Positions 1 through 49,200 of a stretch of 49,200 bases of DNA are shown here, piece by piece. The translations under genes and the position numbers were made by a program. The notes below the pieces were generated by a model that was given only the letters and a program-made list of their open reading frames with translations, did no database searches and was not told the origin of the DNA. Each line of letters opens with the position of its first letter. Position 1 is the first letter of the stretch. This DNA comes from an uncultured Anaerolineaceae bacterium (GTDB taxonomy: Bacteria > Chloroflexota > Limnocylindria > Limnocylindrales > CSP1-4), in contig CAYMTJ010000004.1 in assembly GCA_964393345.1 (NCBI GenBank), positions 7,503-56,702 of the forward strand, given 5' to 3'.

Positions 1-207
1 GCGGTGATGGCCGGCGAATCCGGGCGATCGCGAGCGGACGCGGCCGCGGAGACCATGTGGGCCGTTCGGGATCGCTACGCGGATGACTTCCCCCTGCCGC
101 CGGACCGCATCGCGGCGATCCTCGAGGATCTCGGCGATCGTCTCGGCGCGATCTACGAGGCCGAGGTCGACGCGCTCGAGGTGACCGCACGGGCCATCAG
201 TCGATGA
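1..207 (+). CDS. C-terminal fragment of a protein truncated by the window edge; possibly BtrH/DUF4872-like
   Basis: The frame is open from base 1 to TGA at 205-207. The helical end (FPLPPDRIAAILEDLGDRLGAIYEAEVDAL) resembles DUF4872 C-termini from memory only. Confidence 0.4.
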   Translation, partial: AVMAGESGRSRADAAAETMWAVRDRYADDFPLPPDRIAAILEDLGDRLGAIYEAEVDALEVTARAISR

Positions 208-307
208 GACCCTCGCCGGGCCCGGTGGACGCCGGGGCGGCGTCGGCGGCGACGCGCCATGATCGAGACACCGTCGTGCGCGCGTCACGGCCGCTACGAT
301 GGCGCGC

Positions 308-1561
308 GTGACGTCCCCGCCCGACCGGGCCCCCGATGCCTCCTATCGCGGCCTGCTCGACGTCCCCAAGCTCGGGCGGATCATCGTCTCGATGCAGATC
401 TCGCGGATCGCGGGGTCCATGGTCAGCGTCGCGCTGGTGCTGTTCGTGCTTGCGGAATACGACTCGCCGGTCCTTGCCGGGATCGTGACGTTCGCCAGCG
501 TCTTCCCGGGGCTGCTCGTCTCGCCGATCGCCGGCGCGCTGCTCGATCGGCACGGGCGGACGCGGCTGATCATCCTCGACTACCTGGTGGCGCTGGCGGC
601 GCTCGTCCTGATCGGTCTGCTGGCCCTCGCCGATGCCCTGCCCGCTCCGGTCCTCGTGGCGATCGCCACCGTCTCGTCGCTGACAGCGATCCTGAGCCAC
701 ACGGGGATGCGCAGCCTGTTCCCGATCCTCGTCCCGCGCCACCTCTGGGAACGGATCAACGCGGTCGACTCGAACGGGTACGTGGGGGCGACGATCCTGG
801 GCCCGCCGATCGCCGCGGCCCTCGTCACGCTCTTCGGCGGCCCGGTGGCGCTGCTGGTGATCGGCCTGGCGTACGGGGCGGCCGCCGTCGCGCTCCTGGG
901 GGCGCCGGATCCGGCGAGCCTGAGCGCGTCGACCGGGAACCTGCTGCGCGACGCGTGGGCCGGCGTCCGCTACACCTGGTCCAATCGGACCCTGCGTGGT
1001 CTCGGGTTCTCCGTCTCCACGCAGAACATCGGCGGCGGGATGCTGACGATCCTCATCCCGCTCATCGTCCTCGAGCGGCTCGGGTCGAGTGAGGCCGTCG
1101 TCGGGCTGGTGTTCGCGGTCAGCGGCGTGAGCGGCATGGTGTCCGCGTTCTGGTTCGGCCGGATCGACACGCGCGATCGAGAGTGGGCGATGCTCGTGGG
1201 CGCGCTGTTCACGAGCGGGCCGGCGCTCGCGCTCCTGCTGGTCGCGGCGGGGACGGTCGATGTCGGCGTCGGCCTGCTCGCGACCGCCTCGTCCATGGCG
1301 CTCTTCGGCTTCCTCCAGGGCCCGCTCGACATCGCCCTCTTCACCGTCCGGCAGCGGCGGACCGATCCGGCCTGGATGGGTCGCGCGTTCGCGGTGTCGA
1401 TGGCCTTCAACTTCCTCGGCTTCCCGATCGGGGCCGCGCTGGCCGGGTTCCTGGCGGCGTCCTCGATCGAGACGTCGATCAGCGTGGGGGTCGCCACCGC
1501 GTTCGTGGCCGCCGGGCTGGCCGCGGCGATGATCCCGAGGCAGGAGCCGGCGACGACCTAG
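308..1561 (+). CDS. MFS transporter (about 12 TM, H+ antiporter/macrolide-efflux-like)
   Basis: Motif A-like GALLDRHGRTR, many hydrophobic helices and a DPAWMGRAFA motif. GTG308 chosen because TACGAT (295-300) lies 7 nt upstream; ATG299 is the alternative. Confidence 0.85.
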   Translation: MTSPPDRAPDASYRGLLDVPKLGRIIVSMQISRIAGSMVSVALVLFVLAEYDSPVLAGIVTFASVFPGLLVSPIAGALLDRHGRTRLIILDYLVALAALVLIGLLALADALPAPVLVAIATVSSLTAILSHTGMRSLFPILVPRHLWERINAVDSNGYVGATILGPPIAAALVTLFGGPVALLVIGLAYGAAAVALLGAPDPASLSASTGNLLRDAWAGVRYTWSNRTLRGLGFSVSTQNIGGGMLTILIPLIVLERLGSSEAVVGLVFAVSGVSGMVSAFWFGRIDTRDREWAMLVGALFTSGPALALLLVAAGTVDVGVGLLATASSMALFGFLQGPLDIALFTVRQRRTDPAWMGRAFAVSMAFNFLGFPIGAALAGFLAASSIETSISVGVATAFVAAGLAAAMIPRQEPATT

Positions 1562-1662
1562 TCTCGTCGGGGGCCGCGTCGGGTATCGTTGCGCGACATC
1601 GAGTCGTCGTTCTGGCACGGACCCGCGCCAGTCCTGCGCCCACCCCCCGCCCGGGAGGAGCC

Positions 1663-3402
1663 ATGGACCACGAGCCCGTTCTGATCTCCACCATCGCGCT
1701 TGGCCTGGTCGCGGCGTTCGTGGGCGGGCTCCTCGCGCAACGGCTCGGGCTCCCGGCCATCGTGGGCTACATCGCGGCGGGCGTCGCCATCGGGCCGTTC
1801 ACGCCAGGCTTCGTCGCGGACGCGGCCCTGGCCCAGGAGCTGGCCGAGATCGGCGTGATCCTGCTGATGTTCGGCGTGGGGATCCACTTCTCCATCCGGG
1901 ACCTCCTTGCCGTCAAGGGCATCGCGATCCCGGGCGCCGTCGGCCAGACGCTGCTCGCGACCCTCCTCGGCGTGGGCCTGGGCAACCTCCTGGGCTGGGG
2001 GATCGGGGCCGGGATCGTCCTCGGCCTGGCGGTATCCGTGGCGAGCACGGTCGTGCTCCTGCGGGCGCTCGAGGATCGCGGCGAGATGGACACCCCGCAG
2101 GCGCGCATCGCGATCGGCTGGCTCATCGTGGAGGACATCTTCACCGTGATCGTCCTGGTCCTGCTGCCGGCGATCGCCCCGCTTTTGGGCGGCACGGCGC
2201 CGGCGGACGCTGCTGGTCTCGGTCCGGCCGGCGAGGTCGCGGTCGCGGTCGGGAAAGCCGCGATCTTCGCGGTCGTGATGGTCGTCGCGGGGGCACGACT
2301 CGTCCCGAAGCTCCTCGAACTCGTCGCCCGCCACGGGACCCGCGAGCTGTTCACGCTCGCGGTCCTGGCCCTCGCCCTGGGGATCGCGTTCGTCGCGTCG
2401 TCGGTCTTCGGCGTCTCCTTCGCGCTCGGCGCCTTCCTCGCCGGCGCCGTGGTCGCCCAGTCCGACATGAGCCATCAGGCCGCCGCGGATGCCTTGCCGC
2501 TCCGCGACGCCTTCGCGGTCCTGTTCTTCGTGTCGATCGGGATGCTGGTCGACCCCGGGTTCCTCGTGACGCACCCGCTCCCGATCCTGGCCATCGTCGC
2601 GATCATCGTGCTCGCCAAGTTCGTGGCGAAGGCGGTCTTCGTGACGGCGCTCGGCTTTCCGATCCGCATCGGACTGACCGTGGGCGCCGGGCTCGCCCAG
2701 ATCGGCGAGTTCTCGTTCATCCTCGGCACGGTCGCCCGATCCCTGGGCATCCTGCCCGAGGAAGGGTTCCAGTACATCGTCGCGGGGTCGCTCATCTCGA
2801 TCGCGGTCAACCCGTTCCTGCTCCGCGCGGTCGAGCCGCTCGACCAGAGGCTGCGGGCCGACCGGACGATCCAGCGCGTGATGGACCGGCGAGCCGGCGA
2901 CCTCGGGCGCCTCGAGTCACCGCCCGATGACGAGCCTCTCCGCGGGCACGCCATCCTGTGCGGATACGGCCGCGTCGGCCGGATGATCGGCCCGGCGCTC
3001 GAGCGACGCGGCTTCCGCTATGTCGTCATCTCGCTCCAGCGCCAGGAGGTGGAGCATCTCCGGGCGCGGGGCATCCACGCCGTGTACGGCGACGCGTCGC
3101 TGATCGGCACGCTCGAGCGGGCGTCCATCGCGACGGCCCGCCTCGTCATCGTGGCGAGCTCCGATCCGCAGGCCACGCGCCTGATCGTGGAGCGGGCCCG
3201 TGACCAGAACCCGGCGGTCGACTTCGTCGTCCGCACGCACAGCGACATCGAAGCCGCCCATCTGCGGGCGGCATCGACCAAGCTCCAGGCGATCCATGGG
3301 GAGCGCGAACTCGCCGTCCAGATGGCGCGCTATGCCCTCCGTCGGTTCGGGGTCCCGGCCACCGAGGCCGAGGCGATCGCGCAGGGCCTGCGGCGCGCCT
3401 GA
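1663..3402 (+). CDS. Monovalent cation:proton antiporter-2 (CPA2, YbaL/KefC-like) with C-terminal TrkA-N (RCK) domain
   Basis: LAEIGVILLMFGVG, ASTVV, LIVEDI, GAFLAG, AQIGEFSF and the Rossmann motif CGYGRVG. RBS GGAGGAG at 1654-1660 precedes ATG1663; the ORF-track start at 1183 is an artefactual extension. Confidence 0.9.
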   Translation: MDHEPVLISTIALGLVAAFVGGLLAQRLGLPAIVGYIAAGVAIGPFTPGFVADAALAQELAEIGVILLMFGVGIHFSIRDLLAVKGIAIPGAVGQTLLATLLGVGLGNLLGWGIGAGIVLGLAVSVASTVVLLRALEDRGEMDTPQARIAIGWLIVEDIFTVIVLVLLPAIAPLLGGTAPADAAGLGPAGEVAVAVGKAAIFAVVMVVAGARLVPKLLELVARHGTRELFTLAVLALALGIAFVASSVFGVSFALGAFLAGAVVAQSDMSHQAAADALPLRDAFAVLFFVSIGMLVDPGFLVTHPLPILAIVAIIVLAKFVAKAVFVTALGFPIRIGLTVGAGLAQIGEFSFILGTVARSLGILPEEGFQYIVAGSLISIAVNPFLLRAVEPLDQRLRADRTIQRVMDRRAGDLGRLESPPDDEPLRGHAILCGYGRVGRMIGPALERRGFRYVVISLQRQEVEHLRARGIHAVYGDASLIGTLERASIATARLVIVASSDPQATRLIVERARDQNPAVDFVVRTHSDIEAAHLRAASTKLQAIHGERELAVQMARYALRRFGVPATEAEAIAQGLRRA

Positions 3403-3414
3403 GGGCCGTGCGGG

Positions 3415-5283
3415 TCAGGGTTCGGGCGACGGCTCCGGGGCGGAGGTGCCCTTGCCGACGAGCGTCACGCCGGTGATCCGCGAGTAGTTCGAGTAGTACG
3501 TATCGGTGTGGATGACCTTGCCGTTCCGGTCGCGGACGGTCCGCGTGACCCACACCTGCTTGCCGTCGACCGGATACTCGATCCGCTGGCGGACGCCGGG
3601 CCGCAGCGACGACGTGTACTGGACCGTGTCCGACGCGCGCCGGATGTTCCGAACGATCGGCTTGCTGAACGATACCTTCCGGCCGCTCGGCACGGAGTAG
3701 ATCTCGAACTTGACGTATCCCGCGCTCCCGTCGCGGATCTGGTAGCCGCGGATCAGCACCGGATAGTCCGTGTCGTTGGTGAACGACATCGACTGCTTGG
3801 CGCCCGAGCCGCTGATGAAGACCGTCGCGTCGAGGCCGAGCGGATAGCGATCGATGTAGTAGTAGTGATTCCGTCGGGCGCCCATGTCGAAGCCCGCGCG
3901 GAGCGCCGCGTTGAAGAGCGTCGTGGAGCACGAGCAGATCCCGCCGGCGAGCGCGCCCTGGGGTTCGGTCTTGCCGTTGATGATCGCGCCACCCTGGCGA
4001 TAGCCCTTCTCGCGGGTGACGGGCCCGACCGCATCCCAGAAGTCGAACTTGGCGCGCGGCGCGACGACGTAGCCATCGATGATCTTGGCGGGGATCCAGA
4101 TGTTGGCGCCGAACCCGTTCTTCTCGGAGATCGGGAAGTACGTCGTCCAGCTCGAGATCCGCTTCATCTTCGACCGGGCCGCCTTCGCCTCGGCGGTCGT
4201 GAGGGCGGGTTCGGTCGTGTTCACGACGGGCAGCACCGACGCGATGCGCGTGCCCGCCGCCCGCTGCGTCAGCAGCGACTCGATGCGCGCCATCGTGGCG
4301 TCGATGTCGACGGCGCGGCCTTCCTGGCTGGGCACGACCTTGCTGATCTCGCTGCCCGCGGTGTCGTAGGTGGCGTCCACGGCCTTGCGGTCGATCTTCT
4401 TGACGGCGCTCTTGAGCACCTTCTCGAGGCCGATGCTGTCGAGGACCGGTCGGTACCCGCCGCTCGCGGTCGGCACGAACGCCACGAGCGGTCGGAGCTT
4501 CTCCGACGCGATCGGGAACTGATCCTTGCCGACGAGCAGGATGATGTCGCTGACCATGTTCTCGGCGCGTTCCATCGCGGTCGTCGCCTCGGCGGTGGTC
4601 AGGTCCGGTTCGTCGATCGTGACGTCGAGCGGGATCGTGACCTCGGCCGGAGCGCCGAGATCGCTCAGGGTCGCGAGCAGGATCGAGGCCGCGGGGGCCG
4701 GGTCGGCGGTCCGCCCGACCACGCCCGGGGTCATGACGAAGCGGTGGTCGTCGTCGATCGTCAACGACGCCTCCTGCGACGCACGCTCCAGGGAGCGCGC
4801 GATCGCGCCGATCCGGTCGGTGACCGCGGTGGCGTCGAGGCGGACGCGCGGCGCGAGGACGACGCCGTTGATCGCCGCGCGGGCGCTGGCGATGGTCCGT
4901 TCCGCCGGGCTGCCGACGTGACCGACGGCCAGGGCCTCGTCGACCATCGCCGCGACGTCCGGGCCACGTCCGAGGTCCTCGAAGTCGATCCGGGTATCGC
5001 CGTCGGGGCCGCTCAGGATCACGGACCCCTCACCGAGCCCGGCGAACGCCGTCTCGAGCCGGGTCGTCGCCTCGGCGGGTGTCAGCCCGGACAGATCCAC
5101 GCTGCCGACGCTGACACCGGGCAGGATCCGGCCCGCGTAGGACTGGTCGTAGGCGTACAACGCACCGGCGCCGAGCGCGGACGCCGAGATCAGGCCGACG
5201 AGGAACGCCACGACGAACCGGACCCGGATCGACGGGCGGTGCGGCGTGGTGACGAGTTCGAGCGGCGGCGCTTGATCGGTCAT
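3415..5283 (-). CDS. VanW-family protein with N-terminal TM anchor and repeated PG_binding_4/YoaR-like domains
   Basis: ILPGVSVGSVDLSGLT start of the repeated domain. VanW core FDFWDAVGP..EKGY, GGICSCSTTLFNAALRAG, RRNH, YPLGLDATV, FTNDT. G5-like C-terminal segment. Confidence 0.85.
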   Translation of the reverse strand: MTDQAPPLELVTTPHRPSIRVRFVVAFLVGLISASALGAGALYAYDQSYAGRILPGVSVGSVDLSGLTPAEATTRLETAFAGLGEGSVILSGPDGDTRIDFEDLGRGPDVAAMVDEALAVGHVGSPAERTIASARAAINGVVLAPRVRLDATAVTDRIGAIARSLERASQEASLTIDDDHRFVMTPGVVGRTADPAPAASILLATLSDLGAPAEVTIPLDVTIDEPDLTTAEATTAMERAENMVSDIILLVGKDQFPIASEKLRPLVAFVPTASGGYRPVLDSIGLEKVLKSAVKKIDRKAVDATYDTAGSEISKVVPSQEGRAVDIDATMARIESLLTQRAAGTRIASVLPVVNTTEPALTTAEAKAARSKMKRISSWTTYFPISEKNGFGANIWIPAKIIDGYVVAPRAKFDFWDAVGPVTREKGYRQGGAIINGKTEPQGALAGGICSCSTTLFNAALRAGFDMGARRNHYYYIDRYPLGLDATVFISGSGAKQSMSFTNDTDYPVLIRGYQIRDGSAGYVKFEIYSVPSGRKVSFSKPIVRNIRRASDTVQYTSSLRPGVRQRIEYPVDGKQVWVTRTVRDRNGKVIHTDTYYSNYSRITGVTLVGKGTSAPEPSPEP

Positions 5284-5369
5284 GAGCGGAGCGACATCCT
5301 AGCAGGCACGTTCCAGACCCCCCATGGACGCCCGGGCACGGACGCCTGCGACGGTCCCCCGGGCGTGGC

Positions 5370-6458
5370 TCAGCCTGGCTGGCGGGGGACGAGGACCACG
5401 CGTCGGTTCGGCTCCTCGCCGATCGACTGGGTGGCGACGCCCTCGTGATCACGCAGCGTGAGGTGGATCCAGCGCCGCTCGAGGGCGGGCATGGGCTCGA
5501 GCTGGAGCATCTTGCCGGTCTCGAGGACCCGCGCGGCCGCGCGCTCGGCGAGGTCCCGGAGCTGGCGCTCGCGCCGGCCGCGGTAGTCCTCCACGTCGAC
5601 GAGGACGCGGGTCCAGCTGCCCATCTTCTTGGAGAGCATCAGGTTGACCAGGTGCTGCAGCGCCGAGAGCCGCTCGCCCTTGCGGCCGATCAGGGCCCCG
5701 AGGGCCTCCCGCTCGTCGCCGTCGCCGACCACGTTGAGCCGACTGGTCTCGCCGGCGTCGACCTCGACCCGGACCTCGAACCCGAGGTGCGTCATCAGCT
5801 GCTCGAGGATCGCCTTGCCGGCGGCGAGCGCCTCGGGCGATGCCTCGGCGGCCTCCAGGTCCGCGCGCTCGGCCGCTAGCGATCCGCGCGCGGCCGCGAC
5901 CTCGGCGGCCTCGGACGCGCTCAGGCCACCGGCACCATCGCCACGCGGGGCGCGCGCGCGGTCGTCGCGGCGGGGTGGGCGGTCGTCGCGGTCACGGCGG
6001 GGTGGGCGGTCGTCGCGGTCACGGCGCGGCGGTCGGTCGTCCGAACGCGGGGGCCGATCGTCCGAACGCGGCGGGCGCTCGTCCGAGCGCGGGGCCGCGG
6101 CGCGGTCGTCGGGGCGCGGGCCACGGTCGTCGCGTCGCGGGGGGCGATCCTCGCGGAACGACGGTCGGTCGTCGTGGCGAGGACCGCGGTCATCCCGGCG
6201 AGGCGCGTCGTCGCGGTCGCGCGGGGGCGCGGGGAGCGGGGACGAGGCGGCGGCCTCGCGCTTCGGGGCGACGCCGCCGAGCGCGGAGCGCGGCGCGGCC
6301 ACGATCCGTGCCGGTTCGGCGCCCATGCCGAGGACGCCTCGGCTGCCGGGGCTCAGGACCTCGAAGTCGAGGTCGGCGAAGTCCGCACCGAAATCCTCGC
6401 GGGCGAGGCGCAGGGCCTCCTCCACGGTCTTGCCGGTGAACTCCTTGTAGGCACTCAT
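5370..6458 (-). CDS. jag: RNA-binding protein Jag/KhpB/EloR (Jag-N, KH, R3H)
   Basis: EFTGKTVEEA N-domain, KH LIGRKGERLSALQ, DVEDYR, R3H LEPMPALERRWIH, SIGEEPNRRVV. Lies directly downstream of yidC; ATG6458. Confidence 0.93.
   Translation of the reverse strand: MSAYKEFTGKTVEEALRLAREDFGADFADLDFEVLSPGSRGVLGMGAEPARIVAAPRSALGGVAPKREAAASSPLPAPPRDRDDAPRRDDRGPRHDDRPSFREDRPPRRDDRGPRPDDRAAAPRSDERPPRSDDRPPRSDDRPPRRDRDDRPPRRDRDDRPPRRDDRARAPRGDGAGGLSASEAAEVAAARGSLAAERADLEAAEASPEALAAGKAILEQLMTHLGFEVRVEVDAGETSRLNVVGDGDEREALGALIGRKGERLSALQHLVNLMLSKKMGSWTRVLVDVEDYRGRRERQLRDLAERAAARVLETGKMLQLEPMPALERRWIHLTLRDHEGVATQSIGEEPNRRVVLVPRQPG
5968..6021. repeat. Two exact 27-bp tandem copies inside the jag low-complexity linker, flanked by degenerate 21-bp units
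   Basis: CGGCGGGGTGGGCGGTCGTCGCGGTCA at 5968-5994 and 5995-6021, encoding DRDDRPPRR units. Confidence 0.85.
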
Positions 6459-6459
6459 G

Positions 6460-7626
6460 TCAGCGTCGTCTCCCTCGTCGGCCCTGGCGTCCCCGCTCAC
6501 GGTGGCGGATCGTCTTGTCGGCCGTCGACTTCTTGTCAGCGTCGGTCAGGATGGCCGCTCGCTTGCCTGGCTCTGGTGGTGGTGGCATCGCCACGGGGTA
6601 TCGCGGCGTATGGCCCGAGGCGAACGCCGGGGACCAGCCCATGAACGGGAACATCCCGCCCCAGCCCACGATCAGGTACTGCTGGACGATCGAGAACACG
6701 GTGGCGGTGATCCAGTAGATGAACAGCCCGGCCGGCAGGAAGCCACCGTAGGCGATGGAGATCAGCGGCAGGAGGAGCATCGTCTGGCGCTGGATCCGGG
6801 TATTGGGATCGTCGTTCTCTGGATCCGCGATCGGCAGCATCATCCGCGACTGGATGAGCTGGAGGATCGCCGAGACGATCGCGAGGATGCTGACCCCGAA
6901 CCCGAAGATCGCGAACAGGTAGGACGGCACGCTGACGTCCAGGTTGCCGAGGAACGGGATGATCGTGTCGATGCACGGCTTGCTGGCGTTGATGACGCCA
7001 TCGACCATGTTCTTGCAGTCGATGTGCACCAGCTCCACGCCGAAGACCGTCAGCATCGCGCGGGGATCCTGGTTGGTGAGACCGCTCTGGATGACCGAGT
7101 ACATCATGAACAGCAGCGGCATCTGGAGCAGGAGCGGGAGGCACCCGGCGAGGGGGCTGACGCCACGCTCCTTGAAGAGCTCCTGCTGCGCCAGACGCGC
7201 CTTCATGGCGTCGCCCTTATAGCGCCGCTGGATCTCCTTGATCTCGGGCTGGAGCATCTGCATCCGGCGCTGCGACACGAGCTGGCGCCGATAGAGCGGG
7301 ATCACGACCGCCCGAACGACGAGCGTCAGGGCCACGATCGCCCAGCCGATCGCCGCCGGGACGCCGAGGTTCTCCAGGAACGAGTAGACGCCGACCAGGA
7401 TGATGAACATGACCTGGAACAGCGGCGTGAAGATGAACGCCAGCAGGTCGATCGGGTTGGCGCCCGGCGACGCCGGCGCGAGCGGCGGGACCGGCGTGGG
7501 TGACGGGGTGGGTGTCGCCCCCGGTGGGAGGGACGGACTGCCGACGCAGGCGCCGAGGACGACCGCGGCGACGATCAGGAACAGCAGCGGGCCGACCGGG
7601 ATCCGCCGGACGCGGGAGCGTGTCAC
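6460..7626 (-). CDS. yidC: Membrane protein insertase YidC/Oxa1 with a probable lipoprotein signal
   Basis: GWAIVALTLVVR, MQMLQPEIKEIQRRYK, GCLPLLLQMP, PAGLFIYW, FSIVQQY. Lipobox LGAC. Canonical rpmH-rnpA-yidD-yidC-jag context. Confidence 0.95.
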   Translation of the reverse strand: MTRSRVRRIPVGPLLFLIVAAVVLGACVGSPSLPPGATPTPSPTPVPPLAPASPGANPIDLLAFIFTPLFQVMFIILVGVYSFLENLGVPAAIGWAIVALTLVVRAVVIPLYRRQLVSQRRMQMLQPEIKEIQRRYKGDAMKARLAQQELFKERGVSPLAGCLPLLLQMPLLFMMYSVIQSGLTNQDPRAMLTVFGVELVHIDCKNMVDGVINASKPCIDTIIPFLGNLDVSVPSYLFAIFGFGVSILAIVSAILQLIQSRMMLPIADPENDDPNTRIQRQTMLLLPLISIAYGGFLPAGLFIYWITATVFSIVQQYLIVGWGGMFPFMGWSPAFASGHTPRYPVAMPPPPEPGKRAAILTDADKKSTADKTIRHRERGRQGRRGRRR

Positions 7627-7641
7627 GAGCTGGGCGCCTCG

Positions 7642-7848
7642 CTAGCGGACCGGGTCATACCCGCCCGGGCTCCATGGGTGGCAGCGGGCGATCCGTTTCG
7701 CGCCCATCCAGCTGCCCTTGAACAGTCCGTACTTCTCGATCGCCTGCTCCGCGTAACGCGAGCAGGTCGGCTCGTATCGACAGCTCGGCGGCATCCACGC
7801 GAAGACGATGCGGTAGAGCTTGATCAACCCGATCCCGATCCGCTTCAC
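7642..7848 (-). CDS. yidD: Membrane protein insertion efficiency factor YidD
   Basis: [29 protein letters not shown] start overlaps the rnpA stop (GTGA). Confidence 0.95.
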
Positions 7849-8180
7849 GCGTCTTGTCCTCCGAGTGCGCCGCCCTGTGTCAGGATCCGGCGCAGTGCCC
7901 CGACCAGCGCGTCCCGGTCGGCCTCGACGATCGCAGGCCGGGCGATGATGAGGACGTCCCAGCCGGGCTGGAACGAGGGCGCCATCACCCTGAGCGCCTC
8001 GCGGAGTCGGCGACGGACCCGATTCCTGACCACGGCGCCGCCGAGCTTTCGCCCGGTCGACAGCCCGAAGCGGGTCGTCTCAAGGTCGGTCCGCAGGAAG
8101 CGGGCGGTGAACATGGGGTGGGACTTGGTGGTCCCGGATCCCCCGAGCGCCGCAAACTCCTGCGGGCGAGAGAGCATCAC
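7845..8180 (-). CDS. rnpA: Ribonuclease P protein component (start uncertain: GTG8180/ATG8177, CTG8216 or ATG8372)
   Basis: [25 protein letters not shown] (RNR motif), GWDVLIIAR. Sits between rpmH and yidD. Confidence 0.92.
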
Positions 8181-8212
8181 GAGCCGCGGCGAGTACGAGC
8201 CGCGCCCGCTGA

Positions 8213-8347
8213 TCAGGCCGTCAGCTTCTTTCGACCACGCGCGCGTCGTGCGGCCAGCACACGTCGTCCCGCGGTGGTCTTCATCCGGGCACGAAAGCCG
8301 TGTTCCTTGGCGCGATGGCGCTTCTTGGGCTGATAGGTCTGCTTCAT
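8213..8347 (-). CDS. rpmH: 50S ribosomal protein L34 (44 aa, below the ORF-track cutoff)
   Basis: Manual translation: [44 protein letters not shown]. Confidence 0.97.
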
Positions 8348-8463
8348 CGGGACAGTCCGGGATCCTCTCCATCCGGCCTCGGGGACGCGTCATCGTTCGA
8401 CCCCTGAAGGCACGCAAACGCGCCTGGCGCCCGAAAGCGCACGGCGCGTCGTCGTCGCGGCGG

Positions 8464-8493
8464 ATGATACGGCCGCCCGGAAAGGGGTGTCAA
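8464..8493 (-). promoter_or_regulatory. sigma70-type promoter of the rpmH operon
   Basis: Minus strand TTGACA (8493-8488), 18-nt spacer, TATCAT (8469-8464). Confidence 0.75.
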
Positions 8494-8528
8494 ACGGGAT
8501 CGACCCCCCTCCGGGCAGCGCGCGATCG

Positions 8529-9281
8529 TCAGGTGTACATCAGCGAACCTGGGGTCGTGAGGAGCTCACCGGTCTCGAGCCACGTCTTCAGCCCGGACAG
8601 GATCATCGGCCAGCCGCCGTACAGTTCGTCGTTGGCGCCCTCGCGGAGCTGGTCGTGGATCACCGTGAGCTGGCAGGAGTCGCCGACCGGCTCGATGAGC
8701 CAGGTGACGCGAGACGTCCCTTCGGCCTTGACGTCGTCGCTCCACAGGGCGCGCATGCTCTGGACGAGGCGGCGCGGCGGATCGACCTCGAGGTTCTCAC
8801 CCTCGGCGATCGGGACCGAGCCGCCCGCGGCGCTCGATCCATACGGCGAGCCGGCGGTCCAGTCCGACTCGATGCGGACGCCGAAGTTGTAGCGACTGCG
8901 GATCTCCGGGTCGGTGATGGCCTGCCAGAGGCGTTCGGGCGTGGTCTTGATGTAGATCTCGAACACCTTCTCCATGGGGTCCTCCAATCGGGTCTTGAGG
9001 TCACTGAGCGCGGCGGCCCAGGGCTCGGCGAACTTGCTCACCCAGCGGTCGTGGACGAGCCGGATCGGGACGGGGTTCAGGAAGTGGAGCTTCTCGCGCC
9101 CGCGCCGCCGCGTGACGACCAGCCCGGCCGCTTCCAGCAGTCGCAGGTGCTTCATGACGCCGAACCGCGACATGGCATGCTCGGCCTCGATCGAGCGGAG
9201 CGTCCGACCATCGTCGCGAAAGAGCGAATCGAGGATGGCTCGTCGTGTCGGATCGGCCAATGCCCTGAAGACCTCGTCCAT
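8529..9281 (-). CDS. ArsR/SmtB-family regulator fused to an SRPBCC (AHSA1/START-like) ligand-binding domain
   Basis: VFRALADPTRRAIL...SRFGVMKHLRLLEAAGLV...GREKLHFLN, then IYIKTTPERLWQAITDP...GWPMILSGLKTWLE. ATG9281. Confidence 0.9.
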   Translation of the reverse strand: MDEVFRALADPTRRAILDSLFRDDGRTLRSIEAEHAMSRFGVMKHLRLLEAAGLVVTRRRGREKLHFLNPVPIRLVHDRWVSKFAEPWAAALSDLKTRLEDPMEKVFEIYIKTTPERLWQAITDPEIRSRYNFGVRIESDWTAGSPYGSSAAGGSVPIAEGENLEVDPPRRLVQSMRALWSDDVKAEGTSRVTWLIEPVGDSCQLTVIHDQLREGANDELYGGWPMILSGLKTWLETGELLTTPGSLMYT

Positions 9282-9287
9282 GCGCGG

Positions 9288-9317
9288 ACTATATGTGACC
9301 ACATAGTCACATGTCAA
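9288..9317 (-). promoter_or_regulatory. Leaderless sigma70 promoter with internal palindromic operator (probable ArsR autoregulation)
   Basis: TTGACA (9317-9312), N18, TATAGT (9293-9288), N6, ATG. Perfect inverted repeat ATGTGAC-N6-GTCACAT at 9293-9312. Confidence 0.8.
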
Positions 9318-9400
9318 TCGGTCGGGCTCCAGGAGGTCGCCCCCGGCGACGCCTGATCCCTCGGACCTCGGATACTCCCCATGGGTATCGCGCGTTCGCC

Positions 9401-9430
9401 TTGCGACGGCTCCGCGGGCGGTGCTATCCT
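9401..9430 (+). promoter_or_regulatory. Putative dnaA promoter
   Basis: TTGCGA (9401-9406), N18, TATCCT (9425-9430) preceded by TGn (extended -10). Confidence 0.6.
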
Positions 9431-9631
9431 CACCGGGCCCACGGCGCCGGGACGCCTGCGGGAGATGCCGGTGGACCCCGACCGTTCGGGGCCGGCACAT
9501 ACGAACGCCCGGTGCACGTCGACCACTTCGAGACCCCCAGCGCGCGACCCCGACCCCGCCTCGGACCCCTGGCCAACGCTACCCCGGCGACCCATCTTCA
9601 TCCTCCCGCAGCGACAGGTCCCATCGAACGA

Positions 9632-11014
9632 ATGGACGCGAAGCAGGTCTGGCGAGCAGCCCTTGGCGAGCTGCAGGTATCGCTCTCGCCCGCCAACTAC
9701 GAGACCTGGTTGCGCGACACGCAGCTGGTCGACGTGGACGAGCAGCGGTTCCGGATCGCCGTCCCGAACGGCTTCGCGAAGGACTGGCTGGAGACCCGCT
9801 ATCGCTCGCTGATCAGCCAGACGCTGGCGCGCATCGTGGGCTACAGCGTCCAGGTCGACTTCGTCGTCAGCGGACCCCGTCCGGTCGAGGACGACCAGGG
9901 TCGGTCACCGTCCGCTGATGCGGGCGCCTCGTCCGGCGCCGGCTCGGAGATCCGCCTCGAGCCCACCCGGGTCGGCGGGGAGGGCGGGACGTCGAACATC
10001 AACCCGCGCTACACGTTCGCGAACTTCATCGTCGGCTCGGCCAACCGCCTGGCCCACGCGGCCAGCCTGTCGGTGGCCGAACGGCCCGGGCACGCCTACA
10101 ACCCGCTCTTCCTGTACGGCGGCGTCGGACTCGGCAAGACCCACCTGATGCACGCGATCGGGAACCAGGTGATCGCCAAGTTCCCGCGCAAGCGCGTCAT
10201 GTACGCGACGTCCGAGAAGTTCACCAACGAGTTCATCACCTCGATCCAGCAGGGCAAGATCGACGAATTCCGGGCGCGCTACCGGCGCATCGACCTGCTG
10301 CTCATCGACGACATCCAGTTCATCGCCGACAAGGAGCGGACGCAGGAGGAGTTCTTCCACACGTTCAATGCCATCCACGAGGACGGCAAGCAGATCGTGT
10401 TGAGCTCCGATCGACCGCCCAAGGCGATCCTGACCCTCGAGGAGCGACTGCGCAGCCGGTTCGAATGGGGGCTCATCGCCGATCTGACGGCCCCGGATCT
10501 CGAGACCCGCATCGCCATCCTCCGCGCCAAGGCCGAGGAAGGCGCGCTGCCGATCACGTCCGACGTCATCGAGTTCATCGCGCGCAAGGTCGTGAGCAAC
10601 ATCCGCGAGCTCGAGGGGGCGCTCAACCGCATCGTCGCGTACGCGAGCATGGGCGCCACGCCGATCAGCATCGAGCTCGCCCAGGCCGTCCTGTCCAACG
10701 TCCTGTACAACCCGAAGAAGCGCCAGGTCACGCCCGAGCGGATCGCCCGCGCCGTCTCCGAGTACTACAGCGTCCCGATGGACGTGCTGCAGGGCCAGAA
10801 GCGCGACCGCTCCATCGTCATGCCGCGCCAGATCGCGATGTTCCTGATGCGTGCCGAGACCGACGTCTCGCTCCTGCGGATCGGCGCCGAGCTCGGCGGT
10901 CGCGACCATTCCACGGTGCTGCACGCCTGCGAGAAGATCTCGCGCGAGTCCGCGGTGAATGACGACCTGCGGCGCGAGATCGCCGCGGTCCGGGAGCTCA
11001 TCTACGCCGAATGA
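9632..11014 (+). CDS. dnaA: Chromosomal replication initiator DnaA
   Basis: NPRYTFANFIVG, YNPLFLYGGVGLGKTHL (Walker A), LLIDDIQF, QEEFFHTFN, RLRSRFEWGL, GGRDHSTVLHA. Start MDAKQVW at ATG9632. Confidence 0.98.
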   Translation: MDAKQVWRAALGELQVSLSPANYETWLRDTQLVDVDEQRFRIAVPNGFAKDWLETRYRSLISQTLARIVGYSVQVDFVVSGPRPVEDDQGRSPSADAGASSGAGSEIRLEPTRVGGEGGTSNINPRYTFANFIVGSANRLAHAASLSVAERPGHAYNPLFLYGGVGLGKTHLMHAIGNQVIAKFPRKRVMYATSEKFTNEFITSIQQGKIDEFRARYRRIDLLLIDDIQFIADKERTQEEFFHTFNAIHEDGKQIVLSSDRPPKAILTLEERLRSRFEWGLIADLTAPDLETRIAILRAKAEEGALPITSDVIEFIARKVVSNIRELEGALNRIVAYASMGATPISIELAQAVLSNVLYNPKKRQVTPERIARAVSEYYSVPMDVLQGQKRDRSIVMPRQIAMFLMRAETDVSLLRIGAELGGRDHSTVLHACEKISRESAVNDDLRREIAAVRELIYAE

Positions 11015-11040
11015 CGCCCGGGCCGAACGGCTTCGGGTGG

Positions 11041-11335
11041 TGCTCCCACGCCCCATTCCTGTGGATAACCGCACCGAATCGGTGGAGAACCCATGCCGGT
11101 TGTGGACATCCACCCGCTCGCGTGTCGACGGGCCGAGGCCGGGCGAGGGTCGTTGTGGACACGCCCGCCGGCCGTCCACGTCGCATCCCCGCGGCCATCC
11201 CCGCATCCCGGGGACCCGTCCACGCTGGGCGGTGGGCCGTCCACGACCCCGGCGAACGGGCCCACGAGGGATCGTCCACGTGTTCCACACCCTGATGGTG
11301 AAGATGACGGGGTGAGAAGATAGAGAGAAGATACC
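11041..11335. other. Replication origin oriC: DnaA-box array plus putative unwinding element
   Basis: Lies in the dnaA-dnaN gap. Perfect TGTGGATAA at 11060-11068; variants at 11081, 11101, 11154; opposite-orientation CCGTCCACG-type boxes at 11172, 11216, 11237, 11258, 11272; TGTTCCACA at 11281; then a 3-periodic, purine-rich lower-GC tract. Confidence 0.85.
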
Positions 11336-11453
11336 CACGACCTACCCGGACGGTGCGCAAGCCCTCCGACGCGACGCGAGACCGGCAACCTCGGACCAGC
11401 AGGGCTGCCCGGACCGGATCCGCCGCCCGATCGATGTTTGGAGTGAACCCGAC

Positions 11454-12572
11454 GTGAGACTCTCGGTCATGCAGGAGAACCTGGCGCGAGGCCTGTCCAT
11501 CGTGAGCCGCGCCGTCTCGAGCCGAAGTACCCTGCCGGTCCTGGCCAACGTGCTGCTCAAGACCGAGGACGCCGGTCTCAAACTGACCGCCACCAACCTC
11601 GAGATCGGGATCACCTACTGGGTCCCCGGCAAGATCGAGACCGACGGGGCGACGACGGTCCCCGCGAAGCTGCTGAACGACCTGGTCAACTCGCTTCCCG
11701 CCGGCGACAAGATCGACCTCGAGCTCGGTGGGGGCGAGACGCTCCACATTCGGAGCGGACGCTTCGAGAGCCATCTGAAGGGCATCGATGCCGAGGAGTT
11801 CCCGGCGATCCAGACCGCGGGGGACCGACCCACGACGCGGATCGCCCAGAACGTCCTTCGTCGGGCGCTGACCGAGACGGCGTTCGCCGCGGCGAGTGAC
11901 GAGGCCCGCCCGATCCTGACGGGCGTGCTGGCCAAGTTCGAGGGCGACCAGCTCACGCTGGCGGCCGCCGACAACTATCGGATCGCCGTGAAGACCATCC
12001 CGATCCTCGATGCCGTGCCGGAGACGAGCGTCGTGATCCCGGCACGAGCCCTCAACGAGCTGGCGCGCGTCCTCGCGGATGTCGACGACCCCGTCGAGAT
12101 CGTCCTGGCCGGCGGCCGGAACCAGGTCCTGTTCCACCTCGACGGCGTGGACCTCGTGAGTCGCCTGATCGACGGACAGTTCCCCAACTACCAGCAGGTC
12201 GTCCCGAAGGACCACACGACGCGGGCGGTCCTCGACCGCGAGGAGCTGCTGCGGGCCGTGCGGCCGGCGGCGCTGATCGCCCATGAGTCGGCGAACATCG
12301 TCAAGCTCCAGATCGGCGGCGACGGGGAGCCCGGCATCACGGTGAGTGCCAACGCCGAGGTGGGCGATCACGTCGGCCAGGTGGAGGCAACGGTCGAGGG
12401 TGACGGCACGACCATCGCCTTCAACGCGCGCTACCTCGCCGACGTCCTCCAGAACGTGGATGCCGACCAGTTCGCGCTCGAGCTGAACGGACCGTTGTCA
12501 CCCGGCGTGTTCAAGCCGATCGGCGACGACCACTACGTCCATGTCGTGATGCCCGTCCGCACGACGTCCTGA
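11454..12572 (+). CDS. dnaN: DNA polymerase III beta sliding clamp
   Basis: SRSTLPVLANVLL, LTATNLEIGI, RPILTGV, SRLIDGQFPNYQQVVP, IAFNARYLAD, VVMPVR. Confidence 0.98.
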   Translation: MRLSVMQENLARGLSIVSRAVSSRSTLPVLANVLLKTEDAGLKLTATNLEIGITYWVPGKIETDGATTVPAKLLNDLVNSLPAGDKIDLELGGGETLHIRSGRFESHLKGIDAEEFPAIQTAGDRPTTRIAQNVLRRALTETAFAAASDEARPILTGVLAKFEGDQLTLAAADNYRIAVKTIPILDAVPETSVVIPARALNELARVLADVDDPVEIVLAGGRNQVLFHLDGVDLVSRLIDGQFPNYQQVVPKDHTTRAVLDREELLRAVRPAALIAHESANIVKLQIGGDGEPGITVSANAEVGDHVGQVEATVEGDGTTIAFNARYLADVLQNVDADQFALELNGPLSPGVFKPIGDDHYVHVVMPVRTTS

Positions 12573-12616
12573 GCGAACGACCGGAGGCCGGACCGACCGA
12601 ACCGGACCGGGGAACC

Positions 12617-13822
12617 CTGCTCGACTCCATCCGACTGCTCGATCTTCGCGGCTATGCGTCGCTCGATGCCGCCTTCGGGTCGGGGCCGCAGCTGGTCTGG
12701 GGCCCCAACGCGGCCGGCAAGACCAGTCTGCTCGAAGCCATCGTGCTGCTGGCCTGGGGCCGCTCGCACCGGACCTCGACCGACGGCGAGCTCATCCGGT
12801 GGGGCACCGATCTCGCGCGAGTCGAGGGGACGCTCGGCCAGGACGTGGTCGAGGTCGCGGTCGTCCGCTCCGGTGCGGGCGGGACCGGTGGCCGCAAGCG
12901 GATCCGGGTGAATGGGGTGGGCCGCCGGGCCGGGACGCTCGACGGACCACTCCGGGTCGTCGTCTTCGCCCCGGAGGAGATGCTCCTCGTCGCCGGGTCA
13001 CCCGGACTGCGACGAGCGGCGATCGATCAGCTCGCCAGCGCGGCGATCCCCGCCTACGGGAGCACGCTCGCGACCTACACGCGGACCCTCCAGCAACGCA
13101 ACGGGCTGCTGCGGGCCATCCGCGAGGACGGGGCGACCCGCGCCGAGCTCCGCTTCTGGGACGGCGCGTTCCTCGACGCGGGCGGGCGGATCGTCGCCGA
13201 CCGGCTCCGACTGCTCGACGACCTGCGCGGACCGGTCGCCCGGGCGCACGCCGAGATCGCCCCCGAGGAGGCCGCGACCGCCCGCCTGGGCCTGCGCTAC
13301 GGCACCAACGCCCCCATGGTCGGCAGCGAGGACCCGCGCGACGCACTGGCGCGGCGGCTCGCGGAGACCGCCGAGAAGGAGGTCTGGAACGGCGCCACGC
13401 TGGTGGGGCCGCATCGCGACGACGTGATCTTCGAGCTGGATGGGCGCGATCTCGCGGGGTTCGCGTCGCGCGGGCAGCAGCGGACCGCGATCCTGTCGTT
13501 CAAGCTGGCCGAACTCGACCTGCTGACCGAGCTCGACGGCCGACCGCCGCTCCTGCTCCTCGACGACGTGTTCTCCGAGCTCGACCCAGAGCGGCGCTCG
13601 CACCTGGTCCGTCGCATCGCGGCGCTTCCGCAGTCCTTCGTCACGACGACGACCCTCGACGACCTCGATCCTGCCCTCCTGGAGATCGCCACCACCTGGC
13701 GGGTGGAGCCTGGCGACCGCGGCGCCAGGCTGGTGCCGGACCAGGGCGCGCTTCGGGCCGAGGATCCCGGCGCGCTCGGCGCCCCGGGCGTCGACGAACC
13801 CCGGGGCGTGTCCCGACCGTGA
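12617..13822 (+). CDS. recF: DNA replication/repair protein RecF (non-canonical start needed; CTG12617 or CTG12569)
   Basis: Walker A GPNAAGKTSLLEAI and the N-terminal strand LLDSIRLLDLRGY lie upstream of the ORF-track start at 12743. Also GPHRDD, ASRGQQRT, LLLLDDVFSELD. Confidence 0.93.
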   Translation: MLDSIRLLDLRGYASLDAAFGSGPQLVWGPNAAGKTSLLEAIVLLAWGRSHRTSTDGELIRWGTDLARVEGTLGQDVVEVAVVRSGAGGTGGRKRIRVNGVGRRAGTLDGPLRVVVFAPEEMLLVAGSPGLRRAAIDQLASAAIPAYGSTLATYTRTLQQRNGLLRAIREDGATRAELRFWDGAFLDAGGRIVADRLRLLDDLRGPVARAHAEIAPEEAATARLGLRYGTNAPMVGSEDPRDALARRLAETAEKEVWNGATLVGPHRDDVIFELDGRDLAGFASRGQQRTAILSFKLAELDLLTELDGRPPLLLLDDVFSELDPERRSHLVRRIAALPQSFVTTTTLDDLDPALLEIATTWRVEPGDRGARLVPDQGALRAEDPGALGAPGVDEPRGVSRP

Positions 13823-14148
13823 GCCCGAGGAAGCGACCGATGGTCCGTCTGGGGGACCTCATCCCCGACGCCGCACGGGCGCTGGGCCTCGACGACGAGC
13901 TGCGCCTGTCGCGGGCCATGGCCACCTTCGAGTCCATCGTCGCCGAGCTGGTCCCGGCCGCGGCCGGGTCGTGCCGCGTGGCGCGGATCGAGGGCTTCGC
14001 CGTGGACGTCGAGGCGGACGCCCCGATCGTGGCCCAGGAGCTGCGGCTCCGCGCGAGCGAGCTGCTGGCGGCGTTCGCGGCCTCGCCCGGCGGCCTCGGC
14101 GTGCGCGAGATGCGCGTCCACGTCCGTCGCGGGGGTGCCCGCGTATAA
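13819..14148 (+). CDS. dciA: DUF721/DciA-family protein (replicative helicase loader-like)
   Basis: GTG overlaps the recF stop (GTGA). RLGDLIP..LGL...IVAE..A..CRVARIEG..VDVEADAPIVAQELRL pattern and the typical position after recF. Confidence 0.7.
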   Translation: MSPRKRPMVRLGDLIPDAARALGLDDELRLSRAMATFESIVAELVPAAAGSCRVARIEGFAVDVEADAPIVAQELRLRASELLAAFAASPGGLGVREMRVHVRRGGARV

Positions 14149-14224
14149 TCCCGGGCACCTGCCAGCCATCTCGGGGCCGATCGTCCCCGACCGTACCGGG
14201 ATCCCGCGACCACGAGAGGCCCGC

Positions 14225-16504
14225 ATGGCCGTCCGACTCCAGATGAAACTCGGCGTCGTCGCCGAACACGACCGACTCCCCGACTCGCCGGACACGATCG
14301 TCATCGTCGAGCCGAGCGTGGGGTCCGTGGCCCGTTCGAAGGGTCTGCTCTACCTGCTCGTCACCTCGCGGATCAGCTCGCGCCACGCCCTGGAGGCGAC
14401 CCGCCTGGCCGCGGAGACGATCCGCAACGAGTACTACTACGACGAGTCGGCGGGGATCCGGGTCTGTCTCCAGAAGGCGATCGGCACGGCCAACAAGCGG
14501 CTCGCCCATCAGGCGGACCGGCTCGGGCTCAAGAGCTCCGACGGGAACGGGCCGATCGGCGTCGGCGTGGCGGTGGTGCGCGGCAACGAGATGTACGTGG
14601 CGACCGTGGGACCGGCCGAGGCCTACCTGATCCGGCAGGCTCGCCTCTCGACGCTCCCCGACCCGCACCGCGAGCGCGGTCTGCCGTCCGGCGAGCTGGA
14701 ACCGGACGTCTGGCGCGGCGAGGTCTCGGTGGGGGACTCGCTCGTGCTCGTCTCGCCCAACGTCGTGGCCAAGCTGGGACCGGACGAGCTCAAGGACGCG
14801 ATGCTCACGCTCCATCCCCAGTCCGCGATGGAGCACCTCCACGCGCAGTTCGTGGCCGGCGGCGGGGCCGGGAGTGACGCCGCGATCGCGTTCGAGGCGG
14901 GCGAGGTCTCGGCCACGGCCCGAGGTCGCGCGCCGATCCCGGTGCGCCCCGCGGAACCCCTCGCCGGTGCGCCTGACCGGTCGCCGATCCCGCTGGCGGA
15001 CAACGTCCAGGCGGCCGGCAGCGCGGTGAGTGCCGCCGCCGGAACGGCTCGCCTGGCCGCGGGCGGCGCCCTGGAGCGGGTCGTCGCGCGCGTCCAGGAG
15101 CTGCTCCCGCGTCGCCAGCCGGCGTATCGACGGGTCACGCCGCTCGCGACGCGTCGGCAGACCCAGCGTCGGGCGGCGCTCGCGATCCTTGCACTGCTGG
15201 TGGTGGGTACCGGGCTCGGGTTCGCGGTCTGGGCGCTCGGCGGCCAGGGCGGCAAGGTGGCGATCAGCTCCGTGAACCTCGGCCAGGCCGCGCTCGACAA
15301 GGCCAGGGACAACCTGGCGCGGGTCCAGGGCCCGGGCATCGATCTCATCGAGACCGCTCGCGAGGAAGCCCTCGCGCTCCTGACCGAGGCGTACCAGCAG
15401 CTCGAGGTCGCCGAGGGCGCCAACGTCAGCGCGTCGGTCGTCGCGCCCCTGCGAGCGAAGGCCGTGGCCGGCCTCGACCGCCTGTACGGGGTCGTCCCGA
15501 TCGCCTCGACCACGATCTTCACGTTCACCCCCGCCGAGGGCGGCGAACCGATCGACCTGCGGACGATGGTCCGCGGGCCCGACGGTGCCCCGTACGTCCT
15601 CGACGCGTCCACCAAGAGCGTCTATCGGATCGACCTCAACGCGAAGAAGGCGACCGTCGTCGCGCGCGCCGGGCAGAAGGCGAACGGCGCCACGGTCGCG
15701 AACCCGCGGTTCCTGGCCGTCGGTGGCCTGGACCTCCTGATCGTCGATGCCAAGAACACGGTGTGGCGCTGGCGTCCCTCGGACTCCACCGGTAAGGGGA
15801 CGCTCATCCGGATCAAGGTCAATGGCTCCGCGTCATGGGGCGACGATGTCAGCGGGATCGGGACGTACCTCAAGGACGAGAGCCGCGGTCTCTACAACCT
15901 CTACGTCATCGACCCGTCCGAACAGACGATCCGGGCGTACTCGCCCAGCTTCGACGGTGGCGGGTTCCCGGCCCCATTCACGCCGTGGCTTGATACCGCC
16001 CGCCCGGTCGACGGGATGACGTCGCTGTACATCGATGGCGACCTGTGGGTCACCGAGGACAGCGCCCTGCAGCGCTTCGCGTCCGGCAAGAACGAGGGAT
16101 GGTCCGCCGACGCCCCGCCGGACTCCCTGCTGCGTCCTGCGCCGGCCTACACGCTCCAGGCGGCCGACACGGACCGCCGCGTCGGCGTCATCTATGCCTA
16201 CGACGGCCCGAATGCCCGCGTCATCGCGATCGACAAGGCCACTGGCGGGTATCGCGGCCAGTTCCGCCTGGCCGGCGGCGTGGCCGGCTGGGACGACCTG
16301 CGGGCCATGGCCGTCACGACCGGGCTCGACGGCGCCCCGGACCAGATCATGTGGCTGTCCGAGGATGCGGTCCACGTCGCGACGCTCGAAGCGGTCCCGG
16401 ACGTCGCCCCCGTCGCGTCGCCGAGTCCGGTCGCGTCGCCCAGCGAAGAGCCGACGCCCAAGCCGACCAGGACCCCCAAGCCGACCAAGACGCCCAAGCC
16501 GTAG
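14225..16504 (+). CDS. Membrane protein: degenerate PP2C-fold N-domain, one TM helix, extracellular beta-propeller-like domain, P/T/K-rich tail
   Basis: PP2C-like spacing (LYLLV..., LQKAIGTANKRL, VAVVRGNEMYVATVGPAEAYLIR, GDSLVLVS). TM ALAILALLVVGTGLGFAVWAL. Repeated YVLD/LIVD/YVID strands. TATAAT at 14144-14149 and RBS GAGAGG upstream. Confidence 0.65.
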   Translation: MAVRLQMKLGVVAEHDRLPDSPDTIVIVEPSVGSVARSKGLLYLLVTSRISSRHALEATRLAAETIRNEYYYDESAGIRVCLQKAIGTANKRLAHQADRLGLKSSDGNGPIGVGVAVVRGNEMYVATVGPAEAYLIRQARLSTLPDPHRERGLPSGELEPDVWRGEVSVGDSLVLVSPNVVAKLGPDELKDAMLTLHPQSAMEHLHAQFVAGGGAGSDAAIAFEAGEVSATARGRAPIPVRPAEPLAGAPDRSPIPLADNVQAAGSAVSAAAGTARLAAGGALERVVARVQELLPRRQPAYRRVTPLATRRQTQRRAALAILALLVVGTGLGFAVWALGGQGGKVAISSVNLGQAALDKARDNLARVQGPGIDLIETAREEALALLTEAYQQLEVAEGANVSASVVAPLRAKAVAGLDRLYGVVPIASTTIFTFTPAEGGEPIDLRTMVRGPDGAPYVLDASTKSVYRIDLNAKKATVVARAGQKANGATVANPRFLAVGGLDLLIVDAKNTVWRWRPSDSTGKGTLIRIKVNGSASWGDDVSGIGTYLKDESRGLYNLYVIDPSEQTIRAYSPSFDGGGFPAPFTPWLDTARPVDGMTSLYIDGDLWVTEDSALQRFASGKNEGWSADAPPDSLLRPAPAYTLQAADTDRRVGVIYAYDGPNARVIAIDKATGGYRGQFRLAGGVAGWDDLRAMAVTTGLDGAPDQIMWLSEDAVHVATLEAVPDVAPVASPSPVASPSEEPTPKPTRTPKPTKTPKP

Positions 16505-16519
16505 CGACGGGCGGCGGCC

Positions 16520-17236
16520 ATGATCCCCCTTCGCGACGCGAACCCGACGCGCCGGACCCCGGTGGTGACGATCGGCCTGCTGGTGGCCTGCATCGTCGCC
16601 TTCGCCTACGAGATGGGCCTGATGGTGAGCGGCGGGGATCCGGCCCTCGGGGCGTTCGTCACGGAATGGGGCGTCGTCCCGCGCGAGCTGACCACCGCCT
16701 GGGGCCGCGGCGACGTGCTGAACGTCGAGACGGCCACGCTCGTCACGAGCCAGTTCCTGCACGGTGGCTGGCTCCATCTCCTGGGCAACCTGCTCTACCT
16801 GTGGATCTTCGCCAACAACATCGAGGATCGCCTCGGCCGTGGTCGGTTCCTGGCCTTCTATCTCGGAGGCGGCATCGCGGCGGCCCTCGCCCAGGTCGCC
16901 GTCGCCCCGGACTCCACGATCCCCACGATCGGGGCATCCGGCGCCATCGCCGCCACGCTGGGGGCGTATCTCGTCTTCTTCCCGCGGGCGCGGATCACGT
17001 CCCTCGTGTTCCTCGGCTTCTTCTACCAACTCATCGACGTGCCGGCGATCCTGGTGCTCGGCTTCTGGTTCATCCTCCAGCTGATCGACGGGATCGCCTC
17101 GCTCGGACCGGTCCAGACGGGCGGCGGCGTGGCGTTCTTCGCGCACATCGGCGGGTTCGTGGCCGGTGCCCTCGTCGCGCGCCTCCTCGGCGCTCGCGGG
17201 CGACCCCGGCCGCCTCTCGCCGCTCGCGTGGGATAA
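16520..17236 (+). CDS. Rhomboid-family intramembrane serine protease
   Basis: MIPLRD, FLHGGWLHLLGNLLYLWIF, catalytic GASGAI and AHIGG. Confidence 0.93.
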   Translation: MIPLRDANPTRRTPVVTIGLLVACIVAFAYEMGLMVSGGDPALGAFVTEWGVVPRELTTAWGRGDVLNVETATLVTSQFLHGGWLHLLGNLLYLWIFANNIEDRLGRGRFLAFYLGGGIAAALAQVAVAPDSTIPTIGASGAIAATLGAYLVFFPRARITSLVFLGFFYQLIDVPAILVLGFWFILQLIDGIASLGPVQTGGGVAFFAHIGGFVAGALVARLLGARGRPRPPLAARVG

Positions 17237-17243
17237 TCCGGCC

Positions 17244-17804
17244 ATGGCTGGGCCGGAGCTGATCGAGATGGTCGTGGAGAGCGTGCGGGTCCACATGCTG
17301 TCCAGCCGGCACGTCGTGATCCTCAAGGAGCTCGAGCGGGACCGCTACCTGCCGATCTGGATCGGACCCTGGGAAGCGAGTGCCATCGCGATGAAGCTCC
17401 AGGGCCTCGCGGCCGAGCGCCCGCTGACCCACGACCTGTTCGCCTCCGCCCTCGACGAACTGGGTGTGCGCATCGAGCGCGTCGTCATCACGGACCTGGC
17501 CGAGGAGACGTATCACGCTCGCCTGGTCCTGGAAGGCGGGGGCCGGCGCGTGGAGATCGACGCCCGCCCGTCGGATTCGCTCGCGCTCGCGGTGCGGACG
17601 GGGGCACGGATCTTCGCGGCGGACTCGGTGCTGGATCTTGCCGGCCTCGGGGCAGACAGCGGGATCGATGACGACGAAGGGGTGGCGGGAGCGCTCCTCG
17701 AGTCGACCGACGAGCGCGTGCCGGACGCCCGGCTCGAGATGTTCCGCGACTTCGTCAACTCGCTCGACGTGGACCCCGATACCGAGGGCCGGCGGCGGTC
17801 CTAG
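17244..17804 (+). CDS. Bifunctional nuclease-family protein (DUF151)
   Basis: RYLPIWIGPWEASAIA, RPLTHDL, IDARPSDSLALA, FRDFVNSL. TGnGATAAT 6 nt before ATG17244. Confidence 0.9.
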   Translation: MAGPELIEMVVESVRVHMLSSRHVVILKELERDRYLPIWIGPWEASAIAMKLQGLAAERPLTHDLFASALDELGVRIERVVITDLAEETYHARLVLEGGGRRVEIDARPSDSLALAVRTGARIFAADSVLDLAGLGADSGIDDDEGVAGALLESTDERVPDARLEMFRDFVNSLDVDPDTEGRRRS

Positions 17805-18577
17805 TCGGCGATGATCGGCCGGCCGCGGCGCAGGGCCCGGCCGCGGTTCACCCACATCTGCAGGCGCAGTCGCCAGAAGTCGCGGACCGCGCGCAGGACC
17901 ACCTGCGGTCGGGCGCCACTCGCCGACCCGGCCGTGCGCGGGTAGTGCGGCACGCCCACCTCCACGATGCGCGCCCCCGCGGTGCGCAGCTTGATGAGCA
18001 GCTCGGCGGAGAAGAAGGCACCGTCGGATTCGACCGCCAGGCCGCGCAGCGCGTCGCGCCGGAAGAGCTTGCAGGCGCCGTCGACATCGGTCACCGGCAA
18101 CCCGAAGAAGGTCCGGTTGGCGAGGCGGTAGGCGCGCGCGTAGAGGGTCCGGATGAGCGGGTCGGCGCGCTTGATCCGGAAGCCGACCACGGCATCGGGC
18201 GCGTCCGGTCCGGCGAGGCGCGCGGTCAGCCGCCCGATGTCGGCCACCTTGAACTGGCGATCCCCGTCGGTGAAGGCGACGAGCTCGTAGCGGGCCGCCG
18301 CGAAGCCCGAGCGCAGGGCCGCCCCGTAGCCGAGGTTGGTGGGGTGGTGGACGGCGCGGACGATCCCCGGGTGGGCCGCGGTCAGCTCGTCCGCGATGCG
18401 CCGCGTGCCGTCGGTGGAGCCGTCATCGACGGCGATGATCTCGAACATCTCCGCGAGGGTGGGCAGGGTCGCGAGCGCTTCCTCGATCAGCCCCCCGAGG
18501 TTGGCCTCCTCGTCATGGGCCGGGAAGAAGTACGACAGGCGCGCCACGCGCGACGGCGTCGGGAGCGGATCGGTCAT
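17801..18577 (-). CDS. GT2 glycosyltransferase, polyprenol-phosphate-sugar (DPM1/Ppm1-like) synthase
   Basis: FFPAHDEE, VDDGSTDGT, NLGYGAALRSG, FTDGDRQF (DxD), KLFRR, EVGVPHYPRTAG. Confidence 0.85.
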   Translation of the reverse strand: MTDPLPTPSRVARLSYFFPAHDEEANLGGLIEEALATLPTLAEMFEIIAVDDGSTDGTRRIADELTAAHPGIVRAVHHPTNLGYGAALRSGFAAARYELVAFTDGDRQFKVADIGRLTARLAGPDAPDAVVGFRIKRADPLIRTLYARAYRLANRTFFGLPVTDVDGACKLFRRDALRGLAVESDGAFFSAELLIKLRTAGARIVEVGVPHYPRTAGSASGARPQVVLRAVRDFWRLRLQMWVNRGRALRRGRPIIAD

Positions 18578-20154
18578 GGGGCGCTGGGCCGGCGGTCGAG
18601 CACGCGGATGAACAAGCCGATCTCCTCGGGCGCGGGGCGGTCGATCACGTACCGGGATTCGAGATAGGGCACGACCGCCTGGTTCTGCCGGATGACGTAG
18701 ACGGGCCGTCGCCCGAGGTTGGCCTCGATGACGTCGGTCATCGTGCCGAGCCCCTCGGCCTGACGGGTCGTGTCGTCCACCACGACGATATCAGGCCGGC
18801 GGCCCTCGATCCGCTGCGCGTACCAGAGCACCGTCGAGTAGCTCCAGCCGCTGATCACGACCGCGTCGCGCTCGACGAGCGGGAGCACGGTCTCGATCCA
18901 GGTCCGTGCCCGGACGTCGGTCGTCCGGTCGACGGTCTCGAACCGCGCGCTGAGCGAGGCGGCCGTCGGCGCAAGGAGCGCGGCCGCGAGCAGCCCCGCC
19001 ACGATCGCGGTCCCGGCCGGCCGCGGGTCGCCGGGCCCATCGGCGTTGGCGATCGCCGGCAGCCGCGGGGCCAGGAGGATGGCCGCGCCTTCGGCGACGA
19101 CACCCACCAGGATGGCGATCCAGGTCCACGCGACGAGGGCGGGACCCAGGTAGTAGCGCCCGATGTCCGCCGCGGGATACGAGGCGGTGAAGACCAGGGT
19201 GATCGCCGCGGCCAGGCCGGTCAGGACCGCGAACGAGGGGCGCCTCACGGCCGTCACGAGGAACGCGATGGGGATGGATGCCGTCAGGACCCCGAACTGG
19301 CTCACGGCCAGGTCGACGAGCGCGGCGAGCTTCGTGGCGGCGTCGCCCGGGACATCGCCGACGTCACCCTGGAACTGCTGTCCGAGGACCACATACCAGA
19401 AGCCATCCCACGTCTGCGGGGCCCCATACACGAGTCCGGCCCGAAACGGGCCCGCCCGGAGCGGCAGTTCCGCATAGACCGACACGATCGTCGCGGCGAG
19501 CACGGCGACACACGCGATGACGAACCGGGGCCGACGCAGGATCCCGGGAGCGACCCACAGGACGTAGACCCCGATGGCGGGAGCGAGCAGGAGCGTGAGC
19601 GAGTGGTTCCCCACCGAGAGGCCATAGGCGACCGTCGCGGCCAGGAGCCATCGATCCGACGGTCCGGCGGTGGGGTCGGCGACCCGATCCGCCCAGCCGA
19701 CGAGCAGCCGCAGCAGGACGGCGACGAACACCAGATGGAGCGCGTGCGGGTCCGCGTGCGTGCCGATGGCCCAGGCGATGGGCGTGAGTGCCAGCCCGAT
19801 GCCGGCCGCCACGCCGATCGTCGTGGAGCGCGTGAGGGTCCGGACGAGATCCGCGGTCACGCCGGCGGCCACCGCGACGAGGATCGCCGACAGCAGGTTC
19901 ATCCGGAACGCCGGGTCGCCCAGGGGCTGGAAGACGACGGACGCGATCCAGCCGAGGAGCGTATAGGTCGGGTAGCCCGTGGGATGCGCCGTGCCCATGA
20001 GCGGGCCGACCGCCTGGAACTCGCCGGTGTCCCAGAACTCGAGCCCGGGCTGGAGGGCCATCCGGGCGGCCGCGAACGCCACGATGGCGACCGCCACCGG
20101 GGGCCCGAAGGTCGAGGGGTCCCAGCGGCGACCCTGTGCTACGCTCCGATCCAC
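18574..20154 (-). CDS. DUF2723/TMEM260-like GT-C membrane glycosyltransferase (putative protein O-mannosyltransferase)
   Basis: WDTGEFQ..GTAHPTGYPTY motif, RMNLLSA, GNH, multiple TMs, RYYL, and a C-terminal soluble domain. Confidence 0.8.
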   Translation of the reverse strand: MDRSVAQGRRWDPSTFGPPVAVAIVAFAAARMALQPGLEFWDTGEFQAVGPLMGTAHPTGYPTYTLLGWIASVVFQPLGDPAFRMNLLSAILVAVAAGVTADLVRTLTRSTTIGVAAGIGLALTPIAWAIGTHADPHALHLVFVAVLLRLLVGWADRVADPTAGPSDRWLLAATVAYGLSVGNHSLTLLLAPAIGVYVLWVAPGILRRPRFVIACVAVLAATIVSVYAELPLRAGPFRAGLVYGAPQTWDGFWYVVLGQQFQGDVGDVPGDAATKLAALVDLAVSQFGVLTASIPIAFLVTAVRRPSFAVLTGLAAAITLVFTASYPAADIGRYYLGPALVAWTWIAILVGVVAEGAAILLAPRLPAIANADGPGDPRPAGTAIVAGLLAAALLAPTAASLSARFETVDRTTDVRARTWIETVLPLVERDAVVISGWSYSTVLWYAQRIEGRRPDIVVVDDTTRQAEGLGTMTDVIEANLGRRPVYVIRQNQAVVPYLESRYVIDRPAPEEIGLFIRVLDRRPSAP

Positions 20155-20183
20155 CTTCCACGCTCGTGCAGGAGCCGTTCCCG

Positions 20184-23100
20184 GTGACTGGCCCCGATTC
20201 CGGTGGGACCGAGCGAGGCACAGGCGCGCCAGCGCGGTCGACCGGGTCGCGAGGAGCCGCGGGCGCGATCCTGATCGTCCTCGCCGTCGGACTCGCCCTC
20301 CGCCTCATCATCGCATACCTCCTCCCCGGATCCGGCTTCAAGGTCGACCTGGATTCCTTCCAGTTCTGGGCGGCGGATCTCGCCACGAACGGGCCGTGGG
20401 GCTTCTACGAGCGACCCTTCTTCCACGACTACACGCCCGGGTATCTCTACGTCCTGTGGCTGGTCGGGGTCGTCGGGAGCGCGCTCGGGGGGATCGGCGA
20501 TCTCATCAAGATCCCGCCGATCCTGGCCGATCTCGCGATCGGCTGGCTCGTGGCCTCGATGGTGCTCGAGCTGGGCGGGCGACGCCGGGTCGCCGTCGGG
20601 GCGGCCATCGTGGCCGTCCTCAACCCGATCGGCTGGTTCGACTCCGTGGTCTGGGGACAGGTCGATTCGTTCGGGGTGATCTTCCTGCTGCTCGGCCTGC
20701 GGTCGCTCTGGCGTGACCAGCCCGAGCGGGCCGCGATCTTCACCGTGATCGCCGCGATCATCAAGCCACAGCTCGGGATCCTGGTGCCCCTGGTCGCGGT
20801 GGTGACCATCCGGCGGGCCCTGTGGCCGGTGGGTGGTGCGGGCGATCCGGCGCGGACGGGGCATCCCTGGCGCATCGTGACCACGGCGGTCGCCGGGCTG
20901 GCGACGGCCGTCGTCGTGCCGCTCCCGTTCGGGCTGTCGCCGGTCGGGCTCATCGAGCAGCTGCTCTCGACCGGCGGCGGCTACCCGTACCTGACCGTCA
21001 ACGCCTACAACCCCTGGGCCGTCGTCGTCGGCGATGCCGGCTACAGCCTCGCGAACGCGGGCCAGTGGGTCTGCGACGTCGCCCTCGGAGAGATCTGCGG
21101 TGCCGGCACGTCGTCGTTCGCGGGAGTCCCGGCGATCGCGTTCGGCTCGGCGCTGCTCGTGGCGGGGTTCGGGGTCGTGCTCGCGTTCGTCGCCCGCCGT
21201 CCGGATCGGCTGACGCTGCTCGTCGCGCTCGCGGTCCTGGCCCTCGCGTTCTTCGTCCTTCCGACCCGCGTCCACGAGCGGTACGGGTTCCCGTTCTTCG
21301 CCCTCGGCGCGATCCTCGCCGCCATCTCGTGGCGCTGGCGGATCGCGTACGTGGTCCTGTCCGTCGGCACGTTCCTGAACATGTACGTGGTCCTGACGAC
21401 GCTGTACCCGGGGAACCCGTCGATCGCGGACTGGTTGGGGATCGGCCAGTGGATCCGGACCGAGGTCGGTGTCATGACGATCGTGATCCTGCACACCACG
21501 GGCTTCGTCTGGGCGCTGCTCCAGCTTCGGACCGCACCATCCGAGCGGCTCGCGGACGAACTCGACGACGCGGCGGCCTGGGACGACGACCCGTGGCTCG
21601 AGGACCTCCCGGACGACGACCCGGTCCGCGGGTCCGAGCACGACGACCGGCGAGGTGCGGACGCGTGGGACGGAGACCGGCCAGATGTCCCGCCGGTCCA
21701 TCCTTGGGCGGCTGCACCGGCCGCGGTCGCGGCCCCGATCGCCTTCGCCGACGACGTCGTGGACTGGGACGGGCCGCCGGCCGCGCTCCCGACCTGGACG
21801 CCGCGCGCCGGGATGGCGGACCTCGGCGTGGCGGGCTGGATCCGTGACCGATGGTCGGCCCGGTCCATCCGACCGGACCGCAGCGGCTCGCTCCTCGCGG
21901 AAGGGGGCGGGCGACTCGATCGCCTCGACCTGTGGCTGTTGGTGGTGCTGGTCATCGCCAGCATGACGCTGCGGACGTTCCGTCTCGCCGAGCCGTACCA
22001 GATGCACTTCGACGAGGTCTACCACGCACGGACCGCGACCGAGTTCCTCCAGGCCTGGCGATACGGCGAGTCGCACGACATCTACGAGTGGACCCACCCG
22101 CACCTCGCGAAGTACGCGATGGCCGCGGGCATCGTCGCGTGGGGCCAGGATCGCGTCGCCGCCACGAGCGATCTCGGTGTCCCGGTGCGGGCCGCCGCGA
22201 TCGACCCGCGGCGCGCCGACGCGTCGGTCCCGGGTGGGATCGCCGGCGACCGGCTGTACATCGCCACGGGAAGCGAGTTGCGCGCGTATGACCTCCGGTC
22301 GCGGACGCTCGCGGGGACGGTCGATGGACTGGACGGGCTCGGCGCCCTCGCCGTCGATCCCGACACCGGTGACCTGTTCCTCGGGTTCGACGACGGCCGT
22401 GTGGCGACCCTCGAGCCCGGGACGATCGGCGTCGACGGGTTCCGCACCGATGTGTCCGAACTCGCCCGGACCGACGGGCCGGTCTCGCGCCTCTTCCTGA
22501 CCCGCGACGGGACCAGCGTGGTGGCCGCGGGGTCGGACCGCCTGCAGATCTTGGACCGCTCCGACGGCTCCCTCGTGGGCCGAGCCGATCTCCCCGGGTT
22601 GGCGGACATCGCCGACGGTGGCACCGGTGCCGTCCTCATGGCCATCCCGTCCGAGGTCGCCGATCCGGCCGCCGCCGCGGCCGTGCTCGCCGAGATCCTC
22701 GGCGGTGACGCGGCCGACTACGAGACGACCCTGGCGACCGATGCCGACTCGGTGGTGGTCGACGGTCCGGGGACGGGCCAGACCCGCACCGATGTCGAGG
22801 CCGCGATCGAGGACGGACGGCTGGCCGGTCTCTCGATCGAGGAATCGGATCGACTGGCCGTGGCAACGAGGGCGGGGCTGACCTTCATCGACGCCGCGGA
22901 CGCGACCACGGTCACGACCATCGATATGGGCGGCGGCGCGCACGCCATCGGTGCGGCGACCTTCGACGGGACGCGCCTGTACGTCGCGAGTGGGACCGTG
23001 GACGAGCCCGCCTACCACGTGGTCGCGATCGCCGGGGACCAGGCGAAGGATGGTCCATCGGACCGCGGCACGCACCCGCTTCCCGGGCTGGGGTCGCGGG

Positions 23101-25511
23101 TGGTCTACGACGAGGCCACCCAGATGATCCACATCCTGGGCCGGGCGCCCGGGGTCGGGGCCGCCGGACCCTGGACGGTCTACGTCATCGAGCCGCACGC
23201 CAACGCCGTCTACGCCGATGCGCGTCTCGCCGACGGCTTCGAGCCGGTCGCGTGGGCCGCCGACGTCGCCGCCGACTTCCCGTCCCAGGACCGACAGGAG
23301 CTGCTCGTCTTCGACGGGGCCGGGTCGACGGCCGCGATCGACATCGGATCGCACGCGTTCGCCTGGCGGTTGCCCGGCGTCATCGCCGGCACGCTGATGC
23401 TCGCCTGCCTCTACCTCCTGGCCAGGATCCTGTTCAAGCGACGGCTCGTCGCCGGTCTCGTGGGGCTGTTCGTGCTCGTGGACGGCATGACGTTCGTCCA
23501 GTCACGGATCGGGATGAACGACGCCTACGTCGGGCTGTTCATCGTGGCCGCGTACACCGTCTTCGCGGCGATCTGGACTGGGTGGTGGCGCTCGCGCTGG
23601 GCGTTCTGGGCCGGCCTGCCCGTCGTGGGACTCCTGCTCGGACTGGCGCTCGCCGCCAAGTGGCCCGCCCTGTACGCCATCGGCGGCGTGGGCCTGCTGA
23701 TCCTCGCCAGGAGCGCCCTCGGACGGAGCGTCGTGATCCTGGGCCTGATCGGGTTGACCGGCGTGCTCGGGTACATGGCGATCAGCGTGCCGGAGGGGCA
23801 GGGTCTCGGCAATCTCCTCTTCCTGCTGGTCATGACCGCCCTGACCCTGATCGCGGTGGTCGTGGCGATCTTCCACCCGATCGCCTGGACCGACGACGAG
23901 ATGCGGTTCGCCCTCATCGCCCCGACGGCCGGCGGGGCAGTCGTCTTCTTCGTCGCCCTCGCCACCGGCCGCCTGGAGAACGTCTATCCGATCGGGCCGA
24001 TCGCCGTCTCGCCGCTGACCCTCGCGGTGGCCCTCGGGGTGGTGTCGATCGCCGCCTACGCGGTCTTCCGGGTCGCGGGGCGATTCGGCTTCGGGCCGCT
24101 GGCGATGCCGCCCGGTCCGGGCGACCCGGCGCGGCTGCTCGCCCCACCGGCACCACCGCCCGATGGCTGGCTCCGGCCCGGCTGGCGTCTGGGGCTGCCG
24201 GTGCTGTGGGCGGCCGCGAGCCTCCTCGCGATCCCCCTCGCGGTGTACGTCGCCTCGTACATCCCGTGGGCGATGGTCGACGACCACCAGCTGTTCACCG
24301 GGTGGCCGGCCGGCCACGACGGTCAGACGCTCGTCGCGCTGACCGGTCAGATGTACGGCTACCACAACGGGCTCGTCTCACCGCACCCGGCGTCCTCGCC
24401 GTGGTGGGCGTGGCCGCTCGACCTCAAGCCCGTCTGGTTCTACGCCGAGGGTCTCGCCGGCGGGACGACCGCGGCCCTTTATGACGCCGGCAATCTCGTG
24501 GTCTGGTGGATGGGGGTCCCGGCCCTCGTCTTCGTGAGCGCGATGGCGTATCGCCGCCGCAGCCTCGCCCTGGCGCTCATCGCCATCGGGTTCGCATGCC
24601 AGTGGATCCCATGGGCGCGCATCGACCGGGCGGCCTTCCAGTACCACTACTACACGGCCCTCCCGTTCGTCATCGCCGCCCTCGCCTACTTCATCGCCGA
24701 GCTGTGGCACGGCGCCTCGAGGGTCGCGTGGCAGCTCGCGCGCCTGGGGGGCGCGGCCGCGATCGTGCTGCCCGGCGCCCTGTGGCTGTTCTCGCGGCCG
24801 CTGTGCGCGATCGTCGGCGTCGAGAGCGTGAACCCCGGGTCGCAGGCGTGCCCGGCGGTGATCCCGGACTTCGTGCTGACGAGCCGGACGGCCGGGCTGG
24901 CGACGGTGGCCGGCGTCGGCGCGCTCGTGGTCGTCCGGACGGTCCTCTCGCTGACCGGGGAGGACGGCCGACCACGCGGCGGTACGTGGGCGTGGGCCCA
25001 GCCGCTCCTGATCGCGGGTGCGGTCGCGGCCCTGGCGATCGTCGCGACGGCCGCGATCCCGAACGTAGAGCTGGTCCACCTGACCCGCCTCCCCGTGGAG
25101 CCGATCGTGCTGGTGGCGGCGATCCCGATGGTCTACCTGGCGATGGCCGTGATCGGCGGGCGGGACCCGCGTCGGTTCGTCGTGGCGTACATCGCCGCGG
25201 CCGTCGGATGGTTCGTGGTCCTGTACCCGAACATCGCGGCGCTGCCGCTCCCATCGGCGATCCATAACGCGTACCAGGGCATCGTGCCCACCTATCTCTA
25301 CGCGTTCCAGTTCTCGGTGAGCAAGATCGACCGGAACGACCCGCTGCCGCTGTTCACCCCCGGACTCGCGCTCCTCCTCGTCGCGGTCGCGGTGACCGCG
25401 CTGGTGGTCGCCTACTCGGCCTGGGTGTGGCGCGTGTCGCTCGTGGATGCCTCGAGCGCGGCCTCTGGCACGTCCGATGCGGATGGTCTCGCGCGGAGCG
25501 GCGACGCCTGA
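20184..25511 (+). CDS. Giant (~1775 aa) double GT-C fusion: ALG6/ALG8-like domain + acidic linker + PMT (GT39)-like domain with a ~400-aa soluble insertion
   Basis: Domain 1: DYTPGY, WGQVDS, IKPQ, TRVHERY. Domain 2: HFDEVYH, THPHLAK, AWRLPG, QSRIGMND, AAKW, HPASSPWWAWP, FQYHY. RBS CAGGAG before GTG20184; TGnTACGCT at 20137-20145. Confidence 0.8.
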   Translation: MTGPDSGGTERGTGAPARSTGSRGAAGAILIVLAVGLALRLIIAYLLPGSGFKVDLDSFQFWAADLATNGPWGFYERPFFHDYTPGYLYVLWLVGVVGSALGGIGDLIKIPPILADLAIGWLVASMVLELGGRRRVAVGAAIVAVLNPIGWFDSVVWGQVDSFGVIFLLLGLRSLWRDQPERAAIFTVIAAIIKPQLGILVPLVAVVTIRRALWPVGGAGDPARTGHPWRIVTTAVAGLATAVVVPLPFGLSPVGLIEQLLSTGGGYPYLTVNAYNPWAVVVGDAGYSLANAGQWVCDVALGEICGAGTSSFAGVPAIAFGSALLVAGFGVVLAFVARRPDRLTLLVALAVLALAFFVLPTRVHERYGFPFFALGAILAAISWRWRIAYVVLSVGTFLNMYVVLTTLYPGNPSIADWLGIGQWIRTEVGVMTIVILHTTGFVWALLQLRTAPSERLADELDDAAAWDDDPWLEDLPDDDPVRGSEHDDRRGADAWDGDRPDVPPVHPWAAAPAAVAAPIAFADDVVDWDGPPAALPTWTPRAGMADLGVAGWIRDRWSARSIRPDRSGSLLAEGGGRLDRLDLWLLVVLVIASMTLRTFRLAEPYQMHFDEVYHARTATEFLQAWRYGESHDIYEWTHPHLAKYAMAAGIVAWGQDRVAATSDLGVPVRAAAIDPRRADASVPGGIAGDRLYIATGSELRAYDLRSRTLAGTVDGLDGLGALAVDPDTGDLFLGFDDGRVATLEPGTIGVDGFRTDVSELARTDGPVSRLFLTRDGTSVVAAGSDRLQILDRSDGSLVGRADLPGLADIADGGTGAVLMAIPSEVADPAAAAAVLAEILGGDAADYETTLATDADSVVVDGPGTGQTRTDVEAAIEDGRLAGLSIEESDRLAVATRAGLTFIDAADATTVTTIDMGGGAHAIGAATFDGTRLYVASGTVDEPAYHVVAIAGDQAKDGPSDRGTHPLPGLGSRVVYDEATQMIHILGRAPGVGAAGPWTVYVIEPHANAVYADARLADGFEPVAWAADVAADFPSQDRQELLVFDGAGSTAAIDIGSHAFAWRLPGVIAGTLMLACLYLLARILFKRRLVAGLVGLFVLVDGMTFVQSRIGMNDAYVGLFIVAAYTVFAAIWTGWWRSRWAFWAGLPVVGLLLGLALAAKWPALYAIGGVGLLILARSALGRSVVILGLIGLTGVLGYMAISVPEGQGLGNLLFLLVMTALTLIAVVVAIFHPIAWTDDEMRFALIAPTAGGAVVFFVALATGRLENVYPIGPIAVSPLTLAVALGVVSIAAYAVFRVAGRFGFGPLAMPPGPGDPARLLAPPAPPPDGWLRPGWRLGLPVLWAAASLLAIPLAVYVASYIPWAMVDDHQLFTGWPAGHDGQTLVALTGQMYGYHNGLVSPHPASSPWWAWPLDLKPVWFYAEGLAGGTTAALYDAGNLVVWWMGVPALVFVSAMAYRRRSLALALIAIGFACQWIPWARIDRAAFQYHYYTALPFVIAALAYFIAELWHGASRVAWQLARLGGAAAIVLPGALWLFSRPLCAIVGVESVNPGSQACPAVIPDFVLTSRTAGLATVAGVGALVVVRTVLSLTGEDGRPRGGTWAWAQPLLIAGAVAALAIVATAAIPNVELVHLTRLPVEPIVLVAAIPMVYLAMAVIGGRDPRRFVVAYIAAAVGWFVVLYPNIAALPLPSAIHNAYQGIVPTYLYAFQFSVSKIDRNDPLPLFTPGLALLLVAVAVTALVVAYSAWVWRVSLVDASSAASGTSDADGLARSGDA

Positions 25512-26662
25512 GGCACCTCCCCACGGAAGCCCGCCGGGAGATGGCCGCTCGCCGCGAGCCGGCGGATGACGAAGCCGTAGTACGCCTCCACCTTGGCGGT
25601 CACGTTCGGCCAGCTGAAGTCTTCGGCTCGCTCGCGCCCGGCGGCGCCCATCCGCTCGCGGAGGTCCTCGTCGTCGAGAAGCCGCGCGATCGCGACGGCC
25701 ATCGCCTTCGGTTCGCGTGGCGGGACCAGGAGTCCCTCGCGGCCGCGGCGGACCACGCCCTTGTAGCCGTGGATGTCCGAGCAGACGATCGGCGTGCCCG
25801 CCGCCATCGCCTCGAGCAGGACGATCCCGAAGGATTCGCCGCCGGTCGCCGGCGAGACGAACACCTGGGCCGTGCGATACAGCTGGGCCTTCTCGGCGTC
25901 GGTGACCCGACCCAGGAACTCGACGCCCTGGAGACCGCGCGTGGCCACGTACCGGCGCGCCTCGCGTTCCTGCGGACCGGTCCCGACGACGAGGAGTCGT
26001 GTCCCGTAGCCGGTCCGTCGCAGGATGCGCTGCGCCTTGAGGAGGTGGAGCAGGCCCTTACGCGGTTCGTGCCGACCCACGAACAGCAGGTTCGGCGTCC
26101 CGTCGTTCCAGCGCGCCAGGGGGACGGCGCTGCCGAACCGGGCGACGTCGACGCCGTTGGGGATGACCTTGTAGTCGCCCGGGAAGAAGCGGTCGATGAA
26201 GTGTCGGGCGGCGGCGCTGACCGCCATGCGTCCATGGAGCTTCGCCGCGTGGCCGCGCAGCACCCGACTCCCGAACTCGTAGGACGGCGAGAACCCGGCG
26301 TAGGCATGGAACGTCGCGACGTTGACGCTCGTGGATTCGCGCAGCAGGAACAGCGACAGGAACGGGACGAACGGCTCGTGGAAGTGGAGCAGATCGAACT
26401 GCTCGCGGGCGAGCATGTCGCGAACCTGGCGGATGTAGCGCGGCGAGAACGTCAGGGTGCCGACCGACCCGTTGGTCGGCATCGAGAACCCGACGCCGAC
26501 GCGGATGATGTCGCCCTCGGACGCCCGCTGCGTCCCGTGGCTGGCCGTGATGATCCGGACGTCGTGGCCGCTCAGGCGCAGGTTCTCGTACAGGAACTGG
26601 ACGTGCTGCGCGACGCCCCCGGCGCCCGGGTAGATGTACGGGCAGACGAGGCCGATCTTCAT
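25412..26662 (-). CDS. pimA: GT4 phosphatidyl-myo-inositol alpha-mannosyltransferase, PimA-like
   Basis: MKIGLVCPY..GGVAQHV, HFHEP, ATFH, GRHEPRKG, GGESFGIVLLEAMAAG. ATGA overlap with the PHP gene; in an operon with pgsA and ino1. Confidence 0.8.
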   Translation of the reverse strand: MKIGLVCPYIYPGAGGVAQHVQFLYENLRLSGHDVRIITASHGTQRASEGDIIRVGVGFSMPTNGSVGTLTFSPRYIRQVRDMLAREQFDLLHFHEPFVPFLSLFLLRESTSVNVATFHAYAGFSPSYEFGSRVLRGHAAKLHGRMAVSAAARHFIDRFFPGDYKVIPNGVDVARFGSAVPLARWNDGTPNLLFVGRHEPRKGLLHLLKAQRILRRTGYGTRLLVVGTGPQEREARRYVATRGLQGVEFLGRVTDAEKAQLYRTAQVFVSPATGGESFGIVLLEAMAAGTPIVCSDIHGYKGVVRRGREGLLVPPREPKAMAVAIARLLDDEDLRERMGAAGRERAEDFSWPNVTAKVEAYYGFVIRRLAASGHLPAGFRGEVPQASPLRARPSASDVPEAALEASTSDTRHTQAE

Positions 26663-27474
26663 GCCCGGTCGCCGTCGGGCGGCAGGTAGCGGGGCGGCCG
26701 CCGCGTGCCACCGGGATAGCCATGGTCCCGGCCCGTGCCGTCGCGGCGGATCCGTCCGACGAGCTCGGCCCGGGCATCGACGCCGCGCTTTCGAAGCTGC
26801 TGCCCGAAGGTCCCGAACTGCCCCACCGTCCCGTGGAACCGGCCCTGGTGGGTCGTGGTGCCCGCGGCGATCGCCGTCCGCAGGTCGGCGAAGGTGCGGC
26901 CCGGATAGGTGGTCGCCCCGATCCCGACCGCATCGAGCGCATGGGCGTCGCTGTTGCCGACGTGCGCGAGCCCGTGCCGGTCCGCGAACGCGACGACCCG
27001 CCGGTGCCATGGGCGCCCGAGGGCCGTCGGGTTGAACGTCTCGATCGCGTCCGGGTGGACCCGCGGATCCGGGTCGTCGAGGAGGCCGCGGATGACCCAG
27101 CCCTGGGCGCAGAGCGGGTACGGGACGAGCGGGTGGGCCGGGATCGCGAGACCGCCCTGATCGTGGATCGCCGCGATCGTGTCGCGCAGGGTCCGGTACG
27201 AGCGGACCGGTCGGGTGATGTCGAGCGCGAGGAGGTGTCCCCCGAGCGTCGTGACCTCCTCGCCGACGATGACCTCGAACGGCAGGCCCCGATCCACGGC
27301 GATGGCCCGGCCCGCGATGGCCGCATCGATCCGTTCGTGGTCCGTGATCGCGATGACGTCGAGGTCGCCCAGGGTCGCGACCCGCTCGAGGACGGCGGTG
27401 ACGGGCGCCGTGCCGTCTGAAGCCGCCGTGTGGATGTGCAGGTCCGCCCGGCCGCGCGCCGGTGCATCGGTCAT
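26659..27474 (-). CDS. PHP-family metallophosphoesterase
   Basis: ADLHIHT..SDG, AITDH, GEEVTT..GHLL, AHP, GNSDAH. ATGA overlaps at both ends. Confidence 0.9.
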   Translation of the reverse strand: MTDAPARGRADLHIHTAASDGTAPVTAVLERVATLGDLDVIAITDHERIDAAIAGRAIAVDRGLPFEVIVGEEVTTLGGHLLALDITRPVRSYRTLRDTIAAIHDQGGLAIPAHPLVPYPLCAQGWVIRGLLDDPDPRVHPDAIETFNPTALGRPWHRRVVAFADRHGLAHVGNSDAHALDAVGIGATTYPGRTFADLRTAIAAGTTTHQGRFHGTVGQFGTFGQQLRKRGVDARAELVGRIRRDGTGRDHGYPGGTRRPPRYLPPDGDRA

Positions 27475-28412
27475 GTCGCTGGCCCCGTCTCGAGATCCGG
27501 CCAGATCGGGAAGAACGCCGCCCACCACTGGTCGGGTGCGTCCTCGATGATGCGCTCGAACGCGACCGCGATGCGCGCGACCGTCGCCTCCACCCGGTCA
27601 CGGCGCGACCCTTCGGTGGGGACGTCGATCGCCTCGACCCGACCGATGTATCGCCCGACGCCGGTCCGGCGCACGCCGACCACGTAGGTCGGCGCACCGC
27701 TTTCGACCGCGAGCATGGCCGGCCCGAGCGGCAGCCGCGCCGGGGCGCCGAAGAGCTCGACGGGGGCGCCTCCGCCGGTGATGTCCCGGTCGCCGACGAG
27801 CCCGACCGGCGTCCCGCGCCGCAGGCTCGCCAGCAACTCGCGTCGCGCCTCGCGAAGCCCCACGATCCGCAGGCCGGACGCCCCGCGCGAGCGGATGAAC
27901 CACGCCTGGAGGTCCGGGTCGTCGATCGTCTCCATCGGCGCGACCGCGCCACCGACGCGGGCGGCCAGGAAGAGTGCCGGCAGCTCGATGGCGCCGAAGT
28001 GGAGACCCACGAACATGACGGCACCACCCGTCCGGAACGCGGCCTCCACGAGCTCCGGGGTCTCCACGACGATCCGACGGTCGAGGTCACCGACCCCGAT
28101 GGCGGGCGTCCGCGCGACCTCGAGGTAGTACCGCGCGTAGTGACGGAACGCCGAGCGGACCAGGCGCTCCAGCGCCCGTGGGTCCTCGGCGGCGGCGCGG
28201 ACCAGCGGACCGCCGCGGGCCTCCGCAGCGAGTGCGCGACAGACGCGTCGAAGGTTCCGTCGGGCCTGGGCGGCGCGGTCGGGGGCGAGTCGATACCAGA
28301 CGTCTCCCCCGAATGAGGCCAGCCGCGTCAGCGGTCCCTCGGGCAGGCGGCAGACGAGCCAGGACCCCGCGATCAGGGCTCGCGTGCGGAGCCACCGCAC
28401 CGCCCGTCGCAT
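27471..28412 (-). CDS. LpxL/HtrB/PatA-family lipid acyltransferase (copy 2)
   Basis: F..YARYYLE, HFGAIE, GLVGDRD, FG..ARLPLGPAMLA, PDQW. TGATG overlap with the upstream gene. Confidence 0.85.
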   Translation of the reverse strand: MRRAVRWLRTRALIAGSWLVCRLPEGPLTRLASFGGDVWYRLAPDRAAQARRNLRRVCRALAAEARGGPLVRAAAEDPRALERLVRSAFRHYARYYLEVARTPAIGVGDLDRRIVVETPELVEAAFRTGGAVMFVGLHFGAIELPALFLAARVGGAVAPMETIDDPDLQAWFIRSRGASGLRIVGLREARRELLASLRRGTPVGLVGDRDITGGGAPVELFGAPARLPLGPAMLAVESGAPTYVVGVRRTGVGRYIGRVEAIDVPTEGSRRDRVEATVARIAVAFERIIEDAPDQWWAAFFPIWPDLETGPAT

Positions 28413-29458
28413 CAGCGGAACGCCGGCGCGGGACCCGGGTCCGGTTCGCCCGCCTGCATCAGGGTCGCCCGTCGCTCGAGGTCGGCCGCCTCTGGGGCGG
28501 TGGCGGGCCAGATCGGCTTGAAGCTGTACCACTGCTCGGGGGCCGCGCGGACGGTCGCCTCGAGTGCGTCGGCCAGGGCCTGCGTGGCCCGCTGCAGCTC
28601 GGCCGGGTCGCCCGAGGCGACGTCGATGGGCCCGTCCGGCCAGGACACGACGAACCGGCCATCGGTGCCGCGCCGGATCGTGATGGGCAGGATCCGCGAG
28701 CCGGTCTTCGCCGCCAGCGTCGCCGGCCCAGCCGGCAGCGCTGTCCACGCCCCGAAGAGCCGGACGGGGATGCCGTCGCTCCGATAGCCCCAGTCCACGA
28801 GGAGGGCCAGCATCTCGCGCCGGCGGAGGACCCCGAAGATCGCCCGCAGGTTGCGCCACGCGACGACCTTGACGCCCCAGGATTCGCGTTGACGACGCAG
28901 CAGCTCGAAGAGCTCGGGGAACGAGGAATCGTCGGCGACCACGCTGATCGGCAGCGCGTGATCGGCGATCGAGGCGGCGACGGCATCGTTATTGCCGACG
29001 TGCCCGACGGCGAAGATCAGGCCGCCGCCCGGGGCGTCGCGCCAGATCCGGCGGATCCCCTCGGCGTCCATGTCCGGGACGAGGCCCGCGATCGACTCGG
29101 CGGGCATCGACGGAAGCCGCATCAGTTCGACGAGGTAGCGGCCGTACTCCCCGTAGGCCCGCAGCGCCAGCCGCCGGACGCGCGGATCCGAGGGCGGCAG
29201 ACCCAGGACGTGGCCGAAGTTCCGGTTGGACCAGCGTCGTTTCGCCGGCCACAGGAGGTAGCTCGCCTGGGACAGCCGGGCGAGCACGGGCATGGCGATC
29301 CCCGACGGGACGGTGGCGAGCACCCACGAGAACGCGCGGTAGCCCAGCACCGCGAGTCGCTCGACGATGCGCGGACTGGCGCCACCGCGTCGATGCGGCG
29401 CCTCGAGGCGCCGATCACCCGCCGTCGCGGTCTCGGACCGACGTCCTTCGGCCGTCAC
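28412..29458 (-). CDS. LpxL/HtrB/PatA-family lipid acyltransferase (copy 1)
   Basis: [47 protein letters not shown]29458 overlaps the ino1 stop (GTGA). Confidence 0.85.
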
Positions 29459-30693
29459 GACGCCGCGGTGGCGACCGTGGCCTTCTTGCCGGCGAGCCGA
29501 CGGTACGTCCGCTTGGCGGCCGTCTCCGTCCCCACGAGGGTCTCGTCGTCCTCGCCGCGGATGAACGCTTCCACCCGGTTGAAGGCGATGTCGTCGTGGA
29601 TCTGGCGCGGCGGGCTCTTCATGAAGTAGCTCGACGGCGCGACGAGCGTGCCCTTGAGCCCGCGGTCGAGACCCAGCTTCAGGCAGCGGATGGCGTCGGT
29701 GATGACGCCCGCGCTGTTGGGGCTGTCCCAGACTTCGAGCTTGAGCTCGGCGTTGAGCGGCACGTCGCCGAAGGTCGTGCCCTCCATCCGGATGTAGCAC
29801 CACTTGCGGTCCTTGAGCCACGGCACGTGGTCGCTGGGGCCGACGTGGATGTCGTCGTCGTCGAGCTCGTAGTCGAGCATCGACGTGACCGCGTTGGTCT
29901 TGGAGATCTTCTTGGACTCGAGGCGCTCGCGCTCGAGCATGTTCAGGAAGTCCGTGTTGCCCCCGAAGTTGAGCTGGTACGTGCGGTCCAGCCGCACGCC
30001 GCGGTCCATGAACAGCCGGGTCAGGACGCGATGGGTGATCGTCGCGCCGACCTGGCTCTTGATGTCGTCGCCGATGACCGGCAGGCCCTTCTCGGCGAAC
30101 CGACGCTGCCAGTACGGCTCGCGGCCGATGAACACCGGGATCGCGTTGACGAACGCGACGCCGGCGGCGAGCGCCTGCTCGGCGTACCACTTGGTGGCTT
30201 CCTCGCTGCCGACCGGGAGGTACGACACCATCACGTCGACCTCGCGCTCGCGGAGGATGCCGGTGATGTCCGCGGTGGGACCGGGCGCCTTCTCGATGAT
30301 CTGGCTCACGTACTTGCCCAGGCCGTCGTGGGTCATGCCGCGCTCGACGGTCACGCCGGTCTTGGCGACCTGCTGGAACACGAAGGTGTTGTTGGGCTTC
30401 GCGTAGATGGCCTCGGACAGGTCCTTGCCGACCTTGTTCTTGTCGATGTCGAACGCGGCGACGAAGTCGATGTCGCGGACGTGGTAGCCACCGAGATTGA
30501 CGTGCATGAGGCCCGGGACGAAATCGTCGTCCTTGGCGTCCTCGTAGTAGTAGCGACCCTGCACGAGGCTGCTCGCGCAGTTGCCGACGCCGACGATGGC
30601 GACGCGGACCTTGCCGTCGCCGCGCCGGCCCGAACCCGCCCAGGTGTTGCCGGGCGTGCTGCCGTTCTTGCCGTTCGAACCGTTCTTGGCCAT
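29455..30693 (-). CDS. ino1: myo-inositol-1-phosphate synthase
   Basis: [87 protein letters not shown] before ATG30693. Confidence 0.96.
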
Positions 30694-30707
30694 CTTGCTC
30701 CGTACTC

Positions 30708-31412
30708 CTACGACTGCGGTGATGTTGACGTGTCTGCGGTGGTCTGTCGCTTCGCCTGCGCGCGGACGTGCAGGATCCGCTGGATGGTGGTGATGGTGGC
30801 GCCGAGCGTGATGATGACGAGGGCGGCGGTCAGGCTGCCGCCCTGCGGGAAGTCGCACACCCCCGCGCACGCGGCGTTCGGTGGGGGGACTTCGTAGATG
30901 GGCCCGGTCGCCAGGATCAGCCCGAGGCTGAGGACGACGAGACGAACCTCCCTCGGCATGACGCCGACCGCGGCCATCCCGGTCCCGGCCGTGAACCCGA
31001 GGCCCTCGGACTTGGCCCGCGTGTAGCTGACCATGAACGCGGCACCCATCGCCGCGGCGGCGAGGATCGCGCCTTCCCGGAACCCGGCGTAGGCCGTGCC
31101 CGCGACGACCCCGAGATAGACGAACGACTCGCCCCATCGGTCGAAGACGCTGTCCATGAACGCGCCGAGCTTGCTGACCTTGCCGGTCGCACGGGCGAGA
31201 GTGCCGTCGAACATGTCGAAGGCGCCGCCGAGGAAGATGACGAGCCCGCCGACGACCCACTGCTGCTGGCTGACGAGGATGGCGCCGACCATCGTGATCC
31301 CGAAGCCGATGAGCGTGAGCGCGTCCGGGGTCAGGCCGATCCGGCCCATCCCGAGCGCGACCGGCTCGAAGACCTTCTTGACGCGATCGCGCGCGTCGTT
31401 CGACATCGCCAT
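30708..31412 (-). CDS. pgsA: CDP-alcohol phosphatidyltransferase, phosphatidylinositol-phosphate synthase (PgsA1-type)
   Basis: [15 protein letters not shown]...[10 protein letters not shown] signature, [12 protein letters not shown]. Adjacent to ino1. Confidence 0.88.
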
Positions 31413-31756
31413 CAGGCGGCGCCCTGTCCGGCGATCCCCAGGATCGCGCGCTCGCGCTCGGCGACCTCGCCGAATGCCTCGGGCCGGAGCGTGCAGACGG
31501 TCTCGCGACCGACGCGCCGGCTTTCGATCAGTCCGGCGACGCGCAGCCGCTTGAGGTGATGGCTGACCAGGGGCTGTGACAGACCCACGTGGTCGATCAG
31601 CTCGCGAACGGACGCCTCGCCCTCGGCCAGGCGCCGGACGATGCGCAGGCGGTTCACGTCGGCGAGTGCCTTGTGGAAGGCGCGCAGGTCGCGCAGGTCG
31701 TCGGGCTGGAGCACGATCGACGCGAGGGTCGAACGGATCCGGGCGGGGGTCGGCAC
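31412..31756 (-). CDS. ArsR/SmtB-family transcriptional regulator heading the inositol-lipid operon
   Basis: [12 protein letters not shown]...[43 protein letters not shown] before GTG31756 (alternative TTG31804). TGATG overlap with pgsA. Confidence 0.88.
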
Positions 31757-31781
31757 GGGTCTGGGGGTCTCCTCCGCCGTC

Positions 31782-31843
31782 GCATCAACAGCGGTTGATA
31801 TCAACGGGCGTTGATGCTAGGCGGACGGCGAGGGTCGTGTCAA
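31782..31843 (-). promoter_or_regulatory. sigma70 promoter with tandem double-palindrome operator
   Basis: TTGACA (31843-31838), N18, TAGCAT (31819-31814). ATCAAC-N4-GTTGAT occurs twice (31784-31799 and 31800-31815) over the -10 and start site. Confidence 0.8.
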
Positions 31844-32099
31844 GCACGATCTCGTGCCTGGGCGTCGGTGGATCCCCGGTCGTGTCACCCGCTCATCCGA
31901 ACCTGCTGACGTGGGACGGTCCGTGACGACGTCCGGTGCGCTTTGACGGCTGGCGGTGACCGTCCCACGACAACGCCGGACGGATCTGACGCGGAGCGGC
32001 ACGGGATGCGGTGGCCGGTGTCGGGGATGTCGCCACGTGCCGTGGAGCGGTACGGCTCCATAGCCGAGGCAGCCGGCCACTCGGCCTACACTCCGCGGC

Positions 32100-33728
32100 A
32101 TGGATCGCCGCTCCGCGCTGATCGTGCTCGCGGTGTTCGGCGTCGGGGTGTTCCTGAGCGGGCTGGAGCTGATGATCACCGCGGTCGCCCTGCCGTCGAT
32201 CCTCGACGACCTCGCGGATCCGACGGCTGGCTCGGCTTGGGTGGAGCTGCGCAAGGCGAGCTGGATCATCAACGGCTACCTGCTGGTCTATGTCCTGACG
32301 ATGCCCCTCGCCGGGCGTCTGACGGACCTGTGGGGCGCCCGACGCCCCCTGCTGGCAGCCCTCGCCCTGTTCACGCTCGGGTCGTTCCTCGCCGGACTGG
32401 CCCAGACCATGGACCAATTGATCGCCGCCCGGCTCGTGCAGGCGGCCGGTGGCGGCGTCCTCGTCCCGGTGGGGACCGCGGCCGCAGCCCATCTCTACGA
32501 CGGGGCCGCCAGGGGCCGCGCCCTCGGGGTGATCGGCGCGCTCACGTTCCTCGGGATGGCCGCCGGCCCGTTCGTGGGAGCCGCCATCCTGGGGTCCTTC
32601 CATCCAAGCGAGGCGATCGCGGCGGCGCCGTTGCCGGTCGCGGCCCAGGACCTGTTCGCGCCGGCCTGGCGCTGGGTGTTCTTCATCAACGTGCCGGCGG
32701 GTCTCGTCGCGCTCCTCATCGGGTGGGCCGCGTCGAGCGGCTGGGACACGCCGCGACGGCACGGTCGAACCGATCTCCCCGGGGCCGTCTGGTTCGGCCT
32801 GGCGCTGCTCGCGCTCCTCCTTGGTCTGACGCTCATCGGCAGCACGGACACCGTGCTGGAGACGCTCGACCCGGCCACGATCATCCCGGCCCTCATCGGT
32901 GCAGCGCTCGTCCTCTTCGTGAGCTTCCTCGTCCGCGGCCTGCGACACCGTGATCCCTTCATCGATCCGCGGCTGTTCGCGATCCCGGCCTTCTCCGCGG
33001 CCACGCTCGTCTCACTCCTCACGGGCTACGCGTTCGCCACCGCGATCATCGGCGGGGCCGTGTTCGTGGACCGCGTCCTATACGGCGGACCGGACGAGCA
33101 GCGACTCGCCCTCGGGGCGCTGGCCGCCGCTACGGCGCTCGGCGCGCTGGCGTCCGGGTTCCTCGCGCGCGTGCTGTCGCTGCGCTGGCTGTCGATCCTG
33201 GGCATCGCGCTGGGCATCGCCGGGCTCGCCGCGATGTCGACGTGGGTGCCCGAGACGCCCGTGCTGTTCGTGGCGGTCACCCTGGGGGCGTTCGGCCTCG
33301 GGTTCGGGCTCACGGTGACCCCTCGCTCCGAGGCCGCGGTGGAGGCGGCCGGCCGACGGGCGTACGGCGCGGCATCGTCGATGGTGGTGGTCGCGCGGAC
33401 GATCGGCATGGCCGTGGGTCTCGCCGTCCTGACCGCCTACGGCTCGACCACGATCGACGGGCTCGTCGACCGCGTCTACGCCACGCCGGACGCGTTCCGC
33501 CAGATCATCCCGGAGGCGCTCCGGGGCCGGGACTTCCGCGACCCCCTCGTCGTCGACGCCCTGGAGTCGTGGGCCTCGCGAGAAGCGGCCGGGATCATGG
33601 TCGGGCTGTTCGTGGCCGCGGCCATCGTCATGGCGGCAGCTGCTGCCCCGTCGCTGATCCTCGGCGGGCGGCGACGTATGCTGACCGCGGATGACCGGCC
33701 GGCGACCCGATCCAACCGTGGCTACTGA
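32100..33728 (+). CDS. MFS transporter, DHA2/EmrB-QacA-like (about 14 TM)
   Basis: LELMITAVALPSI, WIINGYLL, GRLTDLWGARR, ARLVQAAGGG, WRWVFFINVP, PFIDPRLF. TACACT-N7-ATG. Confidence 0.9.
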   Translation: MDRRSALIVLAVFGVGVFLSGLELMITAVALPSILDDLADPTAGSAWVELRKASWIINGYLLVYVLTMPLAGRLTDLWGARRPLLAALALFTLGSFLAGLAQTMDQLIAARLVQAAGGGVLVPVGTAAAAHLYDGAARGRALGVIGALTFLGMAAGPFVGAAILGSFHPSEAIAAAPLPVAAQDLFAPAWRWVFFINVPAGLVALLIGWAASSGWDTPRRHGRTDLPGAVWFGLALLALLLGLTLIGSTDTVLETLDPATIIPALIGAALVLFVSFLVRGLRHRDPFIDPRLFAIPAFSAATLVSLLTGYAFATAIIGGAVFVDRVLYGGPDEQRLALGALAAATALGALASGFLARVLSLRWLSILGIALGIAGLAAMSTWVPETPVLFVAVTLGAFGLGFGLTVTPRSEAAVEAAGRRAYGAASSMVVVARTIGMAVGLAVLTAYGSTTIDGLVDRVYATPDAFRQIIPEALRGRDFRDPLVVDALESWASREAAGIMVGLFVAAAIVMAAAAAPSLILGGRRRMLTADDRPATRSNRGY

Positions 33729-34755
33729 GCCGTCCTCGAACGACGAGTCGGACGCCTCGGGCCCCGGGCTGCGGGCGCCCCGACCCGGCATGGTCCGCGT
33801 CGTCGCCTGGGCCGATGGGGCGACGCGGGTGGCGACCGGGAACGACGCGGTCGAGGCCCTGCCGCGCTGGCTCGATCGAGCCGACGCCGTGGTCTGGGTC
33901 GACCTCTGCGAGCCGGCCCGCGAACAGGTCGAGACCGTCGCGACCGCACTCGGCCTCCACCACCTCATCGTCGAGGACGTGCTCGAGGGCAACCAGCGGG
34001 CCAAGATCGAGACGACCGACGGCGCGGTCCACATCGTGCTGTTCCACCTGGCCTATGACGAGTCGGTCACGGCCTCCGAGGTCGACTTCGTGCTGGGTCG
34101 CGGCTTCCTGATGACCGTGCATGCGATCGGCTGGGATCCGATGACCGCCGACCACCTGCGCGGCGGCATCGGGCCCATCATCGAACGCGGCGCGGACCAC
34201 CTGCTGTGGGCGCTCGCCGACGACATCGTGGACCGATTCTTCCCGTTCGCGGACCGGCTCGGCGATGCGATCGACGCCGTCCAGGACGACGTGATCCGTC
34301 GCGCCAGCCCGGAAACCCTCGAGCAGGTCTTCGTCCTCAAGCGCGAACTCATCGACGTCCGCCGGGCGGTCAGCCCCGTCAGGGAGATCTTCAACCAGCT
34401 CACGAACCGGGACACGCCGCTCGTGGACCCGAACGAGATCGTCTACTTCCGCGACATCTACGACCACGTGATCCGGCTGACCGACGAACTCGACAACTAC
34501 CGGGAGCTGGCGGCCACGACGCTCGACGTCTACCTCTCGACCGTCAACAACAACCTGTCGACGATCATGAAGCGGCTGACGGGGGTGACCGTGATCCTCG
34601 CCGGGATCGGTGCGGTCGGGGGGATCTTCGGGATGAGCGAGGCCGGCTCGGCGCTCGCCGGCCAGGAATCCGCGGGATTCTGGGTCGTCACGGCGGTCGC
34701 GATCATCGGGGCCGGCCTGGCCGTGGCCGTCCTGCGCCGGATCGGATGGATCTGA
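33691..34755 (+). CDS. CorA-family divalent cation transporter (GMS instead of GMN)
   Basis: VVWVDL, LHHLIVEDV..NQRAKIE, YFRDIYDH, NNNLSTIMKRLT, GIFGMS, two C-terminal TMs. Start uncertain (33691, 33718 or 33790). Confidence 0.88.
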   Translation: MTGRRPDPTVATEPSSNDESDASGPGLRAPRPGMVRVVAWADGATRVATGNDAVEALPRWLDRADAVVWVDLCEPAREQVETVATALGLHHLIVEDVLEGNQRAKIETTDGAVHIVLFHLAYDESVTASEVDFVLGRGFLMTVHAIGWDPMTADHLRGGIGPIIERGADHLLWALADDIVDRFFPFADRLGDAIDAVQDDVIRRASPETLEQVFVLKRELIDVRRAVSPVREIFNQLTNRDTPLVDPNEIVYFRDIYDHVIRLTDELDNYRELAATTLDVYLSTVNNNLSTIMKRLTGVTVILAGIGAVGGIFGMSEAGSALAGQESAGFWVVTAVAIIGAGLAVAVLRRIGWI

Positions 34756-34765
34756 CCGCCCCCGG

Positions 34766-35479
34766 CTAGGGGCAGGTCACCGGCTTCGCCCTGGGGTTCG
34801 CCTCGTCGTGATCGGCCGATCCGTGCGACAGCGGCTTGGCGATCACCTGCAGCTTCGGCGCGGTCCCCACCCCCTCCGAGGTCTGCAGCCAGAGCTCCTC
34901 CTCCGTCGCCGACAGCGCGTCCGAGAGCCCGGTGTCGTAGGGGACGTGGCGCCGGACCTTGGTGATCTCGTAGAGGTAGTGCTGATCGTCGCTCGTCCAC
35001 ACCTCGACCACCATCCCCAGCATCTTCTTCCCGTTCGAGACCTTCGACGCGTCGAGGAGCGGCAGGAACATCCCCGCCTGGGCGTGGGCGTAGATGTAGG
35101 TGGCCCGGCCCTCGCCCGGCTGCCCGAGCAGCGGATCCTCGAAGTACAACGCGACGTCGCACGGGACCTTCGCCGTGACCTGGAGGATCACCGGAAGGTC
35201 GATCCGGAGTGCCGCGATGCGCACCCTCGTCGCGACCCGGTCCGGCGGGATCGTCGGGGTGGCCGACGGCGCGCTCGATCCGAGCGGCGGGAGCGTCGCG
35301 AGCGACAGCGAGGGGGTCGCGACCGGGCTGCCGGACGCGCCGGGCGTGGGACTGGCGTCGCCGACGGCGGTCACCGGCGCGGAGAAGCTCAGCATCCCCG
35401 CGGCGAGCATCGTGACGCCGATCGCGGTCAGCAGCGCCGGCAGCAGTCGCGTTCGAACCGGCTCCACCACTCCTGACAT
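34766..35479 (-). CDS. Sortase-fold membrane protein (class E/F-like) with catalytic Cys replaced by Ser
   Basis: TM anchor, S/P/T linker, RVRIAALRIDLPV, PGEGRATYIYAH, YEIT, LWLQTSEG, KLQVIA. TGnTACGAT 9 nt before ATG35479. Confidence 0.7.
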   Translation of the reverse strand: MSGVVEPVRTRLLPALLTAIGVTMLAAGMLSFSAPVTAVGDASPTPGASGSPVATPSLSLATLPPLGSSAPSATPTIPPDRVATRVRIAALRIDLPVILQVTAKVPCDVALYFEDPLLGQPGEGRATYIYAHAQAGMFLPLLDASKVSNGKKMLGMVVEVWTSDDQHYLYEITKVRRHVPYDTGLSDALSATEEELWLQTSEGVGTAPKLQVIAKPLSHGSADHDEANPRAKPVTCP

Positions 35480-35548
35480 CGGAGCGGCATCGTAGCAGCG
35501 GCCCCCCGGACACGCCGACGGGCCGCTCGTACTGGTACGCTCGGGCCC

Positions 35549-36214
35549 ATGTGGCCACGCCTCTCGATCGTCGCTGGCTTGCTGGCCGGGATCGCCGTGG
35601 CGGGCCTGGTCTTCGGCGGGATCCTGTTCCTCGGGCCCGGGCCCGCCGGTCTGCCCTCGCCGCCGGCATCGGCGGTGGTCTCCCCGTCGCCCGGCGCGAG
35701 CGCCTCCGAGACACCGGTCACGACGGCGACCGCGACAGCCACCGGCACGGCGACCGCGTCGCCGGCATCGGGCCCCTTCCACATCGGCGAGGTCGCCCCG
35801 GCGCTCGTGGTGCCCCAGGTGGGTGGCGGGACCATCGACCTCGCGAACCTGCGCGGCCAGCCGATCTGGGTCAACTTCATGGGGACCTACTGCCCACCGT
35901 GTCGTGACGAGTTCCCCCTGATGAACGGCTTCGCGGCGCGCTACGCGGACGACGGCCTCGTCATCCTCGCGATCGACGTGCGGGAGGACGAAGGCACCGT
36001 CGCGAGCTTCGCCAACGAGCTCGGGGCGATCTTCCCGCTCGGCCTGGACACCGACGGCTCCGTGGCCGACGCGTGGGGAGCGCTGGCGCTGCCCGTCCAC
36101 TTCTGGATCGACACCGACGGCGTCATCCGGGACGGCGCCCTCGGCGGGATCGGGGCCGACATCATGGCCGAGGGGCTCGCCAAGATCCTGCCCGGCGTGG
36201 AGGTCACGCCCTGA
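35549..36214 (+). CDS. TlpA/ResA-like membrane-anchored thiol-disulfide oxidoreductase
   Basis: TM plus S/T/P linker, IGEVAP, LRGQPIWVNFMGTYCPPCRDEFP (CxxC), LPVHFWIDTDG. TGnTACGCT-N7-ATG. Confidence 0.9.
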   Translation: MWPRLSIVAGLLAGIAVAGLVFGGILFLGPGPAGLPSPPASAVVSPSPGASASETPVTTATATATGTATASPASGPFHIGEVAPALVVPQVGGGTIDLANLRGQPIWVNFMGTYCPPCRDEFPLMNGFAARYADDGLVILAIDVREDEGTVASFANELGAIFPLGLDTDGSVADAWGALALPVHFWIDTDGVIRDGALGGIGADIMAEGLAKILPGVEVTP

Positions 36215-36264
36215 CGACCGGCCAAGAGCGTGGCGCGGACCGGCCGCTGTCCGAGCGGGCGGCC

Positions 36265-37200
36265 GTGCAGGCGGCGATCGATGCGCTGACGGCCGCGCCC
36301 GGACCGCTGCTGGTCATCGTGGACTTCGACGGGACGCTCACGCCCGGTTCGCGCGACCCGGGTGCGGCCCGGATCGATCCCCACGCCCAGCGTGTCCTGC
36401 GGCGGCTGGCGGGACTCCGCCTGGCGAGGCCCGAGCGCCTGCATATCGCGGTCCTGACGGGTCGCACGGTGGCGGACGTCGCATCGCGAGCCCGCGTCGG
36501 CGGCATCGAGTATCACGGCGACCACGGACTCCAGCGCGGCTGGCTCGAACGCCGGGCCCGGGCCGGTTCGATCATCGTGACGCCCGAGCCAGGGTTCGAG
36601 GGCCACGAGCGACCGGCCGAGGCCCTGGCCGTGGGGGTCGCGGCGGCCCTGGACCATCCGGCGTGGCTCTTCGTCGAGCGCAAGGGTCCGTCGGTGGCCT
36701 TCCACGTGCGCCAGGCCGACGACATCCCGGCGGCGCGCGCGGCGGTGCTCGGGGCGGTGGAGGCCGTGGAGCGCCGGGACGCGCTCGGCGACCATGGCCT
36801 GACGCCGTACCGGGGCCGGTCCGTGGTCGACCTGCGGCCCCGGGATGCCGGTGGCAAACGGGAGGCGACCGAACGCCTCATCACGCAGCACGCGCCGGGC
36901 GCGGTGCTCGCCCTCGGCGACGATCTGAGCGACGCGGAAACGTTCGATGCCGTCCATGCGGCCCGCGCCGGGCGGCGGATCGCTCATGGGCTCGCGGTCG
37001 CCGTCCACGGCCGACTGGTCGCCCCACCGGACGTCGTCGCGCGCGCCGACCTCGTGATCGACTCGTCGCGGGACGTGGCCCGGCTGCTGGGCGGGATCGC
37101 CCGACGCCTGGCGAGCGAAATGGACGCTCCACCCGGCGCGCTACCCGATGGGAGGAGCCGGCCCGGCGAGCTCCGGGACGATCCGACCGGCGAGCGCTAG
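36265..37200 (+). CDS. otsB: Trehalose-6-phosphate phosphatase (HAD)
   Basis: VDFDGTL, VLTGR, YHGDHG, VERKGPSVAFHVR, GRSVVDLRP..GK, LGDDLSDAETF. Start GTG36265 or CTG36211. Confidence 0.85.
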   Translation: MQAAIDALTAAPGPLLVIVDFDGTLTPGSRDPGAARIDPHAQRVLRRLAGLRLARPERLHIAVLTGRTVADVASRARVGGIEYHGDHGLQRGWLERRARAGSIIVTPEPGFEGHERPAEALAVGVAAALDHPAWLFVERKGPSVAFHVRQADDIPAARAAVLGAVEAVERRDALGDHGLTPYRGRSVVDLRPRDAGGKREATERLITQHAPGAVLALGDDLSDAETFDAVHAARAGRRIAHGLAVAVHGRLVAPPDVVARADLVIDSSRDVARLLGGIARRLASEMDAPPGALPDGRSRPGELRDDPTGER

Positions 37201-38678
37201 CGGGCGACGAGCGGGGCCGGGAGGACCTCGGCGGCCTGGCTCACGAGCTCGAGGAGCGGCCCGGGGAACAGGCCGATGGCGATCGTCAGGACGGTCGCGG
37301 CCGCCAGCCCGGTCCAGAGGAGCCATCCGTGGCGGAGGGCCGGGGCGTCGCTGGCCGGGTCGCGCATGAACATGTACACGACGACCCGGAGGTAGTAGAA
37401 GGCCGCCGCCGCCGCGTTGAGTACCGCGATGACCGCCAGGACCGTCAGCGGTCCGCCGGCCTGGACCGCCGCGAGGATCACGTAGGCCTTCGCGAAGAAC
37501 CCGGCGAGCGGCGGGATCCCGGTGAGCGACAGCAGGAACAGCGTCATGAGGATGGCCAGCAAGGGCTCCTTGCGGCCGAGCCCGGCGAACGTATCGAGCG
37601 CGGACGTGACCCCGGTCCGCTTCTGGAGGGCCGCGATGACCGCGAACGCCCCGAGGTTCATGAACGTGTACGCCGCCCCGTAGAACAGCAGGCCCTCCAG
37701 CCCGGAGATCTGGCCGCCCGCGTAGGCGGCCAGGCCGACGAGCATGTAGCCGGTGTGGGCGATCGAGCTGTAGGCCAGCATCCGTTTGACGTTGTCCTGC
37801 GTCAGGGCCACGAGGTTGCCGAGGGTCATCGTGACGGCGGCGAGCACGATGACGACCGGCAGCCACCACTCCGCGAGCGGCTGCAGCGCCTCGGCGAAGA
37901 GCCGCAGGATCAATGCGAACGCGCCCACCTTGGGGCCCACCGACAGGTACCCGGTGATCGGGGTGGGCGAGCCCTGGTACGCGTCCGGCGTCCAGTAGTG
38001 GAACGGCACCGCGGCGATCTTGAACGCCACGCCGGTCGTCAGGAACGCCAGTCCCATCGCCAGCCCGGGCGACAGGGCGGCGCTCCCGCTCGCGATCGCC
38101 GCGAGCACCTCGGCCACGCCGTCGACGCGCGTCGTGCCGGTGAGGCCCCACACGAACGCCAGCCCGAACAGGAAGATCGCCGAGCTGAACGACCCCAGGA
38201 GGAAGTACTTGATCGCCCCCTCGGTCGAGTACCCGTCCGTCTTGTGGTAGCCGGCCAGCAGGTAGCCGGGCAGCACCATCAGCTCCAGGCCGAGGAACAG
38301 CATCAGGAGGTCCGTGGACGCCGCGATGAGCATCGCCCCGGCCATCGCGAAGACCAGGACCGTGGCGAACTCCGCGATCGGCAGCCCGCGCGGGACGAGG
38401 TAGTCCGGGGCGAAGACCACCGTCAGCGCCACGATCGCGATGAACAGCAGGTCGAGGAACATCGTGAGCGCGTCCATCGAGTACGCCCCGCCGAACGCCG
38501 TCCGGACGACCGTGCCCTGGGCGACGGTGATGGCCGCCGTGATGCCCAGCCCCGCGATCGTGGTGGCGACGGCCAGGGCCGTATTCGCCGGGCGGATGAG
38601 GTCGACGACCAGGATGGCGAACGCGGTGAGGATCGCCGCAGCCAGCGGCGCGATCGTCAGGAGGTCGTCGCTGGTCAA
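37197..38678 (-). CDS. nuoN: NADH-quinone oxidoreductase subunit N
   Basis: [60 protein letters not shown] start overlaps the nuoM stop. Confidence 0.96.
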   Translation of the reverse strand: MTSDDLLTIAPLAAAILTAFAILVVDLIRPANTALAVATTIAGLGITAAITVAQGTVVRTAFGGAYSMDALTMFLDLLFIAIVALTVVFAPDYLVPRGLPIAEFATVLVFAMAGAMLIAASTDLLMLFLGLELMVLPGYLLAGYHKTDGYSTEGAIKYFLLGSFSSAIFLFGLAFVWGLTGTTRVDGVAEVLAAIASGSAALSPGLAMGLAFLTTGVAFKIAAVPFHYWTPDAYQGSPTPITGYLSVGPKVGAFALILRLFAEALQPLAEWWLPVVIVLAAVTMTLGNLVALTQDNVKRMLAYSSIAHTGYMLVGLAAYAGGQISGLEGLLFYGAAYTFMNLGAFAVIAALQKRTGVTSALDTFAGLGRKEPLLAILMTLFLLSLTGIPPLAGFFAKAYVILAAVQAGGPLTVLAVIAVLNAAAAAFYYLRVVVYMFMRDPASDAPALRHGWLLWTGLAAATVLTIAIGLFPGPLLELVSQAAEVLPAPLVAR

Positions 38679-40327
38679 TGGGCGGCGCCGCTTTCCGCGG
38701 GCAGCGTCGACGCCGGTGGCCGTGGCGACGCCAGCACGAAGCCGACGCGGGCGACGACCGCCACCACGACCAGCCCGACGATGCCGATGACGACCTCCGG
38801 GGCGACGACGAGCGCCGCGCCGCCGTGGGCGGCCTCGAGTGTGTCGTCCACCGTGCCGCCGAACAGCCCCAGGTGCAGTCCGGGCTGGATGCCGAACACG
38901 ACCACCATGGCCGCGAGCGGGGTGAGCGTCAGGATCTCGACCGGGGTCATGTCCGTCAGGTGGTGGCCGAGACCGGCCAGGAACCCGGACACCTCACCGA
39001 AGGCGATCCGGCCGTACATGTAGAGCAGGTATCCGGCTGCGAGGATCATCACCAGCGTGGCCACCGCGGCCGCGACCGGGCTCACCTCGAACGTCCCGAC
39101 GAGCGTCAGGAACTCCCCGACGAACCCGGACAGTCCCGGCAGCCCTCCCGACGCGAACACGAAGAACCCGAAGAGCGCCACCCAGACGGGCGCTCGCGCG
39201 GCGAGGCCGGACATCTTCGCGATCGTCCGGTCATGCGTCCGTTCGTAGATGACGCCGACCATCAGGAACAGGGCCCCCGTGATCAGGCCGTGGTTGATCA
39301 TCTGGAGGATGGCGCCCTGGACCCCCTGCTCGGTGAACACGAAGATCCCGAGCGTCACGAAACCCATGTGGCTCACGCTCGAGTAGGCGACCAGGCGCTT
39401 GAGGTCCGGCTGGACGAGGGCGACGATGGCGCCGTAGATGATCGCGATGAGCGAGAGCACGATGATCGGCCCGGCGAACGTCACCGCCGCGTCCGGGAAC
39501 AGCGGGACGGCGAAGCGGATGAAGCCGTACGCGCCGAGCTTCAGCATCACGGCGGCCAGGATCACCGAGCCCGCGGTCGGCGCCTCGGTGTGGGCGTCGG
39601 GCAGCCAGGTATGGAACGGGAACATCGGGACCTTGATCGCGAAGGCGAGGAAGAATGCGAGGAACGCGCCCACCTGGAGCGCCGGCGCGAAGCCGCTCGA
39701 CGCGGCGAAGTCACGCAGGGTGATGAGATCGAAGGCGCCGACCCACGTGCCCGTCGTCGACTGATAGGCGAACGCCGTGGCGAGGATCGCCACCAGCATC
39801 AGCAGGGACCCGACGAGCGTGTACAGGACGAACTTGATCGTCGCGTAGATCCGGTTGCTGCCGCCCCAGATCCCGATGATCAGGTACATCGGGACCAGCA
39901 CGATCTCCCAGAAGATGTAGAACAGGAACAGGTCCAGGGCCAGGAAGACCCCGATCATCCCGACCTCGAGGATCAGGAACGAGATCATGTATTCCTTGAT
40001 CCGTGTCTGGATCGGCTTGAAGCTCGCGAGCAGGCTGATCCAGGTGAGGGTCGTCGTCAGCACGACGAGCGCGATCGACAGCCCGTCCGCCCCGAGCTTG
40101 TACTGGATGCCGAAGAACGGGATCCAGTCCACCGTCACCGCGTACTGGAAGCCCTCCGCCGACGGGAGATAGCCGCCCAGCAGGATCAGCGAGACCGCCC
40201 AGGTCACCAGGGCGAAGCCGAGCGCCACCGGACGGGCGGCGCCGGCCGGCAGGACCGCCACCGCGACCGCGCCGAGCAGCGGCAGGAACGTGACGACCGT
40301 GAGGATCGGGAACGCGCTCAGGTCCAT
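38675..40327 (-). CDS. nuoM: NADH-quinone oxidoreductase subunit M
   Basis: FYIFWEIVLVPMY, IKVPMFPFHTWLPDAHTEAP, LKLGAYG, AYSSVSHMG, GLPGLSGFVGE. Confidence 0.96.
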   Translation of the reverse strand: MDLSAFPILTVVTFLPLLGAVAVAVLPAGAARPVALGFALVTWAVSLILLGGYLPSAEGFQYAVTVDWIPFFGIQYKLGADGLSIALVVLTTTLTWISLLASFKPIQTRIKEYMISFLILEVGMIGVFLALDLFLFYIFWEIVLVPMYLIIGIWGGSNRIYATIKFVLYTLVGSLLMLVAILATAFAYQSTTGTWVGAFDLITLRDFAASSGFAPALQVGAFLAFFLAFAIKVPMFPFHTWLPDAHTEAPTAGSVILAAVMLKLGAYGFIRFAVPLFPDAAVTFAGPIIVLSLIAIIYGAIVALVQPDLKRLVAYSSVSHMGFVTLGIFVFTEQGVQGAILQMINHGLITGALFLMVGVIYERTHDRTIAKMSGLAARAPVWVALFGFFVFASGGLPGLSGFVGEFLTLVGTFEVSPVAAAVATLVMILAAGYLLYMYGRIAFGEVSGFLAGLGHHLTDMTPVEILTLTPLAAMVVVFGIQPGLHLGLFGGTVDDTLEAAHGGAALVVAPEVVIGIVGLVVVAVVARVGFVLASPRPPASTLPAESGAAH

Positions 40328-40329
40328 CG

Positions 40330-42306
40330 TCAGCGACCCGCCAGCACGAGGTACGACCCGGCCATGACGATCAGCCCGATGGCGATGCCGAGCGCGTAGT
40401 TCTGCACGCGACCGGTCTGGACGCGGCGAAGCCCTCGGCCGGAGGCGACCGTGGAGCGACCGATGGCGTTGACCGTTCCGTCGACCACCTCGCGATCGAA
40501 CCAGAACATCGCCTGGGCCACGCGTCCGCCGACGGCGATGAACAGCAGGTGATTGAGGTCATCGAACCACCACTTGTTGAGCGACGCGCGGTACAGGAAC
40601 GGCACCCTCGCACTGATCTCGCGGACGCTCTCGGGCCGGGCCGGGAGGTGGAGCCCGCCGATGTCCACGCCGAACAGGCGCCAGGCGAGGGCGATCCCGA
40701 TGACGGCGATCGTGACGCTCGCGATGATCAGCGCCCCATCGATGCCGAAGAGGGCGTAGGCAGCCTCCTCGTGATGGAGCATCTCGATCGCCTCGTGGAA
40801 GACCGGTTCCAGCCAGTGGTGGATCGTGCTGTCGCCGAGCGGCAGACCCAGGGCCATCCCGAGGCCGATGGACGGGATCGCGAGCAGGATGAGCGGCAGG
40901 GTCATCACGCGCGGTGATTCGTGGATCTTGTCCCAGATGGCCGCCGGTCCCCGGAAGGCGCCCCAGAACGTGAGCCCCATCAGCCGGAACATGTAGAACG
41001 CCGTCATCAGGGCGACGACGAACCCGATGGCCCACACCCACTCGAACCCGAGCTTGAACGACTCGCCCAGGATCTCGTCCTTGCTGAAGAACCCGGCCAG
41101 CGGCGGGATCCCGGCGATCGCCAGCGAGCCGACGAGCATCGTGGCGTAGGTGATCGGGATCTTCTTCGACAGCCCACCCATGTGGCGCATGTCCTGCTCT
41201 TCGTGGACGGCATGGATGACCGAGCCGGAGCCGAGGAACAGCAGCCCCTTGAAGAAGCCGTGGGTCATGAGATGGAAGATGGCGGCGGTATATGCGCCCA
41301 CCCCCAGCGCCGCGAACATGTAGCCGAGCTGGCTCAGCGTGGAGTACGCGAGCACGCGCTTGATGTCGGTCTGGGTCATCGCGATCGAGGCCGCGAGGAT
41401 CGCGGTGAAGATGCCGATCCCGGCCACCACCACCATCGCGGACGGCTCGGCCGCGAACAGCGGGTTGGCCCGCGCGACGAGATATACCCCTGCATTGACC
41501 ATCGTGGCCGCGTGGATCAGGGCGGAGACCGGCGTCGGGCCCTCCATGGCGTCGGGGAGCCAGACGTGGAGCGGGAACTGCGCGGACTTGCCCATGGCGC
41601 CGGCGAACACGAGCAGCGCGACGGCCATCAGCGGGATCGGGTTGGCGTCGCCGTGCGCGAGCATGACCTCGATCGAATCGCGGATGTTGAGCGTCGCCTC
41701 GCCGGCCGCCCCCGTGTTGATGAACACGGCCATGATCCCGAGCGCGAACCCGACGTCCCCGACCCGGTTGACGATGAATGCCTTCTTCGCCGCGAGCATC
41801 GCGGATCGCTTGCGGAACCAGAAGCCGATGAGCAGGTAGCTCGACAGGCCGACGAGCTCCCACGCCACGAAGACCACGAGCCACGAGTCCGCGAGGACCA
41901 GCAGCAGCATGCTGAACATGAAGAGGTTCAAGTAGGCGAAGAACCGCCAGTACCCCGGATCGTGGCTCATGTAGCCGATCGAGTAGACGTGCACGAGGAG
42001 TCCGATCGTGGTCACCACGATCAGGAGGCACGCCGTCAGCTGGTCGACGAAGAAGTCCGCCCGGACGACGAACTCCCCGGCCGGGATCCACTCGAACAGC
42101 GTGAAGGTCGCGCCGTGCTCGCCGAACGGCTCGGCGCCGGTCAGGGCTCCGAACGACGCGGCCATCGCGATCAGCCACACGACGAAGATGGCCAGGACCG
42201 GGATCAGATGGGCGGCCTTGCCGAGCCGACGGCCGATGGCGGCGGTGATGAGGAACCCGGCCATGGGCAGGACGACGAGGAGCGGGACCAGCGCGTCGAT
42301 CGTCAT
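40330..42306 (-). CDS. nuoL: NADH-quinone oxidoreductase subunit L
   Basis: [61 protein letters not shown]. Confidence 0.97.
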
Positions 42307-42635
42307 CGGCTCATCGCGTCGTACTCGTCGACGAGCGGGGTCTTCTTGTTTCGGTAGATGGCGATGACGATGGCCAGCCCGACGGTGGCCTCACCCGCCG
42401 CCACGGCCATGACCATCAGGGCGATCACCGATCCCTGCGCCGCGAGCGGGGCGAAGGCGTCAGGGGGCGTCGGGACGAACGAGCCGAAGGCGACGATCGC
42501 GAGATTGACCGCGTTGAGCATCAGCTCGATCGACATGAGCATGCTGATCGCGTTGCGCCGGGCCAGGAACCCGAACGTGCCGATGGCGAACAGGATCGCC
42601 GACAGCGCGAGATAGGCGTCGAGCGATTGGCTCAC
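42303..42635 (-). CDS. nuoK: NADH-quinone oxidoreductase subunit K
   Basis: [31 protein letters not shown]. Confidence 0.95.
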
Positions 42636-43225
42636 GACGGGCCGCCCGGTTCGCGCTTGGCGAGGAACACCCCGCCGATGACCGCCGCGAGCAGGAGCAC
42701 GCTCACGACCTCGAACGGCAGCACGAACGAGGTGAACAGGGCCTCGGAGATATCCTTGGTGGAGACGCGCTGGACCGTGGCCGCTTCGCCCCAGTCGGTC
42801 GCGAGGACCGCGAGGACGATCACGAGCGCCACGACGATCGACGCGAGAGCGGCGGCGCGGGCCTGGGTCTGGAAGACGAGCCGTGCCGGGGCATCCTTGG
42901 TCTGGGTGAGCATGATCGCGAACAGGATCAGGACGCTGATCGCGCCGATGTAGACGATGACCTGGGCAGCGGCCACCAGCGGCGCGCGGAGGATGACGTA
43001 GATCCCCGCGAGGGCCCCGAAGCAGACGATCATTGCGAGGCCACAGCGGATGATGTCGCGCATCGTCACCACGAGCAGCCCGGCGATCAGCATGACCGCC
43101 CCGAAGATGAAGAACAGGGCGTCCGTCCAGTCCTGACCAAGGAACAGGACCATGATCCCGGCGATCCCGGTGACGGTGCCGACGACGATGAGCGTCAGGA
43201 GGATCGGGACGAGGTGCTTGACCAC
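42632..43225 (-). CDS. nuoJ: NADH-quinone oxidoreductase subunit J (extra N-terminal hydrophobic segment)
   Basis: [38 protein letters not shown]. Confidence 0.93.
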
Positions 43226-43235
43226 GGACGCGCGA

Positions 43236-45869
43236 CTACTCGTGACCGCTGGTCAGCAGCGCCGTCCCGGCGCCGTTCCCGTGGTCATGACCGTGCCCGT
43301 GGGCGTGTCCGTGTCCGTTCCCGTTGGTGGACCCGGCCGGGATCCCGGCGATCGTCGCGGGGAGCATCGGGAGCATCCGGGCCGGGTCGAGCGGTCGGCC
43401 CTGGGCGGCGGCCGCCTCGGCCCAGCCGCGCTCGCGGCGGATGTACGTGACCTCGGTCTCCCGGTCGATGGCCGCGAGCGCCAGCAGGTCGATCATCGGC
43501 TCCTCGCGGCTGGTGTGCGAGAGCTCGAAATCGCCGCCGTCGCGCAGCGCGTCGTATGGGCACGCATCCACGCAGATCCCGCACAGGATGCAGCGGCTCT
43601 CGTCGACCTCGTACTTCTCGAGCACGCGCGGCTTGGGCATCAGGGCGCCCGTCGGGCAGGTCTCGGCGCAGCGACCGCAGGACACGCACGGGGTGTCGTT
43701 CAGGCTCATGTCGAGCGGCGTCGTGACCAGCGTGTCGAAGCCGATGCGCATGAAGTCATAGCAGGCGGCGCCGACCACCTCGGAGCAGACCTGGGCGCAC
43801 CGGCCGCAGTCGATGCAGCGCGATGGTTCGCGCAGGATGAACGCGTGCGAGTCGTCGCGGATGTAGTCGTGGTTGACGCCCGTGAAGCGGTTCTCCGTCA
43901 CGCTCCGATAGCCGGCCCCGGCGTGGTACTGCGGCTCGAGGGTCGGCAGGGTCGTCCCGTACTCGATGCCGAGCCGCCGCAGGTCGCAGAACCCGATCGC
44001 CTCGCAGGTGCACTGGAGGCAGCGGGTCGATTCGGCGACGGCGGCCTCGCGGGTGTACGGGAGCTCGTACTCGATGTAATCGTGGTTGCGCTCCTCGGCC
44101 TCCATGGCCTGCATCCGGTAGCGCGGCTCCTTGACCTCGGCCGTGAACGGCACGATCGAGAGGAACTCCGGTTGCGGCTCGGCCAGCGTCTGGCGAGTCC
44201 GGATGGCCGTCAGGTCCAGGCCCTGCAGATAGGCATCCACCGCGTACGCCGCACGGCGCCCCTCGGCGATCGCCTGGACGACCGTCGCGGCACCGATGCG
44301 GACATCGCCGGTCCCGAAGACGCCGGGCCGCCCCGTCTCGAACGTGACGGCGTCCGCCTTGAGCCGCCACTGCTTGGTCTTCTCGGGGCCTTCGTTGCCG
44401 GGCTGTTCGAGCCAGTCCAGCTCCGGCCCCTGGCCGATGGCGAGGAGGACGCGATCGCACGGGATGACGAACTCCGTGCCGGGCGCCGGCTCCGGGCGTC
44501 GACGGCCCGACGCATCGGGTTCGCCGAGCTGCATCCGGATGAATTCGACGCCGGTGACGTTGCCGGCCTCGTCCACGATGACCCGAACGGGCCCCGCCTG
44601 GAAGATGGCGGTGACGCCCTCCTCGATGGCCTCGTGGACTTCGTTCGATGCCGGCATGTCCTTCATGTCGCGGCGGTACACGAGCGTCACCTCGCTGGCT
44701 CCCTGACGGACCGACGTCCGCGAGCAGTCCATCGAGGTGAAGCCGCCGCCGATGACCACGACCCGCTTGCCGACGTGATCGGGGTAGGGCAGTCCCAGGG
44801 TCGCCGTGCGCAGGTACTCGAGCCCGTCGAGGACCTCGGCGGCGTCCTCGTTGGGGATGCCCAGCTTGTTCGTGTCGTAGCAGCCGATGGCCAGGACGAC
44901 GGCGTCGTAACCCTGGTTGGTCAGATCGTCGAGCGTGAAGTCCCGCCCGAGCCCGGCGTTGCAGACCATCTTGCCGCCCAGCCGGGTCACGGACTCGTAT
45001 TCGGCCTCGAGGACCTCCACCTTGGGCAATCGGTACTGCGGGATCCCGTAGCGGAGCATCCCGCCCGGCGCCGGGTCACGCTCGAAGACGGTCACCTCGT
45101 GACCGGACAGCAGCAGGTAGAACGCGGCGGCCATGCCGGCCGGCCCGGAGCCGATGACCGCGGCGCGGCGGCCGGTCGCCGGCTGGCGCTCGTAGGGGAT
45201 CGGCGGATCCACGCCCTCGTCGAGCATCGCCTTGAGGACCTGGTCGCCGGCATAGCGGTGGCTGTCGCGGATCGCGATCGCCTCGTCCACCTCGTCGCGC
45301 CGGCAGTGCTCCTCGCACGGGGCGGGGCAGACGCGGCCGAGGACCGAGGGGAACGGGATCGTGCGCTTGAAGATCCGTGCGCTCTCCCGCCAGTTCGCTT
45401 CCGCGTTGGCCTTGAGGAACCCGGGGATGTCGATGTGACTGGGGCACTTGTTCTGGCACGGCGGCAGGCAGTAGGCGTTGTGGTCGCTGAAGATCAGCTC
45501 GAGGTTCGTGCGCCGCAGCCGACGGATCTCCTCGGTCTGCGTCTGGACCTTCATGTCGGGCTCGCACGTCCGCGAGCAGCTGATCGGCGGGTGCTCCTCA
45601 CCCTCGACCTCGACCACGCACATCCGGCAGGCCCCGAACCCGGGCAACTTGGGTTCGTAGCAGAGCGTCGGGATCTCGATGCCGTTGTCCCGGCAGACCT
45701 CGAGGATCGTCTGGCCCTCGAAGCCCTCGATGACGCGCCCGTCGACCTCGATGCGGATGCGCGGCGTCGACTGCGGTCGCTGCGGCGAGCGCGTCTCGAG
45801 GAGCCGGTCGGCGAGCGAATCCGGCTCCGGGAGGGGGCGGCTGTCGGGGCGCGTCAGAAGGTCGGCCAT
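43236..45869 (-). CDS. Fe-S flavoprotein: NuoG-type 2Fe-2S + GltD/SfrB-like FAD/NAD(P)H domain + 2x[4Fe-4S] + C-terminal half of NuoI + His-rich tail
   Basis: IPTLC..GACRMCVVE..SC, PCQNKCP, GRVCPAPCE, GSGPAG, GGGFTSMD, YRR, RCLQCTC, CIDCGRCAQVC, CVSCGRCAETCP, then YEVDESRCILCGICVDACPYDAL..DFEL. Confidence 0.85.
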   Translation of the reverse strand: MADLLTRPDSRPLPEPDSLADRLLETRSPQRPQSTPRIRIEVDGRVIEGFEGQTILEVCRDNGIEIPTLCYEPKLPGFGACRMCVVEVEGEEHPPISCSRTCEPDMKVQTQTEEIRRLRRTNLELIFSDHNAYCLPPCQNKCPSHIDIPGFLKANAEANWRESARIFKRTIPFPSVLGRVCPAPCEEHCRRDEVDEAIAIRDSHRYAGDQVLKAMLDEGVDPPIPYERQPATGRRAAVIGSGPAGMAAAFYLLLSGHEVTVFERDPAPGGMLRYGIPQYRLPKVEVLEAEYESVTRLGGKMVCNAGLGRDFTLDDLTNQGYDAVVLAIGCYDTNKLGIPNEDAAEVLDGLEYLRTATLGLPYPDHVGKRVVVIGGGFTSMDCSRTSVRQGASEVTLVYRRDMKDMPASNEVHEAIEEGVTAIFQAGPVRVIVDEAGNVTGVEFIRMQLGEPDASGRRRPEPAPGTEFVIPCDRVLLAIGQGPELDWLEQPGNEGPEKTKQWRLKADAVTFETGRPGVFGTGDVRIGAATVVQAIAEGRRAAYAVDAYLQGLDLTAIRTRQTLAEPQPEFLSIVPFTAEVKEPRYRMQAMEAEERNHDYIEYELPYTREAAVAESTRCLQCTCEAIGFCDLRRLGIEYGTTLPTLEPQYHAGAGYRSVTENRFTGVNHDYIRDDSHAFILREPSRCIDCGRCAQVCSEVVGAACYDFMRIGFDTLVTTPLDMSLNDTPCVSCGRCAETCPTGALMPKPRVLEKYEVDESRCILCGICVDACPYDALRDGGDFELSHTSREEPMIDLLALAAIDRETEVTYIRRERGWAEAAAAQGRPLDPARMLPMLPATIAGIPAGSTNGNGHGHAHGHGHDHGNGAGTALLTSGHE

Positions 45870-45876
45870 GGTCGCC

Positions 45877-47202
45877 TTATGCGGTGGCAGCGGCGGTCAC
45901 CGCGATGGGGTGACAGACGCCGGCTGGGCAGGTGCTGCGCAACAGGTGGTCGTCGACTTCGGAGCGGAAGTATCGCATCCCACTCGTGAGCGGGAGCGTC
46001 GTCAGGCGCTCGTGGTCGCACAGCGCGGAGCCGACGATGTCGGCCGACAGGTCCGCGAGGAGGTCCACGTCCGTCGGTCGCGGCCGTCCCTCGACGGCAC
46101 GATCCGCGATCTCCACGAGCCGGCGGGTCCCGATCCGGCACGGGATGGTCTTGCCACATGCCTCGCCAGCACAGAACCTCGTCAGGAGACGGGCCAGGTC
46201 CACGACGCACGCCCGGTCGTCGGCGACGACGACCGAACCTGAGCCGACGTGGGCGCCGGCGTCGCGAAGCGCGTCGAACGTGTATGGCGTGTCGAGCGCG
46301 TCGGGCGGCAGGATCCCGCCGGATGGCCCGCCCACGAGGATGGCCTTGATCGTCCGGCCGGCCGGGAGCGCGCCACCGAGTCCGACGATGTCCCGCAACG
46401 GGGTCCCGAGCGGGACCTCGGCGATGCCGTCGCCCGACGGGGTCCGAAGCTGGACGAGCACGGTGCCGGGGCTGCCCTTCGCCCCGATCTTCGCGAAGGC
46501 CTTCGACCCATGGCGAAGGATCCACGCGACGGCCGCGAGGGTCTGGACGTTCTGGACCACCGTCGGCATGCCCCACAGGCCGCGCTCCGCGGGATGTGGT
46601 GGACGCTGCTCGGGCTGGCCGCGCTTCCCCTCGAGCGCCTTCAGCAGCACGGTCTCCTCGCCGAGCATGTAGGCGCCCTGGACGGGCCGGACCGCCAGGG
46701 TGAGGTCGCGCCCCGGTCCGAAGGCATCGAACCCGATGAACCCGCCGTCCGACGCGGCCCCGATGGCGGCCTCGAGCCCGGCGATCAGCGCGGCGTCCTC
46801 CGCCCGCACCGCGATGAAGGCTTCGGTCGCGCCGATCGCGAAGGCGGCGATGGCGGCGCCCTCGATCACCGCGAACGGGTCGCTGGCCAGCAGGAACCGG
46901 TCCGTGATGGAGGCCGGATCCGCCCCGTAGCCGTTCGCCACGACGTACCGGCGCGGCGCCTGGGTGGTGGCGGCCGTACGCCACTTGTCGGCCACGGGGA
47001 ACCCGCCGCCGCCCCGGCCGCGCAGGCCGGACTCGCCGATCGTCGCGATGGTCGCGGTGGGTCCGTGGTCCCGGATCGCGGCCTTGAGACCGGTGAACGC
47101 CCCGTTGCGGATCGCGGCATCGAGGTCGGCCGGATCGGCCGCCTCGGGACGCGTCAGCAGGGTGCTCGCCCAGCCCTTCGGGGTCGTCAGACGGGTCGTC
47201 AC
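45877..47202 (-). CDS. Divergent NuoF/HoxF/HydB-like flavoprotein subunit
   Basis: SGLRGRGGGGFP, GAYMLGEETVLLKALEGKRG, GLWGMPTVVQNV, GGPSGG, CGKTIPCR, CPAGVC. GTG47202 overlaps the upstream stop (GTGA). Confidence 0.85.
   Translation of the reverse strand: MTTRLTTPKGWASTLLTRPEAADPADLDAAIRNGAFTGLKAAIRDHGPTATIATIGESGLRGRGGGGFPVADKWRTAATTQAPRRYVVANGYGADPASITDRFLLASDPFAVIEGAAIAAFAIGATEAFIAVRAEDAALIAGLEAAIGAASDGGFIGFDAFGPGRDLTLAVRPVQGAYMLGEETVLLKALEGKRGQPEQRPPHPAERGLWGMPTVVQNVQTLAAVAWILRHGSKAFAKIGAKGSPGTVLVQLRTPSGDGIAEVPLGTPLRDIVGLGGALPAGRTIKAILVGGPSGGILPPDALDTPYTFDALRDAGAHVGSGSVVVADDRACVVDLARLLTRFCAGEACGKTIPCRIGTRRLVEIADRAVEGRPRPTDVDLLADLSADIVGSALCDHERLTTLPLTSGMRYFRSEVDDHLLRSTCPAGVCHPIAVTAAATA

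Positions 47203-49200: not shown

Follow-up and report, generated by a model that had tools for sequence, protein, structure and literature searches.

Phosphatidylinositol (PI) and its acylated sugar derivatives are usually considered characteristic of mycobacteria and related bacteria, whose early locus for phosphatidylinositol mannosides (PIM) has the order pgsA1 (Rv2612c), patA (Rv2611c) and pimA (Rv2610c). To our knowledge, an enzyme has been assigned to the dephosphorylation of phosphatidylinositol phosphate (PIP) in the PIP-synthase pathway in few bacteria only, and none to the acylation of inositol even in mycobacteria. Heaver et al. 2022 (PMC9246714) describe an inositol-lipid cluster in Bacteroides thetaiotaomicron with MIPS (BT_1526), PIP synthase (BT_1523) and a PgpA-family PIP phosphatase (BT_1525), and give PgpA as the only family from which a PIP phosphatase of bacteria is known.

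Here, we describe a seven-gene operon located in the window, i.e., the whole analysed stretch of 49,200 nucleotides, which belongs to an uncultured Chloroflexota bacterium from soil. Judging from its genes, we consider it likely that this operon, repressed by ArsR, serves the synthesis of an inositol phospholipid and of a glycosylated, acylated lipid derived from it.

Gene order, control and conservation of the operon

Gene models were obtained by GC3 frame analysis and start-codon mapping. Seven co-oriented, tightly packed minus-strand genes run from position 31756 down to 25412 (Table 1), in the order ArsR, PIP synthase (PIPS), ino1, two PatA-like acyltransferases, PHP phosphoesterase and PimA-like GT4. 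Stop and start codons overlap at five of the six junctions: by 1 nt (TGATG) between arsR and PIPS and between the two acyltransferase genes, and by 4 nt between ino1 and the first acyltransferase gene (GTGA), between the second acyltransferase gene and PHP, and between PHP and pimA (ATGA in both). A 14-nt gap with GGAG separates PIPS from ino1. The earlier note had reported seven co-oriented genes with five such overlaps, which the gene models and start mapping bear out, and its gene labels agree with the families assigned here from profiles and solved structures. None of the enzymes reached the curated cut-off of an NCBIfam equivalog model. Metatranscriptome contigs over the region are 90–95% look-alikes concentrated on ino1 and are uninformative on the operon.

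Table 1 Features of the operon and of its upstream region in the window
Feature	Coordinates	Strand	Evidence
Sigma-70-like promoter TTGACA-18-TAGCAT, 10/12	31814..31843	-	promoter scan
Two perfect, directly adjoining palindromes ATCAAC-N4-GTTGAT, putative operator for ArsR	31784..31815	.	motif count
ArsR/SmtB-family winged-helix regulator, 114 aa	31412..31756	-	HTH_5, NF033788
Phosphatidylinositol-phosphate synthase (CDP-alcohol phosphatidyltransferase), 234 aa	30708..31412	-	PF01066, PDB matches
myo-Inositol-3-phosphate synthase (ino1), 412 aa	29455..30693	-	PF01658, TIGR03450
PatA-like acyltransferase, first paralog, 348 aa	28412..29458	-	PF03279, PRK07920
PatA-like acyltransferase, second paralog, 313 aa	27471..28412	-	PF03279, PRK07920
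PHP-family metallo-phosphoesterase, candidate phosphatidylinositol-phosphate phosphatase, 271 aa	26659..27474	-	PHP_C, PHP, fold
PimA-like GT4 glycosyltransferase, 416 aa	25412..26662	-	PDB match to PimA

The sole promoter-like site within 25200–32200 lies directly upstream of arsR (shuffled sequences gave a mean of 0.3). Its -10 element is overlapped by the tandem palindromes, a motif matched twice in the window against 0.01 expected. Singly or as a tandem pair, the same motif occurs in 18 of 154 loci and, where its location was compared (L011, L014 and L049), lies just upstream of the arsR match. In the window, arsR starts with GTG at 31756, with GGAGGAG 10 nt before it; an alternative TTG start at 31804, which would give 130 aa, falls within the operator. 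Its product matches HTH_5 (PF01022, 59.7 bits) and exceeds the NF033788 cut-off (83.9 against 55 bits). CXC and His-rich motifs are metal sites of ArsR/SmtB regulators, and neither a CXC nor a His-rich site was seen on inspection of the sequence by eye. We propose that ArsR represses the whole seven-gene operon through the putative operator.

All 15 loci compared around the GT4 ortholog of relatives, which represent two families of the order and include genomes as small as 1.0–1.4 Mb, contain the complete operon with its seven genes in identical order, and the arrangement is thus not a product of chance. Of the 301 Chloroflexota genomes sampled, 221 have the PimA ortholog, or pimA-PIPS core; pimA adjoins PIPS in nearly every cluster seen, this pair being the invariant core, and throughout the phylum the cluster begins with arsR. 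The PHP profile found 80 named genome loci, of which 76 have PHP followed by pimA, two stop at the contig edge and two (L048 and L077) have no pimA match. Our literature search found no paper describing this operon or PHP as its PIP phosphatase.

Inositol head group and the PHP phosphoesterase

Ino1 matches PF01658 (126.7 bits) and the full length of TIGR03450 (541.9 bits, cut-off 638), and is 62–93% identical in the loci of relatives. PIPS is a divergent member of its family, below the equivalog cut-offs of both best NCBIfam models, archaetidylinositol-P synthase (129.9 bits; NF040950, cut-off 180) and PIP synthase (109.5 bits; NF045883, cut-off 170). The AIP/PIP synthase models reach 100–130 bits as against about 25 bits for pgsA/pssA, the BT1523-type model gives 99.6 bits, under its cut-off, and the best solved relatives are the PIP synthases 5d92, 5d91, 6h53 and 6wm5. 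The protein keeps the entire motif DX2DGX2AR...GX3DX3D (D66-D69-G70-A73-R74...G83-D87-D91), as quoted in PMC9246714. According to PMC6506517, inositol-phosphate binding by Mtb PgsA1 has been probed at R94, Y133 and R137; these residues align with Arg, Tyr and, conservatively, Lys.

PIPS is the only PF01066 match in the genome, and exactly one match was found in 29 of 31 genomes of the order Limnocylindrales; since the genome is 82% complete, the statement that there is only one such gene rests mainly on the relatives. CdsA was detected in 16 of 16 genomes searched, and the PLD-like match above cut-off in genome G000 is a polyphosphate kinase. As PIPS is the sole clear CDP-alcohol phosphatidyltransferase in the order, its route would seem to be the principal source of phospholipid head groups there. 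This is also the only recognisable CDP-diacylglycerol-consuming pathway in Limnocylindrales, and the operon products are therefore probably bulk membrane lipids in these organisms.

The PHP protein, to which the earlier note gave no role, scores 42.5 bits with PHP_C, above cut-off, and 25.6 bits with PHP, just below 26.4. Its metal site (H13, H15, D20, H46, E73, H80, H114, D176 and H178) is invariant in 17 cluster-type sequences, and the top Foldseek matches of the predicted fold (pLDDT 88.6) are all PHP proteins (E 1e-12 to 4e-8). In the PHP tree, the cluster-type proteins form a group of their own, separate from unlinked paralogs (90/86). They were found only beside pimA, and of the 92 genomes for which both places are listed, 83 have PHP adjoining pimA. 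Over the last 45 residues the net charge is positive in 15 of 17 sequences, and that of the body is negative in all 17. Look-alike clusters in the ESM Atlas contain unnamed proteins, most often from Chloroflexota or Dormibacterota.

The balance tips slightly towards PHP as the enzyme that would dephosphorylate PIP, and we regard it as a good candidate for a pathway enzyme; if it performs this step, it represents a non-homologous replacement of PgpA. We find it rather unlikely that the operon makes inositol lipids while PHP acts otherwise, on a nucleotide by-product, on an inositol phosphate or in the trimming or regulation of lipids, and that PIP is dephosphorylated by an unlinked enzyme, as is needed in clusters without PHP. 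Such clusters exist: PHP was missing from all 20 pimA clusters examined in genomes without a listed PHP place, and also from the pimA-PIPS clusters L126–L128 and L133, with no replacement phosphatase adjoining the reduced clusters. PHP is thus not needed by every pimA-PIPS cluster and would not be the sole PIP phosphatase. PHP-family paralogs also occur in families without PimA (19 of 19 in f9 and 15 of 18 in f13). The nearest solved PHP proteins are nucleases (RNase AM), nucleotide phosphatases (nucleoside bisphosphate phosphatase) and uncharacterised proteins, so that the fold gives no pointer to a lipid substrate, and the weak NCBIfam matches are to nuclease and nucleotidase models.

Against this stands the composition of the operon: between glucose-6-phosphate and the acylated glycolipid, the phosphomonoesterase step is the only one without an assigned gene, and PHP is the only unassigned enzyme. 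Moreover, PgpA (PF04608) had no match in the genome or in any of 41 genomes of the class, with a control match in B. thetaiotaomicron. The third argument comes from another lineage, in which soil metagenome contigs (P0201, P0203 and P0204; loci L161–L240) encode 55 uninterrupted full-length copies of a single polypeptide with GT4 N-terminal to PHP. Its PHP domain is 30–35% identical to that of the window, with identical metal ligands (kept in 53–55 of 55 copies), and over its whole length its GT4 domain aligns with the PimA of the window at 24–31%. The GT4 half keeps H118 and R201 in 55 of 55 copies and has lost the donor-site residues; because these bind the nucleotide sugar, it is probably a lipid-binding module rather than an enzyme. 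In 25 of the 35 loci that reach at least 8 kb, the fusion gene directly follows PIPS-ino1, and no acyltransferase or arsR matches were found in the fusion loci. The fusion of PHP to a donor-dead PimA-like domain, behind PIPS-ino1 and without acyltransferases, ties it to the PI-forming part of the pathway.

Glycosyltransferase, acyltransferases and host

Among solved structures, the GT4 protein matches PimA (4n9w/2gej) at 225 bits (E about 1e-65, residues 1–363), and next best an MshA-type enzyme (3c4q, 83.6 bits) and PimB' (3okc, 70.9 bits). Its close homologs carry the JGI label phosphatidylinositol alpha-mannosyltransferase. Donor/catalytic and critical acceptor-side residues of PimA, as listed in PMC9202250, were mapped by PDB alignment, and the N-terminal positions were also checked in 118 Chloroflexota sequences. 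Of the residues listed there for GDP-mannose binding and catalysis, the protein keeps G15, G16, H118, R196, E199, R201, K202, D253, K256, E274, S275, F276 and E282, with D252 changed to Thr. On the acceptor side, again by that list, Y9 and N63 are retained, and two of four basic residues are kept in the basic helix 77–81. G15, G16 and H118 are invariant among the 118 homologs.

We regard activity on PI as likely only, because the protein differs from mycobacterial PimA at several residues of the acceptor site. It is improbable that GT4 transfers another sugar or uses another acceptor (PIP, inositol phosphate or another lipid), giving a product that is not of PIM type. Such an activity would fit the acceptor-side replacements (Q18 to Ala, Y62 to Thr, R68 to Thr and N97 to Phe; R68 is kept in 60 of 118 Chloroflexota homologs), the Thr in place of R228, which stacks on guanine, and the fact that no NCBIfam model claims the protein. 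However, all solved GT4 enzymes other than PimA, MshA and PimB' included, score at most 84 bits, D253 and K256, which bind GDP, are retained together with the ESF motif for mannose (as assigned in the same source), the gene adjoins that of PIP synthase in nearly all clusters, and Y9, H118 and S65 are near-invariant in the 118 homologs, all of which argues against such an activity.

Both acyltransferases match PF03279 (108.2 bits for the first paralog and 107.9 for the second) and have PRK07920 as best NCBIfam model (130.8 and 135.4 bits, short of the cut-off of 209). PatA is the sole match among solved structures for either (82.8 and 64.3 bits). The catalytic pair of Mycobacterium smegmatis PatA is H126/E200; the His is aligned in both paralogs, and both have Asp where PatA has Glu. 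The two are about 30% identical, and in a tree of 26+26 orthologs a single branch (SH-aLRT 96) separates them according to their place in the operon. From this phylogeny, they are paralogs of ancient divergence.

The closest named relatives of the locus are ‘Candidatus Limnocylindrales’/Limnocylindria MAGs (Chloroflexota), and the genome is therefore not that of an actinobacterium; Limnocylindrales are abundant in soil and freshwater. An ordinary actinobacterium, with pgsA1-patA-pimA in the known layout, can hardly be the source of the window: the gene families are identical to those of the mycobacterial locus and one of 80 related loci (L103) is labelled ‘uncultured Actinomycetes bacterium’, but L103 nests within the Chloroflexota/Dormibacteria PHP clade, nearly all of the best 60 named loci are labelled Chloroflexota, Chloroflexia or Limnocylindrales/Limnocylindria, the few exceptions being short MAG contigs, the genomes of relatives, the Dormibacteria locus included, all belong to one phylum, the gene content departs from the mycobacterial layout (ino1, second acyltransferase, PHP and ArsR), and PHP_C had no match in the Corynebacterium glutamicum control genome.

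Proposed pathway and comparison with described systems

From these assignments we infer the substrates, products, PHP step, sugar and acylation sites of the following pathway. Ino1 would convert glucose-6-phosphate to inositol-3-phosphate, which the CDP-alcohol transferase would join with CDP-diacylglycerol to form PIP. PHP may then remove the inositol phosphate of PIP to yield PI, to which the PimA-like GT4 would add a hexose, most likely mannose from GDP-mannose. The two PatA-like acyltransferases might each attach a single acyl chain, so that an Ac1/Ac2-PIM1-like lipid results. An acylated inositol glycolipid made from one regulated operon, as the earlier note had suggested for a non-actinobacterial host, is the best reading of the genes because of the nearest relatives of GT4, PIPS and the acyltransferases and of the operator over the single promoter-like site; the nearest loci, from Limnocylindrales, Limnocylindria or Chloroflexota, confirm its view of the host. 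Its description of the operon as self-contained holds for the head group and fails for CDP-DAG synthase and a GDP-mannose pyrophosphorylase-like gene, which sit elsewhere.

Tentatively, and with somewhat less than even confidence, the reading may be extended: PHP would be a PIP 3-phosphatase, the single membrane of Limnocylindrales would be essentially PI-derived, with di-acylated PI-mannoside-type glycolipids in bulk, and one of the two conserved PatA paralogs would be an inositol acyltransferase. If true, the long-sought 3-phosphatase for phosphatidylinositol phosphate would be PHP, an enzyme without homology to the PgpA type known from Bacteroides.

The PHP of the window has a fold in common with the solved PHP proteins RNase AM (7ug9/9etk), TM0559 (2anu), BVU_3505 (3e38) and Cv1693 (2yb1), whereas sequence similarity to them is mostly limited to the N-terminal motif and the basic C-terminal tail sets the cluster-type subfamily apart. 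We know of none of these four that acts on lipids.

With the B. thetaiotaomicron system, the operon shares the clustering of MIPS, PIP synthase and a phosphatase (a candidate in the window), and the formation of PI via PIP, which is predicted for the window. The two differ in the phosphatase, a PHP metalloenzyme as candidate here and PgpA in Bacteroides, and in the downstream product, which is predicted to be a glycosylated, acylated PI here and is inositol phosphoceramide there.

The closest parallel in gene content is with the early PIM locus of mycobacteria, which likewise unites PIP synthase, a PatA-type acyltransferase and a PimA-type GT4 in one operon. The predicted chemistry also resembles the mycobacterial PI/AcPIM pathway as outlined in PMC9490103 and PMC6506517, where PI is formed via PIP and is then glycosylated and acylated. 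Identity to the solved mycobacterial proteins is modest, with NCBIfam equivalog cut-offs missed and some PimA acceptor residues changed. In contrast to the mycobacterial locus, the operon described here belongs to Chloroflexota, lacks PimB' and Nudix genes, and carries in addition ino1, another acyltransferase gene of ancient divergence, the PHP gene and arsR, the last together with its operator.

Layout, host and predicted control of the operon

At 72% G+C, raw lists of open reading frames in the window are crowded with spurious frames, and genes were therefore set by third-position G+C in each frame together with start-codon mapping. The earlier note had described seven co-oriented genes, five of whose six junctions overlap, and frame analysis and start mapping showed both this layout and its coordinates to be correct. 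The five overlaps are of the stop/start type and comprise 1 or 4 nt; the sixth junction is a 14-nt gap with GGAG.

Genes of the operon, in order of transcription
Gene	Position in the window	Strand	Basis
arsR	31412-31756	-	GC3 frame and start mapping
CDP-alcohol phosphatidyltransferase (PIPS)	30708-31412	-	GC3 frame and start mapping
ino1	29455-30693	-	GC3 frame and start mapping
acyltransferase 1	28412-29458	-	GC3 frame and start mapping
acyltransferase 2	27471-28412	-	GC3 frame and start mapping
PHP phosphoesterase	26659-27474	-	GC3 frame and start mapping
GT4 glycosyltransferase (pimA-like)	25412-26662	-	GC3 frame and start mapping

The window also carries a replication-origin region (rnpA-yidD-yidC-jag divergent from dnaA-dnaN-recF, with no gyrB) and complex I genes. 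Two long frames that codon-position G+C marks as coding gave no match in Pfam at 1e-5: one of 893 aa directly after recF (13823-16504, plus strand) and one of 515 aa (34766-36313, minus strand).

The host had been suspected not to be an actinobacterium, and its relatives bear this out. A profile of the window's PHP protein, run against the contigs of one genome per species, gave 80 loci, the best of which are 50-76% identical and come from metagenome-assembled genomes (MAGs) labelled Candidatus Limnocylindrales, Candidatus Limnocylindria, Chloroflexota or ‘uncultured Chloroflexia’; a few short contigs with other labels are probably mis-binned. Since the closest loci come from Limnocylindrales and other Chloroflexota, the genome belongs to the Chloroflexota class Limnocylindria. 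The genome collection used also places Dormibacteria loci in this phylum: for L119, contig and coordinates of the PHP match coincide with those of G071, a genome of the phylum.

Only one sigma-70-like site, TTGACA-18-TAGCAT at 31843-31814 on the operon strand, is present in 25200-32200. Two abutting perfect palindromes, ATCAAC-N4-GTTGAT (31784-31815; two matches versus 0.01 expected), overlap its -10 element and the sequence immediately following it. The motif was found in 18 of 154 loci and, among the loci whose coordinates were compared, lies just upstream of the arsR match in L011, L014 and L049. Autorepression by ArsR at this putative operator is the simplest reading; no metal-site motif was seen in the ArsR sequence. 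Four metatranscriptome runs of one study matched 5-7% of the sampled words. The resulting short contigs, 90-95% alike, were concentrated on ino1 (29535-30619) with sparse coverage elsewhere, and were rejected as a sign of operon expression because they come from look-alike genes of relatives or other organisms.

Convergent with pimA, and overlapping its 3' end by 100 bp, is a gene for a 1791-aa multi-pass membrane protein (20136-25511, plus strand), which stays beside pimA in the window's genus and in a further genus (g5). PMT and PMT_4TMC domains occupy its C-terminal third; the N-terminal 500 residues match GT87 (the PimE family) with only 17-19 bits, below the Pfam cut-off, and a seven-sequence profile of this N-terminal domain found no match in the PDB. 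A GT2 protein and a TMEM260-like PMT_2 protein adjoin it (17801-18790 and 18574-20304, both on the minus strand). The large protein could be glycan-extension machinery for the operon's lipid or for proteins.

Enzyme families and their conservation in Chloroflexota

The GT4 protein aligns over its whole length with the solved PimA of Mycobacterium smegmatis at 225 bits, and the next solved GT4 enzymes (MshA-type and PimB') reach at most 84 bits. This score gap and the synteny are the grounds on which we propose orthology to PimA; among the best 120 database matches, all of them close relatives, homologs already carry the name phosphatidylinositol alpha-mannosyltransferase from the JGI pipeline. 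With residue roles as described in the accessible text of PMC9202250, the GDP-mannose and catalytic side has been preserved (G15, G16, H118, R196, E199, R201, K202, D253, K256, E274-S-F and E282); on the acceptor side Y9 and N63 are kept but Q18, Y62, R68 and N97 are not. In 118 Chloroflexota homologs Y9, G15, G16, S65, E95 and H118 vary little or not at all, and the R68 position holds Arg in 60 and Thr in 57.

The PIPS protein has the complete DX2DGX2AR...GX3DX3D motif, and among solved structures it matches the PIP synthases of Renibacterium and Mycobacterium best. In the alignment it has equivalents of R94 and Y133 of M. tuberculosis PgsA1, and Lys in place of R137, three residues given as inositol-phosphate-binding in the portion of PMC6506517 available to us. 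Synthesis of di-myo-inositol phosphate (DIP) was considered and rejected, as the IPCT/DIPPS model matched with only 51 bits, over the transferase part alone, and no cytidylyltransferase domain was detected. Both acyltransferases belong to PF03279; PatA was their sole match in the set of solved structures, and each retains a catalytic His with an acidic partner. The ino1 product aligns with the full inositol-3-phosphate synthase model. No operon enzyme reaches the curated cut-off of an NCBIfam equivalog model, and by these comparisons the operon enzymes are divergent members of their families, not close orthologs of the mycobacterial enzymes. Taken as genomic evidence, the gene content supports the proposal of the earlier note that the operon directs synthesis of an acylated inositol glycolipid.

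The arrangement is stable in the host's own surroundings. Of 31 genomes from the window's genus and its sister family, 29 encode a GT4 ortholog (the two without a strong match are 75% and 65% complete), and all 15 loci fetched from these groups have the same seven genes in the same order, the sister family having genomes of 1.0-1.4 Mb. Among the 80 PHP-profile loci, an acyltransferase precedes PHP in 79 and pimA directly follows it in 76; two of the rest stop at a contig edge, and two from long-read MAGs (L048 and L077) have arsR through PHP and no pimA match within 10 kb of DNA, for which frameshift errors or real loss are possible. In L077 the PHP match is itself split in two. Outside the class PIPS lies at the other end (arsR-ino1-acyl-acyl-PHP-pimA-PIPS). 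A PimA ortholog (E <= 1e-55) occurs in 221 of 301 sampled Chloroflexota genomes and PHP-family matches in 236, with PHP and PimA at most 400 bp apart in 83 of the 92 genomes that have both among the matches listed; these counts include up to five unpublished genomes (G068, G174, G202, G256 and G300), without which nothing material changes.

A single branch (SH-aLRT 96) separates 26 first-position from 26 second-position acyltransferases, so the duplication is old and both copies have been kept, a retention that argues for two different acylation steps. The inositol acyltransferase of diacyl-PIMs is described as unidentified in the text seen of PMC9490103, and the two conserved PatA paralogs offer a lead to it.

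PIPS may be the only head-group enzyme of its kind in the order. It is the sole PF01066 protein of the window's own genome, which is just 82% complete. Among 31 genomes from the order, 30 are 90% complete or more; 29 of the 31 gave exactly one PF01066 match, and two gave a further one of 23-24 bits. A second, PgsA-like copy is present in other families of the class. CDP-diacylglycerol synthase is encoded in 16 of 16 genomes. The over-cut-off PLD-like match of the window's genome lies in polyphosphate kinase, and a second, weaker one in a frame cut by a contig end; weak paired PLD-like matches in 700-830-aa frames of relatives are probably polyphosphate kinase too. A strong PLD-type match (85 bits) was found in only one of 16 genomes (G154), with weaker over-cut-off matches in G109, G022 and G026. 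Judged by these families, the operon appears to receive all CDP-diacylglycerol of the order, which would explain why all seven genes are kept even in the smallest genomes.

The PHP protein as a candidate PIP phosphatase

A route through PIP synthase requires a phosphatase that converts PIP to PI. The mycobacterial enzyme for this step is called ‘yet unidentified’ in the accessible part of PMC6506517, and the only such phosphatase identified, according to that of PMC9246714, is the PgpA-family protein of Bacteroides. None of 41 genomes of the class gave a PgpA match. The operon's PHP protein has a full and invariant set of metal ligands and a confidently predicted PHP-barrel fold (pLDDT 88.6); the solved proteins closest to this fold are nucleases, nucleotide phosphatases or uncharacterised proteins. 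The 45 residues at its C-terminus carry a net positive charge in 15 of 17 sequences, and the body a net negative one in all 17; the basic tail fits binding to an anionic membrane surface, as far as charge can suggest it.

In the tree, stand-alone PHP proteins (from families f9, f13 and f52, and the second copies of the genome G056 and of the window's own genome) fall outside the cluster-linked group (support 90/86), so that the cluster-type PHP subfamily was found only beside pimA. The second PHP/PHP_C protein of the window's genome (contig C33, 3475-4053; L158) is unlinked to the operon, 38% identical to the operon PHP over 190 residues, and forms a long branch apart from the cluster-type group.

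PHP is absent from all 20 pimA loci fetched from genomes without PHP among the places listed, and from L126-L128 and L133 as well. Layouts of the 20 loci are arsR-ino1-acyl-acyl-pimA-PIPS, ino1-pimA-PIPS or pimA-PIPS alone, which makes PHP an accessory to an invariant pimA-PIPS core. A replacement phosphatase was sought beside PHP-less pimA-PIPS clusters and not found: only housekeeping genes adjoin the clusters in L126-L130 and L133. Judging from gene content, lineages lacking PHP must have a different means of PIP dephosphorylation or do without this step.

A widespread family among longer proteins (P0201, P0203 and P0204) joins a GT4 domain and a PHP domain, in this order, in one chain. Its GT4 half aligns end to end with the window PimA (28% over 411 residues), and its PHP half is 34% identical to the window PHP. 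A metagenome scan returned 519 relatives; in 55 of the 80 loci kept, a single unbroken reading frame encodes the fusion. Among the 35 loci of 8 kb or more, 25 have PIPS and ino1 immediately upstream of it; of the other ten, four have ino1 cut by the contig start, five have the fusion too near the start to show what precedes it, and L190 has neither gene. No acyltransferase match was seen in these loci. About 2 kb separate ino1 from the fusion in L174, L185, L186 and L189.

The donor site of the fused GT4 half is lost: G15-G16 are replaced by His/Glu, R196 by Glu/Asp, K202 by small residues, E274 by Ala and E282 by Arg/Lys. H118 and R201 are retained in 55 of 55 sequences and E199 in 51, and the PHP ligands are kept in 53-55 of 55. 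A donor-dead PimA domain that retains acceptor-side residues, joined to PHP and encoded behind precisely the two PIP-forming genes, has the form expected of a PIP phosphatase with a built-in module for binding the PI head group. This raised our estimate for the PHP step, and we now consider it slightly better than an even chance that PHP converts PIP to PI. Acyltransferase-PHP and PHP-GT4 ‘fusions’ 55-80% identical to the window PHP, each a one-member cluster from one contig, were left uncounted, because with gene overlaps of 4 nt a single frameshift error would merge neighbours; only the GT4-then-PHP family, at 34-35%, was used. PHP is a concrete candidate for the PIP phosphatase, small and soluble, with a natural fusion partner that resembles a PI-binding module.

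Relation to known inositol lipid systems

The text seen of PMC9246714 treats inositol lipids as rare in bacteria and mostly actinobacterial, with recent additions in Bacteroidetes. PI in Chloroflexota is not new, as the major polar lipids of a cultured strain include PI and unidentified glycolipids according to the available part of PMC12453558. Literature searches, with subscription journals and supplements outside their scope, returned no account of PimA-type genes, of this operon or of a PHP-type PIP phosphatase in Chloroflexota, and a term search of the paper introducing freshwater Limnocylindria (PMC6169038) gave no mention of inositol. On a PIP phosphatase with a PHP domain they yielded only the Bacteroides work, and on the mycobacterial PIP phosphatase no enzyme of the PHP type was named.

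The window's genome has a second inositol-flavoured cluster on contig C76 (L155; 1064-7315), with a GNAT/FemAB-like acetyltransferase, a GT4, a 483-aa protein without family and a GT87 protein, and on the opposite strand a PIG-L-family gene (GlcNAc-PI de-N-acetylase/MshB-like). Two further GT87 genes are located on contigs C28 and C45.

The PimA-PIPS core occurs in about three quarters of the sampled Chloroflexota genomes and is apparently the sole phospholipid head-group pathway in one order. If true, this would give a new view of membrane composition, and assignable lipid biomarkers, for uncultured bacteria that are very abundant in soils and lakes.

Among known systems, the mycobacterial pgsA1-patA-pimA locus comes closest, having in common with the operon three enzyme families and the predicted chemistry. 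Unlike that locus, the operon belongs to Chloroflexota, its sequences are distant, and it includes a second acyltransferase, PHP, ArsR and ino1, the last of which we take to lie elsewhere in the genome in M. tuberculosis.
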